From the NCBI GenBank assembly GCA_964527215.1, contig CAZGNZ010000001.1, positions 1,276 through 65,275 on the forward strand: a DNA stretch of 64,000 nucleotides, in the 5' to 3' direction. How positions within the stretch are numbered: position 1 is the first letter of the stretch; each line of letters begins with the position of its first letter. This DNA comes from an uncultured bacterium. GTDB lineage: Bacteria > Fidelibacterota > Marinisomatia > SCGC-AAA003-L08 > JACNLC01. The notes below the pieces were generated by a model. That model searched no databases. It was given only the letters and a program-made list of their open reading frames with translations, and was not told where the DNA came from. This document shows positions 1 through 64,000 of this stretch, one piece after another. The translations under genes and the position numbers were made by a program.

Positions 1-1
1 T

Positions 2-250
2 AATGCCATCGCCAGTCTGGCTGAGTCGGTACAGACAGTGGGTAACTACCTGGTACGACTGAAAAGCAAAGAAGAGGCCCTTTCAGTATCGGTTACGAAT
101 ACCGAAGCCGCAAGGAGCCGCATTGTGGATGCGGACTTTGCCGAAGAGCAGATGTCGCTGATGAAGTATCAGATTCTTCAGCAGACCGGTCTTTCGGCCC
201 TTTCCCAGGCGAATTCAGCCCCGCAGGCAGTTCTCGCGTTATTCCAGTAA
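2..250 (+). CDS. fliC: Flagellin, C-terminal fragment (5' end lies outside the window)
   Basis: Frame is open from the window edge. It ends with the conserved flagellin C-terminal signature [46 protein letters not shown]. Confidence 0.85.
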
Positions 251-307
251 TCCTGTAAAGGGATTATTGAAGCAGCTGTTTGAAAAGAGTATCAGAAAGG
301 AGACAGC

Positions 308-499
308 ATGAGTGGTATCATGAGTGTCAAGGAAGTTGCGAGCTTTTTGAGGATACGTGAGCAGACCGCCTACCGTCTGGTTCAGCAGGGCAAGATCCCT
401 GCTGTTAAGATCGGAGGTCAGTGGAAGGTGATGTCAGATCATCTGGACCGCATGTTCGAAGAAATGCTTGCAGAGAAGATGAAAGTTCTAAAGGAGTAA
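308..499 (+). CDS. Small helix-turn-helix DNA-binding protein (excisionase/MerR-like HTH family)
   Basis: 63 aa with SD AAAGGAGA just upstream. VKEVASFLRIREQTAYRLVQQGKIPAVKIGGQWKV fits the excisionase-type HTH pattern. Confidence 0.7.
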   Translation: MSGIMSVKEVASFLRIREQTAYRLVQQGKIPAVKIGGQWKVMSDHLDRMFEEMLAEKMKVLKE

Positions 500-525
500 G
501 ACCATTCTCCATCAGTTTTAATCGC

Positions 526-552
526 AGCCCGTCAGTCGACGGGCTGTTTTTG
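526..552 (+). terminator. Rho-independent terminator after the HTH gene
   Basis: Hairpin AGCCCGTC-AGTC-GACGGGCT followed by GTTTTTG. Confidence 0.75.
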
Positions 553-657
553 TTATACGCGCCCGGCAGGGCGCAGTCCATTCAACCGACAAAGGGAATC
601 TCCAATGGAGACAGCCCTTGTTCTATTTAAGACGTTGTATGGGCAGAATCGCCGCAA

Positions 658-1215
658 TTATGAAATCAGGAAGCGAACTGCAATGATAATCAGTACAAGT
701 CCGCCAAACAGGCCGGCACGCCTGCCGACCTTGACAGCTAGCAGTCTTCCCAGACGGATACCGACGTAGGTCATGAGGCTGGCTGTAATTCCGATACAAA
801 GCGACGGAAGAAGCAGTTTCCCGCCGGTCAGTCCAATGCTGACACCCACTCCCAATGCATCAATGCTGGTTGCCAGCGACAGCAGCACCAGCGTCCATCC
901 GCGGGTCGGATCCCCTGGCATATCAGCCGGATTACCATCCTCAAGAAAGCTGTCCCATATCATTTTTACTGCGATCAATGCCAGCAGCAGCGCGGCAATC
1001 ATTTTTCCGTATGAGGCAGTATATGCTGCAAACCGGTATCCCGCCAGCCAGCCTGCAATCGGCATCGCAAACTGGAAAAATCCAAAGTGGAAAACCAACC
1101 GAAACTGTGCCCTGCGGCTCAGCGGACGGGATGCGAGGGCCAGCCCGACAGAGAATGTGTCGCAGCCCAGCGCAGCCGAAATTGCCAGTAACATCGGGAT
1201 AGAAGAGATTTCCAT
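658..1215 (-). CDS. mntP: Manganese efflux pump MntP (DUF204 family)
   Basis: 185 aa, about 6 TM helices. MEISSIPMLLAISAALGCDTFSVGLALA and the internal repeat LSLATSIDALGVGVSIG are typical of MntP. Confidence 0.8.
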   Translation of the reverse strand: MEISSIPMLLAISAALGCDTFSVGLALASRPLSRRAQFRLVFHFGFFQFAMPIAGWLAGYRFAAYTASYGKMIAALLLALIAVKMIWDSFLEDGNPADMPGDPTRGWTLVLLSLATSIDALGVGVSIGLTGGKLLLPSLCIGITASLMTYVGIRLGRLLAVKVGRRAGLFGGLVLIIIAVRFLIS

Positions 1216-1405
1216 GGTTCTAATTAGGGGCGCAAAATTACTATTGATAACTCAGTATTTGAAACGGAAAGCGAAAGCAGGAATAGACGGGGGTGCACAT
1301 CGAAATCCGGTTCCTGATACAAATGCATTTCTCAAACGCACCTGCTGAGCGGCAAACCAGTGAAGGCATGCAGGGGCAGGATAATGTGATCTTGAAAATG
1401 AACCA

Positions 1406-1983
1406 TTACACGCGCAGGTTGAATTCCTTTGCGTGAATGTGAATTTGATAATAAGGATGCCGGTGGAAATACCTCGAATGATGAAGATCGATATTGTCTG
1501 CATATTTCATGAGAATATCTTTGCGTAAAAAGCTTCCCATTTTCCGGTCGATGATAATTCTGGCGGTTCTGCACCATCAAACGGCAGACAAACTGGTGTC
1601 CGGATTGACTCCCTGCGGCATAATACTGAAACCAGCATCCAGGACCATCGGTTGGAATTTGCACCATTTGAATCCGCCAGTCGGCGCGGCAGCGAAATAG
1701 TTAATGCCCCGATCGATTACTGTAACCCCGTCCTGTCAGCTGACGGGCGGGGAAATTCATAGAGCCGGGCATCGGTGAATTAGGGATACAAATTCTGAAA
1801 AAGCCGATTGGCATGAACAGGTCTGCTGCGTTTCAGTCGGTTCCAGCAGGTGTGAAAAAAACCATCTTCCGGACACATCAAATAATGGTAGATTTCATTT
1901 CCGTATTTTTGTGGAAAAAGTCGGAATAACGCGCTGTTTGTCATAAGTCCTTCACCAGACAAGGTGATGGTGGCGATTGGCAA
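1406..1983 (-). pseudogene. Possible decayed gene of unknown identity (fragments in two frames, one in-frame TGA)
   Basis: Minus-strand fragment 1983->1780 (MTNSALFRLFPQKYGNEIYHYLMCPEDGFFHTCWNRLK...) ends in TAA. A protein-like frame with no start codon follows at 1735->1409 (VTVIDRGINYFAAAPTGGFKWCKFQPMVLDAGFSIMPQGVNPDTSLSAV*WCRTARIIIDRKMGSFLRKDILMKYADNIDLHH...). That frame is interrupted by TGA at 1577-1579. Confidence 0.3.
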
Positions 1984-2150
1984 GCGAAAGATTCAAAGCA
2001 GATCCCCATAAACGCTTTTTTCTTTTTCAGGTCCCCTGCGATTGTGCACCTGCGTGCTCTATGCAGTCATGCGAGCCGGTCAGCGGGAGGATACTTCGTT
2101 ACCATTTACGCGAAAAACAGTACGTCATTATCTCTAAAAACGGAGCATAA

Positions 2151-3011
2151 ATGAATAAAAATACCCTAATTCTGATAGCTTTCGGCATCATTGTAATGGT
2201 GGTGTATGTCTTGGGCTATGGCGGCATTTTCAAAGAGGGTAACGCCCCAATGTTTGTCGCAGTTATGCTGGTCTCACTGACTATTTTGTATTACACCAAT
2301 CGCGCCAAACGCGGAGAAGAAATTTATCTGCGTCCCATTCCCGGTCTGAAGGCACTGGAAGAAGCAGTCGGACGGGCCACTGAAATGGGAAAACCGGTGC
2401 TGTTTGTTCCGGGAATACAGGATATGGATCAGGTTGAAACCGTTGCCGGGGTGATTATCCTCGGGAAGGTTGCCAGTCTTACGGCGCAGTACGAAGCCGG
2501 TTTGAATGTACCGGTATCCCGGTCCATCGTAATGGAAGCGGCCCGGGAAACCTGCAGGGAGGCATACTTGAAGGAAGGCCGCCCTGACCTGTATTTTGAC
2601 GACATGGTTCATTACCTGACGGATGATCAGTTTGCCTATGCTGCCGGTGTAGACGGCATTATGCTGCGGGAGAAGCCAGCTGCCTGTTTCTACCAGGGGA
2701 AATTCTACGCGGAATCCCTGATCCTTGCTGAAACGGGTAACTCTATCGGTGCCATTCAGATTGCAGGTACCGGATCACCATCCCAGATACCGTTTTTCGT
2801 GACGGCCTGTGACTACACCCTCATCGGTGAGGAATTCTTTACGGCCAGCGCTTACCTGTCCCAAAAACCGGAACTGCTGGGAAGCATCAAAGGTCAGGAT
2901 ATCGTGAAGCTGATTGTCATGATTGCCATGGTGACTGTCCTGGTGGTAAACGGGTTTTATTCATTGGGCATGATTGATTTTGATATAACAGAATTTCTGA
3001 CGTCTAAATAG
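2151..3011 (+). CDS. Membrane protein of unknown function (2 N-terminal TM, about 200-aa soluble alpha/beta-like domain, C-terminal TM); gene 1 of 4-gene module
   Basis: 286 aa with SD GGAG 9 nt upstream. Hydrophobic segments LILIAFGIIVMVVYVLGYGGIF, MFVAVMLVSLTILYY and IVKLIVMIAMVTVLVVNGFY. I recognise no catalytic motif. Confidence 0.75.
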   Translation: MNKNTLILIAFGIIVMVVYVLGYGGIFKEGNAPMFVAVMLVSLTILYYTNRAKRGEEIYLRPIPGLKALEEAVGRATEMGKPVLFVPGIQDMDQVETVAGVIILGKVASLTAQYEAGLNVPVSRSIVMEAARETCREAYLKEGRPDLYFDDMVHYLTDDQFAYAAGVDGIMLREKPAACFYQGKFYAESLILAETGNSIGAIQIAGTGSPSQIPFFVTACDYTLIGEEFFTASAYLSQKPELLGSIKGQDIVKLIVMIAMVTVLVVNGFYSLGMIDFDITEFLTSK

Positions 3012-3019
3012 GGAGTATC

Positions 3020-4057
3020 ATGTTTTTAAAACGACAAGTACCACTGATTATTGTGATTGCCGTCGGACTGATTACCCTGTTCGGGCATTTTATTCAGAAT
3101 GATCAGATTCAGAATTTCGTGGATAATGATTCCACCCAGTGGTTTGACATTATCGCATCATTTGCCATGTTTCTGGGAGCATTGAACCTCCTGAAACTGC
3201 AAATAGTAAAGATTTATAAAAAACAGCGCAACTGGCCTTACAGCATCCTTGCGGTATTGGGTTTTGCATTTGCCATTACGGCGGGATTTTTCTTCAAAGG
3301 CGCCAATACCATCCAGATCAATAACGTAAATCCGGCACGGCTGGAACAGGTAGCCTCCATCATTGCAGAAGAGACGGAAGAGCCCGTTGAAACGGTGCTG
3401 GCCGGACTGGAAACGGCACCGGATTCCTATGACATCAACCGAATCTACATATCCAGAAAGAATGCACAGGAGTTTGCAGGTCGGCTGGAAGGTGTCGGCG
3501 TAACTACTGCACTGGGTGAAATCGACTGGGGGGCACATATGCAGGCTCGGCGAGGGGACAGCAGTTCACTGTTTACATGGATGTTTACGCATGTCTTTAC
3601 ACCATTGTCAGCGACCATGTTCGCGCTGCTGGCATTTTTTGTGGCATCGGCATCCTACCGGGCATTCAGAATTCGAAACTTTGAAGCCACCCTGCTGCTG
3701 GCCGCCGGAATTATCCTTATGCTGGGACGGGTTCCGTTTGGTCAGCTGATCCCAGCCTGGTTTGTGGGAATTCTTTTCTCGATGGGTGTGGGCGCGTTCA
3801 CGGCCCCGATGCTGCGCAGCCGGGGACTGGTATTTGGCGTGACTGTCGGACTGATGGCGGTGATTGTTATTATGCAGTTTGCGATACCGGATATTCTGAA
3901 CGCTATTTTTTACCTGCCTGAACTGCAGGCATGGATCATGGAATATCCCACCACTGCCGGTACTCGGGCCATCATGATTGGTATTGGTCTGGGCATAGTG
4001 GGAACATCATTCCGGATTATCGTTGGCATGGAACGTTCATTCCTGGGAGAACACTAA
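3020..4057 (+). CDS. Polytopic membrane protein of unknown function (about 8 TM with an acidic soluble insert); gene 2 of module
   Basis: 345 aa. SD GGGAG overlaps the stop of gene 1, leaving an 8-nt gap. Several hydrophobic helices; insert is IAEETEEPVETVLAGLETAPDSYD. Confidence 0.75.
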   Translation: MFLKRQVPLIIVIAVGLITLFGHFIQNDQIQNFVDNDSTQWFDIIASFAMFLGALNLLKLQIVKIYKKQRNWPYSILAVLGFAFAITAGFFFKGANTIQINNVNPARLEQVASIIAEETEEPVETVLAGLETAPDSYDINRIYISRKNAQEFAGRLEGVGVTTALGEIDWGAHMQARRGDSSSLFTWMFTHVFTPLSATMFALLAFFVASASYRAFRIRNFEATLLLAAGIILMLGRVPFGQLIPAWFVGILFSMGVGAFTAPMLRSRGLVFGVTVGLMAVIVIMQFAIPDILNAIFYLPELQAWIMEYPTTAGTRAIMIGIGLGIVGTSFRIIVGMERSFLGEH

Positions 4058-4899
4058 TGGAAAAGCTGCTGAACATTATCGTTAAACTGGGGTCCGTTGA
4101 CCGGCGTTATATCTTTGTGCTTGTGGGACTGGCGGTGCTGCTCCCGCTGATCTGGCCTGTGGATATTCCGGTCAGGGCAGAAAAAGATTCTAATACTGTG
4201 TACGAAACTGTGGAAGGTCTGCCGCAAAATTCCAACGTTCTGGTCTCTTTTGAGTACGGCCCGTCCACCAGACCTGAAATTCATCCGATGGCCATGGCCA
4301 TGCTGAGGCATCTGTTCAGAAACGGTCATCGGGTATATGCAACAGCACTTTGGCCGGATGGTGTTTTCATGTCCACCGAGGCGTTTTCGCAGATGGAAAC
4401 CGAGTACGACATCGAATACGGGACGGATTATGTGAATCTGGGGTATCGTCCGGGCAACGAAGCTGTTGTTAAGGGCATTGCCGCCAGTATTCCCACCCTC
4501 TATACTGCCGACACACGGGGGAATCAGCTGGCGGATATTCCCATGATGAACGGTATAGAAAATGTTCGGAATTTCGATCTGGTTTTCAGTCTGTCTGCCG
4601 GGTATCCGGGCTCCAAGGAATGGGTGCAGTTTGCCTGTGATCCCAACGACGTTCTCCTCTCAACCGGCTGCACTTCTGTGCAGGTTACGGAGGTGCTGCC
4701 GTATGTGAAGCACGGACAGATCAGCGGAATTCTGGCCGGAATGCCCGGAGCGGCTGAGTATGAAAATCTCATCAATCTGCCGGATCAGGCCACGCAGAAA
4801 ATGGCAGCCCAGAGCTTTGCCCATCTTATAATCGTGCTGTTCATCATATTCGGGAACATCACCTTTTTCATTCAACGCAAACAAGCCCAAAAGAAATAG
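4057..4899 (+). CDS. Membrane-anchored protein of unknown function (N-terminal TM, about 230-aa soluble alpha/beta-like domain, C-terminal TM); gene 3 of module
   Basis: The track ORF 3931..4899 overlaps gene 2. I place the start at the ATG in the TAATG stop/start overlap (4055-4059), preceded by GGGAGA. Product begins MEKLLNIIVKLGSVDRRYIFVLVGLAVLLPLIW and ends FAHLIIVLFIIFGNITFFIQRKQAQKK. Confidence 0.7.
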   Translation: MEKLLNIIVKLGSVDRRYIFVLVGLAVLLPLIWPVDIPVRAEKDSNTVYETVEGLPQNSNVLVSFEYGPSTRPEIHPMAMAMLRHLFRNGHRVYATALWPDGVFMSTEAFSQMETEYDIEYGTDYVNLGYRPGNEAVVKGIAASIPTLYTADTRGNQLADIPMMNGIENVRNFDLVFSLSAGYPGSKEWVQFACDPNDVLLSTGCTSVQVTEVLPYVKHGQISGILAGMPGAAEYENLINLPDQATQKMAAQSFAHLIIVLFIIFGNITFFIQRKQAQKK

Positions 4900-4910
4900 G
4901 GGGGAGTGAT

Positions 4911-5744
4911 ATGTTAGTTTCTTCAGAAATTCTGGGGGCTTGGATTGCAACGTTCCTGACCCTCGCCATTTTCAGCTATCTCTATGATGACAATCCGTTC
5001 TACAAAGCCGCCGAACACATTTATGTGGGCGTTTCCGCAGGGTACTGGGCCTGCATTGCTTTCTGGAATCAGGTCCAACCGAATCTGTTTGGACGGCTGT
5101 GGCCCAGACTGCCCGAAGATGCCGAAATGGGTCTGCTTATGAAAATCTGGTACGGGATTTACGGTTTTCTGGGTATTTTCAGTAAAAACGTATTCCCTGA
5201 AGGCGGGATTGAAGGTCATACCGATATCCACTGGATGTATCTCATTCCGCTGGCATTGGGCATCATGATGCTGCTGCGCCTGGTTCCGAAAGTGGGATGG
5301 CTGGCGCGGTGGGCTCTGGCATATATTGTGGGAATGGCAGCCGGTTTGAGATTTTACGGCTATCTGAATTCAGATGTGATTGAACAGGTCAAGGCCAGCA
5401 CGGTGGATTTTTCCGGATCACCGGGAAGTATTATCGGAGGTCTTCTGGTTGTGCTGGGAACGCTGGCTGGCTTGGTGTATTTCTTTTTCTCCAAAGCTCA
5501 TACCGGGGCTATCGGAAAAATCAGCAAACTGGGAATTTACTTCCTGATGATTTCATTTGGCGCTTCGTTCGGATTCACCGTGATGGGCCGAATATCGCTC
5601 CTCATCGGAAGGCTGGAAATGCTGATGGATTACACCCACAGCGAGTTTCTGCATTCAACGTGGTGGCTGTTGGGTATCATGATCATTCTGCTGGGTATCT
5701 GGGCGTTTACCGGCAAGGGACGGAAAACAGAGCTGCCCGCCTGA
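4911..5744 (+). CDS. Polytopic membrane protein of unknown function; gene 4 of module
   Basis: 277 aa. SD GGGGGGAG, 11 nt after the gene 3 stop. Multiple hydrophobic helices. Confidence 0.75.
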   Translation: MLVSSEILGAWIATFLTLAIFSYLYDDNPFYKAAEHIYVGVSAGYWACIAFWNQVQPNLFGRLWPRLPEDAEMGLLMKIWYGIYGFLGIFSKNVFPEGGIEGHTDIHWMYLIPLALGIMMLLRLVPKVGWLARWALAYIVGMAAGLRFYGYLNSDVIEQVKASTVDFSGSPGSIIGGLLVVLGTLAGLVYFFFSKAHTGAIGKISKLGIYFLMISFGASFGFTVMGRISLLIGRLEMLMDYTHSEFLHSTWWLLGIMIILLGIWAFTGKGRKTELPA

Positions 5745-5795
5745 TCTGAATCAGGAACTATTCAGTGATCCGGCCCGAGCGGATCAAAAATAACC

Positions 5796-5853
5796 GAAGC
5801 TCGAAACCAGACCATCTGAAAACTGATATTGGTTTCGGGCTTCCTTTTCGTTT
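5796..5853 (+). terminator. Candidate terminator / structured spacer after the membrane module
   Basis: GAAGCTCGAAACC ... GGTTTCGGGCTTC gives a 13-bp stem with one G-U pair and a 22-nt loop, followed by CTTTTCGTTT. The loop is long for a canonical terminator. Confidence 0.4.
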
Positions 5854-5925
5854 GATGCGGTTCCGCCTGGCAGGTGATAACCAGGCCGAGCAATCAGACA
5901 TAACATGCAATGAACAGGGATTTGT

Positions 5926-6939
5926 GTGAGTACACCAATCATTCAGGTTCGGAATTTAAAGACCTATTTCAAGACGGATGAGGGTATTGCCCGGGCTGTT
6001 GATGATGTCAGCTTTGATGTGTTTAAAGGGGAAACTCTCGGAATTGTGGGAGAATCAGGCTGCGGAAAATCAGTGACCGCTTTGTCAATCATGAGACTGA
6101 TCGATTCACCTCCCGGATTTTTCGCCGGCGGTGAAATCCTGTATAATAATGAAAATATTCTGGATCTGCCGGATCGACGTCTGAGGGAAATCCGCGGGAA
6201 TAATGTTTCCATGATTTTTCAGGAGCCCATGACATCACTTAATCCGGTTTTTACTTGTGGAAATCAGATTATGGAAGCTGTCCGCCTTCACCAGGGACTG
6301 GATAAAGCCGCTGCAGAAAAGAAGGCGGTGGAGATGCTGGAGCTGGTGGGAATCCCCGATCCACAGCAGCGGATTCATGAATATCCTCACCAGCTGTCCG
6401 GAGGGATGCGCCAGCGCGTCATGATAGCCATGGCACTGTCCTGCAACCCGGCCGTTCTGATTGCTGACGAGCCCACAACCGCTCTGGATGTGACCATTCA
6501 GGCACAAATCCTGGAACTGATGCTGGATCTTCAGAAAGAACTGGGATTATCCATCATCATGATTACCCATGACCTGGGTGTGATTGCCGAAATTGCAGAC
6601 CGGGTCATTGTGATGTACGCCGGTGAAATTGTAGAGGAAGGGACGGCGGGAGAAATCTTCAAACAGCCGTCACATCCCTATACGCACGGCCTGCTTCGTT
6701 CCATTCCCAATCTGTCAGCAATCGAGGATCATCCTGATACGCTGTACACAATCAGGGGGATGGTGCCCAGTGCTACCGAATTTCCGTCCGGATGTCATTT
6801 CCATCCCCGGTGCTCCCTTGTCACTGATCGCTGCCGCAATGAAAAACCGGTACTGGAAGTTCTGTCCGAGGACTCTACTCACGGTGTACGATGCTGGGAA
6901 ACGGATCAGGTTCAGGCAGGCGCAATGGAAACAGACTGA
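5926..6939 (+). CDS. ABC transporter ATP-binding protein, DppD/OppD (oligopeptide/dipeptide) type; no cognate permease or binding protein nearby
   Basis: GTG start. Walker A GESGCGKS, signature LSGGMRQR, Walker [12 protein letters not shown], and the Opp/Dpp-type C-terminal extension [12 protein letters not shown]...CHFHPRC. Confidence 0.9.
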
Positions 6940-7087
6940 AGTGTCTGTCCCGGATGTAGAACCGGGACGATGCCAATGTTTGTATGAGCTGTTCATTTTT
7001 ATTTTTGGCATGAACACTTTTTCTTGTTTTGAAATTATATGACTGAATAAATTTAGAGCCTTTTTAATTATGGATAATTCTACCTAT

Positions 7088-7160
7088 GGGGATATAGCTC
7101 AGTTGGGAGAGCGCGTGAATGGCATTCACGAGGTCAGCGGTTCGATCCCGCTTATCTCCA
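7088..7160 (+). tRNA. tRNA-Ala (anticodon GGC at 7121-7123)
   Basis: 73-nt cloverleaf. Acceptor GGGGATA/TATCTCC includes the G3:U70 alanine identity pair. Anticodon arm CGTGA-ATGGCAT-TCACG, T-arm GGTTCGATCC. CCA is not encoded. Confidence 0.95.
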
Positions 7161-7221
7161 CATCTAAAATTTCAATTGATGTACCTCATTCCATCGAAGA
7201 TAATAAACTTGGAGATTCCCT

Positions 7222-8778
7222 GTGCTAAACATGTCTAAAATCCGTGAGAATTCAGCGGTTCTCATGGGATTGCTGCTTTTCTTCTTTCTGGCCAGTATGA
7301 CGGTTGGCGGTTTGGTTGGCGGTGCAAATATTATGGACAAAATCCTGGGTCGCAACCAGGAAAGGATGTTTGTCGGAAAAGTGGAGGGATATGAAATCAC
7401 TCACACTGAATTCCGCAATGAGCAAAACCGGCAGCTGAGTTCTCAGCGGCAGGCCGGAGCTTCCATTGACAGCCGTGCCGTCCACAACGCCCAGAATACT
7501 GCCTGGAACACCATAATCGACCGTGTGATTCAGGAAGACAAGGTGGAAGAAATGGGGCTGGAAGCCACCGATGACGAAATCTATGAATTCCTGCTGTACA
7601 CACCGCCAGCATCCCTGCAGGGTCAGCTCACGGAAAGCGGTCTGTTTGCCGACAGCACCGGAACCTTTATTCTGGAAGACTATCAGCAGGCCCTGCGCAC
7701 CGGTGATTTCCCGCCGCAGATGGAAAGCTTCTGGGTGGTTTGGGAAAACTATCTGAGAGACTGGCTGCCCTATCGGAAACTGCAGAATATTTACAATTCC
7801 ACGGGAGCGGTATCTGAATTCGAGATCAAAAGAGAATACGAAAAAAAGAACATCACCTGCACACTGGAATACATTTTCGTATCTACCAACAATATTCCTG
7901 ACAGTCTGATGGAAGTACCGGACAGCGATCTGCTGGCTAAGTACAACGACGAAAAAAGAGACAAGTACCTCACTCCCGAAACCCGTACCGTCGATTATGT
8001 CTTCTGGTCCAATGATCTCAGCGCCATTGACAGCACTCGTCATTCCAGTTATCTTGACAGTATCAACAGTGCCGCTCTGCGTTTTTCCAGTGAAGCGGAC
8101 TACGCCGGGTTTATCGAAGCAGCTGCAGAGTTCAGTATGATGCCGGAAGATACGCTCGAAATATCAGAAGGCTACGATGCCAATTCCGGAATCCCGTTTC
8201 AGATGGGTGTTTTGCGCAATGCCGTCCGGTTTGCCTGGGACAGCGAAATCGGTTCAATATCCGATCCGATCAATACCGATAACGGCATCGCCGTATTTCG
8301 AATCCTGGGTGAGAAAAAAAGTGCCAGCAAACCCTTTGAGGAAGTGCAGGAATCCATTCGGCGCGGATTGATACGGGACATCAAAAAGGATTATGCCAGA
8401 AATCTCATCCTCGAAGCACTGGATAGCGGTGAAGCTTTTGCCGCCATTGCTGAACAGAATGATTTTATAGAATTTGCTTCAGATACTTCCAAAACCCTTG
8501 GATCGAGTTTCCAGAAAATCGGACGCAGCAATGAACTGACCGGTACGCTTCGGGCAATGTCCGCCGGGGACATGGCAGGCCCCGTGGAAACGTTCAGCTC
8601 AGTCGTTGCACTGAAGATGATCGAAAAAGATGCGTTCAATGAAGAACAGTATGCAGAAGAACATGACAATATAAGGGATCAGCTGCTGAGAACCCGGCAG
8701 AACGGAATCTTTAATTCCTGGCTGACTGAGTACAAGGCAACGCTGGATATTGTCGACTTCCGCAGTAAGGTTTATTGA
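7222..8778 (+). CDS. Periplasmic chaperone / peptidyl-prolyl isomerase, PpiD/SurA-like
   Basis: 518 aa. GTG start 7 nt after GGAG; ATG at 7231 is an alternative. N-terminal TM anchor VLMGLLLFFFLASMTVGGLV, SurA-N-like region, and parvulin-like segment ISDPINTDNGIAVFRILGEK. Confidence 0.7.
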   Translation: MLNMSKIRENSAVLMGLLLFFFLASMTVGGLVGGANIMDKILGRNQERMFVGKVEGYEITHTEFRNEQNRQLSSQRQAGASIDSRAVHNAQNTAWNTIIDRVIQEDKVEEMGLEATDDEIYEFLLYTPPASLQGQLTESGLFADSTGTFILEDYQQALRTGDFPPQMESFWVVWENYLRDWLPYRKLQNIYNSTGAVSEFEIKREYEKKNITCTLEYIFVSTNNIPDSLMEVPDSDLLAKYNDEKRDKYLTPETRTVDYVFWSNDLSAIDSTRHSSYLDSINSAALRFSSEADYAGFIEAAAEFSMMPEDTLEISEGYDANSGIPFQMGVLRNAVRFAWDSEIGSISDPINTDNGIAVFRILGEKKSASKPFEEVQESIRRGLIRDIKKDYARNLILEALDSGEAFAAIAEQNDFIEFASDTSKTLGSSFQKIGRSNELTGTLRAMSAGDMAGPVETFSSVVALKMIEKDAFNEEQYAEEHDNIRDQLLRTRQNGIFNSWLTEYKATLDIVDFRSKVY

Positions 8779-8807
8779 GAAACGTTTTACGCCAGGCATT
8801 GATTTTT

Positions 8808-8840
8808 GAAACCCCGCGGTTTGACGGGGTTTCTTTTTTT
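8808..8840 (+). terminator. Rho-independent terminator after the ppiD-like gene
   Basis: GAAACCCCG-CGGTTTGA-CGGGGTTTC followed by TTTTTTT. Confidence 0.85.
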
Positions 8841-8881
8841 GAAAAATGGAGACCGGAGCGTCAGGATTGAGTGACGGCGGC

Positions 8882-9955
8882 ATGTCAATGGAGCACTATA
8901 TGACAGAAGCTGTCAGGGAAGCCTGGAAAGGGTGCGGACAGGTATCTCCCAATCCGATGGTGGGCTGCCTGATTGTAAAAAACGGGCACATTATCGGCAG
9001 AGGATACCATCGTCAGTACGGCGGCGCGCACGCTGAAGTCAATGCTTTGGAAAACTGCAGTGAATCTTCAGCCGGAGCTACGGCCTATGTTACACTGGAA
9101 CCCTGCAGCATTACGGGTAAAACACCGCCGTGCTGCGATCGTCTGATCAGTGCCGGCATTGCCAAAGTGGTTGTCAGCACTCGGGATCCCAATCCTGCAA
9201 TTAACGGAAACGGCATACGCCGGCTGCAGAACGCCGGGGTGGAAGTGGTGGAAGGCATACTTCAGGATGAAACCACTCGCCAGAATCGCGGATTTTTGAA
9301 ATGGATCAGAACCGGTCTGCCTTGGGTTGTCGCAAAAACAGCTCAAACCGAAAACGGGTTTATGGGATTGGATTCCAGTTCCAGAATTCAGATCACCGGC
9401 CGGGAAAGCATGTGTTCAGTACATCAGCTGAGAAGCAGAGTGGATGCCGTAATGGTGGGAAGGCAAACCGTGGAAACGGACAATCCTCTGCTTACTGTCC
9501 GTCTTGCTGCTGGTTCGAATCCAAAACGAATTGTGATAGACCCGCAGCTTCGTCTGCCGCAAACCTGCAGTATCTTTCGAGATCAGAAAGCGGAAACAAT
9601 TGTTATCTGCAGCGATGCCGGATCGCCGATGGGCCGGTGTTCATACTGCCGATATTTGCCGCTGCGTGTTGTAAACGGTGTGATACCGCCGCCGGTCATC
9701 CTGGAAGCACTGGGAAAACTTGGGATTACAATCCTGATGATTGAGGGCGGACCTGCACTGCTTCAGATTTTTAAATCATTTGACATGATTGACGAAATAC
9801 ACCAGTATACCGCACCGGTCACCCTGCCAGGCGCAATATTGAAGAATCCTATCTCTATTGATGATAATTGGAATATCATTTCGGAACAGCAAACCGGAAA
9901 TGATCAATTGTTGATTGCAGAAAAAAGGACATCGTATGTTCACAGGAATTGTTGA
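8882..9955 (+). CDS. ribD: Bifunctional riboflavin biosynthesis protein RibD (pyrimidine deaminase / uracil reductase)
   Basis: Motifs NPMVGCLIV, HAEVNAL and LEPCSITGKTPPCC. The track start 8846 lies next to the upstream terminator, so I prefer ATG 8882. Confidence 0.9.
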   Translation: MSMEHYMTEAVREAWKGCGQVSPNPMVGCLIVKNGHIIGRGYHRQYGGAHAEVNALENCSESSAGATAYVTLEPCSITGKTPPCCDRLISAGIAKVVVSTRDPNPAINGNGIRRLQNAGVEVVEGILQDETTRQNRGFLKWIRTGLPWVVAKTAQTENGFMGLDSSSRIQITGRESMCSVHQLRSRVDAVMVGRQTVETDNPLLTVRLAAGSNPKRIVIDPQLRLPQTCSIFRDQKAETIVICSDAGSPMGRCSYCRYLPLRVVNGVIPPPVILEALGKLGITILMIEGGPALLQIFKSFDMIDEIHQYTAPVTLPGAILKNPISIDDNWNIISEQQTGNDQLLIAEKRTSYVHRNC

Positions 9956-10592
9956 AGAACTCGGAACAGTAAAAAAAGTAATGGAGACATCCTCCGGCAA
10001 GCAGTTTGTCATTAAAGCCAAAACCGTGATGGATGATCTGCAGATTGGTGACAGTATTGCCGTCAACGGTGTTTGCCTGACGGTTGTGAAAACCACCAAA
10101 ACTACGTTTACACTGGATCTTGTATTTGAAACCCTGGATAAATCGAATCTGGGTGAAATGGAAGTGGGAACTCAAATCAATCTGGAGCGAGCTCTTACCC
10201 TGTCCACTCGTCTGGGGGGGCACATCCTTCAGGGACATGTGGAAACGGTGGGAGTGATACTGGACAAGGAAACCAGCGGAGACGGTGCAACCATGGTCAT
10301 CGGTATGGATCCATCCTGGCTGCGGTACTGCATCCCAAAGGGGTCTATTGCACTTGACGGTGTTTCACTCACCATTGCGTCTATGAAAGACAATCTCATC
10401 ACCGTGGCATTGATTCCTCATACGCTGGAATGCACTACGCTTGGTTTCAAGGAAAATGGTGCCACGCTGAATGTTGAAACGGATATCATCGGGAAGTATA
10501 TTGATCGGCTGCTCAGCATCGATGAAGATGAGGACGAGACCGGAGATACATACATGACCGGGTTAATGACCTGGGGGATAGGTGAGAGCTGA
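9936..10592 (+). CDS. ribE: Riboflavin synthase (alpha chain)
   Basis: Canonical N-terminus MFTGIVEELGTV and internal repeat GDSIAVNGVCLT / GSIALDGVSLT. Overlaps the ribD end by 20 nt. Confidence 0.9.
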   Translation: MFTGIVEELGTVKKVMETSSGKQFVIKAKTVMDDLQIGDSIAVNGVCLTVVKTTKTTFTLDLVFETLDKSNLGEMEVGTQINLERALTLSTRLGGHILQGHVETVGVILDKETSGDGATMVIGMDPSWLRYCIPKGSIALDGVSLTIASMKDNLITVALIPHTLECTTLGFKENGATLNVETDIIGKYIDRLLSIDEDEDETGDTYMTGLMTWGIGES

Positions 10593-11836
10593 TGAAAAAA
10601 GATTTTAATACGATTCAGGAGGCCGTACGGGAAATTGAAGCCGGCCGTATGGTTATTGTTGTGGATGAGGAAGATCGCGAAAATGAAGGCGATTTTATCA
10701 TATCGGCAGAGTTGGCAACACCGGAAGACCTGAATTTCATGATGACGGAAGGACGGGGACTGATCTGTATTTCCATTCCTCTAGAAAAAGCCCGTCAGCT
10801 GGAACTTACACCCATGTCTTCCAGCAACACTGCGCTTCATGAAACCGCGTTTACGATATCGGTAGATGCTGTTAAAAACACGACCACTGGAATATCCGCA
10901 AATGATCGATGGCAGACAGCTCAGGTGATTATGAAACCTGATACGGTACCGTCAGACCTGGCTCGTCCGGGTCACATGTTTCCTTTGATTGCCAAGGGAG
11001 GCGGCGTGCTGCAGAGAGCCGGACATACGGAAGCAGCGCTGGACCTTATGGAGCTGGCGGGTGTTTCACCGGGCGCTCTGCTGGTGGAAATCGTGGATAC
11101 CGACGGCAGTATGGCCAGAGTGCATCGCCTGAAGGAAATTGCGGATCGGTTCAACATGCCCATCATAACGATAGCTGATCTGATCAAGTATCGCCGCAAA
11201 CATGATAAAATGGTCACGGAAATGACAGCCATCCCGTTTCCGTCAAAATATGGGAATTTCCAACTCCGTCTGTTTGAGGATGTTGTTAACCACGACCACC
11301 ATGTGGCTATTGTAAAAGGAGATATCCAGCCGGATGATGATGTTCTGGTCAGGGTTCACTCCCAGTGCCTGACCGGTGATCTGTTCGGTTCCCTGCGCTG
11401 TGACTGCGGAATACAGCTGGAAACCGCGCTTACCCGAATTGAAAAGGAGGGGAAAGGCATTGTGGTGTATCTTCGTCAGGAAGGACGCGGTATCGGTCTG
11501 AAAAATAAAATAATGGCCTACCAGCTTCAGGATAAGGGATTGGATACCGTCGAAGCCAATCACCGATTGGGATTCGCCGATGATCTTCGTGAATATGGGA
11601 TAGGGGCCCAGATCCTGCTGGAGTGCGGAGTTCGTAAAATGAGACTTCTCACCAATAATCCTCGAAAAATCGTAGGTCTTGAAGGATACGGACTGGAAGT
11701 CACCGGACGCGAACCCATTGAAATAGAACCCAATGTAATAAATAAGCGGTATCTGGAGACCAAACGGGACAAACTCGGACATTTGATCCTGATTCACGAA
11801 AATTCAAACAACACAGATAACAATACCGATGATTAA
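10592..11836 (+). CDS. ribBA: Bifunctional 3,4-dihydroxy-2-butanone-4-phosphate synthase / GTP cyclohydrolase II
   Basis: DRENEGDFI (DHBP synthase) and [21 protein letters not shown] (GTP cyclohydrolase II). ATGA overlap with ribE. Confidence 0.92.
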
Positions 11837-12293
11837 AGGTGAGTTGACTGCAAAAAACCGCTGCATCACCATCGTCGCAGCCGAATTCAACCCGCATGTC
11901 ACCGGAGCCCTGGTTAACGGAGCAACGGATGCATTCCTGTTTCACGGTGGGCAGGCGGATAATCTGGAGCTGATCTGGGTTCCCGGTGCTTTTGAAATCC
12001 CCGGGACCGTACAGCAGATTCTGAACAGCAGCCGGCGGACCGATGCCATTGTGACTCTGGGTGCAGTAATCCGCGGCGGCACCCCTCATTTTGATTTTGT
12101 GGCCGGGACTGCCGCGGACGGACTGGCGGAACTTTCCCGCACTGCAGATATCCCTGTCATTTTCGGAATTCTGACCACCAATAATCTAAACCAGGCACTT
12201 GAGAGGGCCGGGACCAAAGCCGCCAACAAAGGCTGGGAAGTTACGGAAGCCGCGCTAAAAATGATTTCTGTCTATGAACAGATCGGTCAATAG
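11829..12293 (+). CDS. ribH: 6,7-dimethyl-8-ribityllumazine synthase
   Basis: 154 aa. VPGAFEIPG, LGAVIRGGTPHFDFV and NKGWEVTEAAL are typical of lumazine synthase. Confidence 0.9.
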   Translation: MIKGELTAKNRCITIVAAEFNPHVTGALVNGATDAFLFHGGQADNLELIWVPGAFEIPGTVQQILNSSRRTDAIVTLGAVIRGGTPHFDFVAGTAADGLAELSRTADIPVIFGILTTNNLNQALERAGTKAANKGWEVTEAALKMISVYEQIGQ

Positions 12294-12336
12294 CATTGAT
12301 CTGAACCGCTCCTGTCCCGGCCGCCCTGGGTTCGGG

Positions 12337-14763
12337 ATGTCCTGCCTCTGTCTGCTTGTATTATCAATATTCCAGTGCCTTTCCGCTCAGGGTACAGTGG
12401 GGGAATGGCGCAGCATTACCTCTATGCTCACACCGGAAGACATCATCTTTATCGAAGAAGGACAGCTGCTGGCGGCAACCGAAGGCGGGCTGCTGACGCT
12501 GAACCTTGGCAGCGGTGACTTCGAATTTCTCAGAGAAGAATCCGGCCTGGAGTCTCTTGATGTCAGCTGCGTCGCCCGGGATGCGTCCGGACGGCTCTGG
12601 CTGGGTGGGAACGCCCCGGAAGGAATGATACAGATATTTCAGCCTGAGGATTTGTCTGTTGTTTCAATTACACACCTGGATGTATCGAAAATACATAAAA
12701 TTGTTCTGGATGAATCTGCCGCATTTGCCGTTTTTCATGATGACTCCGGGTGGGGAATTCTTGAATTCCAAATTCCAGCTGACGGTGAACCGTATTATCA
12801 GGACCGCTTTGTTCATTTCCCGATTCCGGCGCAGGAAATCACGGATGTGGACATCACTCCGGACTCCGTCTTTGTTACATGCCCGGATGCGGTATTCACC
12901 GGCAGCCGCACCGATTATCTGTCCCAGGCGGCATCATGGCAGATCAATGAAAACCCGTCTGACGGGATTTTACTGGGACTGAGCACGGAACCGGTCGTTA
13001 CCCTGATGGCATCAGACGGGTTGTTTACACGAGAAGAAAGCGGCTGGAATCCGCTGGTGAATATTTCTTTTTCCGATATGGCTGACTTTCTGTATGATCC
13101 TGAAGTACAAGGATATTTCGTTTTAACATCCCATCAGTTCTTTCTGATTGACGCAGCCGAAGGTACATTCAGTGAGACGCCGATTCCTGTAAATGCGTAT
13201 TTCACCGCATTGGCGTATCAGAATAATACTGTTGCAATGGGTGTGGCTCAGCATGGGTTTCTGCTGGAAGATCTTTTGACGGACAGCATGGAATTCTATA
13301 TCCCGAATTCAGCGCTGTTCAATCGGATTCATGCGGTGACTGTTTTGGATGACGGAACTGTCGTCAGTTTTCGAAATGATCCTCACAGTGTTTTGGGTTT
13401 GGAGGACCGCCGAACCGGTATCTGTCTGATGCAGGACGATCATTTTTATGCCATCGTTCCGGACAGCAGTGCGGTGGACTATCCCATTTTTATTGCGCCC
13501 CATAATCAATTTGCCGGTGGGACAATATCTTATCATCCCGGAGAGAAACCGCCCCGCAGTATTGTGAAAACCGATCACGGCACACTGATGTTCAGCAACA
13601 GCGGTCTTCAGCCGAGAGAGCCGGGTTTTCGCGGCGGTCTCGTCGAAGTGAATCCGGAGACCCTGGAATATGCCGTGTATGATACCACCGACGGTATTCT
13701 GGATGGGTTGAACGGGGTTTACAATCCCGATTGGACCAATCGGTATATCACCATGCATCAGCTGAATACCGACTACCAGGGTAATACCTGGGCGGTAACC
13801 CCCTATTCTGAAGTCAGCAATAAAATTGCGGTGATCCAGTGGGCTGACGGCAGCGGCTGGACGTCTGTTGATGCTCCGGACGAGGAATCCTATCTGCCTC
13901 AGGAAGTGGCCTTTGATCTGTACGGACGAGCCTGGTTCGGGCTGCAGCTGGAAATGGACATCAACAGCACCTCACTTTATTCCAGCGGACTGGTAAAGGT
14001 TTTTGATTATCATAATTCTCTCGAAAACACAGAGAACAATCAGTGGCGAAACGTTTCAGTATCAGAACCGCCAGGCTATAATATCTGGTCGCTGACCTTT
14101 GACAGGCAGGGAATGCTTTGGATTCTGACAGATGGCGGGGTTCAGGGATATTTTGTGCTGAGTGTTTCCGGAGGGTTTCAGCTTTCCCCGATCTACCCAT
14201 CTCATTTCCTGACATATCTTCCATTTCGCGAAGGTGACAAAATTCGGGTTGACGGTCAGAATAATAAGTGGATTATCACACAGCACAGCGGTCTCCGTGT
14301 TATACAGGAAAACACCAATTTCTGGCCGGATGAATCTGGATTTACCCAGGAAAACAGCGGGCTGCTGTCGAATATCGTTTATGATGTAGCATTTGATGAA
14401 GCGGAAGGACTGGCGTATTTCGCCACGGACAAAGGGCTGTCCGTTATGCGTCTGCCGGTTTCAAACCTGAACAATGATTCTGCGCCTGACAACCTGCAGT
14501 TAAGCCCCAATCCATTTATCCCTCAGCGGGACTCCCAAGTGATTATCAATAATGCTATTCCCGGGGGTATTGTAAAAATTGTCGGAATGAACGGCAAAGT
14601 TTACTGGGAAAGCCCAGCCGTCAATGCCGGTCTGGGAACCAGCCAGATACTCTGGGACGGCAGATGCAGTTCGGGAGACTGGATCGGCTCAGGAATATAC
14701 TTCGTTACATGCTATCACACCAGCGGCAGCCGCAGTGCGAAACTGGCCGTGATCAGACAATAA
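12337..14763 (+). CDS. Secreted beta-propeller repeat protein (two-component-regulator-propeller-like repeats) with T9SS-type C-terminal sorting domain
   Basis: Start moved to ATG 12337, giving signal peptide MSCLCLLVLSIFQCLSAQG. Repeats of the type GGLLTLNLGSGDFEFL...DASGRLWLGG. C-terminus LQLSPNPFIPQRDSQVIINN...GIYFVTCY...AKLAVIRQ resembles T9SS/FlgD-Ig-like CTDs. Confidence 0.7.
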   Translation: MSCLCLLVLSIFQCLSAQGTVGEWRSITSMLTPEDIIFIEEGQLLAATEGGLLTLNLGSGDFEFLREESGLESLDVSCVARDASGRLWLGGNAPEGMIQIFQPEDLSVVSITHLDVSKIHKIVLDESAAFAVFHDDSGWGILEFQIPADGEPYYQDRFVHFPIPAQEITDVDITPDSVFVTCPDAVFTGSRTDYLSQAASWQINENPSDGILLGLSTEPVVTLMASDGLFTREESGWNPLVNISFSDMADFLYDPEVQGYFVLTSHQFFLIDAAEGTFSETPIPVNAYFTALAYQNNTVAMGVAQHGFLLEDLLTDSMEFYIPNSALFNRIHAVTVLDDGTVVSFRNDPHSVLGLEDRRTGICLMQDDHFYAIVPDSSAVDYPIFIAPHNQFAGGTISYHPGEKPPRSIVKTDHGTLMFSNSGLQPREPGFRGGLVEVNPETLEYAVYDTTDGILDGLNGVYNPDWTNRYITMHQLNTDYQGNTWAVTPYSEVSNKIAVIQWADGSGWTSVDAPDEESYLPQEVAFDLYGRAWFGLQLEMDINSTSLYSSGLVKVFDYHNSLENTENNQWRNVSVSEPPGYNIWSLTFDRQGMLWILTDGGVQGYFVLSVSGGFQLSPIYPSHFLTYLPFREGDKIRVDGQNNKWIITQHSGLRVIQENTNFWPDESGFTQENSGLLSNIVYDVAFDEAEGLAYFATDKGLSVMRLPVSNLNNDSAPDNLQLSPNPFIPQRDSQVIINNAIPGGIVKIVGMNGKVYWESPAVNAGLGTSQILWDGRCSSGDWIGSGIYFVTCYHTSGSRSAKLAVIRQ

Positions 14764-15808
14764 CCCTTCGCTCGAACTTGAACTCTGCTTCCAGTTCATC
14801 CAGCACATTCCGAATCAGTTCCCGTCGTTCATTGTGATGAATGAAGGCACTTTTAAATCCGTTGATGATGAGGTGTCTGACATGATCCGGGGTCAAATGG
14901 TAAATTGTACAGGCTTTCCAGTACTCGTCGGTCAGCGTGGTATGTGAAATCAGCCGGTTGTCGGTATTCAGCGTAACGCGAAGGAATTTATCGAAATACA
15001 GTTTGAACGGGTGTTCCTCGTAAGAGCGGACGGATCGGGTGTGGACATTGCTCGTCAGGCAGATTTCCAATGCGATGCGGTGATCATTCACGTAATCCAT
15101 CAATTCCCCATCCTCACTCAGCCGCGTGCCGTGTCCGATTCGATGTGCTCCGCAGTAATGAATAGCCTGGTGAATGCTCTCCGGACCAAAGGCCTCGCCG
15201 GCATGAAGCGTTGTATTGACATTGTTTCGCAGGATCAGAGAAAAGGCTTCCTGATGGTGACGCGCGGGAAAATTCTCTTCGGCACCGGCCAGATCAAAAC
15301 CCACAACTCCCTTGTTTTTAAACTGTATCGTAAGATCCGCCAGTCTCAGTGATACTTCCGGCGAAATCTGTCTGATTCCGCAGATAATGATTCCTGACAA
15401 AATGCCGAAGTCTTCTCTGGCACGGTTCAGCCCCGTGTTGACGGCCTCCACGGATTCCGCCAGAGTCATGCCCCTGTCGGTATGAAGGATGGGAGAATAC
15501 CGCACTTCCAGATACCGCACCCCATCCTCCCGGCAGTCTTCGGCAAGTTCGTACGCCGCTCTCTCCAGAGCTTCCGGGGTCTGGAGCACGGACAGTGTAA
15601 TATCAAACCGTTTCAGGTATTCCACCAGTGTTCCGATATTTTCACCGATACTCAACTGCTTTTGAAGCAGATCATGGTCCCGGGTAGGCAGTTCAACCCG
15701 GTCTTTTTCCGCCAAATCCAGAATAGTACTGACCCGCAAGCTGCCGTCCAGATGACAATGGAGTTCTGCTTTCGGCAGCCGCTGTATAAGTTCTTTTGTT
15801 AATGACAT
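14753..15808 (-). CDS. add: Adenosine deaminase
   Basis: LPKAELHCHLDGSLR, HAGE and TLNTDN (metal ligands and catalytic residues of the adenosine/AMP deaminase family). Confidence 0.9.
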   Translation of the reverse strand: MSLTKELIQRLPKAELHCHLDGSLRVSTILDLAEKDRVELPTRDHDLLQKQLSIGENIGTLVEYLKRFDITLSVLQTPEALERAAYELAEDCREDGVRYLEVRYSPILHTDRGMTLAESVEAVNTGLNRAREDFGILSGIIICGIRQISPEVSLRLADLTIQFKNKGVVGFDLAGAEENFPARHHQEAFSLILRNNVNTTLHAGEAFGPESIHQAIHYCGAHRIGHGTRLSEDGELMDYVNDHRIALEICLTSNVHTRSVRSYEEHPFKLYFDKFLRVTLNTDNRLISHTTLTDEYWKACTIYHLTPDHVRHLIINGFKSAFIHHNERRELIRNVLDELEAEFKFERRVIV

Positions 15809-15857
15809 ATTATTTTCCTGAATGATAATGAACGTTTTCCCTGCAACAGGAATCTTC

Positions 15858-17744
15858 TTAATCTTTTTTCAACGCGGTGTAAATCAGCCAGACGGCGACA
15901 AGGAAAAACAGTGTAATCCCCGCCCATGAAAATCCGGTGATTTCCGGCCACCAGTTTTTGTCTTTGGTGATGTAAATGGGAATTGCCACTAGCAGGGCCG
16001 TAATGGCTTCTCCTGTGATCAGACCCGAGCTGAGCAGGACACCGTGGCGTTTTCCGGTTTCTCCGCCGCCCTGAAGACTGGTAAAATGGGCAATCATTCC
16101 GCCGATGAAAATCGGAACGGACAGTTCGAACGGCAGATAAATTCCCACTGCCACAGCCAGAACGGGTACCCTGAAATCAGATCCGCGACGTTCCTGAAGT
16201 ACATCTATGAATATGATCACAGCTCCCAAAACTGCGCCGATTCCGACCATGTCCCAGGGCAGATTTCCCTGAAAAACTCCCTCGGCTACGCTCTTCATCA
16301 ATGTGGCCTGCGGTGCGGACAAATCTGCTGAACCGATGGTATAAGCGGTATGCAGGACATCCAGCACAATTCCAACAACCAGAGCTGCGGATATGGTTCC
16401 GACAATCTGCATCAGCTGCTGTTTCCAGGGGGTTGCTCCCAGTATGTAACCGGTTTTTAAATCCTGAAGATTGTCTCCCCCAATGGCGGCGGCACAGCAA
16501 ACGACGGTTCCAATCAGGATTGCCCCGGCAGCGCCCGCTGTTGAACCGGTTCCCAGAATTGCAAGCAAAAGCAGGGAAGAAAAAAGGATGGTGGCAATGG
16601 TGACTCCGGATATGGGATTGTTGGATGACCCAACGACACCGGCCATGTAGGATGCCACTGCCGAGAAAAGGAATCCGAAAATCATCATGATCACAGTCAG
16701 AAGAACCGCCACTGATACGGATTTTATCACATCAAGATAAAGCAGGAACATGGGAAGCATCAGCAGCAGGAGCGCAATACCAACATATTTAATGGGAATG
16801 TCCCGTTCCGACAGGGGAACGGGGGCATCGGCTTCATCTCCGTATTTGGATCGCTGCATGGACTGAATGCTGGTCATAATGCCGGTTTTCAACGGTTTGG
16901 CCAGTTTTATCAGAGACCAGATTCCGCCGATAACCATGGCTCCGACACCCAGATACCGGATTTGACTGGTCCAGATTTCCCAGGCGGAATCCATCGCAGC
17001 GCCTTCCCAGCCGTGGATTGCGGAATAGATGGGAATGGCGATTCCCCATGAAATGAAACCGCCGGCAAAAACCAGAATGGAAATATTCCGGCCCACGATA
17101 AACCCAACGGCAATCAGGGTGGGAGAGAGATCGATTCCGGCTCCGAAGATGGATCGACCGACCGTGAATGCCCCTTCAATCGATTTATTCCACATTGAAA
17201 AACCGGTCTGACCCAGTTTCATGAACCCGGAAAACAATCCGCCCAGACCGATGAGCACTAACCCATAGATGGATTCCTTCGATTTTTCCCGACGTGCGGA
17301 TTCACCCACTTTCAGCACTTCCGCAGTGGCGATCCCTTCGGGATACAGCAGTTTTGCTTCCACGATCAATGCCCGGCGCAGAGGAATGGTGAACAGAACG
17401 CCGATGATTCCCCCGATTCCGGCAATTTTGGCAATTTCCCAATAGTTGAAGCTGGTCCAGTATCCCATGAGCATCAGTGCCGGAATGGTAAAAATCACTC
17501 CCGCTGCCAGCGATTCACCAGCCGACGCAGCGGTTTGAACCAGATTGTTTTCCAGCATATTGGAATTTTTAAACATGCTGAGTATTCCCATGGATATTAC
17601 AGCCGCCGGAATTGAGGCGGAAACCGTCATCCCTGCGAACAGACCCAGATAGGCATTTGCACCGGCAAGGGCAATGGCCAAAACCACACCCAGCAGCATT
17701 GAACGGATAGTAATTTCAGGTACAGGCTGGTTAGATTGTTTCAT
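15858..17744 (-). CDS. OPT-family oligopeptide transporter
   Basis: About 628 aa, polytopic. EITIRSMLLGVVLAIALAGANAYLGLFAGMTVSASIPAAVISMG is typical of OPT. ATG 17744 preferred over the track's TTG 17756. Confidence 0.8.
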   Translation of the reverse strand: MKQSNQPVPEITIRSMLLGVVLAIALAGANAYLGLFAGMTVSASIPAAVISMGILSMFKNSNMLENNLVQTAASAGESLAAGVIFTIPALMLMGYWTSFNYWEIAKIAGIGGIIGVLFTIPLRRALIVEAKLLYPEGIATAEVLKVGESARREKSKESIYGLVLIGLGGLFSGFMKLGQTGFSMWNKSIEGAFTVGRSIFGAGIDLSPTLIAVGFIVGRNISILVFAGGFISWGIAIPIYSAIHGWEGAAMDSAWEIWTSQIRYLGVGAMVIGGIWSLIKLAKPLKTGIMTSIQSMQRSKYGDEADAPVPLSERDIPIKYVGIALLLLMLPMFLLYLDVIKSVSVAVLLTVIMMIFGFLFSAVASYMAGVVGSSNNPISGVTIATILFSSLLLLAILGTGSTAGAAGAILIGTVVCCAAAIGGDNLQDLKTGYILGATPWKQQLMQIVGTISAALVVGIVLDVLHTAYTIGSADLSAPQATLMKSVAEGVFQGNLPWDMVGIGAVLGAVIIFIDVLQERRGSDFRVPVLAVAVGIYLPFELSVPIFIGGMIAHFTSLQGGGETGKRHGVLLSSGLITGEAITALLVAIPIYITKDKNWWPEITGFSWAGITLFFLVAVWLIYTALKKD

Positions 17745-17937
17745 CGATTTTCCCAAGTATCTGTTTATGTTGAAAAATATGTGATTGAATGAAAGACCAA
17801 AGATACTGGGAAAGAAAATGATCGAACAACACTTATTCAGGAAAAGCCGGAAACTCCGCTTCGTTCGGTTGTGGGCATACAGACCCGTTCAACCGGAAAA
17901 TGACAAGTGACGACGGTTTTTCCTGGAATTGTCCGGG

Positions 17938-19290
17938 TTACCGGTTTTGCTGAAGAATGAAAAGGATCAGGCTGACCGTTAGGCCCGGGTACAGCGGTTC
18001 AACCCCGAACGGATAGACCGGCCAGCCGCCAACTGCGTTCAGCATTCCGTAAATGGTCCAGGCCAGGGAAACGGTCAGTGCGGAGCACATCACCATCATC
18101 GGATGCCTGATTGGTTTGCGGTACATGGCAGCCAGCAGCGGAACCAGCAGCACCGGTACCGCCAGCGAGCCCACGGTGTACCAGATATCCACAACATGGC
18201 GGAACCATCTGGCGATCACTATCGCAGCAGCTCCGGTGATGAGAAGCCCCCATCGGGTGAGCAGGGTGCTGTTGAGTCTGTAAGATTCTCCGAACAGAAT
18301 TTCCGGCAGATCCTTTCCGATGGTATATGCGCTGATAAAGGTAAAACTGTCCACTGTGGACATTACTATCGCGAAGAGAGCCGTGATAAACAAAGCCCGC
18401 GACAACGGGGGAAGAATACGGTCAGCCAATGCCAGGTAGGCGTTTGAGGCAGTGTCTGCCGGCAGAATGGCGGATGCATAGATACCGGTAAAGACGGTTA
18501 GGAAATCGAAAATCAACCAGAAAAGGATTGAAATCAGAATACCTTTCCTGACAGTTGCCTGCGAGTTTCCTGCAAAACAGCGCTGATAGAATCCCGGATC
18601 GATAAATGTAACCAGAGCGATGAAGCCCCAAACCAGAATATAGGTCCAGCTGAGTTTCCCGGGAACGGCAAAGGCGTGTTCCGGGGCGTTTTCACTCAGG
18701 AACTCCCATCCGCCGTACTGAAATACCGCCGTCCCGAGAATTACCGAAAAGCCAAGGAACATCAGAATAAACTGAAAACGATCGGTCCGCACGACCGCAC
18801 CGAATCCGCCGATGACGGCATACACCACGGAAAGGCTCATTCCGATGGTCAGGGCTGCAAGTTCCGGAATATTCCAAATGTGACGGAACAGAACGGCCAG
18901 TATTTTCACATAAGGTGCCGGTGATACGATCAGAAAGACAAAAACAAGCCCCAGAAGCGCAGCTGTCCGGCCGTAATGATGGTGCAGGAATTCGGGAATA
19001 GTGCGAATATTCTGTCGCTGGATGCGGGGGGCAATGGTGAAAACAAACAGCAGGGCGGCTGCATAATAGAATACCCCGAACAGCAGCCAGGTGACAATAC
19101 CATTCTCAAAGGTAAACCGGCCAACCTCCAGAATCCCGCCATACCAAGTGGTGACAAGGGTGGCCACAAATGCCGGTACGGTGAGTTTGCGTCCAGCAAA
19201 CAAGTACGAATCCGGATCTGGCGGAGAACGACGAATGATGCCGATGAAAAGAACAGCTGCAAAATATGTAATGACAAACAGTGAAATCAC
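17938..19290 (-). CDS. Sodium:solute symporter family (SSF) transporter; candidate ThiV-like vitamin-precursor importer
   Basis: 450 aa, GTG start, about 12-13 TM. SSF-type N-terminus YLFAGRKLTVPAFVATLVTTWYGGILEVG. The ThiV-like role is inferred only from its position downstream of the TPP-riboswitch-controlled receptor. Confidence 0.75.
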   Translation of the reverse strand: MISLFVITYFAAVLFIGIIRRSPPDPDSYLFAGRKLTVPAFVATLVTTWYGGILEVGRFTFENGIVTWLLFGVFYYAAALLFVFTIAPRIQRQNIRTIPEFLHHHYGRTAALLGLVFVFLIVSPAPYVKILAVLFRHIWNIPELAALTIGMSLSVVYAVIGGFGAVVRTDRFQFILMFLGFSVILGTAVFQYGGWEFLSENAPEHAFAVPGKLSWTYILVWGFIALVTFIDPGFYQRCFAGNSQATVRKGILISILFWLIFDFLTVFTGIYASAILPADTASNAYLALADRILPPLSRALFITALFAIVMSTVDSFTFISAYTIGKDLPEILFGESYRLNSTLLTRWGLLITGAAAIVIARWFRHVVDIWYTVGSLAVPVLLVPLLAAMYRKPIRHPMMVMCSALTVSLAWTIYGMLNAVGGWPVYPFGVEPLYPGLTVSLILFILQQNR

Positions 19291-19498
19291 AAGAATGCCG
19301 CCTTTGGTTTATACCATCCGTGTAGCGGCGGCAGGCATGAATAATATTCGTAGTTCTGGTTTGCGGTTAACCGAATACGACTTTTTTTCAGCAAACATGA
19401 TCGATTCCTGTATTGAGGAATTGCCGGCATATCGCGGAGTTTTCCAAACATTTTTCCAATACAAAGCATTGATGTCACTGCTGACATGCAGTTTCTGA

Positions 19499-21853
19499 TT
19501 ACAGACGGTAATCAATCCCGAAATACACATTCCGGGTTGCTCCGGGCCAATAGTAGCCGTCTCCCCATAAATAGCCATATGTTTCATACAGCGTATCAAA
19601 TATGTTGTTGGCTTTCAGCTGCAGCGTAGCAGATCCCAGCCTGTACTGTGCTGCCAGATTCACCACGGTATATGCATCAATGGCAGCGTAATCAGTGTTA
19701 TCAGCATCCAGGTATTGTTTCCCCGTGTGCTGAACAGCAACGGTGAAATCCATGTACGATGCAGGCTGATACCCGGCAGTCAGGTTTACCAGCAGATCCG
19801 GGACGACAGGCAGAACATTGTCTTTATGATCTCCCTCGGTGTACGTATTGTTGGACTTACTGCAATTCAGGCTGAAGTTCAGTTGATCAGACATGCTCCA
19901 GCTGGCTTCCATTTCCAATCCGGTATGCAGGGTTCTGTCTGCAGATTCAATATCAAAATCGGATTCTTCGAAATTATAGATATTGGACATTATCTCATTT
20001 TCGTACCGAATGTAGTAAAAATTACAGGCCACCATCCACAATTGACGGTCCATTGAAAATCCAAGCTCAAAATCATCGATTTTTTCAGGTGCGGCATTGT
20101 TGGGGGTTTCAAAAAGTTTATCTGCCTTGAGAATCTGTCCGTCTGACGGTTCTTTTTGAGCGATGCCGTAGCTGCTGTAGAAATTCAGGTCAGGGGTGTG
20201 GCGGTAGTAGAGTCCGATCCGCGGATTGAAGAAATCCCAGTCTGCTTCAATGTTATACCCTGAAAAATTCCCAATTTGATCCTGGATCAGATTCCAGTCA
20301 TGGCGTTGATACTGAAGGTCTGCTGTAGCCGTAAACTTGCCGTGCGTCAGAACGTTGTGGATGAAGGCAGTCTGGGATGTCTTCCGTCCGGAATAGCTGT
20401 AGTATCGATAGATATCGGGAATTATTTCATCAAATTCCGGATGATCCAGCTGATGAAGTTCACCGAAGTGCTGGCCTTCATATTGACGCATTTCCAAACC
20501 TGCATCAATTCGCCAGTTTTGTCCGGTATGACTGAGTGTGGGCACAATTCCGTAATAGTGGTTTCGAATCCAGCGTCGTTTATTGAATTCAATGAGATCG
20601 CTGTCCTGAGTCGGAGTGTCGGGATAGTAGAAATCCAGGTTCAGCTGGGCAAGGCTGGTGTCCCGAAACGCCTGGAAACCAGCATGGGAATCGTTTACAT
20701 CATAGTAGCAGTAATCAGGTGAACCGTAATATCCGCTTCCGGTCACCAGATAGGCAACGTTTCGCAGCATGGTGTTTTCCGAGAGAAAGAAAGCCGAGTT
20801 GAAACTGTAGATCTGCTGCAGAAAATCATCAACAAACGGTATGGACCACAGCATTTTTTCGGTCCTCAGATCCCGGTCATCCGCCATTTCCCGGCTGATT
20901 CCATCCCAGATAAGATGGCTGCGCTCCTTTCCAATGAGCATCCTGAACTGGTTTCTGAATGCACCCGAGTTTGCTTCAATCCCCGCTGAAAATGCAGTCT
21001 GTCGGGAATCGGAGTATTCACGATATCCATCGCTGGTCACGTTGGATACTCTGAATGAGGCACTCAGGTCTTCCCCCAGGCGTTTTCCGGTCTGATACCG
21101 GATATTGGCCTTTTGGGTATTGTAGCTGCCGCCCAGTACCGAGATCGCCAGCTGCTCCTCATCGGACGCAATGCGGGTCTGAACGTTTATGGACCCGCCG
21201 AAGGACGCAGCCCCGTAAAGACTGTTGCCTACACCGCGCTGGATGACCACCTCATCAGCATCGGCAAGAATATCACCGTGGTCCACCCAGTACACCTGAT
21301 GGCTTTCATTATCGTTCAGGGGAACGTCGTCAATCATAACGGCGATGCGGCTTTGGTCGAACCCGCGAATTGAGACGTAGGAATATCCGGTCCCGTTACC
21401 CGATTCACTGTACGCATATACACCGGGTTCGGATCGCAGAATCATGGGGACATCCTCTGCGGAATAGTGGCGGCTGATTTCGTCTTCGGTGAGTCTCGAG
21501 TGCGACACGGGGGTGATTCCCGGTACGATGCGGGTAGCGGAAATCTCCAGAGCCGGAATCTGTATCGCCTTTGGCTGTAAAAGAACAGTCAGAGTGGACG
21601 GACTGGCCGCCACGATGGTGGTTTCATATCCAATATGAGACACTGTAAATGCCCCTCTTACAGGGACTTCCAGACTGAAACGGCCGCTGGAATCGGTAAC
21701 TGTCCCTGAAACGTCAGTGAAAACATTGACTTCCTGAATCGGCTGACGGGTTGCGGCATCCAGAACGGTGCCTGAACATTGGATGGTTTTGCTTTGAGAT
21801 GCAAGAATTGAAAGAAGAAATGAAAAAAGCAGATACGGCAGAAACGAACGCAT
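19499..21853 (-). CDS. TonB-dependent outer-membrane receptor with N-terminal carboxypeptidase-regulatory-like domain
   Basis: 784 aa. Signal peptide, then CarboxypepD_reg-like GTVLDAATRQPIQEVNVF...GRFSLEV, plug region SYVSIRGFDQSRIAVMIDDVPLND, and C-terminal beta-barrel ending YFGIDYRL. Confidence 0.88.
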   Translation of the reverse strand: MRSFLPYLLFSFLLSILASQSKTIQCSGTVLDAATRQPIQEVNVFTDVSGTVTDSSGRFSLEVPVRGAFTVSHIGYETTIVAASPSTLTVLLQPKAIQIPALEISATRIVPGITPVSHSRLTEDEISRHYSAEDVPMILRSEPGVYAYSESGNGTGYSYVSIRGFDQSRIAVMIDDVPLNDNESHQVYWVDHGDILADADEVVIQRGVGNSLYGAASFGGSINVQTRIASDEEQLAISVLGGSYNTQKANIRYQTGKRLGEDLSASFRVSNVTSDGYREYSDSRQTAFSAGIEANSGAFRNQFRMLIGKERSHLIWDGISREMADDRDLRTEKMLWSIPFVDDFLQQIYSFNSAFFLSENTMLRNVAYLVTGSGYYGSPDYCYYDVNDSHAGFQAFRDTSLAQLNLDFYYPDTPTQDSDLIEFNKRRWIRNHYYGIVPTLSHTGQNWRIDAGLEMRQYEGQHFGELHQLDHPEFDEIIPDIYRYYSYSGRKTSQTAFIHNVLTHGKFTATADLQYQRHDWNLIQDQIGNFSGYNIEADWDFFNPRIGLYYRHTPDLNFYSSYGIAQKEPSDGQILKADKLFETPNNAAPEKIDDFELGFSMDRQLWMVACNFYYIRYENEIMSNIYNFEESDFDIESADRTLHTGLEMEASWSMSDQLNFSLNCSKSNNTYTEGDHKDNVLPVVPDLLVNLTAGYQPASYMDFTVAVQHTGKQYLDADNTDYAAIDAYTVVNLAAQYRLGSATLQLKANNIFDTLYETYGYLWGDGYYWPGATRNVYFGIDYRL

Positions 21854-21854
21854 T

Positions 21855-21950
21855 TGGTTTCCCTCCGCTAGAATTACCTAGATCAGGTTTTAAGGGTGTG
21901 ATCTCAGCCGCTTGCCTCAGGAAACACCGCAAACAGCACCCCTAACAACT
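21855..21950 (-). promoter_or_regulatory. TPP (thiamine pyrophosphate, THI-box) riboswitch
   Basis: Minus-strand RNA is AGUUGUUAGGGGUGCUGUUUGCGGUGUUUCCUGAGGCAAGCGGCUGAGAUCACACCCUUAAAACCUGAUCUAGGUAAUUCUAGCGGAGGGAAACCAAAUG. It contains the conserved GGGGUGC, CUGAGA, ACCCUU and AACCUGAUCUnGnUAAUnCnAGCGnAGGGAA blocks, with a compensated P5-type stem (CUAGGU/UCUAG) and an 8-bp variable P3 stem. Its 3' end carries the SD (GGAGGG) of the downstream receptor. Confidence 0.9.
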
Positions 21951-22003
21951 GGCGAAATTTAATCAGATACGGAGGAAAATCCCAATTGTGAAAATGCGTG
22001 GTA

Positions 22004-23317
22004 TCAACGATCGATATTCAGGCGGTAGTACTCGATCATGGCGGATAGGGAATGCTGTACATAATCGATTCGGAACTCTGTGTCCCGCGGTTTCTGCTTA
22101 TCTTTGGATTTAAACCAGTCTGGGTGCAGTCTGGGGAACGCCCCTGCCAGAGGTCCCCGAACCGACTGACCCGCAGTCAGGAAACGCAGACCTTCATCCA
22201 CAGCCGAATCGAATAAGGATGTGTCGTCAAGGAACCCGGCAGCTGCCAGAAGCCCCTCCAGTCGAGTGGCTGCCGGTGCAAGACGGCCGTCCCATACAAG
22301 ACATCCGGAATTTGGAAACAGATCATTGCATTCGCGAAACTCACTGGTGATCTGGCCGGCAATTTGTTTCGCATGATGACGGAGTGTATCGGAGATGGTC
22401 GGCTCCAGCTCCGGACTGGTATCAAGCAGTTTTCGAGTAGCGATAAGGGCCCAGTGATCAGCGGGAACGACAGAGTCATTGTACCGGCTTCGGGATAGAA
22501 ACAGCAGGGCGTTCAGTGCAGAATTCCGCCATTTCGGATCGGGATCAATATCATGGAGCATTAACAGTCCCAACGCTGCCTCTCCCGGGTAGTACAGTGA
22601 ATGCCAGGACAGATCTCTTCCGCCGTGTCCCGGACGATAACGGGACACAAATCCGCCGTTTGGCTGCTGCATCCACAGAAGAAATGAACCCAGTGCCTGC
22701 AGTGTATCCAGACCAATAAACTCCGAATCCCGGACTGCCAGTCCGGCAAGGGCAACCAGTCCCAGCCCTGTGCCGCCCAGCTTGGCCTGATAGGGGTTTT
22801 TGTTGTTGGTGATTTTTGGGACGGACCAGACTGCTTTCAGGCTGGACTCAAACTCCAATCCCTGGATGGTATTGTTTTTCAGAAATTTTCCTGCATTGCG
22901 AAGGGATTTGGAATGAGATTCGTTTTTAAGAATTCCGGATTCGTAGGTATCCATCGCATACATCGTTCCGGCATGCCTGAGGATATTATACTTTTTGCCT
23001 GCGGGGTAATTCAGATTTGGATTGGCGGCATATCTGAACTGGCCGTTTTGATCCACGGATTCTGATATATATCTGTAGGCCAGAGACATCCTGTCTTCAA
23101 GGAAACTTCCGGTCAGTTCGATGATGTCTCTGTCGAATTGATCCAGATATGCTGGTCTGTCAAATAGAATTTCCTTTTGGTTCATCTGATTAAAATTCAA
23201 AGTGGATTCATGCAGAGAAGAAATCTTTTTATCCTGCAGAACAGTGTAGATTATGGTGTTGACAGCAAAAATCCCTACGGCAACGGCAAGAAATCGAATG
23301 ATGTGTTTTTTATTCAT
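22004..23317 (-). CDS. Membrane-anchored protein of unknown function, alpha/alpha-toroid-like repeats (six-hairpin/terpenoid-cyclase-like fold suspected)
   Basis: 437 aa. N-terminal TM IIRFLAVAVGIFAVNTIIYTVL. Recurrent helix-hairpin motifs: NILRHAGTMYAM, GGTGLGLVALAGL, QQPNGGFVSRY, YYPGEAALGLLML. Confidence 0.4.
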   Translation of the reverse strand: MNKKHIIRFLAVAVGIFAVNTIIYTVLQDKKISSLHESTLNFNQMNQKEILFDRPAYLDQFDRDIIELTGSFLEDRMSLAYRYISESVDQNGQFRYAANPNLNYPAGKKYNILRHAGTMYAMDTYESGILKNESHSKSLRNAGKFLKNNTIQGLEFESSLKAVWSVPKITNNKNPYQAKLGGTGLGLVALAGLAVRDSEFIGLDTLQALGSFLLWMQQPNGGFVSRYRPGHGGRDLSWHSLYYPGEAALGLLMLHDIDPDPKWRNSALNALLFLSRSRYNDSVVPADHWALIATRKLLDTSPELEPTISDTLRHHAKQIAGQITSEFRECNDLFPNSGCLVWDGRLAPAATRLEGLLAAAGFLDDTSLFDSAVDEGLRFLTAGQSVRGPLAGAFPRLHPDWFKSKDKQKPRDTEFRIDYVQHSLSAMIEYYRLNIDR

Positions 23318-23430
23318 TTCTGATGATTTTAATGTTATTTAATATGGAGTAAAATTAGCTGGTACAGGGAATTCTGGAAACAGAAATCTGGCCGTCAGGA
23401 TTTGACTTGACCCGCATTATTCCTGAGACC

Positions 23431-23638
23431 CTGTGATGAGATGATGAAAATGTATTGATGCCGAAAAAGCAAGAATTCGACACAATTAATACGTGAAGAT
23501 CATTGAAGCTTTTTCCCGTTAAAGTACCTATGGGATTCACATTCTCCAGGGCATATGAAGAAACATGTTTGAAATCGCACTGGACAGCACGTCGAGAACA
23601 TTTTTCGATTAGAATTGAAAATCCGTTTCCTGACGGAC
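23431..23638. repeat. Intergenic repeat, copy A (about 208 nt)
   Basis: Aligns by eye at roughly 75-80% identity with 35862-36022 plus 36178-36219. Shared blocks include CCGTTAAAGnACCnATGGGATTCACnTTCTCCA and AACATTTTTCGAnTAGAATTGAAAATCCGTnTnCTGACGGAC. Confidence 0.8.
23612..23638 (-). terminator. Candidate terminator of the dehydrogenase gene (lies inside repeat copy A)
   Basis: The minus strand reads TCCGTCAGGAAACGGA (6-bp stem including one G-U pair) followed by TTTTCAATTC, 56 nt after the stop at 23694. Confidence 0.5.
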
Positions 23639-23693
23639 GCCGGAATTTTGACCGTATCCATTATCGGAATGTATTTCTCATAAAAGATTCGGG

Positions 23694-24704
23694 TTAAACC
23701 GTCACCTGGATTTTCCCCGGTCGATATCCGGCCGCCATTTTCTGAAGCGTCTCGGGCAGATTCGACAGTTCAATGGTTTGGCTGATCAGCGGAAGCAATG
23801 ACAGTTTTCCGGAATCGGTCAGATTCACTGCATCTGAAAATTCATCATGATAGGTCAGTGAGCCCATGATTTTCCAGTTATTCTGAAAAACATCAAATGG
23901 ACTGAAGCTGGATGATTTACGATGGTCGTACACGCCAAAAATCAGTGCTTGTCCGCCAGGACCGAGATGGGCCAGCAGCGATTCAATTACCTTGTGGTTC
24001 CCTGTGGCTTCCACACTTATGGGCCACCCGTTGGGGCAGATATCATGAAGACGGTGATGAAACCCGGGCTGCGACTTGACGGTGTTCATTATCCCAATGC
24101 TTCTGGCAGCACCCAGCCTCTCAGGCAGTCGGTCCGTAATGGTCACCGGAATATCATAAATATACTGCAGAATCTGAGCATGAAGCAGACCGATCGCGCC
24201 TGCTCCCCAAACCAATGCCTGACGACAGTGATTCAGATTCAGCTGTTTCAGGCCATAAAGAACACAGGCCAGCGGTTCACAGAAAGCGGCTTCACCGGGC
24301 TCGGCATTCCGCAGCGGATGCACATGGGATGATGGAACTGCGAGAAGCTCGGCAAATCCGCCGTTTCGAGTAACGCCTACGGCCTGGCTTGACCGGCACA
24401 GGTTACTCCGGCCGGACTGGCAGAATTCACAGCTGCCGCAGCGAATATTGGGGTCTACGGTAACCAGATCTCCTGTGGAGAAACCGGATTCTGTTCCGTT
24501 TAAATCCAGAACGACTGCCGCGATTTCGTGACACGGAACAATGGGAAAACCACCCGTGAAACTGCCCTTGAGTATATGAATGTCTGTTCCGCATATTCCG
24601 CCTAAGACCGGTTTCAAAAGGACCTCGTTTTTCTGCAGCTGTGGATCAGGAATGGTGTCCACGGAAATTTGATTGGGACCCGTAATTTGAACGCATCGCA
24701 TCAT
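23694..24704 (-). CDS. Zinc-dependent alcohol/threonine-dehydrogenase-like oxidoreductase (MDR family)
   Basis: GGICGTDIHILKG, structural-zinc motif CGSCEFCQSGRSNLC and nucleotide-binding VWGAGAIGLL. Confidence 0.85.
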   Translation of the reverse strand: MMRCVQITGPNQISVDTIPDPQLQKNEVLLKPVLGGICGTDIHILKGSFTGGFPIVPCHEIAAVVLDLNGTESGFSTGDLVTVDPNIRCGSCEFCQSGRSNLCRSSQAVGVTRNGGFAELLAVPSSHVHPLRNAEPGEAAFCEPLACVLYGLKQLNLNHCRQALVWGAGAIGLLHAQILQYIYDIPVTITDRLPERLGAARSIGIMNTVKSQPGFHHRLHDICPNGWPISVEATGNHKVIESLLAHLGPGGQALIFGVYDHRKSSSFSPFDVFQNNWKIMGSLTYHDEFSDAVNLTDSGKLSLLPLISQTIELSNLPETLQKMAAGYRPGKIQVTV

Positions 24705-24818
24705 TCTGCTCCTGTAATTATTTTGGGTGTCGAAAGTATAGCAATGGATTTATCCTGAGAGCTGAATCCGGCAGGCTGGTACAGCCGGTTCGCAGTGCAG
24801 CGGATTCTGTTGGCCGGA

Positions 24819-25649
24819 TTACGGCTGTTTGAGCAGGAGCTCGCTTTGACTGATTTTGAATTCTTCAATATGAAAATCGCTCAGCCGGAAAACCGAAGAA
24901 ACCCCGCAGTTTTCTGCAACCGACTGCACTGAGAAAGGGATTTTTCCAATATAAATTCGAGTTCTGTCATCAAAAATCAGGTGACCCTCCTCCTGAACTG
25001 GGTAGAGGTCCAGTCCGATATACAGCTCCCCGGCGTTTTTCGCAGGGATGATGGATGTCACAAATTCAAGTCCTTTTTCGGCAATGCCTGGGAGTTCGCT
25101 CTTCGGCAGCGTATTTAAATCGACAATAAATTCTGCAAGCGCATGATCCGGTTCCAGTTTGATCTGATAGTTTTTGATTGATCTGCCGACATCCAATCCG
25201 GTTTCAAGATAAATTCGCATCAGGAAATGGGGAATCACCTGGGTTTGATGAAGCCGGAGCAGGGTTTGATTTTCTATATCCCGAAGCAGAGTTTCAGCGG
25301 CATCAGCCGTTTCTATGGGAGTCTGAGGACGTTGAGCTGGATGATGTCCTCCTGCCTGATGTGACTGACTGTCATCGTTTCGGGGCTGATCCCCTGAAGG
25401 ATGATGGCTGTCACTGGTTCGAGAGAAATATTCCAACAGATTCTGATATTGGTTTCTGGAATCATCATCAGAGAAAGCGATGTCCGGAGCCGGGCAGACA
25501 AGGTGAGCAGACCTGTTTGCTTTCGGTGGCAGCTGTCCAATGCCGCCTGGATGGGTTTGGGTTCCGCTGTTTTTGGCCCAGTCCGGCTGGTAGGTGAGAT
25601 TCTGCCTGAATTTTATTCCTGCAAAAACCAGAAGGGCAGCTATTGCCAA
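24819..25649 (-). CDS. Hypothetical membrane-anchored protein with His/Gln/Asp-rich linker
   Basis: 276 aa from a TTG start. The hydrophobic N-terminus appears truncated, so the true start is uncertain. Low-complexity stretch SDSHHPSGDQPRNDDSQSHQAGGHHPAQRPQ. No motif recognised. Confidence 0.45.
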   Translation of the reverse strand: MAIAALLVFAGIKFRQNLTYQPDWAKNSGTQTHPGGIGQLPPKANRSAHLVCPAPDIAFSDDDSRNQYQNLLEYFSRTSDSHHPSGDQPRNDDSQSHQAGGHHPAQRPQTPIETADAAETLLRDIENQTLLRLHQTQVIPHFLMRIYLETGLDVGRSIKNYQIKLEPDHALAEFIVDLNTLPKSELPGIAEKGLEFVTSIIPAKNAGELYIGLDLYPVQEEGHLIFDDRTRIYIGKIPFSVQSVAENCGVSSVFRLSDFHIEEFKISQSELLLKQP

Positions 25650-25695
25650 TGCGATGAGTGTAATGTTTCGAATGCTTGGACTCCTGTCAAGCGGT

Positions 25696-26529
25696 TCAGT
25701 GAATCGGGATGATCATGTCCAGATATAATTCCCATTCGGAAGATTCCATTACCCATACTCTCAGAAAACTCATTTTCCGGGGTTCCGTCTCATCCGTTCC
25801 TGTTTCTTCTCCGGTTCCGACAACGACTCCGAATCGATTTTCAGAATCGGTTCGAGTAATCAGCCGATGCCATTCCCACGACGACGTCATCCTGTCCCGG
25901 AAAAATTCTGACTGAGAGAGGATGCTGTCAGCATGAGTATCCGGCCAGATTCCGATAAAATTTTCAGAAATGACGGAAGCATATGTGCCGAATGCGTCAG
26001 CAGGGAGCCGTCCTGTAAACAAACTGTCGATTTCTGAAAGGGTGGTTTGAGTCGGTATTGGCTGAGAATCCAAAGGGATCAACCCAGAAAAAGCTTCAGC
26101 ACCGAATGCGGCATGTACCGCGGCAGTACTGGCATCCACCATGATTTTCCATTCTGTGTTCTGTTTTTCCCAGACTGTGCAGTATAATCCTGAATATATG
26201 ATGGTATCCGACTGTCCGGTGACCCTGAATGTTGACCAGTTTCCGTGTGTTAATCCCAAGTCGCCGTCAGGTGCCATTCGCTCTGTTTTCGGCGTCCATG
26301 TCAGTTGGGTATCACTGTCCGGCATGATGCGGTACCAGTCAACGGCCATAATCGGATTGGGAGAAAAAGTGACTGCCTGCGGACTGAGGACTTTCAGAAA
26401 AGCAGTTTTGATATCACTTTGCTGACAACTTTGCAGCAGGCGTTGATCCTGATCAAGCAATATACCTGCCTGAAGCATACTAAGAAGGAACGCGCCAGCA
26501 GCCAGCTGCGATTTAAACCCTTTCTTCAT
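25696..26529 (-). CDS. Secreted protein with two NTF2/SnoaL-like (DUF4440-like) domains
   Basis: Signal peptide MKKGFKSQLAAGAFLLSMLQAG. Two copies of the ...W.K....W.I..D pattern: LYCTVWEKQNTEWKIMVD and FLRVWVMESSEWELYLDM. Confidence 0.45.
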   Translation of the reverse strand: MKKGFKSQLAAGAFLLSMLQAGILLDQDQRLLQSCQQSDIKTAFLKVLSPQAVTFSPNPIMAVDWYRIMPDSDTQLTWTPKTERMAPDGDLGLTHGNWSTFRVTGQSDTIIYSGLYCTVWEKQNTEWKIMVDASTAAVHAAFGAEAFSGLIPLDSQPIPTQTTLSEIDSLFTGRLPADAFGTYASVISENFIGIWPDTHADSILSQSEFFRDRMTSSWEWHRLITRTDSENRFGVVVGTGEETGTDETEPRKMSFLRVWVMESSEWELYLDMIIPIH

Positions 26530-26537
26530 CCTGAATG

Positions 26538-26885
26538 TCAGATGGTAATAACCTTTTCTGCAATTCGCTGGGATTCGACAATGTCGTGCATTCCGCCGAT
26601 TATTCCCACAGCGACACGGTCCGCCAGATTATAAAATTTCAAACAGGTATTGCAGATGATCAGGCGGGTACCCTGTGCCTCCAGCGCAGCGAGGGAATCC
26701 AATATGGGTGAGTCGTTGAGAATCAGTCTGACGCCCTCATTGTAAAAACATACTGCTCCCGGGCTGTAATCATTTTCTGCAAGCATTTTGAAATAGGTGG
26801 CAGCGAGTTTTATCTGCAGTTCAGGCGCTCCCTGACCCATGCCGTTTTGCGGCACAAGAATGACACTGTTTTTCAGGCTATTCAT
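26538..26885 (-). CDS. DsrE/DsrF-like protein resembling the C-terminal domain of YedF (sulfur/selenium-relay family)
   Basis: 115 aa. ILVPQNGMGQGAPELQIKLA...VCFYNEGVRL...LEAQGTRLIICNTCLKFYNL...VGIIGGMHDIVE...AEKVITI matches the YedF C-terminal / DsrE-like pattern. Confidence 0.6.
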   Translation of the reverse strand: MNSLKNSVILVPQNGMGQGAPELQIKLAATYFKMLAENDYSPGAVCFYNEGVRLILNDSPILDSLAALEAQGTRLIICNTCLKFYNLADRVAVGIIGGMHDIVESQRIAEKVITI

Positions 26886-27170
26886 TCATTTCTCTTATTT
26901 GTTGTTAAAACAGGATGAAAAGATGCGGTGAATTTATGACCGTGATTATTCCTCAAACCAATCATATAGAGATTCGGCGAGAAGAAATTACCGGAGAAGT
27001 GCGAAGCTGACATTTTCCAGGACCGGTACGCATGGGGCGGAGAAACGGAGTGAATATTATGGATAGAATATCGAAACCAGGCGAAAATAATGTACGAAAC
27101 TGGGAGAAGCCGTGCGCTAAATTTGCACCTTATATTTGCGTAAATTCCCAAGATAAAACATCAGAGCAGC

Positions 27171-28151
27171 ATGTCACTTGAATTTGAAACGGTCTGTTGG
27201 TCAGAAGGATACAAGTTGGTAGCCGGTGTGGATGAAGCCGGACGGGGTCCATTGGCTGGGCCGGTGGTGGCCGCGGCCGTCATTTTTCCTAGGGATCTGG
27301 AACTTCCGGACATTCGGGATTCAAAAAAACTGACAGAGAAACGAAGATTGATTCTGTCGGAACAGATTCGCAGGAAGGCTTTGTCGGTTGGAACGGGGTT
27401 CGTTCATGAACGGAAGATTGACGAAGTCAACATTTTGCAAGCCACCTATCTTGCAATGCGGTCTGCAATCGGCGGACTGAAACCTCAGCCGGATTTTCTC
27501 CTTGTGGACGGAAATCCTGCCGACATCAGTCATTATCCCCAAAAAGCAATTGTGAAAGGAGATGCCCGATCACAGTCGATCGGTGCGGCGTCCATAGTGG
27601 CGAAAGTCACCAGAGACCGGATGATGCGCCAGTATGACCGGGTTTTCCCGGAGTACGGTTTCGCGAAGCACAAGGGATACGGAACCCGGCAGCATCTTGA
27701 CGCACTCCGTGAATTTGGTGCAGCAGCCATTCACCGCCGAAGTTTCAATCCCGTTTCGGAGTTCCGGCCGCGATGGGAAGATTACAGAAGTCCGGCACAA
27801 ATCGGCCGACTGGGTGAACAGCTCGCTGCCTGCGGGCTGATCAAACTGAACTGCGAGATTCTGGAACTGAATTACTCTCTGCCCGGTGTAGGTGAAATTG
27901 ACATCATTCACAGGGAATCCGATGGTACCGTTGTTTTCAGTGAGGTGAAGGCGGGATTGAACATGCACCGGAGTTACGATCCGCTGGAGCAGATTGATCA
28001 GCACAAACTTGACTGTCTCACGGATACTGCGACACGATATATCGAGGAAAAAGCAATCGGCGAAAAAGTCCGTTTCGATGTAATTTCCGTCCAATTTTCC
28101 AAACAAAAACCATTGATTAAACGTGTGAAAGGCGGATTGGCGATTGTATAA
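27171..28151 (+). CDS. rnhB: Fusion protein: ribonuclease HII (N-terminal) + YraN/UPF0102 endonuclease-like domain (C-terminal)
   Basis: RNase HII: GVDEAGRGPLAGPVVAAAV, DSKKL, LVDGN, HKGYGT..H...HRRSFNP. From about aa 205: GRLGEQLAACGL...LNYSLPGVGEIDIIHRESDGTVVFSEVKAG...HKL...RFDVISV matches the YraN family pattern. Confidence 0.85.
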   Translation: MSLEFETVCWSEGYKLVAGVDEAGRGPLAGPVVAAAVIFPRDLELPDIRDSKKLTEKRRLILSEQIRRKALSVGTGFVHERKIDEVNILQATYLAMRSAIGGLKPQPDFLLVDGNPADISHYPQKAIVKGDARSQSIGAASIVAKVTRDRMMRQYDRVFPEYGFAKHKGYGTRQHLDALREFGAAAIHRRSFNPVSEFRPRWEDYRSPAQIGRLGEQLAACGLIKLNCEILELNYSLPGVGEIDIIHRESDGTVVFSEVKAGLNMHRSYDPLEQIDQHKLDCLTDTATRYIEEKAIGEKVRFDVISVQFSKQKPLIKRVKGGLAIV

Positions 28152-29847
28152 GAAGATTCTGATATATCTGGTTCTCGGACTGCTTTCCGGAAGTTTCCTG
28201 CCTGCCTTTGAACAGATTCCTGACGCCGTGGGGCGGTTTGGCGCGGTCACATCCTCCAATCGGTATGCCTCGCAGGCCGGACTGGAAATACTCAAAGCCG
28301 GAGGCAACGCAGTGGATGCGGCAGTGGCAGTGGGGTTTGCGCTGGCTGTGGTACATCCCGGGGCCGGAAACATCGGCGGCGGCGGATTTATGGTGATACG
28401 CTTTGCAGACGGATCTGTCACGGCACTGGATTATCGGGAAACAGCACCGCAGGCCGCCTACAGGGATATGTTTCTGGATGACAGTCTGAATGTCATACCC
28501 GGAAAATCTTGGGAAACCTCATGGGCATCCGGAGTACCGGGATCTGTTGACGGAATGGGCAGGGCCCATAAAAAATTCGGGAAACTCAGCTGGAAGAAGG
28601 TGGTTCAACCGGCCATTCACCTTGCCGGCAAGGGATTTTATCTTGAACTGCAAAATGTCAAGAGCTTTCGAAAGTATAAAGAGTACTTGTCCCGGGACCC
28701 GGAAACCCGGGAAATTTTTACGAAAATCGATGATGAATTTGTTTTGGGAGAAAAATTCAAACAACCCGATCTTGCACATACCCTCAAACGGATTGCCCGA
28801 AAAGGATTCCGGGAATTTTATGAAGGAAAAACCGCAAAACTTATCATTGACTGCATGAACCGGACAGACGGTTTGATCACACTCGAGGATTTACAGAATT
28901 ACGAAACCCGTTTCAGGGAACCGATACAGTTTGAATATCGCGGATATACCGTATATTCCATGCCGCCGGCCTCTTCCGGAGGGATTGCTCTGGCAGGGAT
29001 TTTAAATCAGCTGGAAAATATCCCTCTGGGTGAAATACCTTTCCACAGTGCCGAACATATCCACTATGTTGCTGAAGCCGAACGCAGGGTCTATGCGGAT
29101 CGGGCCTATTACATGGGAGATCAGGATTTCGTGCCGGTCCCCATTGAAACTCTGACCGCACAGGAATATGCCGATCAGCGATGGGCATCTGTTGACAGCA
29201 CAAAGGCAACACCCAGCAGTACGATGACCCATGGTCCCATCCCGTTTCAGTATCCTGAATCGGAAGAAACAACCCATTATTCTGTGGTTGACCAGTGGGG
29301 CAATGCGGTTTCGGTCACCACAACCATCAATGGCTGGTTCGGAAACGGTATTACAGTGGATGGTGCCGGATTTCTTCTGAACAACGAAATGGATGATTTC
29401 AGCGCCAAGCCGGGTGTCCCCAATGCATTCGGATTGATTGGAGCGGAGGCCAATGCTGTCGAACCCGGTAAACGGATGCTCAGCTCTATGACTCCAACGA
29501 TTGTGGAAGATCCGGAAGGCAGCCTGTTTCTGGTTGTGGGTTCACCGGGTGGTTCAACCATCATTACGACTGTGGCTCAGGTCATATCCAATGTCGTTGA
29601 TTTCGGGATGAATATTGAAACCGCTGTCGAAGCCCCCCGGTTTCACCATCAGTGGCTGCCGGATTATGTTCGAGTGGAGCCGAACGGGTTCTCAATGGAC
29701 ACAATAAAAAAACTTTCTGAGAACGGGTATCAGTTCTATCAGAGAAACAGTATTGGAGAGGCCAACTGTATCCAGGTGGATCCGGTTACGGGGTATATTT
29801 ATGCAACCGGCGACAGTAGGCGCGGAGGTGCGGCACTGGCGTACTGA
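28144..29847 (+). CDS. ggt: Gamma-glutamyltransferase
   Basis: 567 aa. Signal peptide, then GGNAVDAAVAV, the autoprocessing/catalytic site EETTHYSVVD, and GSPGGSTIITTV. Confidence 0.92.
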   Translation: MYKKILIYLVLGLLSGSFLPAFEQIPDAVGRFGAVTSSNRYASQAGLEILKAGGNAVDAAVAVGFALAVVHPGAGNIGGGGFMVIRFADGSVTALDYRETAPQAAYRDMFLDDSLNVIPGKSWETSWASGVPGSVDGMGRAHKKFGKLSWKKVVQPAIHLAGKGFYLELQNVKSFRKYKEYLSRDPETREIFTKIDDEFVLGEKFKQPDLAHTLKRIARKGFREFYEGKTAKLIIDCMNRTDGLITLEDLQNYETRFREPIQFEYRGYTVYSMPPASSGGIALAGILNQLENIPLGEIPFHSAEHIHYVAEAERRVYADRAYYMGDQDFVPVPIETLTAQEYADQRWASVDSTKATPSSTMTHGPIPFQYPESEETTHYSVVDQWGNAVSVTTTINGWFGNGITVDGAGFLLNNEMDDFSAKPGVPNAFGLIGAEANAVEPGKRMLSSMTPTIVEDPEGSLFLVVGSPGGSTIITTVAQVISNVVDFGMNIETAVEAPRFHHQWLPDYVRVEPNGFSMDTIKKLSENGYQFYQRNSIGEANCIQVDPVTGYIYATGDSRRGGAALAY

Positions 29848-29882
29848 TGAAAGATTACCAATAATCTAGCAAAGGACACATT

Positions 29883-30953
29883 TTGAATCAAAAACCGCTG
29901 GCAGGAAACAAAAAATGGCTGGGACTTTCTGAAGCATTCTGGAAAGAGCTCAAAATTCTCACCATATTGATCATTGTCGCATTGACCATCAAGGCAACGC
30001 TTGTTGAAATTTATGTGGTGCCCACCGGTTCAATGGAAAAAACCATCCTGACAGGCGATATGCTTATTGGAAACAAGTTTGTGTACGGTATGAGAACCCC
30101 AACGCGGATTGGACTGATCTGGACTCGTCTGGGGTTTGATATTCCGTGGATTCGCCTTCCGGAGTTTAAGGAAATTGAAACCGGTGATGTAACCATATTT
30201 GAATTTCCTCGGGATCCATTTCAGAAATATGTCAAACGCTGCATTGGCACTCCCGGTGATGTTATCGCCATAAATCAGGGAGAAATCACGATCAATCAGG
30301 AGGTGATGGAACTGCCTCCCCAGGGTTTTTTTGACGGGGGTGTGAAATACAAGGCCGGACAGTCTCAGAATATTTTCTCCTATTTTGAAGGGAATCAGGA
30401 CAACATAAAATCATTTGTTGTACCGCACAAGGGGATGGAAATTGATTTTCAGAATGTGGATGACTGGCCATCAGTGATCACTCTGCTGGTCCAGGACGGG
30501 AATGAGGTGACATTGAGAGAAAAGAAATTTTCAGTGATCGACCCCAAAGAGCTGGCCCGGATGAAGGGATTTCTGAAGTATAAGTTTCTGGGTTTGTTCA
30601 ATTCAAATAAATTGGCCGTTAATGCCAGACAGCTTGATGAGCAGCGGAGGTATATCCGTGAACTCATTGAAGACAACCGCCGTCAGAACATATACAATCC
30701 ATGGGAAATTAATTTTAAACCCTCAGATTCCAACCTGGTTTATCAGAACCTGAAGGTGAACGGGAAGTTGGTGTCTGATATGAAGTCCTATATGTTAAAG
30801 CATGATTTTTATTTTTTTGTGGGAGACAATCGCAATAACAGCTTTGATTCCCGGTTTTGGGGGTTTGTACCGGATACTCAGATTCTGGGAACGCCGCTGC
30901 TTTCACTGGTTAATCTGTTTAAATTTAAACTTCGACTTAAAACAATTTCTTAG
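29883..30953 (+). CDS. lepB: Signal peptidase I
   Basis: TTG start 6 nt after AAAGGA. Catalytic Ser box PTGSMEKTI, Lys box YVKRCIGTPGD, and GDNRNNSFDSRFWGFVP. Confidence 0.9.
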   Translation: MNQKPLAGNKKWLGLSEAFWKELKILTILIIVALTIKATLVEIYVVPTGSMEKTILTGDMLIGNKFVYGMRTPTRIGLIWTRLGFDIPWIRLPEFKEIETGDVTIFEFPRDPFQKYVKRCIGTPGDVIAINQGEITINQEVMELPPQGFFDGGVKYKAGQSQNIFSYFEGNQDNIKSFVVPHKGMEIDFQNVDDWPSVITLLVQDGNEVTLREKKFSVIDPKELARMKGFLKYKFLGLFNSNKLAVNARQLDEQRRYIRELIEDNRRQNIYNPWEINFKPSDSNLVYQNLKVNGKLVSDMKSYMLKHDFYFFVGDNRNNSFDSRFWGFVPDTQILGTPLLSLVNLFKFKLRLKTIS

Positions 30954-30965
30954 TTAAATTTAGCC

Positions 30966-31379
30966 ATGTTATCGTTATTGGCTTTTGTTTTAAAATTATT
31001 CCTGGGTGCACTTCTGGGCGGATTTCTGGAGTTTTCTTCGGATGCCAAAAACCAGCGCAGCAATGTCACTGCCGCTGCCTTTATTGGTTTGTCCGCAGCA
31101 GCTCTGCTTCATGTGGTTTCCGTCATCGTTGAAGTGAATCAGGGACTTGCGCTCGGATTGGGGATTTTTACATGTGTCTGGCTGGCGCTGAACGTCACAC
31201 CAGGCGAAGGATATGAAAGACGGTCGGTTCTGGTCTCCATCGCCATTTCAGGGGCTTTGGTTGGAGCTGCACATATCCTCGTGGCAATCGTGTATGCGGT
31301 AGTTGCCAAAGTGATATTTTATGCAGGAGCCCGATACTTCTCAGATTCTGCCGGTAATGATGAAACAAACTTGATGTAA
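30966..31379 (+). CDS. Small integral membrane protein (weak MgtC/SapB-like N-terminus)
   Basis: 137 aa, 4 hydrophobic helices. LKLFLGALLGGFLEF resembles the start of the MgtC family; the rest is divergent. Confidence 0.35.
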   Translation: MLSLLAFVLKLFLGALLGGFLEFSSDAKNQRSNVTAAAFIGLSAAALLHVVSVIVEVNQGLALGLGIFTCVWLALNVTPGEGYERRSVLVSIAISGALVGAAHILVAIVYAVVAKVIFYAGARYFSDSAGNDETNLM

Positions 31380-31484
31380 AGTTTTGAAAATATCATTGTA
31401 TTGTTGGCCGAATAGTAAAAAATTTAATGCCTGTTTTTGAATGAAATTCAGCAAGGTTTTATCAACACAAAGTAAGGACCAGAC

Positions 31485-31985
31485 ATGCAAAGAGCAATTT
31501 GGATTGTCACCTTTCTAATCATTTTAGCGGGTGCTTATTATTGGTTTGTGATTCATGAAGAAAGTGTAGTCGCCGTACAAAAGATAGCCGACCGCAATGA
31601 ACTCCTGTCGGACAGCATCAATGTGGCAACTGAACTGGAAAGACGCCTGGAATTAAGGTATATCGGGCACGGCAAACACCTTAAGGAAATTCAGGATGAG
31701 TATCGGGCCCATTATGAATCATATGTGGCAAAAATGGACTCCATTAATTCCGTCTTTACCGACATCAATTTTAAGATTGAACAGCTGGAAGAAAGTCTGA
31801 CCAGAAAAATCAACCGTGTTCAGGATGATTTGACATCTCTGAGTGATTCATTTGAAAGTTATAAAAGGACGAAAAACCGCGAGACCAGGGACATCCAGTC
31901 TGATATTACCGGGTTGAGAGATCGCCTATCCGGTATTGATGACCAACTTGTCCGGATTAAAGAGAAAGTCAAACTGGAAGACTAA
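31485..31985 (+). CDS. Membrane-anchored coiled-coil protein, unknown function
   Basis: 166 aa. N-terminal TM AIWIVTFLIILAGAYYWFVI, followed by a heptad-like charged region. Confidence 0.5.
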   Translation: MQRAIWIVTFLIILAGAYYWFVIHEESVVAVQKIADRNELLSDSINVATELERRLELRYIGHGKHLKEIQDEYRAHYESYVAKMDSINSVFTDINFKIEQLEESLTRKINRVQDDLTSLSDSFESYKRTKNRETRDIQSDITGLRDRLSGIDDQLVRIKEKVKLED

Positions 31986-32044
31986 AGATTCTGCGGTCCG
32001 ACAATTACCGTAATTAAGACGTAACATTGTGAGTTTTAGGATTC

Positions 32045-32080
32045 AGAAGGGGGAATGAACATTCTCCCTTCTTGCTTTCA
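32045..32080 (+). terminator. Candidate terminator
   Basis: AGAAGGGGGAAT-GAAC-ATTCTCCCTTCT forms a 12-bp stem with one G-U pair, followed by a weak T tract (TGCTTTC). Confidence 0.45.
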
Positions 32081-32138
32081 CAGAGAATCCATTTACTCAC
32101 ATTTCATCTGTTGAACTGATATAATCCGAGGTAAAAAA

Positions 32139-34940
32139 ATGTTGAAAAAGTATATTGCGGCAGTATTCATGGTCTTAGGTCTCTGTGTTGCTGCACCGGG
32201 ACTGAACGAGACAATTCCCTTTGACCCTTCAATTGTCACAGGACAGCTGGAAAATGGACTTACCTATTTTATCAAGCATAATGAAAAACCCGCCAACAGA
32301 GCCGAACTTCGACTGGCGGTCAGTATAGGTTCGGTTGATGAGGAAGAAGATCAGCGGGGGCTGGCCCATTTTCTTGAGCATATGTGCTTCAACGGAACGG
32401 AACGGTATCCTAAAAATGAACTGGTTGATTACCTTGAATCCCTTGGAATGGGATTTGGACCGGATCTGAATGCGTACACCGCCTTTGATGAAACCGTTTA
32501 CATGATTCAGATTCCAACCGATGATCCCCAGAAATTCCGCTCCGGCGTAGAAATACTCAGTGAATGGGCGGGTTTTCTGACGCTGGATCACAATGAGATT
32601 GACAAAGAGCGCGGTGTGATCATGGAAGAATGGCGGCAGCGCCGCGGTGCCAGTGCCCGTATTTTTGATGAACAGTTCCAGGTTCTAGTCAAGGATTCAA
32701 AATATGCGGAAAGAATTCCCATCGGACTTCCGGAAATCGTGGAAAACTGTCCCTACGAACGTCTGGAATCTTTTTACCGCAAATGGTACCGTCCGGATCT
32801 GATGGCAGTTATGATGGTGGGTGATTTTGAGACAGATCAGGCTTTGGATATGATTATGGAACTGTTTGGCCGTATTCCTTCACCAAACCAGCCTCAAGCA
32901 CCAGGATTCTATGAGGTACCGAAACACAAAGAACCACGGATTATCATTTCATCCGATCCTGAAGCGTCACGGGCAACAGCAACCATCACCTACAAGCAGG
33001 ATGTGCAGGTATCTGAAGTGATCGGTGATTATGTGAATGATCTGAAGGAAAGCCTGTATTTTGACATGTTCAATCAGCGGCTGCGTGAACGGATTCGCGA
33101 TGAGGATCAGCCGTTTGCCAGCGCCTATTCCGGAAAAAGCAAGTATGTTGAATCTGTTGAATTTACCATGCTGTATGCAAATGCATCTCAAAACGGTATC
33201 AGTGGTGGAATTCATGATATCCTTTGGGAAGTTCGTCGCGTTCAGCAGTTCGGATTCCTGGAATCAGAGTTGAATAGGGCGAAGGATCGGATGTACAGTC
33301 AGATTGAAAAGGCCTTTAATGAGCGGGATAAAACCGAAAGTCGAAAACTGATTCGGGAACTGGTGGGTCATTTCCTTGAAAATGAACCTGTCCCCGGAAT
33401 TGAATGGGAATTTTCGCTTGCAAGTGAGATGCTTGGCAGCATAGCTGTTGAGGATGTGAACAGTCTCACGGACACCCATTTTCCGAAACACAGCATGGTA
33501 ATACAGATATCCATGCCGGAAGAAGATGAGATGGAGAAACCCAGCGAGGATGATCTGACTGCCATGCTGGCACAAATGGACACCTGGCAGGTTCAGCCAT
33601 ATAAGGATGATATCTCGGATCAGCCATTGCTGAATGAAATTCCTGAACCGGGTATGGTGATCGGTGAAACCTGGCTGCGCGAGTTGGATGTGTACGAATG
33701 GCAGCTTTCCAACGGAGCCACCGTTGTGGCGAAACCCACAACATTTAAAAATGATCAGATACTTTTTACCAGCTTTGCACCCGGCGGCGGCTCAATGGCT
33801 TCCGAAACCGATTACCGGTCGGCAGTGCTGTCATCCGCAATTGTTATGGAATCCGGTATGGCCGACTTCACACTTCCTCAGCTGGAGAAAATGCTGTCCG
33901 GAAAAATTGTTGAGGTCGGTCCGTTTATCGATGATTATTATCACGGATTTCGCGGAAGCAGTACAACAAAGGATCTGGAAACTGCTCTGCAGATTTTGTA
34001 TGGACGCTGGACGTCACCGAGAAAAGACAAAAGTGCGTTCGAAAATTTGATGGCCCGTTACAAATCATTTGTAGAAAACAGGGTAAACAGTCCGGAATTT
34101 CAATTTAATGACCTTGTGTTCCGTACGAACTACAGTGATCATTATGCCATGCAGAACTGGTCAGTGGATATTTTGGAGCAGGTGGATTTCAATACGTCAC
34201 TGGACTTTTACCAAAAGGCTTTTTCCAATCCTGGGAATTTCACATTTGTGTTTGTGGGCGCATTTGATATCGATGAACTTAGAGAGATGGTTGAAACTTA
34301 TATTGGCAGTCTGCCGGTAAATTCAAAGGCTGTCACGCATGCCCGGGATATGAAAATCAAATTTCCCAGAAAGCGTCAGAATAAAATACTGAAAATGGGA
34401 GTTGAGCCAAAAAGCAAAACCCGTATCACTTTTTATAAACCTCTGAAGGATGATTTTGATGAAATGTTTGTGCTGAATGCCGTCACCGAAATCCTGGAGG
34501 TTCGCCTGAGAGATATTTTGAGAGAAGAAATGGGAGCCACATACTACGTGGGTTCCGGATCGGCCAATATGCTTCCTGCGTCAAAATTTGCGACGACCTA
34601 TGTTGCCTTTGACAGCAATCCGGAAAATGTTGACGAAATGGTATCTGTCGTTTTTGAAGAAATTTCCAAAATGAAAAAGGATCTTGTTGAGCCGCATGAA
34701 ACGGGAAACATTGTTGAAAAGTATCTCAAGGACAGGGAAACCAAATTGGAATCAAACTACTACTGGATGAATTCAATTCAATCCTGCCTGAAACATGGCG
34801 TAGATCCCCACGATATTCTGAAAAGGGACGAACGAATTCGGTCACTGACCCCGGAAGCCGTGAAAAAATCCGTAAAAAAATACTATCCTAAGAAAAAACA
34901 TACCATCATAAGTCTATACCCGGAGGATTGGGAAGGTTAG
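32139..34940 (+). CDS. M16-family zinc metallopeptidase (pitrilysin/insulinase-like, two fused halves)
   Basis: 933 aa. Signal peptide and the inverted zinc motif HFLEHMCFNGT (HxxEH). Confidence 0.88.
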   Translation: MLKKYIAAVFMVLGLCVAAPGLNETIPFDPSIVTGQLENGLTYFIKHNEKPANRAELRLAVSIGSVDEEEDQRGLAHFLEHMCFNGTERYPKNELVDYLESLGMGFGPDLNAYTAFDETVYMIQIPTDDPQKFRSGVEILSEWAGFLTLDHNEIDKERGVIMEEWRQRRGASARIFDEQFQVLVKDSKYAERIPIGLPEIVENCPYERLESFYRKWYRPDLMAVMMVGDFETDQALDMIMELFGRIPSPNQPQAPGFYEVPKHKEPRIIISSDPEASRATATITYKQDVQVSEVIGDYVNDLKESLYFDMFNQRLRERIRDEDQPFASAYSGKSKYVESVEFTMLYANASQNGISGGIHDILWEVRRVQQFGFLESELNRAKDRMYSQIEKAFNERDKTESRKLIRELVGHFLENEPVPGIEWEFSLASEMLGSIAVEDVNSLTDTHFPKHSMVIQISMPEEDEMEKPSEDDLTAMLAQMDTWQVQPYKDDISDQPLLNEIPEPGMVIGETWLRELDVYEWQLSNGATVVAKPTTFKNDQILFTSFAPGGGSMASETDYRSAVLSSAIVMESGMADFTLPQLEKMLSGKIVEVGPFIDDYYHGFRGSSTTKDLETALQILYGRWTSPRKDKSAFENLMARYKSFVENRVNSPEFQFNDLVFRTNYSDHYAMQNWSVDILEQVDFNTSLDFYQKAFSNPGNFTFVFVGAFDIDELREMVETYIGSLPVNSKAVTHARDMKIKFPRKRQNKILKMGVEPKSKTRITFYKPLKDDFDEMFVLNAVTEILEVRLRDILREEMGATYYVGSGSANMLPASKFATTYVAFDSNPENVDEMVSVVFEEISKMKKDLVEPHETGNIVEKYLKDRETKLESNYYWMNSIQSCLKHGVDPHDILKRDERIRSLTPEAVKKSVKKYYPKKKHTIISLYPEDWEG

Positions 34941-35068
34941 CAGCAATATTGTATTTTGCCCCGGTCTGTTATTCGCTGAATTGCAGACCGGTTTTGATTA
35001 TCAGTGGACAGATGTCTCTAAACATTCAATGGGCTGCAGTTATAAAAATGTCAGGAGGTACCGCGGTG

Positions 35069-35413
35069 ATGAAACTTGAGCAGTGTGTGGGGGATATTGT
35101 ATTCGTTTCTTTCAGAGATCCGGAACGCTTTCGAGAAGTCGGTTTTGTGGTTAAATCAGGCCATTTCATGGTAAAGGGATTTGATCAGTTTGGAATCTGG
35201 CTGGCCCATCCCGGTTTGGTGCTGGTTGTGTCAGAAGATTCAAAAGGCCGGCCCCTGCCCCCGGATAAACATAAGAAATCCCGAATTGAAGCCACATTTC
35301 TGGCGACTTGGGACAATCTGGAGGTCATGATGCATTATCCGGACAGGGAAGGATTTGACTTTCCAAGTGAATTTGACAAGAAAATCGGTTTTGAAATACA
35401 TGCACCGGAATAA
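35069..35413 (+). CDS. Hypothetical protein
   Basis: Start chosen at the ATG 10 nt after AGGAGG; the track ORF starts at 34928 and overlaps the peptidase gene. No motif recognised. Confidence 0.45.
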   Translation: MKLEQCVGDIVFVSFRDPERFREVGFVVKSGHFMVKGFDQFGIWLAHPGLVLVVSEDSKGRPLPPDKHKKSRIEATFLATWDNLEVMMHYPDREGFDFPSEFDKKIGFEIHAPE

Positions 35414-35494
35414 AAATCGATTCACTGGCTGGGAATGCCTGGCCGGGATACAGAAGCATCCATATATACCAGACATAAGCGGAGGGCGGCAGCC

Positions 35495-35698
35495 ATGATA
35501 CAAGGTACAGTAAAAGTATGGGATTCCATTAAAGGATGGGGTTTCATTGAAGATGATGACGGGTACGATTTTTTTCTGCATGTTGAGCAAATACGAAAAG
35601 GACAGAAACTCAGAGTAGGTGATCGTGTTAATTTTGACGTCAGCGAAACGCAACGCGGTCCCACTGCAGAAAATGTCAGTAAAGTTACCGGCAGGTAG
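35495..35698 (+). CDS. Cold-shock domain protein (CspA family)
   Basis: 67 aa from the ATG after GGAGGG. GTVKVWDSIKGWGFIEDDDGYDFFLH matches the RNP1/RNP2 region of cold-shock proteins. Confidence 0.85.
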   Translation: MIQGTVKVWDSIKGWGFIEDDDGYDFFLHVEQIRKGQKLRVGDRVNFDVSETQRGPTAENVSKVTGR

Positions 35699-35808
35699 TT
35701 CAGGTTTATTCAAACAGTTTTTCGTGCGGTACTCCGTGGATTGGGAATTTCAACTGAACGTCTGTAAAAAACCAGCTGGTTGATAATTTTGGTGAACTTG
35801 CCAAATAG

Positions 35809-35838
35809 AGAAAGGAGGACAGACCTCCTTTCTTTTTA
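35809..35838 (+). terminator. Rho-independent terminator downstream of csp
   Basis: GAAAGGAGG-ACAGA-CCTCCTTTC followed by TTTTT. Confidence 0.75.
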
Positions 35839-35861
35839 GCCCGGAAGTTTCATGAAACCTT

Positions 35862-36219
35862 CTGGTGATATGATGATAATGGTCAATTCGGAAAAGTAAA
35901 AATTCTACACAATTTATGCGTGACTAACCTTTAGGCTTTTCCGTTAAAGAACCCATGGGATTCACGTTCTCCAAGGCATATAAAGAGAAAATGTGTAAAA
36001 TTGTACTGGTCAGTACGTTGAGTTGCATTTAACAACCCCCGTCCTCAGGACGTGGTTATGGCCAAAGGGCTGTGCCTGGTGTAAATGCGTAATAAAAAAT
36101 TGCGGTGTATGGCAGAAATCTGGCTTAAAGCCAACCGCCTTTGATGGTGGATAGTCAGATTTCAGCAATTTTTTTACAACATTTTTCGAATAGAATTGAA
36201 AATCCGTCTTCTGACGGAC
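35862..36219. repeat. Intergenic repeat, copy B (copy A homologue interrupted by a 155-nt insertion at 36023-36177)
   Basis: 35862-36022 and 36178-36219 align with 23431-23638. The intervening 155 nt is absent from copy A and contains nested stems, for example GCATTTA (36025-36031) / TAAATGC (36083-36089) and CGTCC-TCAG-GGACG. Confidence 0.8.
36125..36177 (+). repeat. 53-nt direct repeat unit, copy 1
   Basis: TTAAAGCCAACCGCCTTTGATGGTGGATAGTCAGATTTCAGCAATTTTTTTAC. It recurs at 36351-36402 with 2 substitutions and a 1-nt T-tract difference. Confidence 0.9.
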
Positions 36220-36350
36220 AAGTGTAACAGGGTGCATTCCCCGCCGCTTGTTGAAAATTCAGCCATTTGGCGTGGCAGGGAGATTCATTGCGTCAGAAGA
36301 AATGGCATTGTGCAGTAGAGATCGCGGACTGTGAGAAAGGCGGTTCGGGG

Positions 36351-36402
36351 TTAAAGCCAACCACCTGTGATGGTGGATAGTCAGATTTCAGCAATTTTTT
36401 AC
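36351..36402 (+). repeat. 53-nt direct repeat unit, copy 2 (37 nt upstream of the ECF sigma start)
   Basis: TTAAAGCCAACCACCTGTGATGGTGGATAGTCAGATTTCAGCAATTTTTTAC. The hairpin CCACC-TGTGAT-GGTGG is retained in copy 1 as CCGCC...GGTGG with a G-U pair. Confidence 0.9.
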
Positions 36403-36438
36403 GTTAACTTTTATGGATTCCGAGTTTCTAAGCCGCCG

Positions 36439-36975
36439 ATGATGATGACCGACCGGGAACTTATCGAAGATTTCCTCAGAGGCAATGAACAATCATTTAA
36501 TGACCTGATACGGAAACACCAGGCATGGGTTGTGAATTTTGTTATGCAGACGATCAGCATCAAGGAAGATGCGGAAGATATTGCACAGGATGTTTTTGTA
36601 AAAGTGTATTTTGCTCTGCCAAAGTTCCGTTTTGAATCTGAATTCAAAACCTGGCTGTACCGCATTGTCATCAACCGGATGAATAATTTTTTCAGGAAGC
36701 AGAAACTGCTGAACTGGTTTGGAGCGGAAATGCCGGCAGAGCCGGTAGATGCACCTTCAGAAAATAACGATGACCATCGCAGGGAATTGACTGCAATGGT
36801 AAATCGACTGCCGCGGGTGCAGAGAAATGTGACCATACTGAGATCCTTCCAGCAGATGAGTTTCAGACAGGTGGCTGCGGTGCTGAACATCACCGAAAAT
36901 TCTGCCAAAGTCTCATTTCATAAAGCCAAAAACAATTTAAAAAGGATGACCGATGGACAACATGTCAGCAGATGA
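36439..36975 (+). CDS. ECF-type RNA polymerase sigma-70 factor
   Basis: Start moved to ATG 36439 (MMMTDRELIEDFLRGNEQSFNDLIRKH); the track start 36367 lies inside the repeat. Region 2 AEDIAQDVFVKVY and region 4 SFRQVAAVLNITENSAKVSFHKAKNNLK. Confidence 0.88.
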   Translation: MMMTDRELIEDFLRGNEQSFNDLIRKHQAWVVNFVMQTISIKEDAEDIAQDVFVKVYFALPKFRFESEFKTWLYRIVINRMNNFFRKQKLLNWFGAEMPAEPVDAPSENNDDHRRELTAMVNRLPRVQRNVTILRSFQQMSFRQVAAVLNITENSAKVSFHKAKNNLKRMTDGQHVSR

Positions 36976-37291
36976 TTTTATCCGGGGTGTGCATCAGAAA
37001 ATAAATCGAAAAAAACAGTATCGGGTCATTACAAATACCACTGCTGTGGTGCTCATGACGGCAGTTATTGGATTTCTGTCACTTCAGCGGTTTTATAATA
37101 ATACCCCAGGAGCAGACTGGGCGGATATCCCACAGATTCAGACAGTGTATGAATGGGAGTTGTATACGGATGTTGAATCTGAACAGGCCTGGGAGTATCT
37201 CATTGACGAACTCAGCCTGGATGAATTGATGGAACTCCTGGAGAGTTTCGAAGATATTGCCTGGATTGAATCTATTCGAATGGAGGGCTAA
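36953..37291 (+). CDS. Putative anti-sigma factor (single TM)
   Basis: 112 aa. Overlaps the sigma gene by 23 nt. TM AVVLMTAVIGFLSL. The call rests on position and architecture only. Confidence 0.5.
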   Translation: MDNMSADDFIRGVHQKINRKKQYRVITNTTAVVLMTAVIGFLSLQRFYNNTPGADWADIPQIQTVYEWELYTDVESEQAWEYLIDELSLDELMELLESFEDIAWIESIRMEG

Positions 37292-37293
37292 TT

Positions 37294-37779
37294 ATGAGAA
37301 AAACACAACCGTATATCCATTTAATGTTTTTGGTTATGCCAGTATTGCTTGTTGGATTGTGGGCACAAGATCGCCCATCCGGGAAAGAAATGCGCATCAT
37401 GAAGAAATGGAAAATGATTGAGTACCTGAATTTGGATGAGACTCAGTCAGAACGATTTTTCCCGAGAGTTAATGCACTGGAAAATAATCTTGAAAATATT
37501 CGGGAACAGCAGACAAGTCTGCGCAATCGGCTTCGTAATCTGAAAGATGAAGATCATGTCGACTATCAGCAGATCAATGATCTGAATGATGAGATTTATG
37601 ATCTGGAAGAGGAAGCAAACCGAATGATTCGAGAACATATGCGAAATGTTGATGATATATTGTCTCCCGAGCAGAAAGTGAAATACACCATTTTTGAAGA
37701 TGAATTTAAAAAACAAATTAAAACGAAGGTATCTGAACGTACCCAAAGCGGCAAACGTCCATTTGGTAAGAGAAAATAA
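37294..37779 (+). CDS. Periplasmic Spy/CpxP-like (LTxxQ-type) protein
   Basis: 161 aa. Signal peptide, an all-helical charged sequence, LxxxQ motifs LDETQSERF and LSPEQKVKY. Confidence 0.55.
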   Translation: MRKTQPYIHLMFLVMPVLLVGLWAQDRPSGKEMRIMKKWKMIEYLNLDETQSERFFPRVNALENNLENIREQQTSLRNRLRNLKDEDHVDYQQINDLNDEIYDLEEEANRMIREHMRNVDDILSPEQKVKYTIFEDEFKKQIKTKVSERTQSGKRPFGKRK

Positions 37780-37822
37780 CATGCAGTAATCTCGCAGCCA
37801 ACTGGTAAAGAAAGGTGATCAC

Positions 37823-38482
37823 ATGAAAAAAGTACTGTTTATTCTCTTCCTGACATTCCTGGTCAGCGGATGTTATACCGTTGTACGGCCTCCGGCTTCT
37901 GCTGAACCGCCTGACAGCGACAACAGTGACCGGGAAGAATACATCATTTACAATGAGTACAATTATGTCCATCCCAGATACTACCATGATCACAGACGCT
38001 TCAGAAGATCGTTTTGGAGCGATCCATTCTGGGATCCGTACTATTACGACTACAATTACTATTATTACAATGACTGGTGGTACTGGGATCATTATTACTA
38101 CGGACACGGATACAGTTACGGAGGCGGCGGCGGAGACAGTGACGAGCCACAGCCCCGACGAACTCGTCCAATTGACCGGAATGACAGTGGGGACGCATAC
38201 GGCATCGGCGGCAGCAGCAGCGGCGGAAGCTATTACAGCAGCGGTAATGATAACATCAATTATTACAATGCCGAAAATCCCGATGAAGAGCAGGATGACA
38301 GCAATTCCGGTTACGCACCGACCCCCACTTATCGCACAGGCACGGTTGTCACGAAAGATCAATCCTCAAAGTCAGCCGGATCGGAAGAAAAAAAGAACGA
38401 TTCAAGCAGTTCCGGATCGAACAAATCAAGTTCAAAGAAAAATGACAGTAAAAAGCGTCGGAAAAGCAGAGGACGTGTATGA
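37823..38482 (+). CDS. Lipoprotein with extreme Tyr/Trp/Asp/Asn/Gly/Ser-rich low-complexity sequence
   Basis: Lipobox FLVSGC at aa 13-18, SD AAAGGTGA. The stretch DPYYYDYNYYYYNDWWYWDHYYYGHGYSYGGGGG (aa 71-104) has 14 Tyr and 3 Trp in 34 residues. Basic C-terminal tail KKNDSKKRRKSRGRV. Confidence 0.65.
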   Translation: MKKVLFILFLTFLVSGCYTVVRPPASAEPPDSDNSDREEYIIYNEYNYVHPRYYHDHRRFRRSFWSDPFWDPYYYDYNYYYYNDWWYWDHYYYGHGYSYGGGGGDSDEPQPRRTRPIDRNDSGDAYGIGGSSSGGSYYSSGNDNINYYNAENPDEEQDDSNSGYAPTPTYRTGTVVTKDQSSKSAGSEEKKNDSSSSGSNKSSSKKNDSKKRRKSRGRV

Positions 38483-39621
38483 CGAAAATGAGTATGATTT
38501 TCCTGCTGCTTCCAGCGTTGCTGGGAGCGCAGAATTATCTGGATGCCCTGCGGCCGTTCTACGGTTTTCAGAGTGTTCAGCCGCTTAACATCGCAATTGG
38601 CAACAGTACCGTTGCCGCCGGACAGGTTATTCCCGGCTTTACCAATAACCCGGCCAGTTGGGGAATGCATCGATTTACTTCGCTGCAGACCGGATTCAAT
38701 CTTTCAAATTTTGAATCTGGTTCAAAAAACCTTACCGGCAGCGGGTTCAGCGGCGTTGGGTTTACGCTCCCGGTTCAGGTCTATCGCGGAAGTCTGTCGT
38801 TTGGCGGTGGAATCTTTCAGGATTTGGACTTCAGCACCCGCTACGGCAATTCCCAATACACCTATAACGAAGAAGGCGGCATGTATAAAACCGTATTTGG
38901 ATTTTCAGTTGAATATTCAGAGAATTTCTTTGTTGGTGCAGATATACAGTATTATCGTGGCGGGGATGAAATGATTCGGTTTTACGACAGTGACAGCACT
39001 GATTATCTGGATATGGATTACAAAGGCTGGAGTGCATCGCTGGGTGCAATCCACCGGGTTTCACCCATGGTTCAGATCGGAGCTGCCATCCAGCTTCCAA
39101 CGGCAATTTGGGCAGATGAAACATTTACGTTTTCCAATCACCTGGACCCTGACGACTATGCTATATGGAATTCAGACTATAAACTCACCCGGCCCATGCA
39201 GGTATTTTTCGGCGCCAGCTTTCTCCACCCCATCATCAATATTTTTTATCAGGGAGATTGGACCGACTGGACCAATTTGAAATTTGAAGGGGATAATATT
39301 TTTGTTGATAATCAGCCGCTGGATGTGATTATTGATGAAGAAATCAGAGAAAACATGCAGACAACGCTGTCCCATCATCTGGGTTTTGCGTTTCACATTC
39401 CACAGATGCCCCTGCATTTTTACGGGGGATATCAATACCTGGAAATTCCCTATAAGAGCTTTTATGAGTCTGACATGCGGGAATCTGTCAGCGCCGGTAT
39501 TTCATATTTGATCAGTCAGCAGGTCAGCCTGCAATTTGGCCAAACCCGGTATTTCTGGGATTACCTTGGAGAAGAAGAAACATATACCCAAACCGCCTTT
39601 GGACTGACACTCCATTATTAA
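38479..39621 (+). CDS. Outer-membrane beta-barrel protein (unassigned family)
   Basis: ATGA overlap with the lipoprotein gene. Signal peptide MTKMSMIFLLLPALLGAQ, alternating amphipathic beta-strand pattern, aromatic C-terminus AFGLTLHY. Confidence 0.6.
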   Translation: MTKMSMIFLLLPALLGAQNYLDALRPFYGFQSVQPLNIAIGNSTVAAGQVIPGFTNNPASWGMHRFTSLQTGFNLSNFESGSKNLTGSGFSGVGFTLPVQVYRGSLSFGGGIFQDLDFSTRYGNSQYTYNEEGGMYKTVFGFSVEYSENFFVGADIQYYRGGDEMIRFYDSDSTDYLDMDYKGWSASLGAIHRVSPMVQIGAAIQLPTAIWADETFTFSNHLDPDDYAIWNSDYKLTRPMQVFFGASFLHPIINIFYQGDWTDWTNLKFEGDNIFVDNQPLDVIIDEEIRENMQTTLSHHLGFAFHIPQMPLHFYGGYQYLEIPYKSFYESDMRESVSAGISYLISQQVSLQFGQTRYFWDYLGEEETYTQTAFGLTLHY

Positions 39622-39655
39622 TCATGATTCATGATGCATCACGCATGATTGAGCA

Positions 39656-39684
39656 GGCCCCGCTTCGGCGGGGTTTGTATTTTA
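39656..39684 (+). terminator. Rho-independent terminator ending the ECF operon
   Basis: CCCCGC-TTCG-GCGGGG followed by TTTGTATTTT. Confidence 0.8.
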
Positions 39685-40014
39685 TGATGATCATATCTGC
39701 CGAATTTCCAAACCTGACATAGCAGTATTTCAAATTGACTGCCGGGAATTACTGTCCGGCGGATCAGGAATTTCCATAGTAATATTAGAGAACATCAGAT
39801 CCGTATGCATCTGCCTGCCCGCCCTTTCAAAGCAATAGGCTGACAGAATCTGTATTCATTCCATTTTCCATGCTGAAGGATATAATTGATCACCGGACGC
39901 GGGTAATTTTCCGGGTTTTATTTCATCCTGAAAAAAATTTCACCGGTGGTAAATTACTTTGCTTGAATCGATGATGGTTCTGTATGTTGAGTTTTCACAG
40001 GAGTCTGAAGCATA

Positions 40015-40374
40015 ATGGGCAAAATCTGTATTAACAATCTGAAACTCTTTGGATATCACGGATGTCTGGTTGAGGAAAATAATCTCGGCCAATGGTTCGA
40101 AATCGATGCGGAAATTCTGACGGATATTCGTGAAGCAGGCCGAACCGACAAACTGGAAAATACCGTTGATTACAGGGAAGTGATCAAGTGCATTTCGACC
40201 GTATTTGCTGAGAAAAAGTATCGCCTGCTGGAATGCCTCGCAACAGATATTGGCCACAGAATTCTGGAAATTAGGGGAATAACGGAAGTCTCCGTGACAA
40301 TTCGGAAACCGCAGGTTCCCGTGGATGCCGTACTGGACTGGGTATCTGTTTCCGAGACAATGAGGAAGGTATAA
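40015..40374 (+). CDS. folB: Dihydroneopterin aldolase
   Basis: 119 aa. INNLKLFGYHGCLVEENNLGQWFEIDAEI and TVDYREV are typical of FolB. Confidence 0.85.
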   Translation: MGKICINNLKLFGYHGCLVEENNLGQWFEIDAEILTDIREAGRTDKLENTVDYREVIKCISTVFAEKKYRLLECLATDIGHRILEIRGITEVSVTIRKPQVPVDAVLDWVSVSETMRKV

Positions 40375-40883
40375 TGGGTCAGGTGTTTTTAGCGCTTGGA
40401 TCCAATCTGGGCAATCGTTTAAATCATCTGCAAACCGGTCTTGGTGAGCTGGAAATGCTGGGATGCACGATTTTCAGGGAATCTCCGGTGTATGAAACTC
40501 CGCCGATGTATTATCTGGACCAGAACAAGTTTCTCAACCAGGTTGTTGAAATGGTTACATCCATGACTCCGATGGAACTGTTGGTCGCGGCCAAACAGGT
40601 AGAGCGCACGAACGGGCGCATCGAAAAAACATTCAGAAACGGTCCGCGCACTCTGGATATTGATATTCTGTGTTTTGACGCTCTGACACTGAGTGAACGA
40701 CTTCTGGTCATTCCGCATCCTAAAATTGCAGAGAGACGGTTTGTGCTTCAGCCCTGGAATGATATTGCACCTGGGTATATTGTGCCAGGATTGAACAAGA
40801 CCGTTGCACAACTGTTGACAGATACTTCGGATTGTTCAAAAATTTATCGGTATCATACCGACTTAATAAGTGAAATACAATGA
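40374..40883 (+). CDS. folK: 2-amino-4-hydroxy-6-hydroxymethyldihydropteridine diphosphokinase
   Basis: VFLALGSNLGNR, GPRTLDIDIL and IPHPKIAERRFVLQPW. Confidence 0.9.
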   Translation: MGQVFLALGSNLGNRLNHLQTGLGELEMLGCTIFRESPVYETPPMYYLDQNKFLNQVVEMVTSMTPMELLVAAKQVERTNGRIEKTFRNGPRTLDIDILCFDALTLSERLLVIPHPKIAERRFVLQPWNDIAPGYIVPGLNKTVAQLLTDTSDCSKIYRYHTDLISEIQ

Positions 40884-41524
40884 AATCTGCATATTATATC
40901 GCTATTGAAGGCACAATCGGTGTAGGCAAAACCAGCCTCGCCAAAATACTCACTGACCGTCTGGATGCCAGACTGATTGTTGAAGAGTTTGAGGAAAATC
41001 CGTTTCTGGCTGATTTCTACAGAAAACCAGAGAGGTTTGCATTTCAGACGCAGCTGTTCTTCCTGCTGTCCAGATATCGACAGCAGCTGGAACTTCAGCA
41101 AATGGAGCTTTTCACAAAAGCGATCGTGTCAGATTATATGTTTGCCAAGGATCGGCTGTTTGCATCGCTGAATCTTGATGACAAGGAAATGTCCCTTTAC
41201 AATTCCGTTGCCAATTTGCTGGAAAAAAATATTACATACCCGGATTTAGTCATATTCCTGCAGTCGGATACGGATCGGCTGATGGCCAATATTCGAAAAC
41301 GCGGCCGGGAATATGAGGTAGATATGGATTGGAAATACATTGACGCGTTGAATCAGATATACAATGAATATTTTTTCAGATATGATAAAAGTCCGCTGCT
41401 GATAATAAATACGAACGATATTGATTTTGTGAACAATGACGAAGACCTGGAAGAAATTCTGAATTTCATTCGAACGCCCAGCAAAGGTACAAAGTTTTTC
41501 AATCCGATCAAGAGCATGTACTAG
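40880..41524 (+). CDS. Deoxynucleoside kinase
   Basis: P-loop IAIEGTIGVGKTSLAKIL, followed by EEFEENPFLADFY and the ERFAFQTQLFFLLSRY pattern of the dNK family. Confidence 0.85.
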   Translation: MKSAYYIAIEGTIGVGKTSLAKILTDRLDARLIVEEFEENPFLADFYRKPERFAFQTQLFFLLSRYRQQLELQQMELFTKAIVSDYMFAKDRLFASLNLDDKEMSLYNSVANLLEKNITYPDLVIFLQSDTDRLMANIRKRGREYEVDMDWKYIDALNQIYNEYFFRYDKSPLLIINTNDIDFVNNDEDLEEILNFIRTPSKGTKFFNPIKSMY

Positions 41525-41531
41525 AGGATGT

Positions 41532-41711
41532 ATGGGTAAAATTATTATTCTGGGATTGGTCTTATGGATGGCCTATACATGGCTAAAGGGTTTTCTAATC
41601 AAGAATGACCACCCGGACCGCATGTTCAAACGGCCTAGGCAGAGCAAAAACGGAAAGTCTCAGAAAGCAGGAATGGATATTCAGGATGCCGAATATGAGG
41701 AAATAGAATGA
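41532..41711 (+). CDS. Small membrane protein (59 aa) missing from the ORF track
   Basis: SD GAGGA 5 nt upstream. Sequence MGKIIILGLVLWMAYTWLKGFLIKNDHPDRMFKRPRQSKNGKSQKAGMDIQDAEYEEIE*. Its stop overlaps the next start (ATGA at 41708-41711). One TM, a basic linker and an acidic DAEYEEIE tail. Confidence 0.55.
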   Translation: MGKIIILGLVLWMAYTWLKGFLIKNDHPDRMFKRPRQSKNGKSQKAGMDIQDAEYEEIE

Positions 41712-42733
41712 AAGCTGTTCGCATTCATACGCATGGTGACACGAAGATGCTGAAAGTAGAGGATCTGACGGAACCTGTCATTTCCCCGGACAAGGTGAAA
41801 ATTCAGATCAGGGCTGCTTCGCTTAACCATCTGGATATTTGGGTGCGGAGGGGAATTCCAGGATTGTCACTGCCTTTGATCATGGGCTCGGACGGTGCCG
41901 GAGTTATCACAGAAGTTGGAAGCAGTGTATCAGGTTATCAGGTTGGAGACGAAGTGGTGATCCAGCCGAACTGTTTCTGCGGCAGCTGCCCATCCTGCCG
42001 GGCCGGGATGGAAAATTACTGCACTGACTATGGCATCATCGGAGAAACAGAACAGGGGGTTCAATGTGAATATACGGTACTGGACCCAATTAATGTCTAT
42101 TCGAAACCGGACCATTTGAGTTTTATCGAAGCAGCTTCGATGCCATTGGTTTTTCTGACGGCTTATGAGATGCTTGTACCAAGGGCAGGGCTGAAGGGCG
42201 GTGAGAATATCCTGATTTACGGCGGTACATCCGGTGTTGGCAGTGCAGCGATTCAGATTGCCAAAGACATTGGGGCAAAAATCGCTGCAACGGTTGGCAG
42301 TTCCCACAAAATGGATGCAGCATACGAGATGGGCGCGGACCATGTGGTGGATCACAGCAGCCCGGACTGGATCGGAGATCTTCGGAAATTCTGTGGTCGC
42401 GGCGGGTTCAGCGTAATATTTGAACATGTTGGGAAAGCTACATGGGATGCCAGCATGAAACTGCTGGGTAAAGGGGGAAGACTGGTTACCTGCGGAGGAA
42501 CGACAGGCCCTTTCGTAACAATCGATTTACGCCATCTGTTTATGAAACAGCAATCTATACTCGGTTCAACAATGAGCTCGATGACGTCCTTTCGGACTGT
42601 GATGAAAAAAATCAATGAAAAGCGGTACCGGCCGTTTGTCGATCAGGTATTTCCATTCAGTAAAATCAGGGAAGCTCACAGCTGGCTTGAGAACCGCCGA
42701 CAGATCGGGAAAGTTGTTGTGGTTCCTGATTAG
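41708..42733 (+). CDS. Zinc-binding alcohol dehydrogenase / quinone oxidoreductase family (MDR)
   Basis: 341 aa. MGSDGAGVI, CGSCPSCRAGMENYC, GGTSGVGSAAIQIAK and GKVVVVP. Confidence 0.85.
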   Translation: MKAVRIHTHGDTKMLKVEDLTEPVISPDKVKIQIRAASLNHLDIWVRRGIPGLSLPLIMGSDGAGVITEVGSSVSGYQVGDEVVIQPNCFCGSCPSCRAGMENYCTDYGIIGETEQGVQCEYTVLDPINVYSKPDHLSFIEAASMPLVFLTAYEMLVPRAGLKGGENILIYGGTSGVGSAAIQIAKDIGAKIAATVGSSHKMDAAYEMGADHVVDHSSPDWIGDLRKFCGRGGFSVIFEHVGKATWDASMKLLGKGGRLVTCGGTTGPFVTIDLRHLFMKQQSILGSTMSSMTSFRTVMKKINEKRYRPFVDQVFPFSKIREAHSWLENRRQIGKVVVVPD

Positions 42734-42752
42734 GAACAGGAGGATGGATTAA

Positions 42753-43136
42753 ATGAAGATGCCGGAAAAACATGTATTCATCTGTACAAATGAAAGAACA
42801 CCCACCGGACCAAAGCAGAGCTGCGGAATGGCAGGGGGGCACGATATCCGGATTGCTCTGAAAAAGGAACTTGCCAGAAGGGGGATGCTGTCACAGGTCC
42901 GCTCCAGCAAGTCAGGCTGCCTGGGCACCTGCGAGATGGGGCCGACAATGGTCATTTATCCGCAGGGAGTCTGGTATAAAAGGGTGAAGGTGGAAGACAT
43001 ACCGGAAATCGTGGAAAAAACCATCATTCGGAATCAGATCATAGACCGGCTCATTTTCAAACAGCAGGATTGGATCACATGTCGGGGAGAGACTCCGCAA
43101 AATGTAACCGATGATGATAAGGGGGCAGGTCAGTGA
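42753..43136 (+). CDS. Thioredoxin-like [2Fe-2S] ferredoxin
   Basis: HVFICTNER...SCG...GCLGTCEMGPTMVIYPQGVWY matches the four-Cys pattern of that family. Confidence 0.8.
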   Translation: MKMPEKHVFICTNERTPTGPKQSCGMAGGHDIRIALKKELARRGMLSQVRSSKSGCLGTCEMGPTMVIYPQGVWYKRVKVEDIPEIVEKTIIRNQIIDRLIFKQQDWITCRGETPQNVTDDDKGAGQ

Positions 43137-43642
43137 GATTTATCCTGTCAGTATCATTTGCTCTCTGCATTCAGATTATATCCGCTGCCGGGCATCATGG
43201 AATTGCTTTCCGCATGTATGAAGAGGGGACCGCACTGCAGTATTCCTTTACCAGCTATTTCACACAGGTTTGGCACGGTAACTTTACAACCGGCATTCAT
43301 TTTGAGCAGGACGGGCGTGCCATTGATCCTTTCACGGGGGAGGAATATCCCAGGCGGCAGCGAACGTTTCTCCCTGTAATAATTGGGATTGAAAGAGTGC
43401 TTTTTCAGGATTCTATGGCTGGAAGTTTCCGTCCGATTCTGTTTGCCGAAGCAGGTGAAGTCGGAGATTTTTCCGGAAAGCGGTTTTGGGATCGGGAAAT
43501 AGTCTGGACTCCCATGTTTGCTGCAGGCGCCGGAGTACAGTTCACGGCAGGCAGCACACGGAACCGTATGACAATCGGGCGCTTGAGCAGCAGACAGCTT
43601 GAGGGAAACATCGTCATGGAATTGACCATATACTGGAAGTAA
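43133..43642 (+). CDS. Hypothetical secreted protein (small beta-rich, possibly outer membrane)
   Basis: 169 aa. Signal-like N-terminus MRFILSVSFALCIQIISAAG, 4-nt overlap with the ferredoxin gene, C-terminal aromatic residues ELTIYWK. Confidence 0.4.
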   Translation: MRFILSVSFALCIQIISAAGHHGIAFRMYEEGTALQYSFTSYFTQVWHGNFTTGIHFEQDGRAIDPFTGEEYPRRQRTFLPVIIGIERVLFQDSMAGSFRPILFAEAGEVGDFSGKRFWDREIVWTPMFAAGAGVQFTAGSTRNRMTIGRLSSRQLEGNIVMELTIYWK

Positions 43643-43652
43643 AGGAGTATTT

Positions 43653-43994
43653 ATGGATGGATGCATTTTTTGTAAAATTATCAACAGGGAAATTCCAGCG
43701 GATGTCATTGCTGAGTCGGAGACTGCCCTGGCATTCAGAGATATCAATCCCCAGGCACCGGTGCATTTTCTGGTTATCCCCAAAAAGCATATAGCGTCCG
43801 CACTGGATTTGGAACAGCACAAAACGGTTTTGAATGAGTTATCGGAACTGGCCGTTCAGGCTGCCAGGCTGGAAGGAATTGATAATTCCGGATTTCGATG
43901 GATTATTAATACCGGTAAAGAGGGCGGTCAGGATGTTGACCATCTTCATATGCACGTTCTCGGCGGTCGCCGACTGACCTGGCCACCGGGATAA
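43653..43994 (+). CDS. HIT-family (histidine triad) nucleotide-binding protein
   Basis: CIFCKII, FRDINPQAPVHFLVIPKKH and the histidine triad HLHMHVLGG. Confidence 0.9.
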   Translation: MDGCIFCKIINREIPADVIAESETALAFRDINPQAPVHFLVIPKKHIASALDLEQHKTVLNELSELAVQAARLEGIDNSGFRWIINTGKEGGQDVDHLHMHVLGGRRLTWPPG

Positions 43995-44063
43995 ATATTC
44001 ATTTTCTCTTAAAAAAAATTGGCAGATACTGATCAAATTTACAGGAATTCCTGCGGAATCTGA

Positions 44064-47000
44064 ATGTATATATCAAAACTTAATATTCACGGCTTTAAAT
44101 CTTTTCTGAACAAAACCGAACTGACATTTGGTGAAGGAATCACAACGGTCGTAGGTCCGAACGGGTGTGGTAAGTCCAATATTGTTGATGCCATTCGATG
44201 GATTCTTGGTGAACAGAAAATCAGAACACTTCGCACAACCAAAATGGAGGATGTGATTTTCAACGGCGCTAAGTTCCAGAAACCGCTGGGATTTTGTGAG
44301 GTTTCGCTGACTATTCACAACAACAAAGGCCGTTTGCCGATTGAATATACCGCTTTGGAAATCACCCGGCGCTATTACCGCAGCGGGGAGAGCGAATACC
44401 TGATGAACCGTGTTCCCTGCCGACTGAAAGATATCACCAATCTCTTTCTTGATTCGGGGATGGGTGCCGATGCTTATTCGGTAATCGAACTAAAGATGAT
44501 CGATTCCATCCTATCGCAGAATCCTGTGGAAAGACGCCGTCTTTTTGAGGAAGCAGCCGGTATCAATCATTATAAAATGCAGCGCCAGTCTGCAATCCGG
44601 AAGCTGGAGACCACGCGCACCGATCTTGATCGGATTCGGGATATCATCTCAGAGGTGGATACAACGGTGCGGAATCTGCGTCTCCAGCTGAAAAGGTTCG
44701 AACGCCACAAAAAACTCAGTGCTCAGCTTGAATCATCCGAGATCCTGCTGGCACAGGCGCGCATCCAAATGCTGGACCAGAAACTGCATCCGCTGCAGGA
44801 GAAAGAACAGATAAAGCGGAATGATCACCAGCGCATGAGCGGACAGATGGACTTGGATGAGTCCCTGGTTGAAAATCTGAAAAGAGACCATGATAATTCA
44901 AAACAGGATCTGGAACTGGCTACTCGCCAGCTGAGAGAACTGGAATCCGGACTTCAGGACGTCAACAGCAGTCTGCTGGTAGCAATTGAACAGAAAAAAG
45001 CCCATGAGCTGCGTATTCAACAGTATGCAGATGAGAAAATTCAGACCAGTTCCCGCATTGACACACTTGCAGAACAAAACCTGGAGCTGAATGAGAAGCT
45101 GAATTCCATGACGCCGCATATTGAGCAGATACAGGACGAATTCCGCAAAAAGAAAACGCAGTTTGAAAAAATTGAATCGGAATATGACAGTATTCAGGCT
45201 GAACTTAATACTGCCCGCAGCCGCTATGATACCCACCTCAGAAATCTTCGAAACAGCGAAGGAGAGTTCCACCGCACCAAAGCAATACTCGACGAAAAGC
45301 AGAGTCAACTGGGCAGCATCCAGGAAACCCGAGAAGTAAATGGTAAGAAACGTGGAACGCTGTCTCTTGATCTTGCGGCGGTACAACAGAAAATCAAAGA
45401 ACAGGAACGTGTTAACGGACAGATAACCCTGGAACTGGAGAAACTTCAGGAGACACAGACCGGGCTGGAAGATGTCATTGTTGACAAAAAAGAACTGCTG
45501 TTAAAAAAACGCGGTGAACTGAGCCAATGCGAGAATCAGCACAAATTTCTGAAAAACATCGTTGTACGTCATGAGGGAAAGGCTCCCGGTACGAAATATA
45601 TCTGTGAGCATCCTCAGGAGTTTGACGATGTTCAGGGACTGATTTCTGACGTGCTGACTGTGGACCAGGATTATCGGAAAGCTGTTGAGACAGCATTAGG
45701 CGATGTTATTAATGCCGTCATTGTAACGGATTACGAGGCTGCCTGCAGGATTATTGAACAACTTCATAACATCAATCCGGATTATAATGTGGAGTTGGTC
45801 CCGCTGGCGGAAATTCCTGACATTGAACCAGTCCTCGGTGCCGAATCCCATCCTCCGCTGAGTGATTTTATTCAGTGTGGTGATGAATATAAAAAATTAT
45901 TCCGTTTTCTGCTTGGACATATCGTTGCTGTGGAGCACCCGCGGGAGGTGGATATCCGGCAGAATTATGAAACGGCGTGTGGCTGGGTCACTATGGATGG
46001 AGAGGTGATGGGACAGCTTCCGATCGTAAAATCCGGCAAACCGCAGATTGAACCCATCATCGGCCGCAGTCAAAAAATACAGAAACTGTCCGATCAGGTT
46101 TCAATTCTGAAAGACGTTATCGTCCAGCTGAATGAAGATATTCGAAAAACCAGCACGGACGCGGATGATATTCGAAAAAAAGTCAGCCAGAAATCTCTTG
46201 AACTGGATAAGCAGGTTCAGCAGCTGAATATCTGCGACAGGGACTGTTCACGCCTGCAGTATTCTGAAACTCATTTGACGGATACCATCAAAGCGCTGGA
46301 CCGGCAGTATCTTGAACAAAAATCGCTGATCGGGCAGTTTGGCGACCGTTATAACACGCTGGGTCAGGAAATTCGTGAACTGCAGTCTGAATCTGCCCGG
46401 CTCAAGAATGTCCTGGAAAACACACAGAAAAAAACCGAGGTGTTTCAGCAGGAGAGAAATCGCCATCAGCAGCAGCTGCAGGATGCCAGAATTCAGCTGG
46501 TTGAAGTCCAGAAAGAGCAGGAGGGCTATCGGTATCGTTTGAGAGCAACAGAAGATCAGAAGGAGGAGCTTCAGCGGCGTATTCGAAAGATTCAGGCAGA
46601 AACTGAAACACTTATAAAAAAGGTCGAATATCTGTCCCAATCCATCAAATCCAGTGAGGTTCAGAAAAATGGACTGCTGAAGGACCGCGATCAGAAACTA
46701 CGCGACCGAAACAGTCTGGAAGAACGATATAATAAATTGTATGAAGAACTTCAGAATCTTCAGCATAGAATTCGCCATCAGCAGAAGATCAGGGAAGATA
46801 ATCTGCAGCAGATCCAGCAATTTGAGATTCAGATTGCTGATCTGAAAAAGGAAAAAGAATTCATTGTTCAGCGAATTCAGGAGAAATACCAGTGCGGGGT
46901 TCCCTCGCAGGTTTTGAATCTGGATGAAATCAATGTGGATGAATTGAGCGGTTCAATTGAATCGATTGACCGTTCGCTGGCACGGATCGGACCTGTCAAT

Positions 47001-47609
47001 ATGGCGGTCGAAGACGAGTACAATCGGGAAAATGAACGGCTTTCATTTCTCCAGGACCAGCTTTCGGATCTGGTGGAAGCAGAATCCGATGTCGTCAAAA
47101 CCATTGAAGAAATTGATGGTGAAGCCCGATCTAAGTTTCGTGAGACCTTTGCCAAAGTTTCTGAGAATTTCAAAAATACGTATGCGATGTTTTTCGAAGG
47201 CGGGGAAGCCCACATTCGTCTGAGTGGATCGGAAGATCCGCTTGAAGCGGAAATACAGATTATCGCCCGGCCTCCCGGGAAAAAAACCCAGACACTGCGA
47301 ATGCTTTCTGCAGGAGAAAAAGCCCTCACTGCAATAGCAATGCTTTTTGCCATCTACCTTGTGAAACCCAGTCCCTTCTGTATTCTGGATGAGGTAGATG
47401 CACCGCTGGACGACAATAACATTGGAAAATTCACCTCGGTACTGCGGCAGTTTTCAAATGAAACTCAGTTTATCGTTGTCACACATAACAAGCTGACAAT
47501 GGAGGAAGCGGATTATCTCTATGGCGTGACTCAACAGGAGGAAGGTGTATCCACAGTGGTTTCCGTCAATTTCAGAGATAATCCTGTATCAGAATCCGCA
47601 ACTGCCTGA
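44064..47609 (+). CDS. smc: Chromosome segregation protein SMC
   Basis: 1181 aa. N-terminal Walker A VVGPNGCGKSNIVDAIRWILGEQ, long coiled coils, a hinge, C-terminal signature LSAGEKALTAIA and Walker B FCILDEVDAPLD. Confidence 0.95.
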   Translation: MYISKLNIHGFKSFLNKTELTFGEGITTVVGPNGCGKSNIVDAIRWILGEQKIRTLRTTKMEDVIFNGAKFQKPLGFCEVSLTIHNNKGRLPIEYTALEITRRYYRSGESEYLMNRVPCRLKDITNLFLDSGMGADAYSVIELKMIDSILSQNPVERRRLFEEAAGINHYKMQRQSAIRKLETTRTDLDRIRDIISEVDTTVRNLRLQLKRFERHKKLSAQLESSEILLAQARIQMLDQKLHPLQEKEQIKRNDHQRMSGQMDLDESLVENLKRDHDNSKQDLELATRQLRELESGLQDVNSSLLVAIEQKKAHELRIQQYADEKIQTSSRIDTLAEQNLELNEKLNSMTPHIEQIQDEFRKKKTQFEKIESEYDSIQAELNTARSRYDTHLRNLRNSEGEFHRTKAILDEKQSQLGSIQETREVNGKKRGTLSLDLAAVQQKIKEQERVNGQITLELEKLQETQTGLEDVIVDKKELLLKKRGELSQCENQHKFLKNIVVRHEGKAPGTKYICEHPQEFDDVQGLISDVLTVDQDYRKAVETALGDVINAVIVTDYEAACRIIEQLHNINPDYNVELVPLAEIPDIEPVLGAESHPPLSDFIQCGDEYKKLFRFLLGHIVAVEHPREVDIRQNYETACGWVTMDGEVMGQLPIVKSGKPQIEPIIGRSQKIQKLSDQVSILKDVIVQLNEDIRKTSTDADDIRKKVSQKSLELDKQVQQLNICDRDCSRLQYSETHLTDTIKALDRQYLEQKSLIGQFGDRYNTLGQEIRELQSESARLKNVLENTQKKTEVFQQERNRHQQQLQDARIQLVEVQKEQEGYRYRLRATEDQKEELQRRIRKIQAETETLIKKVEYLSQSIKSSEVQKNGLLKDRDQKLRDRNSLEERYNKLYEELQNLQHRIRHQQKIREDNLQQIQQFEIQIADLKKEKEFIVQRIQEKYQCGVPSQVLNLDEINVDELSGSIESIDRSLARIGPVNMAVEDEYNRENERLSFLQDQLSDLVEAESDVVKTIEEIDGEARSKFRETFAKVSENFKNTYAMFFEGGEAHIRLSGSEDPLEAEIQIIARPPGKKTQTLRMLSAGEKALTAIAMLFAIYLVKPSPFCILDEVDAPLDDNNIGKFTSVLRQFSNETQFIVVTHNKLTMEEADYLYGVTQQEEGVSTVVSVNFRDNPVSESATA

Positions 47610-47763
47610 CGGAGAATCAAGCAGCAGCGAATAACCGGTCGCTCATTGATTTATCATAAACCAGGGTATTGCACTGCATTGGCTGCCGGATGCTCAGAAG
47701 AAATCGAATTCTGGATATTTCATAGCGCTGGACTGTGATGTACGCCAAGGAAATATAATTGTA

Positions 47764-48489
47764 ATGAACGATGTCAATTCAATTCTAACCGGTCTGTTTC
47801 ATTCAGCAGAAAATCTGCTTTTTCCCCAATTCTGCAGTCAATGCGGTAAACTCCTATCATCAGAAGAAACCGCGGTTTGCCGAGACTGTCTGGATCTGAT
47901 TGACTCATCCGGACTGGGCAATTGGATCATGCATATTACAACCCGTCGAAACCTGGATTTTGCTTTTTCGGTTTTCTGGTTTGATCGGCTGCTACAGGAA
48001 CTGATACACCTCATTAAATACCAGAATCGAACAGACATCATCCAGTTGCTGACCGATCTGGCTGCGCATCGAATGGGGGATGATGTGTCTTCGGCAGTTC
48101 CGAATGTGCTGATTCCTGTTCCGCTGCACCCGGTAAAGTATCGTGAGCGGGGTTTCAATCAGGCAGAACTGATTGCCCGCCGCTTCGGTAGATTTCTCAA
48201 AGTGCCTGTGAATTCGAAAATACTGACCCGAAAACACTGGACGCGGTCACAAACACAGCTTTCGGCTGCAGAGCGCAGGGAAAATACTCGAAATGCTTTT
48301 GCAGTAAAAAGACCGCTGGATGGAAAACGTGTTCTGCTGATTGATGATGTACTGACTACCGGTGCGACTGCAAGTGCCGGCGCGGCGGCACTGAAAAGGG
48401 CGGGTGCATCATGGGTGGGAATCCTGACCCTGTGCACGCCAAGGATCGATAAATCCGATCCTCCGCAGAGTGATCATATGAACAGTTGA
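47764..48489 (+). CDS. comF: ComF-family protein (phosphoribosyltransferase domain)
   Basis: N-terminal zinc-finger-like CSQCG...CRDC, RGFNQAELIAR, and PRTase motif VLLIDDVLTTGAT. Confidence 0.8.
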   Translation: MNDVNSILTGLFHSAENLLFPQFCSQCGKLLSSEETAVCRDCLDLIDSSGLGNWIMHITTRRNLDFAFSVFWFDRLLQELIHLIKYQNRTDIIQLLTDLAAHRMGDDVSSAVPNVLIPVPLHPVKYRERGFNQAELIARRFGRFLKVPVNSKILTRKHWTRSQTQLSAAERRENTRNAFAVKRPLDGKRVLLIDDVLTTGATASAGAAALKRAGASWVGILTLCTPRIDKSDPPQSDHMNS

Positions 48490-48588
48490 AGTGACCTGAC
48501 AGGATTCTGATACTTAACAGGTTTAAAAGAATTTGGAATTTGATTAATGATACTCTCAAATTTAGGGCTCAATTATTAGCATGAAACT

Positions 48589-49779
48589 ATGAAAAAGCTT
48601 GCAGAAATAAAATTGAAGGACCAAAAGGTTCTGATACGTGTGGATTTTAATGTGCCTTTGCTGGATGGTGTGGTTGCAAACGATTTCCGGATTCGGGCCG
48701 CACTGCCGACCATAAAGCACTGTCTTGTACAGGGTGCTTCAGTCGTTCTGATGTCGCATCTGGGACGTCCAAAGGGAAAGGCAGTTCCGGAGATGTCCTT
48801 GGAACCGGTTGCAGAGGTTCTTGAAGAGTATTTGGGCTGCACTGTTCATTTTTCCGATGACTGCATTTCTGAAGACGCTGTTGAGTTTTCAAAGAGTCTG
48901 AAGCCCGGTGAAGTACATCTGCTGGAAAATCTTCGTTTTCATACGGGGGAAACCAAAAACATTCCCGAGTTTGCCAAAAAGCTTGCCCAGCACGGCAGCG
49001 TCTATATCAATGATGCATTTGGAACTGCTCATCGAGCCCATGCATCAAATGTCGGTGTTCTGGAGTATATGCCGGTAGCGGCGGCCGGAAAGCTTCTGGA
49101 AAAAGAACGAACCTATTTATCCGATGCCATACGAAATCCGGAAAAACCATTGGCTGTATTACTGGGCGGTGCAAAAGTCAGCGGTAAAATTGAGTTGATA
49201 AAGAACCTGATGAATACCGCCGATTCCATTCTGGTCGGTGGAGCAATGGCATATACGTTTCTGAAGGTTCAGGGGAAAAAAGTCGGCGGCTCACGAATCG
49301 ATGATGAAAATCTGGACGTGGCGGAAGAGCTGCTGCAGTTATCAAAACAAAAAGGCGTAAATATTGAACTTCCCAGTGATGTGGTTGCAGCACCGGAAAT
49401 TTCTGACGATGCCCCTTTCCGTGTAATTGATCTGGAGGAATTTGAAGACGATGAAATGGGATTGGATATTGGTCCGGAAACAGCCATGCGTTTCGGAGCA
49501 ATCCTGTCTGATGCCAAAACCATCCTCTGGAACGGTCCGGTAGGTGTATTTGAATTAACCAATTTTGCCACTGGAACCCAGGCGATCATATCTGCCATTC
49601 AGGCCACCACAGAGATGGGTGCCGTTTCTATCGTGGGGGGTGGGGATACCGCAGCGGCCATTGAAGATTTCAACGGGCAGGAAGGATTTACCCATATTTC
49701 CACTGGCGGGGGTGCATCACTCGAACTTCTGAGCGGTGCGTATTTACCGGCGTTTAAAGTATTGGATGAAAATGAGTAG
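48589..49779 (+). CDS. pgk: Phosphoglycerate kinase
   Basis: VLIRVDFNVPL, MSHLGRPKG, FGTAHRAHAS and GGGDTAAA. Confidence 0.95.
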   Translation: MKKLAEIKLKDQKVLIRVDFNVPLLDGVVANDFRIRAALPTIKHCLVQGASVVLMSHLGRPKGKAVPEMSLEPVAEVLEEYLGCTVHFSDDCISEDAVEFSKSLKPGEVHLLENLRFHTGETKNIPEFAKKLAQHGSVYINDAFGTAHRAHASNVGVLEYMPVAAAGKLLEKERTYLSDAIRNPEKPLAVLLGGAKVSGKIELIKNLMNTADSILVGGAMAYTFLKVQGKKVGGSRIDDENLDVAEELLQLSKQKGVNIELPSDVVAAPEISDDAPFRVIDLEEFEDDEMGLDIGPETAMRFGAILSDAKTILWNGPVGVFELTNFATGTQAIISAIQATTEMGAVSIVGGGDTAAAIEDFNGQEGFTHISTGGGASLELLSGAYLPAFKVLDENE

Positions 49780-50524
49780 AAATCAGTTTTGCATTGCTAA
49801 CTGGAAGATGCACAAGACCATTGATGAGGGTGTGTCATTTATAGAAAGTCTAAAGGACGGAGATGTGAAGGGGAATCCGGCGCAGCTGATGGTTTGCCCG
49901 GTGTATACTTCTCTGTTTTCGGTTGGACAGGCTCTCAAAGACACCGGTATTGGCCTTGGCGCGCAGAATATGCATTTTGAAGACAAAGGTGCATTTACCG
50001 GTGAGATTTCAGCCGGTATGCTCAAGGATTGCGAATGTGAATGGGTGATCCTGGGACATTCGGAAAGAAGGCATGTGTTTGGTGAATCCAATGAAATGAT
50101 TCATCTGAAGTTAACCAAAGCCCTGAACAGCGGTCTAAAGCCCATCCTCTGCATTGGAGAAAAAATCGAAGAACGTGAAGCGGGTCAGACGGCTGAAGTA
50201 TTAACGGAACAGCTGAAAACGGCGTTTCAGGGAATTGATAAATCGTCTCTGGGTGGACTGATCATTGCCTACGAACCGGTTTGGGCCATAGGAACCGGGA
50301 AAACTGCCACCACGGAAATGGTTGCTGAAGCCCATTTGCAGGTGCGGGAAATCATGAACACGCTGGGATTCAGCGGGAATGATATCCCGGTACTGTATGG
50401 GGGAAGCGTCAAACCGAATAATGCAGCAGAATTGAATGCAGTGGATGGCGTGGACGGGTTCCTGATTGGCGGAGCTTCTCTGGAGCCAAAAAGTTTTCTG
50501 GCTATATTTGATACATTTAAGTAG
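49772..50524 (+). CDS. tpiA: Triosephosphate isomerase
   Basis: IANWKMHKT, ILGHSERR, AYEPVWAIGTG and YGGSVKP. The start is 49766 or 49772 and overlaps the pgk stop. Confidence 0.93.
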   Translation: MSRNQFCIANWKMHKTIDEGVSFIESLKDGDVKGNPAQLMVCPVYTSLFSVGQALKDTGIGLGAQNMHFEDKGAFTGEISAGMLKDCECEWVILGHSERRHVFGESNEMIHLKLTKALNSGLKPILCIGEKIEEREAGQTAEVLTEQLKTAFQGIDKSSLGGLIIAYEPVWAIGTGKTATTEMVAEAHLQVREIMNTLGFSGNDIPVLYGGSVKPNNAAELNAVDGVDGFLIGGASLEPKSFLAIFDTFK

Positions 50525-50545
50525 AGATTGAGGGAGAAACAAGCT

Positions 50546-50917
50546 TTGTTTTACGGATTGTTGTTGTTTTTATTTATCATCTGTTGTCTGTCGCTCATCG
50601 GGATTGTTTTGCTGCAGTCCAGCAAATCCGGTGGGATGGGAACTGCCATGGGCGGCGCTGCTGTCCAGGCTGCATTTGGCGGTCAGGGAGCGGATAAGCT
50701 GTTAACGCGGCTGACGGTTGGACTGGCTGCCGGCTTTATGATCCTTGCGATTATAATCAATTTGGTAGGAACCCCAGGTTCAGGTACAGCCGGTTCCGGT
50801 CAAAGTATTATTAGTTCAAGAGCCCAGTCTGTCAGCGGCGAACTTGCGGCACCTCTGGATTTTGCGCCAGATGCAGCACCGGAGGAAACTCCCGTCGAAG
50901 TTCCTGAAACAGAATGA
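50546..50917 (+). CDS. secG: Preprotein translocase subunit SecG
   Basis: LLLFLFIICCLSLIGIVLLQSSKSGGMG...FGGQGADKLLTRLT is typical of SecG. TTG 50546 lies 9 nt after GAGGGAG; the track's TTG 50528 is the alternative. Confidence 0.85.
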   Translation: MFYGLLLFLFIICCLSLIGIVLLQSSKSGGMGTAMGGAAVQAAFGGQGADKLLTRLTVGLAAGFMILAIIINLVGTPGSGTAGSGQSIISSRAQSVSGELAAPLDFAPDAAPEETPVEVPETE

Positions 50918-50923
50918 GTTAAT

Positions 50924-51008
50924 GCTGAAGTGGTGAAACTGGTAGACACGCTGTCTTGAGGGGGCAGTGGGAGAAACTCCCGTGCGGGTTCGAGTCCCGC
51001 CTTCAGCA
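50924..51008 (+). tRNA. leuU: tRNA-Leu (anticodon GAG at 50958-50960), class II with long variable arm
   Basis: Acceptor GCTGAAG/CTTCAGC, anticodon arm CTGTC-TTGAGGG-GGCAG, variable arm GGGAG-AAA-CTCCC, T-arm GCGGG-TTCGAGT-CCCGC. CCA is not encoded. Confidence 0.93.
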
Positions 51009-51033
51009 CCCAGTTTAATTAAGGAGTCGTATT

Positions 51034-52368
51034 GTGAAAGCGAATCTGTTGGTTCTGCTGCTGTTGTCTGCAGCACTTTTTTCCGCAACTAAAGATGAGG
51101 CTCAAGCCGCATTTGATGCCGGTAACTATGCAAATGCACAGACCATCATTACCGATGTTGTGAATGCCCAGCCCGAAGACGGAGCGGATGCAGGTGTGTA
51201 CCGACTGGCAGCCGAAATCGAATTCAAAATGGATGAGCTGACTCAGGCAAGCGGTTACCTTAAAAAGGCCATAGAAATTGACGGAAAAAATGAGGAATAC
51301 CGTGTATTTTGGGACAAACTGTATGAAATAAACAGTTTGATGGTTGATGGAAAACGGTCTGTTGACAGTTATTTTTATGATGAAGCAGTGGCATCCTATG
51401 ACAGTGTCATTACCAAATACCCGGATTTCGCGCTGTCATATTACTGGAAAGGAATGGTTTTCAAACAGCAGGAGGATTACTCAACTGCAATTGAAAATTT
51501 CCAGCTTGCCAGTGATGCAAATCCTCATGTCGAAAAATACCAGCTGGCCATCCTCAGTATTGTAAAAGAACTTGTAAATATTGGCAATGATCATTTCAGA
51601 CGCCGGGATTACGATGAGGCGATTGCCAGTTATCGTGAAGCACTTAAGTATAAACCGGACTTTATTGAAGCTTCCTTCCGTCTGGGGTATGCACTGTATA
51701 AAACCGATGATCTGGCTGGATCGGAACAGGTGCTTGAAACGGGTTTGAAAACAACTCCCGACCACTACACAAGCTGGAAACTGCTGGGTGATGTTAAACA
51801 GAAACTGTCAAAGACGAAATCCGATTCTGCAGAAATAAACGCATTGCTGGAGGCCGCCATCGAATCGTACAGCAATGCAGTGATGGCAAATCCCAATTAT
51901 GACAAAGCATACTATGCAAAAGCCATGGTATTGAATTCCAATGGACGCAAAGACGAATCTGTGCAGGAACTGAAACTTGCCACACAGGTCAATCCGGAAT
52001 ACGCCAAGGCCTGGGAATTACTCGGTACGCTGTATAATGAAATGGAGAAATATGATGACGCAATTGACTGTTTCTCGAATGCAGTGAAATCCACCGATAA
52101 AAAATACAAAAAATTTGTCCCCTACTATCGGATGAGCGAAATTTATAATTTGCAGAAAAATTATTCTATGGCAAAGGAATCTGCAGAAACAGCCATTGAT
52201 TTAAAAGACAATTATGCTCCGGCCTGGTTTGAACTGGGACTGGCTGAAAAATGTCTGGGTAATGAAGCTGCGGCCAAGTTCGCCTTTGAAAATTCCGGCA
52301 AGGACAAACAATGGCGGAAACCGTCAGAATTTCAACTGGAACACATTGACAAGCCATGTGAAGATTAA
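51034..52368 (+). CDS. Tetratricopeptide-repeat (TPR) protein, secreted
   Basis: GTG start 7 nt after AAGGAG. Signal peptide, and many 34-aa TPR-like units such as YYWKGMVFKQQEDYSTAIENFQLASDANP. Confidence 0.8.
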   Translation: MKANLLVLLLLSAALFSATKDEAQAAFDAGNYANAQTIITDVVNAQPEDGADAGVYRLAAEIEFKMDELTQASGYLKKAIEIDGKNEEYRVFWDKLYEINSLMVDGKRSVDSYFYDEAVASYDSVITKYPDFALSYYWKGMVFKQQEDYSTAIENFQLASDANPHVEKYQLAILSIVKELVNIGNDHFRRRDYDEAIASYREALKYKPDFIEASFRLGYALYKTDDLAGSEQVLETGLKTTPDHYTSWKLLGDVKQKLSKTKSDSAEINALLEAAIESYSNAVMANPNYDKAYYAKAMVLNSNGRKDESVQELKLATQVNPEYAKAWELLGTLYNEMEKYDDAIDCFSNAVKSTDKKYKKFVPYYRMSEIYNLQKNYSMAKESAETAIDLKDNYAPAWFELGLAEKCLGNEAAAKFAFENSGKDKQWRKPSEFQLEHIDKPCED

Positions 52369-52388
52369 GGTCTTCAGATATCAACATT

Positions 52389-52419
52389 AAAGGGCGATAT
52401 TTCGCCCTTTTTTCTTTTA
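52389..52419 (+). terminator. Rho-independent terminator
   Basis: AAAGGGCGA-TATT-TCGCCCTTT followed by TTTCTTTT. Confidence 0.85.
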
Positions 52420-52429
52420 GTTTATCACT

Positions 52430-53125
52430 ATGTTACAAGCGGTTATTTTCGATTTAGACAACACCCTGCTTGATTTTATGAAAATGAAAAAGGAGGCGGT
52501 AATCGCCGCCACTCACGGGATGGTCGAGGCCGGTCTCCCGATGACACCGGAAGCAGCACAGGAACAGATTTTTGAAATCTACCGCACTCAGGGTGTTGAA
52601 TATCAGCAGGTATTTGATGATTTTATCACAGCCGTCACCGGCAAAATGAACCATAAACTGCTGGCCTCAGGCATTGTTGCCTACCGAAAAGCAAAGGAAG
52701 CCTCTCTGGTCCTGTATCCCCATGTCCGCCAGACTCTGATTTCACTGATGAAAATGGGTCTCAAACTGGGAGTGGTGTCTGATGCCCCTGCTAAAGAAGC
52801 CTGGATGCGAATCTGCTATCTGAATATGCACCACATGTTTGATGCGGTGGTCACCTTTGATGATACCGGTGAGCATAAACCCTCGCCCAAACCCTTTAAA
52901 CTGATTTCAGAACGTCTTTCTGTCGAACCGCAGAAATCTATTATGGTCGGAGACTGGCCGGAACGAGACGTTATCGGAGCCCGGAAAGTTGGAATGAAAA
53001 CAGCTTTTGCCAAATACGGCGATCGATTTGACACGACAGAGTCCGGAGCTGATTATGATCTCAAGGACTTCTCCGAACTCATAAACATTGTTCAGCTGGA
53101 GAAACAGCTGCCGGAGACCGGTTAA
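52430..53125 (+). CDS. HAD-superfamily hydrolase (subfamily IA-like phosphatase)
   Basis: Motif I VIFDLDNTLLDF, motif II VVSDA, and motif III/IV K...MVGDWPERDVIGARKVGM. Confidence 0.8.
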   Translation: MLQAVIFDLDNTLLDFMKMKKEAVIAATHGMVEAGLPMTPEAAQEQIFEIYRTQGVEYQQVFDDFITAVTGKMNHKLLASGIVAYRKAKEASLVLYPHVRQTLISLMKMGLKLGVVSDAPAKEAWMRICYLNMHHMFDAVVTFDDTGEHKPSPKPFKLISERLSVEPQKSIMVGDWPERDVIGARKVGMKTAFAKYGDRFDTTESGADYDLKDFSELINIVQLEKQLPETG

Positions 53126-53146
53126 TACTCCGGAAAAGGATTCAAA

Positions 53147-54655
53147 ATGATCCCTGTTCTTTCTGAATATGAAGCCCGGAAACTGGATGAAGTAACCATT
53201 CAGTCAGGATTTCGCAGCGGTGCAGAGCTGATGGATAAAGCGGGGCACGCCGTTGCATATCATTTTATTGAACATGTAGAAGATCCCTTCAGTCAGAAGG
53301 TTCTGGTTATTGCCGGAAAAGGAAACAATGGCGGAGATGGTATTGTCTGCCACAGCACCCTTTTGGAATCCGGCGTACAATCAACATTGCTCCTCATGTC
53401 TGATTCAGAATTAGATCGTGACTTGATATCAGAGTACAGGATACCCAGAAATACCATTCGAATTTATGGTGAAAAGATTTTGTATGAGTCCTTTGACTGG
53501 ATGGTTGATGCATTGTTCGGAATTGGACTGCAGAGGGATATTACAGGAGTATATGCCGAAATAGTTTCCCGAATGAATGGTCCGTCAAATCTACTTTCGA
53601 TTGATATTCCTTCCGGGATTTACACGGATACAGGAATGGCAGCCGGATGTGCAGCGTCTGCGGATATGACTGTCACCATGGGATATACAAAGTTGGGTCA
53701 CCATTTGAACCAGGGACTGGAATGCACCGGTAATTTAACGGCTGTGAGGATTGGTTTTAAACCCCTGGGCCCGGATATGATTACTGCCACGCAGGTTACG
53801 AAAGAGGATGTCGCTTCCCGAATTGCCCCTCATTCGCTGGATGCTTATAAATACAGCCGAGGACGAATTGGTGTGCTGGGAGGAAGCAGGGGAATGACGG
53901 GGGCCGGAATCCTGTCCTGCCGGGCGGCCTATCGCAGCGGCGGAGGAATCGTCTATGCCCTCATCCCTGAGTCTTTGAATACCGTATATGAATCCAGCCT
54001 GACTGAAACACTCACCAACCCCCTGAATGATCATTCCAGAGGGTACCTGGATCAGTCTGTAGCAAGTGATGCCGTGGAATTCTGCCGCAAAATGGATGTA
54101 TTGATTTGCGGTCCGGGTATAAGTCAGACGGAAGGGAGTCAGCTGCTGCTGACTGAAGTACTGAGAAATTTTCAGGGTAAACTGGTCCTGGATGCCTCGG
54201 GATTTTCACCATTGTGGACGGGAAAACTGAAAATATCTGACTTGCCGGCCAGGTCCGTTCTAACTCCCCATGTAATGGAATTCTCCCGTCTTTTTGGAAT
54301 GACAGTTGAAGCCGTCAAAGCAAATCCGGTAAAAGCATGCCGGAAAATCCAGCCTTTGCTGGATGGGCGTGTGCTTATTTTAAAAGGTGCACCCAGCCTG
54401 ATTGTCTCATCGGATCCTGTCATTCGGCTGATGAATCACGGTTCCCCGATTCTGGCTACGGCCGGTACAGGTGATGTGCTGAGCGGAATACTCGGTGGAT
54501 TGATGGGACAGGGTCTCACTCCTGACGATGCCGCCATTGCCGGCTCATGGATACATGCCGATGCCGCCGTTTTATTCAATGAACTTTCAGGCTGTCGCGG
54601 AATGACTGCAGGTGATCTGACAGAGTATCTGCCACTGGTGTTTGACGAATTGTGA
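53147..54655 (+). CDS. nnr: Bifunctional NAD(P)H-hydrate repair enzyme Nnr (epimerase + ADP-dependent dehydratase)
   Basis: The YjeF N-terminal domain (AGKGNNGGDGIV, DALFGIGL) is fused to the carbohydrate-kinase-like domain (GGSRGMTGAGIL, ATAGTGDVLSGILGGL). Confidence 0.9.
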   Translation: MIPVLSEYEARKLDEVTIQSGFRSGAELMDKAGHAVAYHFIEHVEDPFSQKVLVIAGKGNNGGDGIVCHSTLLESGVQSTLLLMSDSELDRDLISEYRIPRNTIRIYGEKILYESFDWMVDALFGIGLQRDITGVYAEIVSRMNGPSNLLSIDIPSGIYTDTGMAAGCAASADMTVTMGYTKLGHHLNQGLECTGNLTAVRIGFKPLGPDMITATQVTKEDVASRIAPHSLDAYKYSRGRIGVLGGSRGMTGAGILSCRAAYRSGGGIVYALIPESLNTVYESSLTETLTNPLNDHSRGYLDQSVASDAVEFCRKMDVLICGPGISQTEGSQLLLTEVLRNFQGKLVLDASGFSPLWTGKLKISDLPARSVLTPHVMEFSRLFGMTVEAVKANPVKACRKIQPLLDGRVLILKGAPSLIVSSDPVIRLMNHGSPILATAGTGDVLSGILGGLMGQGLTPDDAAIAGSWIHADAAVLFNELSGCRGMTAGDLTEYLPLVFDEL

Positions 54656-55053
54656 AAATGAATTCTCGAAATAAACTGATCTTGCTGATCAGCTATGCTT
54701 TGTGTATTCTAATACTGTCTTCAATTCCCGGTGACGGATTTTCAAAACTTAGTATCCTGTGGACCAGCGATAAACTGGCGCATTTTCTGGAATACTCCGT
54801 ATTTGGCTTCCTGCTGCATTTTTCCGGTTTATTCCAGAACGATCTCAGACGGCGGGTTCTCTATATTGCGTTTCTGTATCTTGCATTTCCGTTATTTGAT
54901 GAAATATACCAGAGCATCATCCCCGGCAGAACCACAGACCATCTGGATCTTTTGGCAGATTATGCCGGAGAACTGACTGGAATTACGATTTCTATTCTGA
55001 TCCAACTGCCTGCAGTTATTCGGATCCGCCGGCATACCGGTCCGGTGAAATAG
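54652..55053 (+). CDS. VanZ-family membrane protein
   Basis: 133 aa, 4 TM. DKLAHFLEYSVFGFLL and FDEIYQSIIPGRTTDHLDLLADYAG. Confidence 0.75.
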   Translation: MKMNSRNKLILLISYALCILILSSIPGDGFSKLSILWTSDKLAHFLEYSVFGFLLHFSGLFQNDLRRRVLYIAFLYLAFPLFDEIYQSIIPGRTTDHLDLLADYAGELTGITISILIQLPAVIRIRRHTGPVK

Positions 55054-55160
55054 TCGTACTATGCTGGAGTAATCTGCCAGCGTCAATCTGAGATTTGTTC
55101 ATTCAATCGGTTTTTTCAGGATGGAAATCCGACTCGGCTGAGTAAATATCTTAATCCCGC

Positions 55161-56783
55161 ATGCTGAAATTACTTACAATTAAAAACATTGCCATTATTG
55201 AAGAGCTCGAAACCAGTTTTGATCCGGGTCTCAATATCCTGACAGGAGAAACAGGATCTGGCAAAACGGTATTGGTTCAGGCAATGAAATATCTGCTGGG
55301 CGAAAGATTTCCCAAAGATGCCATCCGTACCGGTGCAGACCGTGCAGTTATCGAAGGAATATTTGAATCCGACCAGTCCGACACAGTCATCCGGCGTGTG
55401 TTTTCCAGATCCGGCTCTTCACGAAGCTTCATCAATGATGCACCTGTTACCCTGGAAGCACTTCGAAAAAAATCGGAGTATCTTACCGATATTCACGGGC
55501 AGCATGACCAGCAGCGCCTTCTGGAACCTTCCAACCATCTCGAATATCTGGATGCATTTGGAGATTACGCCGAATGCCTGAACGAAGTCCGTGATCTTTC
55601 CATTGAATTCAGCCGCTGCGAAAATGCTTTAAAGGACGAGCTCAACCAAAAAGATCATCTGAAGCAGAAAGAGGAGCTGTATCAGTTTCAACTGACAGAA
55701 CTGGAGCAGATGGAATACAGCACGGGCCTCGATGAAGAACTTGAACTGGAATACAGACTGCTGTCCAATGCCGCTGATATTCGGCTCAGGCTGAATCAAC
55801 TGCTTAAAGTTCTGGATGATACGGATGCATCAGCAACCGGAAATCTGGGAAAGGCGATGAATATTCTTGGACCGGTGACTCAATTTGATCCTGCTTTGTC
55901 GGTGTTTGAAGAACGGTTGTCTGGTATCCGGATTGATACACAGGACCTGGTTCAGGAAATCGCTGCATATTTCGGGAAAGTAACGGTTGACGATGAACGG
56001 CTGGCTGATATTGAATCGCAAATACAGCATCTGGAAATGCTGAAACGCAAATACGGCGGGACTTTGGAGCTGGTGGCAGCATATCATGAAAAAATCTCTA
56101 ATGAACTGAAGCAGCTGAATCACAGCGATGATACAATCACACGATTAAAGAAAGAACTGGACCGGATCAAAGCTGCTTACAGCCAAAGCGGGCGGAAGCT
56201 TTCCCGGTACAGGAAGGAACACGCAGTAAAATTCGAGGAAAAGGTCGGCCTGATTCTTCAGGAGCTTTCTATGGCTCAGACGGTATTCCAGATTGTGTTT
56301 ACCCGTGTGCCGGAGGGCAGTGTCATCGAAACCGGCCTTGAAACCTGTGAATTTTTTATATCCACAAATATTGGCGAAGAAAAACGCCCTTTGGCTCGTA
56401 TCGCATCAGGAGGGGAGCTTTCCCGCATCATGCTGGCTATCAAAGTCTCCCTTCAGCAGAACGATCCAGTGGATACGTTGATTTTTGATGAAGTCGATTC
56501 CGGTATTTCCGGATCCACAGCTCAGCAGTTGGGAAAGGTCATTCAGAATCTGTCCCAGTTTCATCAGATCATTGTCATTACGCACCTTCCTCAGATTGCC
56601 AGCTGCGGCCGAAGTCACTTCAGGATCAAGAAGATAACGGATGAGGGACGCACACGGTCTGAAATGATAAAACTCACAGCAGCTGAACGGCGGCAGGAGA
56701 TCGCCGGCTTGATCAGCGGCACGAAGGTCACGGAATCGAGTATCAGTCAGGCTGAACAGCTAATTTTGGAAAGCAATGGATAA
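55161..56783 (+). CDS. recN: DNA repair protein RecN
   Basis: MLKLLTIKNIAIIEELETSF, Walker A LTGETGSGKT, coiled coil, ASGGELSRIMLAIK and Walker B LIFDEVDSGISG. Confidence 0.93.
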   Translation: MLKLLTIKNIAIIEELETSFDPGLNILTGETGSGKTVLVQAMKYLLGERFPKDAIRTGADRAVIEGIFESDQSDTVIRRVFSRSGSSRSFINDAPVTLEALRKKSEYLTDIHGQHDQQRLLEPSNHLEYLDAFGDYAECLNEVRDLSIEFSRCENALKDELNQKDHLKQKEELYQFQLTELEQMEYSTGLDEELELEYRLLSNAADIRLRLNQLLKVLDDTDASATGNLGKAMNILGPVTQFDPALSVFEERLSGIRIDTQDLVQEIAAYFGKVTVDDERLADIESQIQHLEMLKRKYGGTLELVAAYHEKISNELKQLNHSDDTITRLKKELDRIKAAYSQSGRKLSRYRKEHAVKFEEKVGLILQELSMAQTVFQIVFTRVPEGSVIETGLETCEFFISTNIGEEKRPLARIASGGELSRIMLAIKVSLQQNDPVDTLIFDEVDSGISGSTAQQLGKVIQNLSQFHQIIVITHLPQIASCGRSHFRIKKITDEGRTRSEMIKLTAAERRQEIAGLISGTKVTESSISQAEQLILESNG

Positions 56784-58032
56784 ATTTATTATTAACGGCG
56801 GCAGAAAATTGTCAGGTTCCGTCCCTGTAAGCGGAGCCAAGAATGCTGTTCTGCCCATCATGGCAGCCACAATCATTACCCCCGGGGAATTTGTTCTTCA
56901 CAATGTTCCGGATTTACGGGATACAAGAACCATGATCAGGCTGTTGGAAATCATCGGCGCAGTGGTTGAATTCAAAGAAGGGTCGCTGTGGATTGATACC
57001 CGCAGCTGCGATCACCCTGAAGCTCCCTATGATGTCGTAAAAACGATGCGGGCCAGTTTTGATGTCCTTGGACCCTTAATGAGCAGGTTCAACCAGGCAC
57101 GGGTGTCTTTGCCGGGAGGCTGCGCCTGGGGACCCAGACCGGTCGATCTGCATTTGAAGGCCATTAAAGCAATGGGGGGAACCGTTGAATTGGCAGAAGG
57201 ATATATAAAAACATCCGGCAGACTTCATGGTGCGGATATTGTGTTTGAAATTTCAAGTGTGGGTGCTACCAAAAATGCAATGATGGCAGCCGTGAGGGCT
57301 AATGGACAGACGACTATTCACAATGCTGCCAGGGAGCCTGAAGTCACGGAACTGTGTCTGTTTCTTCAAAAAATGGGAGCGCAAATATCAGGTGCCGGAA
57401 CCAGCCGCTTAATAATCGAAGGCTCCGCACAATTGAACGGGGGATTTGAGTATTCCATTCTGCCTGACCGCATTGAAGCCGGGACCTATCTTATCGCCGG
57501 TGCGATGACGCGCAGTGATATTGAACTGCAAAACACCAATCCCCGCCATCTCGGGATTGTTCTGGACAAGCTGCAGTCAATCGGTCTTGATCTGACCATC
57601 ACTCAGGATTCAATCCGTATGCGGTCAGCCGGCTCAATTCAGTCGGCTGATATTACAACTGCCCCCTATCCGGGATTCCCTACTGATCTGCAGGCACAAT
57701 GGATGGCTCTGATGACCACAGCTTCAGGCAGTTCTCTAATCAAAGAAGAGATATACAAAGACAGGTTTACTCATGTTGCCGAACTGACCCGTCTGGGGTG
57801 TCGGATCAGACTGGAAGGGAATGTGGCCATAGTGGAAGGAATTGATAAATTGATTGGGGCCCCGGTGATGTCCACGGATATTCGTGCCAGTGCTTCACTG
57901 GTCATTGCAGGGCTGGCCGCGGAAGGCACCACGGAAGTCTCCCGTGTGTATCATATCGACAGGGGCTACGATCAAATCGTCCGGAAATTCTGGAATCTGG
58001 GAGCGGACATCACCCGGGCTGCCGACGACTGA
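56776..58032 (+). CDS. murA: UDP-N-acetylglucosamine 1-carboxyvinyltransferase
   Basis: MDKFIINGGRKLSGSVPVSGAKNAVLPIMAA, the active-site loop LPGGCAWGPRPVDLH, and FPTDLQAQ. Confidence 0.95.
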   Translation: MDKFIINGGRKLSGSVPVSGAKNAVLPIMAATIITPGEFVLHNVPDLRDTRTMIRLLEIIGAVVEFKEGSLWIDTRSCDHPEAPYDVVKTMRASFDVLGPLMSRFNQARVSLPGGCAWGPRPVDLHLKAIKAMGGTVELAEGYIKTSGRLHGADIVFEISSVGATKNAMMAAVRANGQTTIHNAAREPEVTELCLFLQKMGAQISGAGTSRLIIEGSAQLNGGFEYSILPDRIEAGTYLIAGAMTRSDIELQNTNPRHLGIVLDKLQSIGLDLTITQDSIRMRSAGSIQSADITTAPYPGFPTDLQAQWMALMTTASGSSLIKEEIYKDRFTHVAELTRLGCRIRLEGNVAIVEGIDKLIGAPVMSTDIRASASLVIAGLAAEGTTEVSRVYHIDRGYDQIVRKFWNLGADITRAADD

Positions 58033-58131
58033 AAATGCTGAAAAGTATTGTTACATAGGAAAATGCACCTATACCTTGCAAGTAGTCCGACCGCTATTAT
58101 AATTTAGTGTTGTCATAATTAGGAGATTTAA

Positions 58132-58887
58132 ATGAAGAATATCAGACTCATCACAATTGCCGTAACCGCTCTCTCATTCATTTTTGCCGGTACTGCCACT
58201 GTGGGGTTCCAGAAAGCCGAATTGACCCGTGGCGCAGGCAGCAGTTCTGCCGTGGAAATGTTTGTGGCTGCTGAAAGTGATGTCTATGGTCTGCAGTTCG
58301 AAATTTCATATAACACCGATGAACTGACGCTGGTTAATGCTGAATCTGCGTTGGAAGGTTACACTTTCAATTACAAGGAAAAGGAAAACGGTGTAATCCG
58401 GGGTCTCCTTTTCAGTATGCAGGGTTCAGAATTATTGGCCGGTGATCAGACCGCTTCTGTGGTTCACTTTGAATTTGATTCTGTTCCGGGGTTTGACGGA
58501 ACCAGCATTATCGAGTTCAATGAAGTGATTCTGGCAGGTGAACATGGACAGGAAATTGCAGTGAATGCAAGTACCCAGGAAGTTACTTTCTCGGGTTCCC
58601 TCATTCCGCAGACAACATCACTATCAGACAACTATCCAAATCCTTTTAACCCGAGCACAACCTTACCGTATTCCATTAAGGAAGCCGGATTTGTTTCAAT
58701 TTCAGTATATGACCTCACAGGTGCTGAAGTTGTTACCCTGGTGTCAGGATATCGTGAACCTGGTCAATACAAAGCTGTATGGAATGGTATGAACCGGGAC
58801 GGTGGTCCCGTAGCCAGCGGCCGTTATATTGCCAAAATGGTTGCCCCTGGTTATAAGGAATCCATTACCATGACCCTTTTGAAATAG
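58132..58887 (+). CDS. Secreted cohesin-like domain protein with T9SS-type C-terminal sorting domain
   Basis: Signal peptide. A cohesin-like segment VEMFVAAESDVYGLQFEISYNTDELTLVNAES. CTD LSDNYPNPFNPSTTLPYSIKEAGFVSISVYDLTGAEV...YIAKMVAPGYKESITMTLLK. Confidence 0.65.
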   Translation: MKNIRLITIAVTALSFIFAGTATVGFQKAELTRGAGSSSAVEMFVAAESDVYGLQFEISYNTDELTLVNAESALEGYTFNYKEKENGVIRGLLFSMQGSELLAGDQTASVVHFEFDSVPGFDGTSIIEFNEVILAGEHGQEIAVNASTQEVTFSGSLIPQTTSLSDNYPNPFNPSTTLPYSIKEAGFVSISVYDLTGAEVVTLVSGYREPGQYKAVWNGMNRDGGPVASGRYIAKMVAPGYKESITMTLLK

Positions 58888-58912
58888 CTTAAAGGTTTTT
58901 CTGTTTCTATTT

Positions 58913-58940
58913 GCCCCCGGTTTCCGGGGGCTTTTTTTTT
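58913..58940 (+). terminator. Rho-independent terminator
   Basis: GCCCCCGG-TTT-CCGGGGGC followed by TTTTTTTTT. Confidence 0.9.
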
Positions 58941-59033
58941 GATTATTGCCGGGGTGCTATTCCTTGGATTTCTGAGGCAATAAAAGATAAAATTACCTTA
59001 TTATTAATTCATTGATTGGAATAATTTAACCGT

Positions 59034-60380
59034 ATGTCAGAAAAAGTCGTCATCATCGGTGCCGGAGAAGTCGGATACAACCTGGCTCTCCGTTTTGCCC
59101 GGGAAGATTACGATATCACCGTTGTAGATATTGACCCCGAAAAATGCAGGATTGTGAAAAGCACGGTAGATGCAAATGTCATCGAGGGAGACGGTGCTTC
59201 TCAAAGAATTCTCCAGCAAATCAATATGCCGGAAATAGATATTTTTCTGGCACTGAGCCGGATTGATGAAGTGAATCTCGTGTCTTCGCGCATTGCAAAA
59301 CGCATGGGGGCTCGAAAAGTTATCAGCCGACTAAGAAATACCGAGTATCAGCATCCAAATGCAGTTGTAACACCCGGGCAGTTTGGAATTGATTTTGTAA
59401 CCTATCCGGAAAAAGCAGCCCAGAAAGAAATTGAGCTGCTTATTCGACAGCCGGCATCCAGTGAGTTAAAAGGATTTGCCGATGGGAAAATCATACTGAT
59501 GGGACTCAAACTGGAGGGTTCATCCCCTCTGGTGGGACGCACTGCCCAGAATGTTGAACTTTCAAATCCGTTTATCCGGCATAAACTGGTGGTGGTCGTT
59601 CGGGAAGAAAAGACCTTTATACCCCATCAGGACACCAAGTACCGCAAGGACGATATTATCTTTATGGTTGGAAACAGCCGTGACATGAAGCAGATTCAGG
59701 TTATGTGCGGGAGACCTGTAATGGACAACCGCAATATTCTCATTCTGGGTGCCGGAAAAATGGGTCGGCTGCTGGCAAAAGCGCTTGAGAACGATTATGA
59801 TATCCGTATCATTGAAAAGGACAAAGAGAAAGCGGAAAGAGCCGGACTGAAACTGCCAAACACACTTATTCTGAATGACAACGGAACCAATATTGAACTG
59901 CTGGAATCCGAGCGTATTCACGAAGTGGACTGCTTCATTGCAGTGACAGACAGTGAACAAACCAACATTCTCAGCAGCGTACTGGCAAAGCATCTGGGCG
60001 TAAAACAAGTCATTACCCATATTACAACATCCGCATATATCCCGGCTGTAAGACGAATTGGTGTGGATGCAGTTGTGAGTAAAAACATTGCCGCAGTCAA
60101 TGAAGTCATAAATTTCCTCAAAAGTGACGGAGCTGTATCAATATCCCGATTTGATGAACTGGGTATTGAAGCTGTGGAGTTGAAAGTTCAGGCCAACTGC
60201 AAATATATCCGAAAAAAAATGACCCTGGAAAAAATTCCCGCCACCATCTCATTCGGCGCGCTTGTTCGCAATGACACGGTTGAAATACCCAATCCACATA
60301 CCATTATTCAGCAGGATGACACACTGCTGCTCTTCACAAAACCTGAAAATATCGGTTTAACTGAGCGGCTGTTTATCTGA
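59034..60380 (+). CDS. trkA: Trk potassium uptake system protein TrkA (two RCK/NAD-binding repeats)
   Basis: VVIIGAGEVGYNLA and ILILGAGKMGRLLA Rossmann motifs, each followed by an RCK_C-like segment. Confidence 0.9.
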   Translation: MSEKVVIIGAGEVGYNLALRFAREDYDITVVDIDPEKCRIVKSTVDANVIEGDGASQRILQQINMPEIDIFLALSRIDEVNLVSSRIAKRMGARKVISRLRNTEYQHPNAVVTPGQFGIDFVTYPEKAAQKEIELLIRQPASSELKGFADGKIILMGLKLEGSSPLVGRTAQNVELSNPFIRHKLVVVVREEKTFIPHQDTKYRKDDIIFMVGNSRDMKQIQVMCGRPVMDNRNILILGAGKMGRLLAKALENDYDIRIIEKDKEKAERAGLKLPNTLILNDNGTNIELLESERIHEVDCFIAVTDSEQTNILSSVLAKHLGVKQVITHITTSAYIPAVRRIGVDAVVSKNIAAVNEVINFLKSDGAVSISRFDELGIEAVELKVQANCKYIRKKMTLEKIPATISFGALVRNDTVEIPNPHTIIQQDDTLLLFTKPENIGLTERLFI

Positions 60381-60393
60381 TCATTATAGATTC

Positions 60394-61851
60394 ATGAATA
60401 AAAAAGCGGTTTTCCACATCATTTTCATTATCCAGATTCTACTGGGTTTGTCAATGCTGCTGGCGGCTGCCTGGGCATGGGTTTATAATGATGGTGACTT
60501 GATCCCAATCCTGAAATCTTCAGGGATATCTGTCGGAGTCGGTCTGATCGGCGCTGTTGTCACACGCCAAAAATTTGAACTGACAATTAAAGACGGGTTT
60601 GCAATTGTTACCATCGGTTGGATTTCCATGGCTGCTACCAGCGCACTGCCGGCATATCTTTCCGGAGCCCTTCCCACATACACGGATGCATATTTTGAAG
60701 CCATATCCGGACTGACCACTACCGGTGCGAGTGTGCTGGGACACAGCTCAACAGGCGTCATTGAAGATGTCCCTCATGGCGTACTGTTCTGGCGCAGCTT
60801 TACCCATTTTATCGGCGGAATGGGGATTATCGTATTCAGTATTGCCATTCTGCCGCTGCTCGGAATGGGCGGAGTGCAGCTGTTTAAAGCAGAAGTTGCC
60901 GGACCCGTGGCAGACAAACTGACCCCAAGGGTTCAGCAGACCGCAAAATACCTCTGGGGGATTTATGTCGGATTTGTCGGTCTGGAAACAGTCATCCTGA
61001 AACTGGAGGGTCTGACTTGGTTTGACGCCATGTGCCATGCATTCGGGACCATGGCAACCGGTGGATTTTCCACCAAAAGTGCCAGTATCGGATTTTATCA
61101 GTCTGGACTGATTGAATGGACCATCATTATATTCATGTTCCTGGCTGCCACCAATTTTTCACTTCATTATCAGACCATCACCGCCCGCAGAATCCGGTAT
61201 TTCCGGGATGCGGAATTTCGGTTCTATTTTATTGCCACCACTATGTTTGCCCTTATAATCGGCGCAGATATTGCCATCCACCACTACGGTTGGGGACTGG
61301 ATGCCCTGCGACATGGATTTTTTACAACGGTTTCCCTGTTTACCACTACCGGATTCGGAACGGAAGATTTTGAAGCCTGGTCACCTCTGTCAAAAACCCT
61401 TTCCTTTTTCCTGTTTTTTGTGGGAGGCTGTGCAGGGTCAACCACCGGTGCGCTGAAAGTCATACGTACTATTCTGGTTCTGAAATATCTGCAGCTTGAA
61501 TTGAGAAAACTGCTTCATCCAAAAGGCGTGTTTCCTTTGACTATTGGAAAGCGCATTATCCCGGACGATGTCGTAAAAAACACTTTGGGATTCTATCTTT
61601 TTTACATCTTTATTTTTGTTCTGTCAACCATGATTTTTGCATTTCTGGGAATAGACACCCTCACGTCACTGTCTGCTTCCGCCTCGGCTCTGGGAAATAT
61701 TGGTCCTGGACTGGGTACTATCGGACCGACTGAAAACTGGGGGCACTTTCCGATTCTGGCAAAATGGCTTTCCAGTTTTCTGATGCTGTTGGGCAGGCTG
61801 GAAATATTCACTGTAATGGTACTTTTTAGCAGGAGCTTCTGGAAAAGATGA
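60394..61851 (+). CDS. trkH: Trk potassium uptake system membrane protein TrkH
   Basis: 485 aa, polytopic. Selectivity-filter-like repeats SGLTTTGASV, MATGGFST, TTTGFGT and LGNIGPGLG. Confidence 0.9.
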   Translation: MNKKAVFHIIFIIQILLGLSMLLAAAWAWVYNDGDLIPILKSSGISVGVGLIGAVVTRQKFELTIKDGFAIVTIGWISMAATSALPAYLSGALPTYTDAYFEAISGLTTTGASVLGHSSTGVIEDVPHGVLFWRSFTHFIGGMGIIVFSIAILPLLGMGGVQLFKAEVAGPVADKLTPRVQQTAKYLWGIYVGFVGLETVILKLEGLTWFDAMCHAFGTMATGGFSTKSASIGFYQSGLIEWTIIIFMFLAATNFSLHYQTITARRIRYFRDAEFRFYFIATTMFALIIGADIAIHHYGWGLDALRHGFFTTVSLFTTTGFGTEDFEAWSPLSKTLSFFLFFVGGCAGSTTGALKVIRTILVLKYLQLELRKLLHPKGVFPLTIGKRIIPDDVVKNTLGFYLFYIFIFVLSTMIFAFLGIDTLTSLSASASALGNIGPGLGTIGPTENWGHFPILAKWLSSFLMLLGRLEIFTVMVLFSRSFWKR

Positions 61852-62624
61852 ATACTATCAAATTGAATATCAACAATAAAATCGCAACCGTCACCATTAA
61901 CCGACCGGACAGTCTTAATGCACTGAATGGAGAGGTTTTGACAGACATGACTGAAACCTTCGAGTCATTGAAACAGACCGGTGAGGTTGGCGTGGTAATT
62001 CTCACGGGTGCAGGAGAAAAGGCGTTTATTGCCGGAGCGGATATCAAGGAAATGAGCCGCATGACGCCTGAAGAAGCATACGAATATTCCAGGAAAGGTC
62101 AGCGTCTTACAGAACTGATAGAGACGTTTCCCAAACCGGTCATTGCCGCGGTAAACGGATATGCCCTGGGCGGTGGATGTGAGTTTGCAATGGCCTGCCA
62201 TATTCGATATGCAGGAGAGAATGCGGTTTTCGGACAACCTGAAGTCGGCCTTGGACTTATCGCGGGTTTTGGCGGAACTCAGAGACTTCCGCGGCTGATC
62301 GGGAAAGGCCGTGCGCTGGAACTGCTGCTCAGCGGGAGAAATATTCGCGCTGAACAAGCCTGTCAGTGGGGACTGGTGAATGCCGTCTGTCCTGCTGAGG
62401 AACTCATCCCTGCTGTTGAAAAACTGGCTTCCGGAATATTGAGAAACGGACCTGCCGCGGTAGCACTATCGGTTTCAGCCGTAAATCAGGGACTCGACTC
62501 TCCCTTGGAAAAAGCTTTGGAGATTGAAGCTGACCAGTTCCGTGAAGTATTCCGCACGTCCGATAAAGACGAAGGACTGCAGGCATTTGTTGAAAAGCGT
62601 AAACCGGTTTTCACAGGTGAATGA
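61848..62624 (+). CDS. Enoyl-CoA hydratase/isomerase family (crotonase)
   Basis: ITINRPDSLNALN, GAGEKAFIAGADIKEM, AAVNGYALGGGCEFAMACH and GQPEVGLGLIAGFGGTQRL. Confidence 0.9.
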   Translation: MNTIKLNINNKIATVTINRPDSLNALNGEVLTDMTETFESLKQTGEVGVVILTGAGEKAFIAGADIKEMSRMTPEEAYEYSRKGQRLTELIETFPKPVIAAVNGYALGGGCEFAMACHIRYAGENAVFGQPEVGLGLIAGFGGTQRLPRLIGKGRALELLLSGRNIRAEQACQWGLVNAVCPAEELIPAVEKLASGILRNGPAAVALSVSAVNQGLDSPLEKALEIEADQFREVFRTSDKDEGLQAFVEKRKPVFTGE

Positions 62625-63002
62625 ATCGAGTGTAAACACAATCACAACAGCCTTACATGTTTAGAAAAGCATGTCTGACAGGGTGATTCGATCACAGATT
62701 TTATTCCTTACTCAATTGTCTCAACGATGTGACACTGTATTAGCATTCTTTTACCGGATTCCATGAAACAGTGACATGAGTAAGGGGCGTTTACTGAAAC
62801 AGTCCAAACCTTTCAGCAGAAGCATTCCCGGATAGGGAAGTGTATGTTAATATACAGCCTTCATATTGAACGGTTGGGTTTTCAGGATTTGATTTCGGAA
62901 GTTTTGAAAATGGTACAGGTAGGCATATTATCAAACCGTCATTTCTGGGTATATTAGAAGCCCGTTTAATACATAATCTCAGGCAGATAATAATCACGAT
63001 CA

Positions 63003-64000
63003 ATGGATAAAAAACGCATCTTTATTATTGAAGACGAACCCATCTTTGCAGAGGATTTGAAGTGCCGTCTGGAAAAAATGAATTATCAGGTCATTGGAGT
63101 TTCGCACAATGGGGAAGATGCTCTTAAAAAGCTGAGCACCACGCAGTCCGACCTGGTCATCACCGATATACAGCTTCCGGGTTCAATGGACGGAATAGAA
63201 GTCTCGGAAACGATCCGAGTGAGGTACAATACGCCTGTAATATTTTTAACAGCCTATTCCTCTCAGGAGATCATTGACCGGGTAAAAGTCACAAAGCCTG
63301 CCGGATTCATTCTAAAGCCATTCCGAGACGAGGAACTGAACTCCATTATTCAGATTGCCCTGTATCAGCATAACAATGCTCTGCAGATTCACAGCACTGA
63401 AACCCGCTATCGCTCATTCATCGAAAATGCATTTGAAATTTTTATCATCCTGGATGATGACGGGGTATTTCTGTTTATCAGTGACTCGATCAATCGCGTC
63501 ATGGGGTATATTCCTGAAGAACTGATCGGAACGAATATTATTGAGATAATCAATGAAAAGGACCGTCAGAATTTTCAGGATTATTTTTCGGACGTCAAGG
63601 CTGCCGTTCAGGGATTTCAATCGGTTGAGCTGAATCTTACTCACCGGGACCGCACCGAATTGATTCTGGAAATTACGGGAACCAATCTGCTCAGCGATCC
63701 GGCGGTACGCGGTATCATTCTGAATGCCCGTGATATCACACCCCGCCGGCTGGCGGAGATACGTAATGAGCGGAAGGGTGTGCAGCAGGAAAAACTCCTG
63801 CAGACCGCTCAAAATGTTGCCGCAAAACTTGAGCTGGATGAGGTCTTGAAACAGATTACCCACGAAGCCAATGAACTGCTTGAATCCCAGAGCAGTACTC
63901 TGTACCTGCTGGAGGACGAAAACACACTGAAACCGGTTGTCGCGGACGATCCGGAATTCGAGAATGAAATTCTTGCACAGACGATTGATGTCAATGAAAG
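63003..64000 (+). CDS. Response-regulator receiver + PAS + GAF-like signalling protein, 3' end outside the window (not in the ORF track)
   Basis: My own translation from ATG 63003 shows no stop to the window end. REC: MDKKRIFIIEDEPIFAEDL...DLVITDIQLPGSMDG...PVIFLTAY...FILKPF. PAS-like: RYRSFIENAFEIFIILDDDGVFLFISDSINRVMGYIPEELIG. A GAF-like start follows: LDEVLKQITHEANELLESQSSTLYLLEDEN. Confidence 0.8.
   Translation, partial: MDKKRIFIIEDEPIFAEDLKCRLEKMNYQVIGVSHNGEDALKKLSTTQSDLVITDIQLPGSMDGIEVSETIRVRYNTPVIFLTAYSSQEIIDRVKVTKPAGFILKPFRDEELNSIIQIALYQHNNALQIHSTETRYRSFIENAFEIFIILDDDGVFLFISDSINRVMGYIPEELIGTNIIEIINEKDRQNFQDYFSDVKAAVQGFQSVELNLTHRDRTELILEITGTNLLSDPAVRGIILNARDITPRRLAEIRNERKGVQQEKLLQTAQNVAAKLELDEVLKQITHEANELLESQSSTLYLLEDENTLKPVVADDPEFENEILAQTIDVNE

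Follow-up and report, generated by a model that had tools for sequence, protein, structure and literature searches.

Four consecutive genes (G1 to G4), located near the start of the 64-kb stretch of DNA analysed here (the window), behave as one unit and very probably encode a single complex. The quartet is best read as the membrane core of an uncharacterised envelope complex that is probably ATP-driven, a function that we infer. We tentatively propose that G1–G4, which recur as a module in bacteria of the FCB and PVC groups, are four subunits of one inner-membrane complex, which would form the membrane core of a larger machine. The features needed for the account are as follows.

2137..2140, + strand: GGAG, Shine-Dalgarno site of G1, read directly in the sequence
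2151..3011, + strand: G1, open reading frame of 286 aa, DUF6754 protein
3020..4057, + strand: G2, open reading frame of 345 aa, polytopic membrane protein
4057..4899, + strand: G3, open reading frame of 280 aa whose ATG overlaps the TAA of G2, bitopic at both ends
4911..5744, + strand: G4, open reading frame of 277 aa, polytopic membrane protein
5926-6939: OppD-like ABC ATPase, downstream of G4

Genes, junctions and gene order

The four plus-strand reading frames of the initial annotation were all located at these coordinates, along with their junctions and ribosome-binding sites. G1 and G2 are separated by 8 nt, G2 and G3 overlap by 1 nt in a TAATG, and 11 nt lie between G3 and G4. The equivalents of the G1 Shine-Dalgarno site, read from the sequence, are GGGAG for G2 and for G3 and GGGGGGAG for G4, and the spacing to the start codon is 6–9 nt in all four genes. 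The length of G3 is counted from the ATG at 4057 since the N-termini of homologues align there, while the mechanical reading frame begins at 3931. When the quartet was compared with three relatives, synonymous sites were saturated (pS 0.66–0.93) and pN was 0.10–0.30; the proteins keep 35–66% identity to those of other phyla. G1–G4 are thus real genes under constraint. The sigma-70 promoter and terminator scan gave counts not above those of shuffled sequence, and the Rfam scan of positions 1–8000 returned a single tRNA and nothing else.

The order G1-G2-G3-G4 is kept in all 63 informative species genomes, that is, those with enough flanking sequence, which span Marinimicrobia, Phycisphaerae, Latescibacteria, Zixibacteria, Eisenibacteria and one Caldithrix-like genome. 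The synteny check over several phyla supports the proposal of one operon and, very probably, one complex: G3 and G4 come after G1, in that order, in every one of the 63 genomes, and certain genomes carry tandem repeats of the entire quartet.

Protein subunits and family searches

G1 is a full-length member of Pfam DUF6754 (PF20539; E 7e-115, 383 bits against a cut-off of 27), its residues 26–268 covering profile positions 5–247 of 257. The initial annotation had found no recognisable family for the quartet, which holds for G2, G3 and G4 and fails for G1, although the family it belongs to is a domain of unknown function. This was the only match when G1–G4 were scanned against Pfam, NCBIfam and PADLOC. 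The Pfam entry spans G1 only, without its three constant partners, and a literature search on DUF6754/PF20539 in the library used returned no relevant paper. The family comprises 2086 clusters at 50% identity (E<=1e-3); among the names of its distant clusters none carries a function, and among 149 cluster representatives no fusion of DUF6754 to G2, G3, G4 or to the partner proteins described below (p98, p375, ATPase) was found.

In its layout, G1 has an N-terminal helix, a short loop, a TM helix, a cytoplasmic alpha/beta domain of ~185 aa and a C-terminal TM helix. The copy in the window is the short form of the family, with no periplasmic domain at its N-terminus. In 125 of the 149 representatives, an N-terminal extension (fn3 or a PQQ_2 propeller) stands behind a signal peptide, and the placement of such periplasmic FN3 or beta-propeller domains ahead of the TM helix in most homologues agrees with the cytoplasmic location first suggested for the G1 domain. 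Identity of G1 across phyla is 61–83%. The AF2 model has a pLDDT of 81, and residues ~183–235, which form the most invariant stretch (35/75 invariant columns), have yet the lowest pLDDT (50–71), as would be expected of a surface that needs a partner. Invariant acidic or polar residues include D158, Q160, E188, E194, C220, D221, E227 and E228. Foldseek searches of the G1 model against PDB gave no match below E 0.06.

G3 consists of a short cytoplasmic N-terminus with an invariant D-R-R-x-x-F in the family alignments, a TM helix, a periplasmic Rossmann-like alpha/beta domain of ~200 aa, a second TM helix and a basic cytoplasmic tail, the positive-inside rule being in line with the periplasmic placement given earlier. 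Its AF2 model (pLDDT 88) gave only generic Rossmann-like matches in PDB. The best of these, 1kjn (MTH777; E 4e-4, probability 1.0, TM 0.59 when normalised to the 152-aa target), resembles only the periplasmic domain, at 12% identity, rmsd 7.4 A and TM 0.36 on the query, with no sequence-profile match; as MTH777 is itself an uncharacterised structural-genomics protein, it gives no functional lead for G3. The AF2 models also agree with the description of G1 and G3 as alpha/beta domains (~180–200 aa) held between terminal TM helices. In these models the domains appear Rossmann-like, without a convincing match to a solved structure, and neither a recognisable ligand motif nor a confident structural homologue was found for them.

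The polytopic nature of G2 and G4 is supported by hydropathy, with 8 segments in G2, whose N- and C-termini are both predicted inside by the positive-inside rule, and 5 above threshold in G4. The acidic insert pointed out in G2 is present, within a lineage-specific segment of ~95 aa (residues ~93–191) predicted to be periplasmic; it is not a core feature, because this segment is variable in the family alignment and missing in many lineages. Conserved motifs of the family alignments are TPLSATMFALLAFFVASASYRAFR and AGxRAIMIGIALG in G2, and YLYxDNPFYKxAEH and YFFFSKEHxG...FGASFGFAVMGRISLLIGR in G4. Few conserved charged residues occur inside the TM segments of either protein.

Family members of G2, G3 and G4 gave no family match in Pfam or NCBIfam. 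Profile searches against PDB sequences, which covered six of the seven families of the quartet and its partners (all but p98), returned only the FN3 part of long G1 homologues. The expectation that the four proteins would match no characterised complex was thus upheld in Pfam, NCBIfam, PADLOC and PDB sequences. In the PADLOC search for anti-phage defence, there was no match for G1–G4, the ATPase or p375, and p98 gave only a chance-level Cas10b (E 0.006).

For the quartet, in which the architectures alternate, an ancestral pair of an anchored alpha/beta protein plus a polytopic subunit had been suggested, of which G1+G2 and G3+G4 would be the two copies, now inverted in topology. The AF2 models of G1 and G3 share the same order of secondary structure (a0-b1-a1-...-b6-a6-TM) and there are short look-alike motifs (GTGSPSQI and TGCTSVQV, plus a terminal A-x-x-Y), but beta-alpha alternation of this kind is common to Rossmann-like folds in general, and no entry is shared between the Foldseek match lists of the two models. 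BLASTP is silent for G1 against G3 and for G2 against G4. HHalign, run like BLASTP on full-length and domain-only sequences in local and global modes, was negative throughout, with a probability of 0.2–0.6% for G1 against G3 (full-length and domain-only) and 0.8% for G2 against G4. The homology of paired subunits expected of a tandem-duplicated heterotetramer was not detected, and at the sequence level an ancient tandem duplication appears unlikely.

Linked ATPase genes and the proposed machine

A trio of genes lies directly upstream of the quartet in most genomes, encoding a GlmL/MutL-like ASKHA ATPase, a barrel-sandwich/KOW protein (p375) and a small hydrophobic protein of ~98 aa (p98). These partners had not been mentioned in the earlier description of the region. 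The mutL and p375 genes are found at this position in 51 of 62 genomes. The ATPase (~606 aa) aligns with Pfam MutL from end to end (E 2e-125), and the ASKHA-type motifs DCGSTTTK, VDIGGATTD and SGGVLSHAP are invariant; p375 (~375 aa) combines a barrel-sandwich domain of RnfC_N/NqrA_N type with a KOW/SH3-like domain (RnfC_N in 12/16 members, best E 8e-6; KOW in 7/16; NQRA_N in one). In the reverse search from the ATPase, p375 adjoins it in 48 of 51 metagenome loci, and of the 21 loci whose flanks extend for 6 kb or more in both directions, 16 contain a quartet. The linkage persists in co-directional, convergent (L038) and divergent (L144) arrangements, and two to three tandem quartets stand beside one ATPase pair in L161, L167, L129 and L078/L087.

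Other flanking genes differ by phylum (opp and cdsA in Marinimicrobia, rpmF-plsX-fab in Phycisphaerales, bactofilin in one Zixibacteria genome and polysaccharide genes in the Caldithrix-like genome), and no common pathway was found from them in the five phyla compared. In the lineage of the window, there is no linkage between trio and quartet, and the periplasmic domain of G1 has been lost. Neither the trio nor remnants of it were found in the whole 64-kb window, including the 935-bp gap upstream of G1. The trio is also missing from the quartet flanks of the nearest relatives (L007, L033), of a complete Eisenibacteria genome (L090) and of the Caldithrix-like genome (L074).

In the proposed complex, the cytoplasmic partners encoded next to the quartet in most genomes, an ASKHA (actin/Hsp70-fold) ATPase and the barrel-sandwich/KOW protein, together with the small hydrophobic protein, would join the membrane core. 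The docking sites of the ATPase and the barrel-sandwich protein may be the DUF6754 domain of G1, which is cytoplasmic and strongly conserved, and the cytoplasmic loops of G2 and G4, which are also conserved. Movement driven by ATP would then be relayed by the polytopic subunits to the alpha/beta domain of G3 in the periplasm and, in most lineages, to the N-terminal FN3 or beta-propeller domain of G1, so that the periplasmic side may act on or move an envelope component. Physical assembly, ATP coupling and a role in the envelope or in transport are what we infer from the predicted topology, which places domains on both membrane faces, and from the conservation between Marinimicrobia and Phycisphaerae, which at 61–66% for G1 and 58–59% for the ATPase is very high for membrane proteins. 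It counts against the proposal that GlmL-family proteins otherwise go with soluble B12-dependent mutases and not with membranes. It is possible, though rather doubtful, that the quartet and its three partners (GlmL-like ATPase, p375 and p98) together make up an undescribed class of ATP-driven membrane-spanning machine, with an actin/Hsp70-fold instead of a P-loop ATPase. Conserved at ~60% identity in both the FCB and the PVC superphylum, such a machine would have a core role in the envelope, for instance in transporting or assembling one of its components.

The quartet might also work alone, because the trio is missing from the window and from the four flanks named above, and five ATPase loci have no quartet within 6–9 kb. 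It would then be a self-sufficient membrane complex, for example an ion-coupled transporter or a membrane-bound enzyme, and the neighbouring genes would be regulators, assembly factors or a separate co-located function. The invariant residues of G1 are as expected of a catalytic or ion-binding site. We nevertheless consider this somewhat improbable, as several independent gene arrangements and several phyla show the linkage to the ATPase pair, searches brought up no transporter or enzyme family similar to the four proteins, and the TM segments of G2 and G4 are poor in conserved charges.

Members of the GlmL/MutL family occur in operons of B12-dependent mutases, and a reactivase role has been proposed for GlmL in glutamate mutase. 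The linked ATPase resembles this accessory protein in its full-length Pfam MutL match, and the G1 and G3 domains are flavodoxin/Rossmann-like, as B12-binding domains are. A system that handles corrinoid (B12), by uptake, membrane-bound B12 chemistry or cofactor reloading, with the ATPase as reactivase and the Rossmann-like domains binding the cofactor, would accommodate both facts. The ATPase, which is not encoded in the window, differs by an extra C-terminal region of ~120 aa; it matches NCBIfam accessory_GlmL (E 5e-65) under the cut-off and stays below the NCBIfam cut-offs for both subfamily and equivalog, far below the latter for GlmL (220 against 475) and Or-4 (216 against 600), which sets it apart as a separate subfamily. 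It never adjoins mutase genes in the loci examined; in the loci annotated, neither GlmE/GlmS or OraE/OraS genes nor a B12-binding domain was found, and no cluster protein in any of them had a Pfam B12-binding match. The top 50 Foldseek matches listed include no B12-binding domain or MtrA. A corrinoid role is accordingly very improbable. The literature search on GlmL/PF13941 in an ASKHA or membrane context returned no relevant paper.

Equally remote is the reading of G1–G4 as unconventional membrane subunits of an ABC transporter driven by the downstream OppD-like ATPase (5926-6939). An OppD gene (>55% identity) follows G4 in 18 of 63 related genomes as it does here, with G4-oppD gaps down to 24–53 nt in some; the window is without oppABC genes, so that the ATPase is an orphan here, and L088 has an OppD-like gene after G4 without oppABC directly upstream. 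All 18 genomes, however, belong to one Marinimicrobia clade and the adjacency is missing in all other phyla, so no constant linkage of an ABC ATPase gene to the membrane genes was found. In L001 the seven-gene cluster of trio and quartet lies between oppABC and oppD, hence the ATPase belongs to an Opp system interrupted by the cluster. The protein is moreover a typical DppD/OppD with an oligo_HPY domain, and in the window its gene follows G4 after 181 nt, with a GTG start codon and no GGAG. Searches with G2 and G4 gave no match to an ABC permease family (BPD_transp_1, ABC2, FtsX and others in Pfam and NCBIfam, searched with the window proteins and with 20 and 22 family members); a weak TMD0_ABC match in 6/20 G2 members (best E 0.003) is the sole ABC-related one.

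Comparison with known systems

Type IV pili (PilM-PilN-PilO-PilC), type II secretion (GspL-GspM) and the elongasome (MreB-MreC-MreD) have inner-membrane platforms built around an actin-fold ATPase, in which the gene of a cytoplasmic ASKHA-fold protein is accompanied by those of bitopic periplasmic-domain proteins and of a polytopic protein. The likeness to the quartet and its ATPase is in general logic only, and the short N-terminus of G3 recalls the PilM-binding segment of PilN. Unlike in these systems, the ATPase falls in the GlmL/MutL-hydantoinase branch rather than in that of FtsA/PilM or of MreB, G1 and G3 have a membrane anchor at either end, and the quartet is not linked to genes for secretin, pilin or peptidoglycan synthesis. 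Identity with a pilus or type II secretion platform or with MreBCD was rejected, as G1–G4 match no PilN, PilO, PilC, MreC or MreD family and the ATPase is Pfam MutL.

As in Na+-NQR/RNF, polytopic subunits alternate with anchored globular subunits on both membrane faces, and the p375 partner (not linked in this window) has the barrel-sandwich hybrid domain of RnfC_N/NqrA_N. An ASKHA ATPase, however, stands where the redox input module would be. G1–G4 are without matches to the NqrB/C/D/E/F or RnfA/D/E/G families, which speaks against that identity, and the search for motifs that bind flavin, Fe-S or NADH was negative.

Significance

Marinimicrobia (SAR406), Phycisphaerae, Latescibacteria and Zixibacteria are abundant and mostly uncultured bacteria of oceans and sediments. 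The quartet is among the most conserved membrane proteins of these groups (G1 ~60% between phyla); three of its four proteins fall outside Pfam, and all four are without a solved or characterised relative. Since its order is kept across phyla, it usually adjoins the gene of an actin-like ATPase and no characterised family is matched, the quartet is probably part of an undescribed cell-envelope machine. If it truly works with the linked ASKHA ATPase, the machine would be energised in an unusual way, because to our knowledge the bacterial transport and secretion motors described run on P-loop ATPases or ion gradients. The quartet is also present in cultured lineages (a genome labelled Caldithrix abyssi, Phycisphaerae and Fidelibacterota, of which the last two include cultured species), and the constant four-gene module, in which the periplasmic head of G1 varies (FN3 repeats, a beta-propeller or no head at all), offers clear handles for genetics and cryo-EM.

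Gene content and order of the quartet

The four genes G1 to G4 (the quartet) belong to an organism that its best protein matches place in Marinimicrobia / Neomarinimicrobiota (SAR406) of the FCB group. They encode four co-translated membrane proteins which are strongly constrained, kept in invariant order and multiplied as a module.

2151-3011, + strand: G1, ORF of 286 aa
3020-4057, + strand: G2, ORF of 345 aa
4057-4899, + strand: G3, 280 aa counted from the ATG at 4057
4911-5744, + strand: G4, ORF of 277 aa

The mechanical ORF of G3 begins at 3931; the starts of its homologues in 17 other genomes align at the ATG at 4057, which overlaps the stop TAA of G2. The intergenic gaps across the quartet are 8 nt, -1 nt and 11 nt, and GGAG, GGGAG, GGGAG and GGGGGGAG sit 6-9 nt ahead of the starts of G1, G2, G3 and G4 respectively. 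The ORF coordinates and direct reading of the sequence confirm the four consecutive + strand ORFs, the junctions and the SD sites described in the initial annotation. Compared with three relatives, the synonymous sites of the quartet are saturated (pS 0.66-0.93) while non-synonymous differences reach only 0.10-0.30, so all four are real genes under purifying selection.

The scan was done with one genome per GTDB species and gave 395 species with a relative of G1, of which the best 80 loci were analyzed. G3 and then G4 follow G1 in the same order in 63/63 loci having enough downstream sequence, and in every locus where G2 was detected it sits between these two genes G1 and G3. These loci are distributed over Marinimicrobia, Phycisphaerae, an Isosphaeraceae-labelled MAG, Latescibacteria, Zixibacteria, Eisenibacteria, a Caldithrix abyssi-labelled genome and Lentisphaeria-labelled MAGs, with G1 identity of 61-66% across the phyla. 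Two or three tandem G1-G2-G3-G4 sets stand beside a single pair of ATPase and p375 genes (treated below) in the loci L161 (2-8054), L167 (333-6267), L129 (7702-14601) and L078/L087, and their paralogous G1 copies are 50-60% identical to G1 of the window. In the Caldithrix abyssi-labelled genome (L074) the quartet is interrupted by unrelated genes (10817-13162 and 14973-16358), of which three small ORFs and a protein that has a T9SS C-terminal sorting domain separate G1 from G2, and an NYN/OST-HTH protein separates G3 from G4. That the quartet is repeated as a unit with constant internal order is the best indication of joint action of the four proteins, and along with the invariant order it supports the initial proposal of one operon encoding one complex.

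Protein families and predicted folds

The Pfam match of G1 to DUF6754 is full-length (383 bits against a cut-off of 27). G2, G3 and G4 gave no match in Pfam or NCBIfam, searched with single sequences and 20-60 family members each, nor in PADLOC, nor in a profile search of PDB sequences. The earlier impression that no characterised family is involved was thus right, the only assignment being the domain of unknown function in G1.

The AlphaFold2 model of G3, built from a 60-sequence alignment, is good (pLDDT 88) and runs from a short N-terminal helix and a TM helix through a six-stranded alternating beta-alpha domain to a long C-terminal TM helix. The model of G1 is fair (pLDDT 81): two helices at the N-terminus lead into an alternating beta-alpha domain, and a TM helix closes the chain. 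A Foldseek search of the PDB returned only generic Rossmann-like matches for G3, the top one being the uncharacterised MTH777 (1kjn; E 4e-4, TM 0.59 on the 152-residue target); for G1 no match had an E-value under 0.06. The most invariant segment of DUF6754, with 35/75 invariant columns, is at about residues 183-235 of G1 (about nt 2697-2855; consensus AESLILAET...IQxAGT...QxPFFxxACDYTLIGEE) and is also the lowest-confidence part of the model (pLDDT 50-71); we read this invariant but poorly modelled segment as a surface that may need a partner or ligand.

A tandem duplication giving rise to G1/G3 and G2/G4 had also been suggested. BLASTP found nothing for either pair, and HHalign of the family alignments gave probabilities of 0.6% for G1 against G3 and 0.8% for G2 against G4; with larger alignments and in several modes, the soluble domains by themselves (G1 against G3) gave 0.1-0.2%. 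In the models of G1 and G3 the helices and strands succeed one another in the same order, an alternation which is generic to Rossmann-like folds, and their PDB match lists do not overlap. The duplication is therefore unsupported by sequence and profile comparison, by the secondary-structure order of the models and by the match lists.

Membrane topology

Most members of the DUF6754 family are longer than G1, and 125 of the 149 cluster representatives have an N-terminal extension (median 176 aa) which starts with a signal peptide and holds fibronectin-III repeats or a PQQ_2/BamB-like beta-propeller. These features of the homologues indicate a periplasmic N-terminus, and the TM helix and basic stretch AKRGxxIYxRP that follow put the DUF6754 domain in the cytoplasm. 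G1 of the window is a minority short form with an extra N-terminal helix in place of the periplasmic domain. G3 has an invariant D-R-R before its first TM helix and QRKQAQKK after the second; as these basic residues lie outside both helices, its domain should be periplasmic by the positive-inside rule. The topology first proposed for the two domains is thus supported, for G1 by independent homologue architecture and for G3 by the positive-inside rule only. G2 fits an 8-TM topology with both termini inside, and its acidic insert sits in a predicted periplasmic loop which is absent from many lineages.

Linked ATPase trio

Besides having globular domains on both membrane faces, the quartet is recurrently linked to an ASKHA ATPase and a barrel-sandwich/KOW protein. 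A trio of genes is found directly upstream of G1 in 51/62 loci with enough upstream sequence. It comprises an ATPase of the GlmL/MutL family (606 aa; Pfam MutL E 2e-125, under the NCBIfam GlmL cut-offs), the 375-aa protein p375, and p98, a small hydrophobic protein of about 98 aa. A corrinoid-related role of the quartet is given a small probability. The family matches of p375 were RnfC_N (12/16), biotin-lipoyl-like barrel-sandwich (10/16) and KOW (7/16), and its alignment lacks a conserved lysine where biotin or lipoate would be attached.

When the survey was started from the ATPase, p375 adjoined it in 48/51 metagenome loci and the quartet was present in 16/21 loci flanked by 6 kb or more on each side. 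The linkage occurs in co-directional, convergent (L038) and divergent (L144) arrangements and with tandem quartets; such varied arrangements of the ATPase pair favour a functional link over an inherited gene order. They also bear on the reading of the quartet as an ATPase-independent transporter or enzyme, which we consider rather unlikely and beside which the loci lacking the trio have to be set. The ATPase, p375 and p98 were not found anywhere in the 64-kb window, and no trio remnants were detectable upstream of its G1. The same split arrangement occurs in L007 and L033, the nearest relatives with enough upstream sequence (about 82% identity), and also in a complete Eisenibacteria genome (L090) and the Caldithrix-like locus (L074); in L006, which is as close, the approximately 3 kb present upstream of G1 has no trio match. 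Between G1 and a divergent MntP-like gene (658-1215, - strand) lies a 935-bp stretch (1216-2150), in which no convincing ORF, Rfam match or trio remnant was found and whose DNA is not similar to what lies upstream in relatives.

Downstream ATPase and other flanking genes

The gene at 5926-6939 encodes a typical DppD/OppD ABC ATPase with an oligo_HPY domain and has a GTG start and no GGAG. A role for this ATPase with the quartet had been entertained, and it is indeed an orphan here, since no homologue of oppA, oppB or oppC of the relative's operon is present within the 64-kb window. However, an oppD gene follows G4 in only 18/63 genomes, all Marinimicrobia, and in the marinimicrobial locus L001 the seven-gene cluster of trio and quartet sits between oppA-oppB-oppC and oppD. 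The ATPase reads as that of an Opp system interrupted by the cluster; that OppD powers the quartet is improbable, and the suggestion was not borne out. In the clade of the window oppD has stayed next to G4 although there are rearrangements to either side.

The flanking genes vary from phylum to phylum and point to no pathway. At 14617-21126 in L085 (Phycisphaerales) the seven-gene cluster is directly followed by rpmF-plsX-fabH-fabD-fabG-acpP-fabF, and in L001 cdsA is located upstream of G1 at a distance of about 7.5 kb; this may point to a lipid connection or be coincidence.

The beginning of the window falls within the C-terminal part of a flagellin-like ORF (38-250); a small gene of the HTH_17 (excisionase) type comes next (308-499), and at 38-499 the synteny with relatives breaks. 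A tRNA gene (7088-7160, 63.8 bits) precedes a SurA-N-domain protein (7222-8778), and the ORFs at 8846-12293 putatively resemble a riboflavin operon by translated sequence (ribD-, ribE-, ribBA- and ribH-like). The 437-aa ORF at 22007-23317 (- strand) has no Pfam match at E<=1e-5. G+C is 0.42-0.46 in 30001-42000 against about 0.49-0.50 in the first 30 kb, and this stretch may be of different origin.

Proposed mechanism and significance

Our tentative reading is that G1-G4 are the membrane core of a complex that also includes the ATPase and p375. These two cytoplasmic proteins would dock on the DUF6754 domain and conserved cytoplasmic loops, and ATP-dependent movement would be relayed to the domain of G3 in the periplasm and also to the FN3 or beta-propeller head of those G1 proteins that have one, so that the periplasmic side could act on an envelope component. 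The variable periplasmic protein-interaction domains fit such an envelope-facing role.

The logic of quartet plus ATPase resembles that of inner-membrane platforms based on proteins of the actin fold (PilMNOC, GspLM, MreBCD). In the way that polytopic subunits alternate with anchored globular ones it is reminiscent of NQR/RNF, in which NqrA and RnfC have the barrel-sandwich domain that p375 also carries. The family and cofactor features that define these systems were all looked for and none was found. DUF6754, PF20539 and PF13941 gave no mention in the literature searched. The quartet is an uncharacterised, conserved membrane module for which no relative could be detected among characterised systems; the whole system is therefore catalogued only as a domain of unknown function in one of its seven proteins.

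Follow-up and report, generated by a model that had tools for sequence, protein, structure and literature searches.

In Bacteroides thetaiotaomicron, the TPP riboswitches of OMthi and pnuT are separated from the start codon by fewer than 5 nt, and two such leaders, BtTPP2 (that of OMthi) and BtTPP3, repress translation of a reporter with its mRNA level unchanged (10.1101/867226). [quoted passage not shown] Among marine bacteria, putative B1 receptors designated omr1 occur near a TPP riboswitch in SAR86, Flavobacteriales and others (PMC10881298; PMC12442306), and SAR11 carries ThiV (SAR11_0811), a sodium:solute symporter for HMP under a TPP riboswitch (PMC11452348).

The locus described here is on the minus strand of a 64-kb stretch of DNA, hereafter the window, from a member of Marinimicrobia (SAR406/Fidelibacterota). 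Its arrangement has already been described for Bacteroides OMthi, Caldithrix and marine omr1, and the Marinimicrobia locus is a solid, ordinary example of it. With Bacteroides OMthi (BT2390) it shares a TPP aptamer directly preceding a TBDR with a CarboxypepD_reg-type N-terminus, as well as a very short gap between aptamer and start codon, both hosts being members of the FCB superphylum; the likeness to BT2390 lies in the riboswitch and the domain layout. It differs from the Bacteroides system in that the receptor is paired with a symporter of the sodium:solute symporter (SSS) family and not with PnuT, in that there is no tnr3 kinase in the operon, and in that the host appears to use Shine-Dalgarno (SD) motifs. 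The order riboswitch, TBDR and sodium:solute symporter is also that of C. abyssi, from a sister FCB lineage, a likeness of gene layout; however, the Caldithrix riboswitch is 163 nt upstream, with room for an expression platform, whereas the window aptamer abuts the ATG, and the Caldithrix locus includes a pyrophosphokinase whereas the window operon has no kinase. The receptor falls in the same functional class of the marine vitamin-B1 surveys as omr1, with a likewise putative specificity; the papers searched contain no report of omr1 in Marinimicrobia and describe no symporter partner for it. As to SAR11 ThiV, it is also an SSS-family inner-membrane transporter linked to a TPP riboswitch, but it has a riboswitch of its own and no receptor, whereas the window symporter is downstream of a riboswitch-led TBDR.

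A TPP aptamer that reaches the start codon

A cmscan comparison against Rfam 15 retrieved RF00059 (TPP) at positions 21953-21843 of the minus strand, with a score of 64.2 bits (E 2.7e-10) that exceeds the gathering score of the family, 54.3 bits, and with a match that spans model positions 1-105, the full length of the model. The identity of the aptamer as a TPP riboswitch, which the first-pass annotation had proposed from a set of hallmark blocks, is therefore confirmed; these blocks, GGGGUGC (21942-21936), CUGAGA (21907-21902), ACCCUU and AACCUGAUCUAGGUAAUUCUAGCGGAGGGAA, can all be read in the minus-strand sequence. Within the match (21843..21953), the P1-to-P1 core occupies positions 21948-21855, and the match runs up to the receptor ATG at 21853. 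The window aptamer does not contain the optional P3a stem, has a 16-nt insert in P3, and its CUGAGA and ACCC motifs are separated by just 4 nt.

In 36 related leaders, pairing was 91.5% for P2, 95% for P3, with compensatory changes, and 91.7% for P4/P5, and it was 38-56% for the slid-helix controls. Two-sided changes affected 11 pairs in these leaders, compared to 7.3 +/- 0.8 after shuffling, with none of 500 shuffles reaching 11. Both the pyrimidine-sensor (P2/P3) and the pyrophosphate-sensor (P4/P5) helices are thus conserved and show covariation.

A further helix had been proposed for P1, formed by UUGUU (nominal 5′ strand in the cmscan alignment, 21944..21948, minus strand) and AACCA (21859-21855). 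These strands do form four of five pairs in the window, but the helix is not supported by covariation and its pairing across the family, 43%, equals background. Of its pairs, just the innermost one persists, in 27 of the 36 leaders, and what is conserved of P1 is only a stub of 1-3 bp; in a subclass of leaders linked to the symporter, a 3-bp GUU/AAC helix is conserved without covariation. An extended or shifted P1 was discarded, as duplex folding of the 22-nt flanks from 87 leaders was no better than that of shuffled sequences (mean z +0.28). P1 normally couples ligand binding to output, and its poor conservation here counts against the best explanation for this leader, given below.

Abutting the aptamer on its upstream side is a promoter-like box, TAAATTT (21955..21961, minus strand), of the TAnnTT type and resembling the -7 element of Bacteroidetes. 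Of 86 distinct leaders, 72 have a TAnnTT box whose start is 10-26 nt upstream of P2 (14-18 nt in 59 leaders), compared to a shuffle expectation of 28.7 +/- 4.1 leaders, and the box is nearly invariant in one of the leader alignments. This candidate box predicts that transcription would start a few nucleotides before the aptamer.

The receptor and its putative inner-membrane partner

The gene directly under the riboswitch (19499..21853, minus strand) encodes a product of 784 aa, in which Pfam recognizes the domains CarbopepD_reg_2 (PF13715, residues 27-97), Plug (PF07715, 114-220) and TonB_dep_Rec_b-barrel (PF00593, 361-751). It is thus a TonB-dependent outer-membrane receptor, with an N-terminal plug followed by the 22-strand beta-barrel domain, and has the CarboxypepD_reg-like N-terminus already recognized in the first-pass annotation; additionally, it shows the regulation by a TPP riboswitch that is a trait of Omr1/OMthi, BT2390-like receptors. 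A sequence search of the PDB found no close solved receptor structure. Orthologs with 39-50% identity are present throughout Marinimicrobia, and every named sequence among the best 120 homologs is from this phylum. Most of these orthologs have no adjacent symporter; the genes found after the receptor elsewhere are mostly polA, an ABC ATPase gene or convergent genes, indicating that the receptor is usually monocistronic.

In the window, the receptor gene is immediately followed by a gene for a sodium:solute symporter family protein of 450 aa (PF00474; 17938..19290, minus strand). The first-pass annotation overlooked this SSS-family transporter (19290-17938), but its statement that no thi biosynthesis, PnuT or ThiT gene lies nearby agrees with Pfam scans of 47 of the larger ORFs across the 64-kb window, comprising most of those of at least 150 aa, among which none was found. 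Homologs of the symporter show 40-64% identity, and around 37 of the 39 metagenome loci that are informative, i.e., that contain enough upstream DNA, have a member of this symporter subfamily right after a TBDR that is led by a TPP aptamer, with the riboswitch at 2.3-2.55 kb from the symporter gene. Likewise, the four homologs whose position was looked up are all directly after a TBDR. The protein therefore combines the SSS fold (PF00474) with a consistent linkage to a TPP riboswitch, as in the class of riboswitch-linked SSS transporters, and the gene linkage suggests that it is probably the inner-membrane partner for the substrate of the receptor.

According to the ORF map, receptor and symporter genes are separated by a spacer of 208 nt (19291..19498, minus strand), unusually long compared to the 37-98 nt seen in relatives. 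The ORF map and the sequence revealed no in-frame upstream start in this spacer, which also lacks a minus-strand terminator with a T tail and contains a weak promoter-like match at 19370-19341. The symporter may be co-transcribed with the receptor, and across a separation of 208 nt it could also have its own promoter. A second riboswitch or another known RNA was discarded both for this spacer and for that between the symporter and the following gene, with no Rfam match at E<=1. The genes that follow, on the same strand, encode an OPT-family transporter (17756-15858) and an adenosine deaminase (15808-14753), as deduced from Pfam/NCBIfam matches. We rejected them as members of the regulon because they are divergent from the receptor in some 40 other Marinimicrobia loci and, judging from this organization, the co-directional pair (14753..17756) is probably outside of it.

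From the riboswitch linkage we infer that the receptor imports thiamine or a thiamine-related compound. It is possible, although we do not favor it, that the riboswitch is real and that what is imported is, instead of intact thiamine, one of its precursors or breakdown products (HMP, AmMP/FAMP or a thiazole moiety), from which TPP would be made by salvage. The only characterized marine SSS transporter linked to a TPP riboswitch, SAR11 ThiV, takes HMP and not thiamine (PMC11452348), and the specificity of the marine omr1 receptors was called unclear by the authors (PMC12442306); additionally, a thiamin pyrophosphokinase gene is absent from the operon, in contrast to the Caldithrix locus, and none was found among the scanned ORFs of the window. 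However, the symporter and ThiV (SAR11_0811; sequence from the supplement of PMC11452348) are not orthologous, with an identity of 21% across 207 aa (E 5e-5), and phmmer matched the symporter only to PanF, with E. coli PanF (28% identity) being closer than ThiV. Moreover, thiamine was the substrate proposed for the related TPP-regulated Bacteroides receptors, where data on growth and competition accompany the proposal (PMC5613172), and for that of Caldithrix, in this case by genomic inference only (PMC5317091).

A Shine-Dalgarno-like motif inside the aptamer

The SD-like sequence GGAGGG (21861..21866, minus strand) overlaps the 3′ strand of P4 and the invariant AGGGA, and its end is 7 nt from the ATG, or 8 nt if only the GGAGG core (21866-21862) is considered. 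The location of the SD inside the conserved 3′ segment of the aptamer, put forward in the first-pass annotation, is general: the tail of the aptamer includes an SD-like tetramer in all 87 distinct leaders (GGAGG in 51, GGAG in 17 and GAGG/AGGA in 19), placed 5-9 nt upstream of the ATG, and the distance from AGGGA to the ATG across related leaders is 2-10 nt, usually 6-7 nt.

TPP aptamers all carry an invariant AGGGA, whatever their output mechanism, as seen in the Rfam consensus, and GGAGG could then be part of the aptamer core only and not a ribosome-binding site, in which case repression would be achieved by sequestering the start codon together with the standby region beside P1, as would fit SD-independent initiation of the Bacteroidetes type. 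Bacteroidetes, which like Marinimicrobia belong to the FCB superphylum, are largely devoid of SD-led initiation, and no SD tetramer precedes 59% of the window genes, both of which favor this possibility. Nevertheless, the source organism appears to use SD motifs, because these are found upstream of 41% of the first ATGs of window genes versus 10% in the background, with an enrichment of around 4-fold for tetramers and 7-fold for pentamers. The bases on either side of AGGGA also vary together: a G before it is accompanied by an A or T after it in 28 of 30 leaders, and an A or T before it by a G after it in 38 of 38. The flanking bases therefore covary in a way that preserves GGAG(G), beyond what the aptamer consensus requires, and the spacing of this motif to the ATG is tightly held. 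In view of these data, we consider initiation independent of the SD unlikely.

In E. coli thiM, there is a separate platform in which an anti-SD/anti-anti-SD helix is coupled to the aptamer via a stable P1. The window leader shares with thiM the aptamer fold and the proposed repression of translation by hiding of the SD, but it has no platform, its SD is inside the aptamer and its P1 is vestigial. The AUG is found 1 nt after the short P1 in the window, and no more than 1-6 nt lie between aptamer and ATG; no terminator is predicted between aptamer and ATG or early in the receptor gene, and no anti-SD hairpin is predicted in the gap from AGGGA to the ATG. The SD and the start codon are thus within or abutting the aptamer, in a platform-less layout. 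Since there is no room in the gap for a terminator or an expression platform, direct translational control of the receptor is the best model; the first-pass annotation had reached the same reading, which would be the sole mechanism compatible with the anatomy of the leader and for which B. thetaiotaomicron provides an experimental precedent (10.1101/867226).

The unpaired probability of the SD, calculated by nearest-neighbor folding models that exclude ligand-induced tertiary stabilization, was 0.17 without constraints, in part due to pairing with codons 4-6, 0.40 when the aptamer was enforced, and 0.28 family-wide. The mean pair probability of P4 in ligand-free ensembles was marginal (0.43), which speaks for the model proposed below. 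The SD was mostly paired with and without the aptamer constraint, so that these folds did not discriminate between states and did not reveal a clean switch, which speaks against it.

It would be quite unlikely that control is exerted mainly at the RNA level, with TPP causing premature Rho-dependent termination or mRNA decay within the receptor gene. In E. coli, translationally repressed riboswitch mRNAs become substrates for Rho, and a Rho effect would also account for a polar control of the symporter over the 208-nt spacer. Control at the RNA level is also favored by the OMthi-pnuT mRNA of B. uniformis, which drops around 3-fold with thiamine (10.1101/867226). However, no intrinsic terminator is predicted from the aptamer to the ATG, in a gap of so few nucleotides, or early in the gene, and a Rho effect would result from blocked translation instead of replacing it.

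Linkage of the aptamer to the receptor across Marinimicrobia

Related loci were scanned using a covariance model built from related leaders. The aptamer was found directly upstream of the orthologous receptor, and on the same strand, in 74 of 80 genome loci; the other six are in contigs without upstream DNA and, therefore, all of the 74 informative loci carry the aptamer. In five loci, the assignment to RF00059 was independently confirmed by Rfam. This repeated occurrence of the same aptamer immediately 5′ of orthologous receptors shows that the match is not due to chance, and the linkage of the riboswitch to the TonB-dependent receptor is phylum-wide. A second, unrelated TBDR family in Marinimicrobia is also preceded by a TPP riboswitch. 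The possibility of an ordinary siderophore or iron receptor with a coincidental or relic riboswitch match is in line with the JGI label for the homologs (“iron complex outermembrane receptor protein”) and with a best NCBIfam match to a siderophore-receptor subfamily that is far below its cut-off (130 vs. 223.5 bits). It is effectively refuted by the conservation of the aptamer, at a constant spacing to the ATG, in 74/74 informative loci, and the second receptor family further argues against it.

A model for the regulation of uptake and its implications

Our preferred model, to which we assign a probability of about 0.8, is that a TPP OFF riboswitch constitutes nearly the whole 5′ leader and exerts translational gating of an operon for thiamine-related uptake by receptor and symporter. 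The start of transcription would fall past the TAAATTT box and a few nucleotides ahead of the aptamer, which extends to the start codon without a separate expression platform, such that GGAGG would double as the P4 3′ strand and as part of the invariant AGGGA junction, with the AUG 1 nt past P1. At high TPP, ligand binding would lock P4/P5 and the three-way junction, making both the SD and the start region inaccessible to the 30S subunit; at low TPP, the weak P4, of 3-4 pairs, would breathe and allow translation to begin. The receptor would then take thiamine or a thiamine-related compound across the outer membrane, and the sodium:solute symporter would move the substrate across the inner membrane.

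More tentatively, Marinimicrobia might possess a stripped-down switch, with almost no P1, no platform and the SD in the aptamer, gating an uncharacterized two-membrane route for B1. With a transcript starting at the aptamer, the docking of both sensor arms upon ligand binding would by itself gate the ribosome. The route would consist of either of the two unrelated TBDR families plus a PanF-like SSS subfamily distinct from ThiV. If true, which we regard as doubtful, one of the most abundant deep-ocean phyla would be specialized in scavenging vitamin B1 or fragments of it.

The same design is known in Bacteroides and Caldithrix and, therefore, current understanding is unchanged. The all-aptamer leader with an internal SD offers a convenient natural model of platform-less translational control. 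The traffic of vitamin B1 shapes microbial communities in the sea, where Marinimicrobia (SAR406), whose B1 strategy is hardly documented, abound in the dark ocean and oxygen-minimum zones. The phylum-wide pairing of riboswitch and receptor indicates that this receptor family is related to B1, and not to iron as currently annotated, and a specific SSS subfamily is marked as a B1-related transporter by its linkage to both riboswitch and receptor; the receptor family and the SSS subfamily can thus be included among the genes that marine B1 surveys look for.

The TPP Aptamer and Its Conservation Upstream of the Receptor Gene

Comparison of the window with all 4227 Rfam families (cmscan) revealed a full-length match to the TPP riboswitch (RF00059) at 21953–21843 (−), with 64.2 bits and an E value of 2.7e-10; the only other matches at gathering level were two tRNA genes, at 7088–7160 (+) and 50924–51008 (+), the second with a long variable arm. 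The first-pass annotation had recognized the element by its sequence blocks, each of which is found on the minus strand, and had made its assignment dependent on the gathering score of the family (54.3), which is exceeded, so the assignment holds. The aptamer precedes an ORF of 784 aa (21853–19499, −) for a TonB-dependent outer-membrane receptor (TBDR) with CarbopepD_reg_2, Plug and TonB_dep_Rec_b-barrel domains, in agreement with the CarboxypepD_reg-like N-terminal domain previously noticed; NCBIfam models for siderophore, haem and B12 receptors all matched it below threshold. In the model alignment, the aptamer lacks the optional P3a stem, carries a 16-nt insert in P3 and has a P4 (CCUG/GAGG) that includes a G-G mismatch.

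Every named homolog of the receptor (42–50% identity) belongs to Marinimicrobia, Neomarinimicrobiota or Fidelibacterota, and a scan with one genome per species returned 80 receptor loci, with titles almost all corresponding to Marinimicrobia or unnamed MAGs/SAGs. A regular expression for the aptamer core matched on the same strand, directly upstream of the receptor, in 35 of these loci, with AGGGA situated 6–8 nt from the ATG in 34 of them. We then derived a custom covariance model from 36 leaders, treating P1 as unpaired. It recovered the aptamer at 74 of the 80 loci (62–116 bits) and gave a weaker or end-truncated match at two others; in the remaining four, the available sequence begins inside the receptor gene or no more than 86 nt ahead of the match. 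Rfam, run on seven related loci, independently confirmed the aptamer in five. In alignment A2 of the leaders, P2, P3 and P4/P5 are paired in 91.5%, 95% and 91.7%, respectively, and 11 pairs have changed on both sides, a number reached by none of 500 shuffles. The conservation upstream of the receptor, the paired helices and the changes on both sides show that riboswitch and receptor are genuinely paired, and that this pairing is under selection and dates far back within the phylum. The custom model also gave a weak second match in one related locus (L032:12170–12260; 19.9 bits, E 0.001), which is below the Rfam gathering score and probably due to chance.

The Shine-Dalgarno Motif Lies Within the Aptamer

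As had been proposed, the Shine-Dalgarno (SD) motif of the receptor gene is inside the aptamer: GGAGG (21866–21862, −) consists of the 3′ strand of P4 plus the invariant AGGGA junction. The same arrangement occurs throughout the family, with an SD-like tetramer in the last aptamer nucleotides of all 87 distinct leaders (GGAGG in 51, GGAG in 17, and GAGG or AGGA in 19). The 66 leaders measured, with two exceptions, have GGAG ending 5–9 nt ahead of the ATG. Sequence variation in this tail is not independent, and the variable base preceding AGGGA covaries with the base following it: tails of the type GCG-G-AGGxA, including that of the window, continue with A or T (28 of 30), yielding GGAGG, whereas all 38 tails of the type GCG-[A/U]-AGGGA have G as the next base, yielding GGGAG(G). 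Covariation of these flanking bases is no requirement of the TPP consensus, which argues for selection of the SD-like motif for ribosome binding. SD motifs are in use in this organism: GGAG, GAGG or AGGA occurs within 17 nt upstream of the first ATG in 41% of 44 long window ORFs, vs. 10% in the background, and SD pentamers in 25% vs. 3.5%.

Putative Mechanism of Control

The ATG (21853, −) lies a single nucleotide after P1 and 6 nt after AGGGA, gaps in which neither a terminator nor an anti-SD hairpin can fit; likewise, a terminator scan found no terminator-like site between aptamer and ATG. Binding of TPP would lock P4/P5 and the junction, which hold the SD and abut the AUG, and would thus directly occlude the ribosome-binding site. 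Translational OFF control by direct occlusion is the best-supported model, although we infer it from the architecture of the leader. There is experimental precedent for translational TPP control in Bacteroides thetaiotaomicron, from the same superphylum, where less than 5 nt separate the riboswitches of OMthi and pnuT from their start codons and NanoLuc translational fusions are repressed at thiamine concentrations of at least 100 nM with constant mRNA (10.1101/867226). Among 114 Bacteroidetes genomes, the mean distance from riboswitch to start codon is 21 nt for transporters and 60 nt for biosynthesis operons (10.1101/867226).

The unconstrained minimum free energy fold of the window leader (−34.6 kcal/mol) retains P2 and P3 and pairs GCGGAGG with codons 4–6. 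The bare secondary structure of the aptamer contributes only −7 kcal/mol. When the leader is folded either freely or with the aptamer helices enforced, as the first-pass annotation suggested, the SD is mostly paired (probability of being unpaired 0.17 and 0.40, respectively). In the ligand-free ensemble of 85 leaders the SD is unpaired with a probability of 0.28, and the pair probabilities are 0.71 for P5 and 0.43 for P4. This last value places P4 near its midpoint in the folding model, which is compatible with a switch tipped by the ligand, without proving one.

P1 and the 5′ End of the Leader

The P1 proposed in the first-pass annotation, UUGUU (21948–21944, −) with AACCA (21859–21855, −), does pair in the window, with one mismatch, but it does not extend to the family: only 43% of the cells in the canonical P1 columns of alignment A2 are paired, inside the range of slid controls (38–56%). 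The innermost pair alone is kept (27 of 36 leaders), and the riboswitch subclass of the window has a conserved GUU/AAC of 3 bp, with no covariation. Duplexes between the aptamer flanks (22 nt on each side, 87 distinct leaders) were no better than those of shuffled flanks (mean z +0.28).

A TAnnTT box, TAAATTT in the window (21961–21955, −), recurs upstream of P2; among 86 leaders, the distance from its start to P2 is 14–18 nt in 59 and 10–26 nt in 72, the latter vs. 28.7 ± 4.1 in shuffles. Its position suggests that it may be a −10/−7 promoter element, placing the transcription start just a few nucleotides ahead of P2; in that case the aptamer itself would form the 5′ end of the mRNA, which would account for the missing 5′ strand of a long P1. 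In a subgroup of leaders (L031, L033, L039, L043, L044, L050, L055, and L070), a conserved GUGAUGGUCC abuts the 5′ side of the aptamer just upstream of GGGGUGC, replacing the arrangement spaced by TAAnTTT, with no evident complement after AGGGA. Read-through from the preceding gene is also possible, since the stop codon of an ORF of 437 aa (22004–23317, −; zero Pfam or NCBIfam matches) is 51 nt from the Rfam match and no terminator is predicted in between.

A Symporter Linked to the Riboswitch and Two Receptor Families

The first-pass interpretation stands in the linkage of riboswitch and receptor and in the translational model, but its P1 is weak and it missed a probable partner gene. A sodium:solute symporter of 450 aa (19290–17938, −), weakly similar to PanF and PutP, follows the receptor after a spacer of 208 nt (19291–19498, −), vs. 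37–98 nt in relatives; the two genes are putatively co-transcribed across this unusually long spacer. The spacer has no matches to known RNA families (Rfam); a small hairpin (ACUGC-AUGUCA-GCAGU) directly follows the receptor stop codon, and there is a weak promoter-like match at 19370–19341. Orthology to the SAR11 transporter ThiV (SAR11_0811) was discarded, with 21% identity over 207 aa (E 5e-5) vs. 28% with PanF.

Among the 80 genome loci, the symporter is kept behind the receptor only in the five closest relatives; polA or convergent genes come next in most Marinimicrobia, whose receptor is therefore monocistronic. Nevertheless, the four symporter homologs looked up (46–56% identity) all sit directly after a TBDR gene (gap of 0–73 nt), and a metagenome scan with the symporter returned 80 further loci. 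Approximately 37 of the 39 informative ones, whose upstream DNA spans at least some 2.5 kb, have a same-strand TPP aptamer 2.3–2.55 kb upstream and a TBDR ORF in between (exceptions: L162, L163, and the end-truncated L155). This receptor is either of the window type or from a second family (loci L082–L084, L087, L097, L100, L109, L112–L115, L119, L120, L125, and L127–L160), in which the N-terminal domain and plug are only 25% identical to those of the window receptor. The second family also occurs in Marinimicrobia, with relatives in Gemmatimonadetes and Latescibacteria, and has the same riboswitch subclass, with the symporter always next. Leaders linked to the symporter, including that of the window, belong to the subclass with P5 CUAG/CUAG and tail GCGGAGG(A/G)AA.

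The symporter is followed, in the same direction, by OPT (17756–15858, −) and adenosine deaminase (ADD; 15808–14753, −) genes. These are probably outside the riboswitch regulon, since a block of OPT, ADD and an 829-aa ORF is divergent from the receptor in around 40 other loci. On the other side of the receptor, approximately 5 kb from the riboswitch, the window contains RNase HII and gamma-glutamyltranspeptidase genes (27171–29847, +), which flank the riboswitch-TBDR-symporter module in two second-family loci (L083:1–2279 and L084:1–2513). The window locus looks like a fusion of two contexts, via inversion or replacement of the receptor gene. A scan of 47 of the larger window ORFs found no thi biosynthesis gene, PnuT or ThiT, whose absence nearby had been noticed previously, and likewise no gene for thi salvage or a pyrophosphokinase. 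A riboflavin operon (ribD, riboflavin synthase, ribBA, and lumazine synthase) occupies 8846–12293 (+), and no FMN riboswitch reached the Rfam gathering score in the window.

Relation to Known Systems

A paper of 2007, citing comparative genomics from 2002, noted TPP-regulated outer-membrane receptors (omr/Omr1/OMthi) and a PanF-like thiV in metagenomes (PMC2211319). Marine B1 studies routinely score such receptors and have recorded them, their specificity being unclear, in SAR86, Flavobacteriales and others (PMC10881298; PMC12442306). The exact riboswitch-receptor-symporter layout of the window exists in Caldithrix abyssi, with a BT2390-like receptor and an extra pyrophosphokinase (PMC5317091); none of the papers searched describes it in Marinimicrobia. 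The substrate of the window receptor is putatively thiamine or a thiamine moiety. To these systems our results make a modest addition: a pairing of riboswitch and receptor that is universal across the phylum, one switch common to two unrelated receptor families, a distinct symporter subfamily tightly linked to it, and an aptamer with a vestigial P1 and no expression platform, whose internal SD is maintained by covariation.

Follow-up and report, generated by a model that had tools for sequence, protein, structure and literature searches.

The non-coding sequence at 23431-23638 of the window, by which we mean the whole 64,000-nt stretch of DNA analyzed here, is one member of a diverged repeat pair, and the element is composite. 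Its two modules, a ~190-nt body (M1) and a 42-nt double-hairpin end (D4), are separable by the point at which one copy is interrupted, by unequal conservation, and by structure. We give about even odds, a probability near 0.5, to the reading that the element is a lineage-specific, low-copy, modular intergenic repeat in which M1 would be a neutral relic and D4 a maintained palindromic module that has spread by recombination.

Searching copy A against the 64-kb window by blastn, we found that its body (23420-23596) matched 35849-36022 with 76.4% identity over 178 nt (E 1e-30) and that its right end (23597-23638) matched 36178-36219, in the same orientation, with 92.9% identity over 42 nt (E 3e-12). 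The window contained no match besides this second copy, copy B. These values confirm the original prediction, which had paired 23431-23638 with 35862-36022 plus 36178-36219 and had held the similarity to exceed chance; indeed, the similarity is genuine and far above chance, and the three shared blocks that had been quoted were all found as written. Alignment with MAFFT extended the left edge to 23407/35836, ~24 nt past the start first given, and the right limit of similarity is sharp, directly after GACGGAC. Copy A (23407-23638) is therefore co-linear with copy B (35836-36022 plus 36178-36219), in direct orientation and ~12 kb apart. Copy A sits between the stop codon of an alcohol dehydrogenase (ADH) gene and the start of a gene for a 437-aa protein, both on the minus strand, and copy B sits between a cold-shock gene (csp) and an ECF sigma gene, both on the plus strand. 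The csp terminator bounds copy B on the left and lies outside the repeat. The genes and modules are as follows.

24704..23694, minus strand: zinc-type ADH gene, stop codon at 23694-23696.
22004..23317, minus strand: gene for the 437-aa protein, without a Pfam or NCBIfam family.
23407..23596, unstranded: M1 of copy A, non-coding body, 89 nt upstream of the start of the 437-aa gene.
23597..23638, unstranded: D4 of copy A, double-hairpin module, with hairpins HP1 (TTTTCGAT-TAGA-ATTGAAAA) and HP2 (TCCGTT-TCCT-GACGGA).
35495..35698, plus strand: csp.
35810..35837, plus strand: canonical csp terminator, GAAAGGAGG-ACAGA-CCTCCTTTC followed by T5, dG -15.8 kcal/mol.
35836..36022, unstranded: M1 of copy B, beginning at the end of the T-run of the csp terminator.
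36178..36219, unstranded: D4 of copy B, with HP2 (TCCGTC-TTCT-GACGGA) giving 7 bp on the minus strand followed by TTTT.
36370..36975, plus strand: ECF sigma gene, coordinates as annotated at NCBI.

No ORF or reading frame is common to copies A and B. Their sole common short frame is shifted by a 1-nt indel, and substitutions fall mostly at second codon positions. Furthermore, none of seven overlapping small ORFs was present in a collection of 15 billion proteins (exact look-up), and the open frames, concatenated into 277 aa, matched no protein at E<=10. A coding reading was rejected on the differing frames, the 1-nt indel, and the predominance of second-position changes. Neither copy codes for protein, as had been proposed, and the pair is a true non-coding repeat.

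The M1 copies are 75% identical (142/190 columns) and differ by 22 transitions, 24 transversions, and 5 gap columns. Under uniformly spread differences, neither the best 50-column window (43 matches, p=0.34) nor the longest exact run (11 nt, p=0.91) is unusual. The long shared blocks noted earlier are thus present, but those inside the body are not longer than a uniform 75% identity predicts. The consensus fold of M1, compared with column-shuffled alignments, gave z-scores of -0.04 (plus strand) and a marginal -2.0 (minus strand; 6/150 shuffles), and that of the whole element, a two-sequence alignment, gave -1.2 and -1.8. Folded singly, copy A shows ordinary stability on both strands (z -0.9 and +0.5); the values of copy B (z -2.4 and -3.4) stem from hairpins within a 155-nt segment that copy A lacks. 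In a small M1 hairpin at ~23578-23593, every difference between the copies is a G.U/A-U change on the minus strand. A 6S-like or other long structured RNA was rejected on the fold z-scores. Since conservation is evenly spread and transitions and transversions are balanced, M1 behaves like an old duplicate of non-coding DNA that would be in neutral decay and functionless in itself, a neutrality judged from two sequences.

D4 differs from M1 in both conservation and structure. Its copies are ~93% identical (40/43 columns), above the 75% of M1 (Fisher p=0.0075), and the 155-nt interruption of copy B falls exactly on the boundary between the two modules. The consensus fold of D4 has a z-score of -3.6 on the plus strand (1/300 shuffles) and of -1.3 on the minus strand; it is significant on the plus strand because its G.U pairs form only there, becoming A.C on the minus strand. 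HP1 is AT-rich, hairpin energies range from -3 to -9.5 kcal/mol, and the two hairpins together make a short imperfect palindrome. The right-end hairpin, TCCGTTTCCTGACGGA in copy A and TCCGTCTTCTGACGGA in copy B, is retained in both, as the original prediction had it, with TTTT on the minus strand, and was flagged as terminator-like in both; on the plus strand, the T/C difference between the copies replaces a U.G pair with C-G. Covariation computed on these two sequences has no statistical power. A dispersed structured element spanning the entire ~200-nt unit, as had been proposed, was not supported: M1 shows no significant consensus structure and uniform conservation, and only two copies occur in ~83 kb.

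The interruption of copy B and the spacer to its right share sequence. Two further features are relevant here.

36023..36177, plus strand: 155-nt segment absent from copy A, holding D1 copy 1 (36119-36177).
36262..36402, plus strand: sigma-upstream unit with D1 copy 2 (36345-36402), directly before and overlapping the start of the ECF sigma gene.

By local alignment, 36061-36177 is a diverged duplicate of 36262-36402, within which the D1 core (56-59 nt) is 93% identical between copies and includes a 32-nt exact match. As the 155-nt segment aligns with the region just upstream of the sigma gene, the csp-sigma spacer has, to judge from this alignment, probably been rearranged by local duplication. 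The alternative that the 155 nt are foreign DNA or a nested insertion was rejected, given that most of the segment is a diverged duplicate of 36262-36402. D1 copy 1 is enclosed in a hairpin with a 13-bp stem (36112-36166) followed by T7 (36169-36175), at -23.4 kcal/mol on the plus strand, and the sigma-proximal copy is without the left stem arm. The hairpin and its T7 (36112-36175) are predicted to form a strong terminator-like structure. This structure contains an inner CCGCC/GGTGG hairpin and lies on the plus strand ~330 nt past the csp terminator, the two being separated by no annotated gene. Separately, the D1 core reads CCAACC-N17-TAGTCAGA, ~25-45 nt before the probable sigma start, and recurs in the upstream duplicate; as an idea only, this arrangement might be likened to the AAC...GTC layout of autoregulated ECF-sigma promoters.

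To count copies beyond the window, we used ~83 kb of this genome (the window, ~1 kb to its left, and ~17.8 kb to its right). Within it, blastn, nhmmer, and a covariance model detected only two known copies per module; the nhmmer profiles and the D4 covariance model were run over ~107 kb of sequence, of which ~83 kb came from this genome. The copy count that the original prediction had called for accordingly stands at two by direct search, and, of the two modules M1 and D4, a third context is indicated for D4 alone, by assembly junctions. Logan assemblies consist of de Bruijn-graph contigs built with k=31 (PMC12424806). Logan contigs with 100% identity to the window were obtained from many runs of at least three sequencing projects. 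One junction falls in D4.

23597..23626, unstranded: junction 30-mer AACATTTTTCGATTAGAATTGAAAATCCGT, the D4 core, over which contigs from both sides overlap by exactly k-1.

All contigs on the side of the 437-aa gene end at 23626 (L001, L002, and 7 similar), and all those on the ADH side start at 23597 (L025-L030, with L030 found in 11 samples). An exact 30-nt (k-1) overlap denotes a branching node, so the 30-mer has other neighbors in those samples. Copy B cannot cause this junction, because its sequence differs within the 30-mer (GATTAG instead of GAATAG). Two controls showed the same pattern: given the 32-nt exact match in D1, a right-hand contig should start at 36371, as L035 does (sigma-side Logan contigs start at 36371/36373), and a tRNA-Leu gene also displays an exact 30-nt overlap (50940-50969). 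Since the D1 repeat and tRNA-Leu behave alike, the junction signature marks multi-copy sequence. In addition, L030 and L032 end at 36136, and the 30-mer at 36107-36136 is a junction unexplained by anything in the window. Apparently, then, there is at least one more D4-bearing sequence and at least one more sequence bearing the D1 unit, which we infer from the k-1 junctions rather than from direct sight of them. These extra contexts probably lie elsewhere in the same genome; alternatively, the junctions may stem from a structural variant of the locus carried by a co-occurring strain, or from a related organism sharing these communities.

The D4 contrast and the junctions bear directly on the best-surviving alternative, a one-off segmental duplication in which a ~230-nt piece, comprising the ADH terminator and the downstream spacer, was copied once into the csp-sigma spacer and both copies are now relics. 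Under it, the better conservation of D4 would be due to chance or to hairpin stems tolerating fewer changes. The finding of only two copies in ~83 kb with no homologue in the scanned collections, the neutral-looking divergence of M1, and the absence of any terminal inverted repeat (TIR) or target-site duplication (TSD) all agree with such an event. It is contradicted only by the conservation contrast, D4 being more conserved than M1 at p=0.0075, and by the junction evidence: the k-1 junction at the D4 30-mer, present in every Logan assembly, demands a third context, and the D1 region holds a second unexplained junction (36107-36136). We regard a one-off duplication as possible, if on the whole doubtful.

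On the preferred reading, that of a modular repeat with a maintained D4, the two copies of D4 would have been kept similar either by selection on their hairpins or by gene conversion among copies. The extra 155 nt of copy B would derive from local duplication of the ECF sigma upstream region, and the spacer would have been reshuffled through recombination and duplication and not through transposition; recombination is favored over transposition because TIRs and TSDs are absent. A module of the D4 type that lands just after a gene could then provide its hairpin as a 3'-end structure of the transcript. In copy A, D4 was probably exapted as the 3'-end hairpin of ADH, and in copy B it would have no such job. 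The site concerned is the following.

23617..23638, minus strand: terminator-like hairpin GTCCGTCAGGAAACGGAT followed by TTTT, ~55 nt after the ADH stop codon.

Between ADH and the gene that follows, no other terminator-like site was flagged on the minus strand. On the minus strand, HP2 has a folding energy of -6.0 kcal/mol in copy A and -9.5 kcal/mol in copy B, compared with -15.8 kcal/mol for the csp terminator. The HP2 of copy A with its U-run may plausibly act as a weak terminator or as a 3'-end stabilizer of the ADH mRNA. That the hairpin of copy A can terminate the dehydrogenase, as suggested beforehand, is thus plausible but weak, and the companion statement, that no minus-strand gene is there to be terminated in copy B, holds true, both neighbors of that copy (csp and ECF sigma) lying on the plus strand. 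Two points fit this role poorly, namely that the structure signal of D4 is on the plus strand and that the hairpin is weak and followed by T4 only.

Another alternative is a pair of paralogous small RNAs transcribed from the plus strand, starting near the left end of M1, with the central block as seed and D4 as 3' stem-loops. Both contexts permit an independent plus-strand unit, the D4 fold is significant on the plus strand only, weak sigma-70-like boxes (ATGAAA-17-GATAAT) occur at 35852-35880 in copy B, and M1 of this copy is followed by the strong plus-strand hairpin and T7. However, promoter matches occur at the rate of shuffled sequence (2 found versus 1.5 expected) and none was flagged in copy A; no U-run follows D4 on the plus strand, the hairpin with a U-run being on the minus strand, at the minus-strand 5' end of the element. 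M1, moreover, has no plus-strand structure (z -0.04), its central block is not conserved above background, and in copy B a terminator splits M1 from D4, which implies differently built RNAs. Adding the lack of any Rfam match and of homologues elsewhere, we find an sRNA pair unlikely. The Bacteroidota-type promoter TAnnTTTG, which is not enriched in the window (27 occurrences versus 34 expected), was set aside as a guide.

A cis-regulatory module, with sites of one regulator upstream of the 437-aa and TonB-dependent receptor genes (copy A) and of the ECF sigma operon (copy B), is in our estimation very unlikely. Both copies do lie in promoter-proximal spacers, and partial palindromes are present (CCCATGGG in copy B and TTTTCGAT..ATTGAAAA). 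Yet the copies share one absolute orientation although their candidate targets lie to opposite sides and on opposite strands, the start codons are unequally far away (89 nt for copy A versus ~150 nt plus the 155-nt insertion for copy B), CCCATGGG is imperfect in copy A, and conservation is not enriched at the palindromes.

A MITE-like non-autonomous transposable element, with a nested insertion in copy B, is highly unlikely: the dispersal, the non-coding nature, the ~230-nt size, the sharp right boundary, the breaking of assemblies inside the element, and, in the copy B segment, a 13-bp inverted repeat (36112-36124 / 36154-36166) flanking a ~30-nt core are set against the lack of TIRs (the left end, TTGACCCGCATT / TTAGCCCGGAAG, is not complementary to the right end, CTGACGGAC, and a repeat search of the window showed no inverted pair joining the element ends), the lack of a TSD in copy B (flanks …CTTTCTTTTT|element|AAGTGTAAC…) and only imperfect, offset flanks in copy A (GGATTTGAC / GGAATTTTGAC), a 75% identity that implies no recent mobility, the homology of the "nested insertion" to the adjacent sigma-upstream DNA, and the lack of a plasmid, phage, or viral match and of a transposase nearby. 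Its copy number amounts to two copies, at 75-93% identity, in ~83 kb. Considering the copies as attL/attR of an island lying between them was likewise rejected, as their identity is only 75% and the interval carries housekeeping genes. Together, these comparisons sustain the part of the original prediction that described a true non-coding repeat with a conserved hairpin, and leave its sRNA, MITE, and regulatory-module readings unsupported.

The element is not assignable to any named family and has no sequence similarity to anything searched. At gathering thresholds, Rfam identified only a TPP riboswitch and two tRNAs in the whole window, all elsewhere, and permissive Rfam scans of both copies returned only noise (E>=0.24, bits far under thresholds), in line with the earlier failure to match the element to a familiar RNA family. 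An exact core of the element, ATGGGATTCACNTTCTCCA, had 18 hits in GTDB genomes, which equals chance expectation, and none was extended by blastn; another, GANTAGAATTGAAAATCCGT, had one chance match in JGI metagenomes, and two cores gave chance 17-mers only in IMG/VR. Such scans demand exact words, which diverged copies would escape, and both large collections scanned lack this organism. Plasmid and phage collections gave no match by blastn. The search for orthologous spacers found no close relative in the collections, the homologues of the 437-aa protein being at most 47% identical and the ADH cluster comprising this organism only.

Compared with the REP/BIME sequences of Enterobacteria and Pseudomonas, D4 is similarly a ~40-nt imperfect palindrome, intergenic and just past a gene 3' end, that occurs in mosaic with other short modules and whose hairpin could serve as a 3'-end structure or terminator. 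It differs in having no GTAG-type head, with no RAYT/TnpA-REP gene in the 83 kb read, in its number (2 per ~83 kb plus at least one inferred, versus hundreds in E. coli), and in consisting of two adjacent hairpins, one of them AT-rich. The BOX elements of Streptococcus pneumoniae are modular (boxA-boxB-boxC) and exceed 100 copies per genome. Like them, M1, the D1-containing unit, and D4 occur in different combinations per copy and are non-coding, intergenic, and partly hairpin-forming; there is, however, no sequence similarity, and the ends of BOX, A and C, pair, whereas M1 and D4 do not. MITEs and Correia/ERIC-type elements share with our repeat a length of ~130-230 nt, an intergenic location, and a lack of coding capacity, but their defining TIRs and TSDs are absent here and the body copies are only 75% identical. 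With paralogous sRNA families such as Qrr, our repeat shares the presence, within a single genome, of two non-coding loci that resemble each other and have a conserved 3' hairpin. It departs from them in having neither a conserved promoter nor, on the structured strand, a U-tailed terminator, in its unstructured body, and in a 155-nt indel that carries a terminator and splits one copy.

A more ambitious interpretation, which we consider a long shot, is that D4, and perhaps the D1 unit, represents an undescribed many-copy family of plus-strand structured or mobile palindromes that shapes transcript ends in an FCB/Bacteroidota-related lineage, or that M1 plus D4 is a paralogous sRNA pair linked to the ECF-sigma and TonB/thiamine loci. 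The significance of the element beyond this genome is small. Short modular repeats of this kind fragment k=31 assemblies at reproducible points, a property useful for binning and scaffolding this uncultured lineage, and the locus illustrates how a long, conspicuous stretch of repeated non-coding DNA may be a neutral duplicate in which just a small hairpin core is conserved. Were D4 high-copy, it would be a new REP-like element in a lineage without a described one and a marker for strain typing and terminator annotation.

Several other features were observed in and around the window. Positions 1349-2150 form a region of ~800 nt without a convincing ORF or a Pfam or Rfam match, with a GC-rich hairpin at 1726-1752, and a reproducible Logan breakpoint is found at ~1693-1722, where contigs start at 1693 in 12+ samples and the neighbor ends at 1721. 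Some 17.8 kb beyond the right edge of the window, contigs of two different projects (L048:1-229 and L049:1-229) stop at an identical base, which lies 229 nt after the stop codon of GatD; this end presumably marks a further junction of a repeat or variant, and its sequence is unrelated to M1, D4, and D1. Contig L034 (SRR29008690) differs from window positions 36371-43312 at 10/6940 positions, and the sequence of L035 (SRR31802801) parts from that of the window on the downstream side of the 161-aa Metal_resist gene. Immediately outside the left edge of the window, MntP is adjoined by genes for a flagellin (Flagellin_N/C) and an HTH_17 protein (L047:1223-2317). Bacteroidota are usually non-flagellated, and the best named protein matches of this organism, at ~65% identity, are to Bacteroidota. 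The 437-aa protein, which falls in no Pfam or NCBIfam family, has more than 1500 homologues of at most 47% identity in Bacteroidota, Desulfobacterales, Cyanobacteria, and Planctomycetota, and constitutes a widespread uncharacterized family. Just after its gene, at 21843-21953 on the minus strand, lies the TPP riboswitch (64 bits), directly upstream of the TonB-dependent receptor gene, whose product has a CarboxypepD_reg N-domain. With its riboswitch and receptor, this locus looks like a thiamine-related outer-membrane uptake locus.

Follow-up and report, generated by a model that had tools for sequence, protein, structure and literature searches.

Two separately conserved gene modules, an ECF sigma factor trio and a lipoprotein-barrel pair, adjoin in a Fidelibacterota genome and are linked elsewhere by a promoter motif

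Five closely spaced genes, extending from that of an ECF sigma factor to that of a predicted outer-membrane barrel, were found in the window (the whole 64,000-nucleotide stretch of Fidelibacterota DNA that was analysed), with the following features:

36403..36431, plus strand: predicted autoregulatory ECF promoter, GTTAAC-N17-TTCTAA (motif match)
36439-36975, plus strand: ECF sigma factor gene (178 aa)
36953-37291, plus strand: presumed anti-sigma factor gene (112 aa), overlapping the sigma gene by 23 nt
37294-37779, plus strand: helical periplasmic protein gene (161 aa), 2 nt after the 112-aa gene
37823-38482, plus strand: aromatic-rich lipoprotein gene (219 aa), 43 nt after the 161-aa gene
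38479-39621, plus strand: barrel gene (380 aa), with an ATGA overlap with the lipoprotein gene
39653-39687, plus strand: intrinsic terminator (hairpin 39653-39678, then a T-run), closing the transcription unit
start at 40015: folB, downstream of the terminator

All five open reading frames were confirmed at these coordinates, and their spacings and the terminator (a stem of 11 bp with 7 GC pairs, the loop region being GCTTCGGC) are real; the gene calls and product classes of the initial annotation were also right, judging from family matches, AF2 models and the lipobox. A longer GTG start at 36367 for the sigma gene was rejected because the promoter motif at 36403-36431 falls within that extension. 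Homologues of all five genes are present in other genomes, and the arrangement is therefore not due to chance.

The product of 36439-36975 is an ECF (group 4) sigma factor, which matches Pfam Sigma70_r2 (3.5e-16) and Sigma70_r4_2 (2e-9) and scores 85.3 bits against TIGR02937 (cut-off 42.9); its orthologues show 38-78% identity. Of 76 sigma orthologues, 69 have the motif TAAC-N17-GTCTAA upstream (48 distinct sites). The site at 36403-36431, one of only two promoter-motif matches across the 64-kb window, has T instead of G as the first base of the -10 element (TTCTAA rather than GTCTAA), as do those of loci L046 and L047. Only 7 nt lie between the end of the -10 element and the ATG, so that the mRNA leader would be nearly absent.

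The 112-aa protein consists of a cytoplasmic part of about 26 residues, a single transmembrane segment and a periplasmic tail that is acidic, and no family match was found for it in Pfam and NCBIfam profile searches. In orthologous loci a gene of 112-126 aa always lies between the sigma and helical-protein genes, and from this position and its topology the single-pass membrane protein is presumed to be the anti-sigma factor. The 161-aa protein is, according to its AF2 model (pLDDT 80; four helices), a periplasmic four-helix protein with a fold of the CnrX/Spy/CpxP type. It matches Pfam Metal_resist at 30.9 bits, barely over the cut-off of 29.2, LTXXQ at 19.5 bits, under the family cut-off, and the CpxP profile weakly. 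Its best Foldseek matches are CnrXs structures (TM 0.64-0.72, probability about 1, but a weak E of about 0.1), followed by Spy, STV, CpxP, NccX and ZraP, all matches being statistically weak. CnrX is the sensor that controls the anti-sigma factor of the CnrYXH system, CpxP has a comparable role in the Cpx system, and the genes of Spy and CpxP are induced on envelope stress. With the ECF sensor CnrX as the best match of the model, signalling is no less probable for the helical protein than a chaperone function, and it presumably modulates the anti-sigma factor or acts as its sensor.

The lipoprotein of the window has the lipobox LVSGC, a conserved mature N-terminus CYT-x3-PP, a Tyr/Trp-dense core with WDPYYY, and a disordered, Ser/Lys-rich basic tail; it contains 28 Tyr and 5 Trp among 203 mature residues, as well as 5 His, and Y/W/H/F make up as much as 75% of a 20-aa segment. 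Members of its family are Tyr-rich, largely low-complexity and basic-tailed, with lengths of 180-290 aa. Among 32 distinct members, the Y after the lipobox Cys is present in 30, the T in 32 and the PP in 29-30; DPYYY is 84-97% conserved per column, and R59 97%. The conserved positions are thus Tyr, Trp, Asp, Pro and Arg, whereas His and Cys content varies widely, with His- or Cys/His-rich runs in the lipoproteins of L004, L007 and L008 and in a mini-protein of L037. Beyond the lipobox, no Pfam or NCBIfam family was matched, no similarity to BamH was detectable, and the acidic export signal of Bacteroidota surface lipoproteins is absent.

The 380-aa protein is, on the evidence of its AF2 model (pLDDT 86.5; N-terminal plug, C-terminal Tyr), a BamG-like outer-membrane barrel of the FadL superfamily, translationally coupled to the lipoprotein gene; its strand pattern, as we counted it from the secondary-structure string, fits a 14-strand barrel. 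The top Foldseek matches are the BamG chains 9n2d_B and 9hiv_F (E 5e-16 and 8e-16; TM 0.64-0.68), then CymD, TodX and FadL, over which the lead of BamG is small. The barrel scores 41.8 bits against NCBIfam BamG, far under the 250-bit cut-off, and its sequence profile is about equally distant from TbuX/TodX and BamG. Pfam Toluene_X matches 29 of the 40 sequences in an alignment of the window barrel and 39 relatives (A4), the window barrel not being among them. N57-P58-A59 (NPA) is invariant in the family and occupies mature positions 40-42, as against 33-35 in FadL (numbering from the mutant names N33A, P34A and delta-NPA), the N-terminus being about 7 residues longer than in FadL-type channels. 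The family profile aligns with the BamG chains from positions 2-7, and with TbuX, CymD and TodX only from 32.

Sigma-orthologue neighbourhoods were compared across genomes. All 67 related Marinimicrobia loci in which 900 nt or more follow the sigma orthologue, enough to contain it, have the trio of sigma, anti-sigma and helical-protein genes, and the lipoprotein-barrel pair was found within 5 kb in none of 80 sigma-orthologue loci, 48 of which have at least 1.8 kb of sequence past the Spy-like gene. In each of the 35 barrel loci, 31 of them distinct, that come from Marinimicrobia/Fidelibacterota and Calditrichota, a CYT-lipoprotein gene is upstream of the barrel gene; it is adjacent in 34, and the lipoprotein stop lies -4 to +2 nt from the barrel start in at least 21. 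The genes surrounding the pair are otherwise unrelated between loci, and there is no sigma gene near about 28 of the pairs (upstream span examined 1-10 kb, depending on the locus). The two are linked only in one syntenic block, from an M16 peptidase gene to folB: the window has the order trio, pair, folB; L125, L009, L011 and L012 have the trio, a lipoprotein of 344-350 aa, the pair and folB; the contig of L040 ends within the lipoprotein gene that follows the trio; and in L037, which lacks the barrel, a 92-aa His-rich mini-lipoprotein is encoded between the trio and folB. The five-gene set is confined to this one syntenic subclade, most members of which have an extra gene inside it. By their conservation in sequence and gene order, trio and pair are two separate modules, separable even within one syntenic block, and the window arrangement is their juxtaposition rather than a single conserved unit.

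These neighbourhoods contradict the single five-gene envelope operon proposed in the initial annotation, and they bear out its association of lipoprotein and barrel. The description of the 161-aa protein as a Spy-like chaperone holds for the fold class, but CnrX matches come ahead of Spy and CpxP, and its gene, unlike those of Spy, CpxP and ZraP, does not stand alone: its constant partners are the sigma and anti-sigma genes, not the lipoprotein gene. Membership of the barrel in a FadL family unrelated to its neighbours had been put forward as an argument against the proposal; the barrel does belong to the FadL family, but its association with the lipoprotein is close.

The modules are connected by the promoter motif. 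When about 1 Mb was scanned on both strands, the strict form TAAC-N17-GTCTAA occurred 95 times: 70 occurrences are upstream of sigma genes, with another before the sigma gene of L070; 11 (8 distinct) precede the lipoprotein gene of the pair by 50-122 nt; 9 precede a sigma-adjacent lipoprotein gene with weak LTXXQ similarity (5 loci read directly, 4 inferred from identical site sequences); 3 are unassigned; and 1 is within tpiA. Eight distinct unlinked pairs, or 11 counting variant sites (L007, L024, L030), carry the motif, whereas about 0.1 chance matches would be expected in the 32 x 200 nt upstream of lipoprotein genes (our estimate from the shuffle mean of a looser pattern). The sigma-upstream and lipoprotein-upstream consensus sequences agree, as does their spacing; the motif precedes unlinked pairs in at least 4 subclades, and in the cultured Fidelibacter multiformis it stands between a terminator and the pair. 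No motif was found before the lipoprotein gene in the four linked loci or in the window, where the pair follows the trio. About 17 of 28 unlinked pairs are without the motif; among them are all Calditrichota-like and several marine SAR406 loci, which carry other conserved upstream boxes. Because the autoregulatory consensus of the sigma factor recurs upstream of unlinked pairs, ECF control of lipoprotein and barrel, which had been suggested from the window, is supported at the level of predicted promoters.

We consider it reasonably probable that two independent modules form one transcription unit here, the pair belonging to the sigma regulon and making a complex similar to BamG-BamH. Module A (36403-37779) would be an autoregulated envelope-signalling trio, in which, we infer, the anti-sigma factor is controlled by the helical protein in response to an envelope signal. 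Module B (37823-39621) would be a member of the regulon of that sigma factor, as the consensus before unlinked pairs suggests; in the window, where neither a terminator nor a promoter match was found in the 43-nt gap behind the trio, transcription of the pair probably continues from the sigma promoter. RpoE (sigma-E) of Proteobacteria is likewise an autoregulated ECF sigma factor with a promoter of the 'AAC ... N16-17 ... TCnAA' type, and its regulon comprises outer-membrane and periplasmic folding factors. The present system, its autoregulation being predicted, has a similar promoter type but belongs to another phylum, lacks RseA, RseB and DegS, and has other predicted regulon members.

Lipoprotein and barrel may form a 1:1 outer-membrane complex, in which the lipidated CYT-x3-PP N-terminus would dock on the conserved, lengthened N-terminus of the barrel at a lateral opening and the barrel would hold or expose the Tyr-rich core and basic tail. 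The build resembles that of BamG-BamH and BamG2-BamH2 of the Bacteroidota BAM complex (PMC12611786, PMC12578637; PDB 9n2d, 9hiv, 9hjm), where a 14-strand barrel of FadL fold, its N-terminus lengthened and conserved, is encoded beside a lipoprotein conserved most strongly at its mature N-terminus. BamG2 and BamH2 are encoded in a putative operon (PMC12578637), and the supplement to PMC12611786 has bamG and bamH adjacent in Ignavibacterium, Salinibacter, Fibrobacter, Gemmatimonas and Caldithrix. Unlike BamH, which is folded and crescent-shaped, the partner here is Tyr-rich, low-complexity and basic-tailed; the pair also differs in the low BamG score of its barrel and in being apparently ECF stress-regulated and probably non-essential.

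Other explanations were weighed. A FadL/TodX-type channel of the ordinary kind, taking up hydrophobic or aromatic compounds with the aromatic-rich lipoprotein as substrate-capturing partner, would account for the fold, NPA and plug (or N-terminal hatch) shared with FadL, TodX, TbuX and CymD and for the Toluene_X matches of relatives, and a Tyr/Trp-rich surface could bind such ligands. It is unlikely, since the lengthened conserved N-terminus is said to set BamG apart from transporting FadL channels (PMC12578637), no conserved catabolic, transport or uptake genes surround the pair in the loci compared, and an envelope-stress-type ECF promoter would be odd for a nutrient channel. The barrel also differs from the FadL, TodX, TbuX and CymD channels in having an obligate lipoprotein partner. 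A metal-stress system, with the helical protein as metal sensor and the His/Tyr/Asp-rich lipoprotein as an outer-membrane metal sink put in position by the barrel, is suggested by the Metal_resist match, by the Ni/Co sensor CnrX being the best structural match, by the His-rich runs noted above and by an architecture of ECF sigma factor, very short single-pass anti-sigma factor and periplasmic hooked-hairpin protein, autoregulated (here by prediction), as in CnrYXH/NccYXH (ECF20) of Cupriavidus metallidurans (PMC6851896). This we regard as quite improbable: sequence comparison did not find the three-histidine site of CnrX (metal ligands His42, His46, Glu63 and His119; PMC6851896), the mature helical protein having just two His, of which only H115 is conserved among close orthologues; His and Cys are not among the conserved residues of the lipoprotein; and no metal efflux genes are nearby. 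The gene order also differs (sigma, anti-sigma, sensor rather than Y-X-H), and the predicted output is the pair and weakly LTXXQ-like lipoproteins, not an RND efflux pump.

That the locus is one export operon, in which a Spy-like chaperone handles an aggregation-prone, cross-linkable Tyr-rich lipoprotein exported by the barrel in the manner of CsgG or FapF, is very doubtful, although the genes are co-directional and tightly spaced, the helical protein is of the Spy/CpxP/ZraP fold class, the lipoprotein has an extreme aromatic content and some low-complexity sequence, and the same sigma factor apparently controls the pair. The Spy-like gene stays with the sigma and anti-sigma genes and is absent beside the roughly 28 unlinked pairs, and the five genes occur together in a single subclade, mostly with an extra gene; the curli/Fap-like export of the initial annotation also does not fit a plugged, FadL/BamG-type barrel with NPA, with no CsgG or FapF among its top 50 Foldseek matches. 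Inherited synteny alone, with the pair transcribed independently of the sigma factor, would agree with most pairs and most trios being unlinked and with the single block in which they adjoin, but has very little likelihood given the sigma consensus before unlinked pairs in several subclades, its absence exactly where the pair follows the trio, and the 43-nt gap without terminator or promoter match.

The pair is thus most likely, by analogy, a stress-induced complex of barrel and lipoprotein with a build like that of BamG-BamH. Its loss in L037 makes it probably non-essential, and our guess is that it serves as a stress-induced component for remodelling or protecting the outer membrane. Given the shared promoter motif, it looks like a stress-induced outer-membrane complex that has not been noticed before.

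The initial annotation placed five genes on the plus strand of the window, and their coordinates, overlaps and gaps, as well as the terminator after the last of them, all agree with our ORF calls:

36439-36975, + strand: ECF sigma factor of 178 aa (ORF and profile matches)
36953-37291, + strand: protein of 112 aa with a single hydrophobic segment, overlapping the sigma factor gene by 23 nt
37294-37779, + strand: helical periplasmic protein of 161 aa, after a 2-nt gap
37823-38482, + strand: Tyr-rich lipoprotein of 219 aa with a lipobox, after a 43-nt gap
38479-39621, + strand: barrel of 380 aa, in ATGA overlap with the lipoprotein gene
39653-39687, + strand: strong hairpin with a T-run (terminator), followed by folB and folK

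The terminator hairpin was the sole match, below threshold, in an Rfam scan of positions 35000-40200, and a scan for consensus sigma-70 promoters found sites no commoner than in shuffled sequence. Long ORFs in other frames overlie the lipoprotein gene (37881-38588 on the plus strand, 37718-38362 on the minus strand); these were rejected as genes because the lipoprotein frame alone shows conservation between loci, and they are by-products of its repetitive codons, rich in TAT, TAC and GAT. The view of this region as one conserved five-gene operon did not survive comparison with homologous loci from other genomes and metagenomes (numbered with the prefix L): the first three genes (the trio) and the last two (the pair) are each conserved separately, and the five-gene arrangement is specific to a lineage.

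The sigma factor matches Pfam families PF04542 (3.5e-16) and PF08281 (2e-9) as well as TIGR02937 (85.3 bits; cut-off 42.9); it possesses sigma-2 and sigma-4 domains only and thus belongs to the ECF class (group 4), and its NCBIfam matches are all generic. The 112-aa protein, with its one hydrophobic segment, has no family match in Pfam or NCBIfam. In the window, as in each orthologous locus that was read gene by gene, the 3' end of the sigma factor gene overlaps a small gene for a single-pass protein, and we infer that this gene encodes the anti-sigma factor. A search with the sigma factor alignment yielded 80 marine metagenome loci (38-55% identity), and in 67 of the 67 that have at least 900 nt after the sigma factor gene, a helical-protein homologue follows some 380 nt further on, beyond a small membrane-protein gene. 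Neither the barrel nor the Tyr-rich lipoprotein was found in the 5-kb flanks of any of the 80 loci, 48 of which extend at least 1.8 kb past the helical-protein gene. The helical-protein alignment, used as a query in the metagenome scan, gave no loci. One marine locus (L101) contains tandem anti-sigma-like genes (5526-5906 and 5903-6289) with near-identical C-terminal halves, the second of which opens with a copy of the signal peptide of the helical protein, an apparent local duplication or recombination inside the trio.

The helical protein matches the Pfam Metal_resist model just over its cut-off and the NCBIfam CpxP model with an E value of 0.015, and does not reach the cut-off of the LTXXQ family (PF07813; 19.5 bits, cut-off 24.3). 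Because a PDB sequence search gave coiled-coil noise only, the fold assignment relies on an AF2 model (pLDDT 80) and on Foldseek, in which no match attained E 0.001; the top matches are CnrXs (TM 0.64-0.72 on the target, probability ~1, E ~0.1), followed by Spy, STV, CpxP, NccX and ZraP. CnrXs belongs to the CnrYXH ECF system, in which it senses Ni/Co in the periplasm. The metal site of CnrX (His42/His46/Glu63/His119; PMC6851896) is not conserved in the helical protein by sequence comparison; the mature protein has two His residues (H88 and H115), of which H115 alone is kept in close orthologues and is lost in distant ones. Thus the trio, judged from its sequences and from these weak structural matches, resembles CnrYXH in architecture and is probably not a metal-sensing member of that system. 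The earlier designation of the third protein as a Spy-like chaperone agrees with the fold class suggested by Foldseek, in which Spy and CpxP rank after CnrXs, but not with the LTXXQ family cut-off, and its gene is tied to the sigma and anti-sigma genes in all 67 loci. Since it is inseparable from them, the helical protein would be a signalling component first, with a chaperone role possible.

The pair has a different distribution. Judged by its homologues, the window comes from a member of the Marinimicrobia (SAR406, Fidelibacterota). Searches with the barrel gave homologues at 35 loci (31 distinct) of Marinimicrobia/Fidelibacterota and Calditrichota genomes and metagenomes, with a Tyr-type lipoprotein gene upstream of the barrel gene in all 35 and adjoining it in 34 (in L017 an extra ORF separates them); the lipoprotein stop and barrel start codons are -4 to +2 nt apart in at least 21 loci. 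The flanks of the pair vary by locus (SPOR protein, IPP transferase, TonB/ExbBD, TonB-dependent receptor, MFS transporter), and the locus of the nearest barrel homologue (L007, 60% identity) has no sigma factor upstream. By gene order and sequence conservation, lipoprotein and barrel are a conserved pair of their own.

The mature lipoprotein of the window has 28 Tyr and 5 Trp among 203 residues following its lipobox. The lipidated Cys is followed by a near-invariant Y-T-h-h-x-P-P motif (Y in 30, T in 32 and PP in 29-30 of 32 members), and in a second motif, (W)DPYYY, the DPYYY columns are each 84-97% conserved, with R59 at 97%. This conservation goes beyond compositional bias. Between and beyond the two motifs, the protein has a core in which aromatic residues reach 75% at most, and a disordered tail rich in Ser, Asn and Lys, usually with a basic stretch at the end. 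Apart from the lipobox, no family was matched in Pfam or NCBIfam.

The AF2 model of the barrel, built from a 10-sequence alignment (pLDDT 86.5, pTM 0.83), has strands that fit a 14-strand barrel by our count, with N-terminal helices inside. BamG chains rank first in Foldseek against the PDB (9n2d_B of F. johnsoniae, E 5e-16; 9hiv_F of B. thetaiotaomicron, 8e-16; TM 0.64-0.68), with BamG of P. gingivalis (9hjm_F, E 4e-14) at rank 7; CymD, TodX, FadL and TbuX match at E 1e-14 to 1e-13 (TM 0.59-0.70), and porins and autotransporters are far lower in the list. The NPA hatch motif is a hallmark of FadL. It is invariant as N57-P58-A59 in 28 family members, and in an alignment of the window barrel with 39 relatives N57 is invariant and P58 and A59 are at least 90% conserved. 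The motif occupies mature positions 40-42 in the barrel versus 33-35 in FadL, and the family profile begins to align at positions 2-7 with BamG chains, but only at position 32 with TbuX, CymD and TodX; by both comparisons the barrel carries a BamG-type N-terminal extension relative to FadL channels. A longer, conserved N-terminus has been said to distinguish BamG from FadL channels that transport (PMC12578637). The mature barrel is predicted to begin, after signal-peptide cleavage, with a near-invariant Gln, Q18 (38530-38532); by analogy with Bacteroidota outer-membrane proteins, this suggests that an N-terminal pyroglutamate forms in the barrel.

An exporter of the curli or Fap type, as first proposed, would have the fold of CsgG or FapF, and neither is among the top 50 PDB matches of the barrel, where all strong matches are of the FadL class. 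A profile of 40 barrel sequences reached PorV along with TbuX, BamG and TodX among PDB sequences (the 10-sequence profile found nothing at E up to 10), and the PorV_fam model weakly matches 27 of the 40 aligned sequences; the window barrel itself has no PorV profile match, and no conserved T9SS genes accompany the pair. The curli/Fap, PorV and plain porin readings were therefore rejected on fold and context, so that, of the families against which the barrel was to be checked, the FadL class stands and PorV, FapF and CsgG fall. Membership of BamG is a finer question. The only profile matched by the window barrel is NCBIfam BamG (NF053685; 41.8 bits, E 7e-11), far below the curated cut-off of 250 bits; 32 of the 40 aligned sequences match this profile (best E 3.6e-26); Pfam PF03349 (Toluene_X) is matched by 29 of the 40, the window barrel not being one of them. 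Against 1.84 billion representative proteins, the barrel profile gave 73 matches below 1e-30 and 2,325 below 1e-3, a compact core family followed by a broad halo. Given this pattern and the Foldseek results, the barrel forms its own clade of the FadL/PorV/BamG superfamily, and is not BamG by the curated test. Caldithrix abyssi has two BamG homologues, Cabys_3919 and Cabys_4206 (PMC12611786); the homologue search with the barrel family returned no protein of the C. abyssi type strain.

The likeness to BamG extends to the partner. The lipid anchor of BamH is located at the BamA-BamG interface, BamG2 and BamH2 form a putative operon (PMC12578637), and bamG and bamH adjoin outside Bacteroidia (PMC12611786). 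Like BamG-BamH, the pair combines a FadL-fold barrel that has a conserved, lengthened N-terminus with an adjoining, translationally coupled lipoprotein that is conserved best at its mature N-terminus. Unlike BamH, which is folded, the Tyr-rich lipoprotein has an extreme composition and a disordered tail, and the absence of any Pfam or NCBIfam family match gives no support to its being a BamH homologue. With such a partner and a barrel below the BamG cut-off, the pair is not a BamG-BamH orthologue; it is a variant of the same design.

The trio and the pair are connected by a promoter motif. Upstream of the sigma factor orthologues, a sharply conserved sequence, ttTTTAACyTTT...N...GTCTAA, was found in 69 of 76 loci (48 distinct sites), its end lying 7-20 nt ahead of the start codon; the sigma factor is thus predicted to be autoregulated. 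In the window the motif reads GTTAAC-N17-TTCTAA (36403-36431); its predicted -10 element ends 7 nt ahead of the sigma factor ATG (36426-36441), compared with 10-15 nt in orthologues, so near that the sigma mRNA is predicted to be leaderless or nearly so. The motif TAAC-N17-GTCTAA, with the 17-nt spacing kept, recurs 50-122 nt upstream of the Tyr-rich lipoprotein gene in eight pairs that are not linked to a trio (L002, L003, L023, L027, L028, L034, L035 and L044, the last from the cultured Fidelibacter multiformis), and variants differing by one base or one spacing precede the pair in L007, L024 and L030. A strict scan of approximately 1 Mb on both strands gave 95 occurrences: 70 upstream of sigma factor genes, 11 (8 distinct) upstream of a Tyr-rich lipoprotein gene, 9 (5 read directly and 4 inferred from sites identical to that of L101) before a gene beside the sigma factor encoding a 316-318 aa lipoprotein with weak LTXXQ similarity, 1 upstream of the sigma factor in L070, 1 inside tpiA and 3 unplaced. 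Such a distribution marks the motif as the promoter of a specialised regulon rather than a general-purpose one. The second match in the window (50112-50138) lies inside the triose-phosphate isomerase (tpiA) coding sequence and was dismissed as chance.

The motif is absent before the lipoprotein gene in all four loci with the pair behind the trio; of the 28 unlinked pairs, about 17 lack it as well, among them every Calditrichota-like locus. Since the 43-nt gap before the lipoprotein gene of the window holds no terminator, read-through from the sigma factor promoter is the simplest reading for the pair there. In marine SAR406 loci (L101, 3862-4887; also L077, L079, L103 and L124), the motif stands about 70 nt upstream of the gene for the 316-318 aa helical lipoprotein, which has sub-threshold LTXXQ matches and is encoded 1.1 kb upstream of the sigma factor, with a paralogue further upstream in L101; by the position of the motif, it is probably a further member of the regulon. 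Some pair loci carry other conserved upstream elements, namely ATATGGAA(C/T) boxes in several copies and the sequence TGRAAC-N6-TTGTAAT (L004, approximately 5050-5210; before the lipoprotein gene in L010 and L013; also L002, L003, L023, L024 and L034), hinting at a second regulator where the ECF motif is absent and sometimes beside it. In F. multiformis (L044, 9299-9317), L027 and L028, the predicted -10 element of the pair promoter shares bases with a palindrome, CCCGTGTCTAATATACGGG, which may act as an operator or as a 5' hairpin.

Five loci (L125, L009, L011, L012 and L041) share the wider synteny of the window: M16 peptidase, a 117-120 aa gene, a cold-shock gene, trio, pair, folB and folK. 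These five have an additional lipoprotein gene of 344-350 aa, without a Pfam match, that is lacking in the window and sits between the helical-protein and Tyr-lipoprotein genes (3235-4269 in L011, 1669-2703 in L012, 2610-3662 in L009 and 4357-5403 in L125). In the closest relative, L040 (helical protein 74% identical), the Tyr-lipoprotein gene is directly next to the helical-protein gene, as in the window. L037 retains the trio and folB, with a 92-aa His-rich mini-lipoprotein between them and no barrel. The synteny comparison thus indicates that the five-gene arrangement is a lineage-specific fusion and that the pair can be lost. The mini-lipoprotein ORF of L037 (2863-3141), uncalled in the source annotation, directly follows the helical-protein gene and has a lipobox (VIGC), then SVGPP, then runs rich in His, Tyr and Arg; it looks like a remnant or minimal version of the Tyr-rich lipoprotein. 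Upstream of the trio, the window has a 56-nt direct repeat (36119-36174 and 36345-36400, 93% identical, copies 226 nt apart), the second copy of which stops 2 nt short of the -35 element of the sigma factor promoter. In L040, nothing but a terminator separates the cold-shock gene from the promoter, and the window therefore has about 700 nt of additional sequence there.

The whole analysis is based on sequence and predicted structure. Because the pair repeats the logic of BamG-BamH, we propose that barrel and lipoprotein would form a 1:1 complex, which the ECF sigma factor may induce upon envelope stress; the Tyr-rich core and basic tail of the lipoprotein could possibly serve in binding, coating or sequestration. 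A bolder and, in our estimation, improbable version would make the barrel a FadL-type apparatus dedicated to carrying its cognate lipoprotein to the cell surface and keeping it in place, with the lipidated CYT-x3-PP N-terminus exiting via the lateral opening of the barrel. If that were true, the pair would be a minimal, self-contained, stress-inducible route of surface-lipoprotein export in FCB-group bacteria, and the displayed Tyr-rich, basic protein could be a new sticky or protective surface coat. To our knowledge, how FCB-group bacteria place lipoproteins on their surface is not known, and a barrel that places or exports its lipoprotein would be relevant to how their layer of surface lipoproteins is assembled.

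The Marinimicrobia (SAR406, Fidelibacterota) abound in the ocean, and hardly any genetic work has been done on them. The sigma factor promoter TAAC-N17-GTCTAA and its targets, predicted from sequence alone, would be a first regulon for this poorly known phylum, and the presence of pair and promoter in the cultured F. multiformis IA91 makes the proposal testable. The 1:1 barrel-lipoprotein proposal also suggests that the barrel-plus-lipoprotein design, recently discovered in BAM complexes of Bacteroidota, is a modular theme of wider occurrence, here with a lipoprotein partner of an entirely different and compositionally extreme kind.
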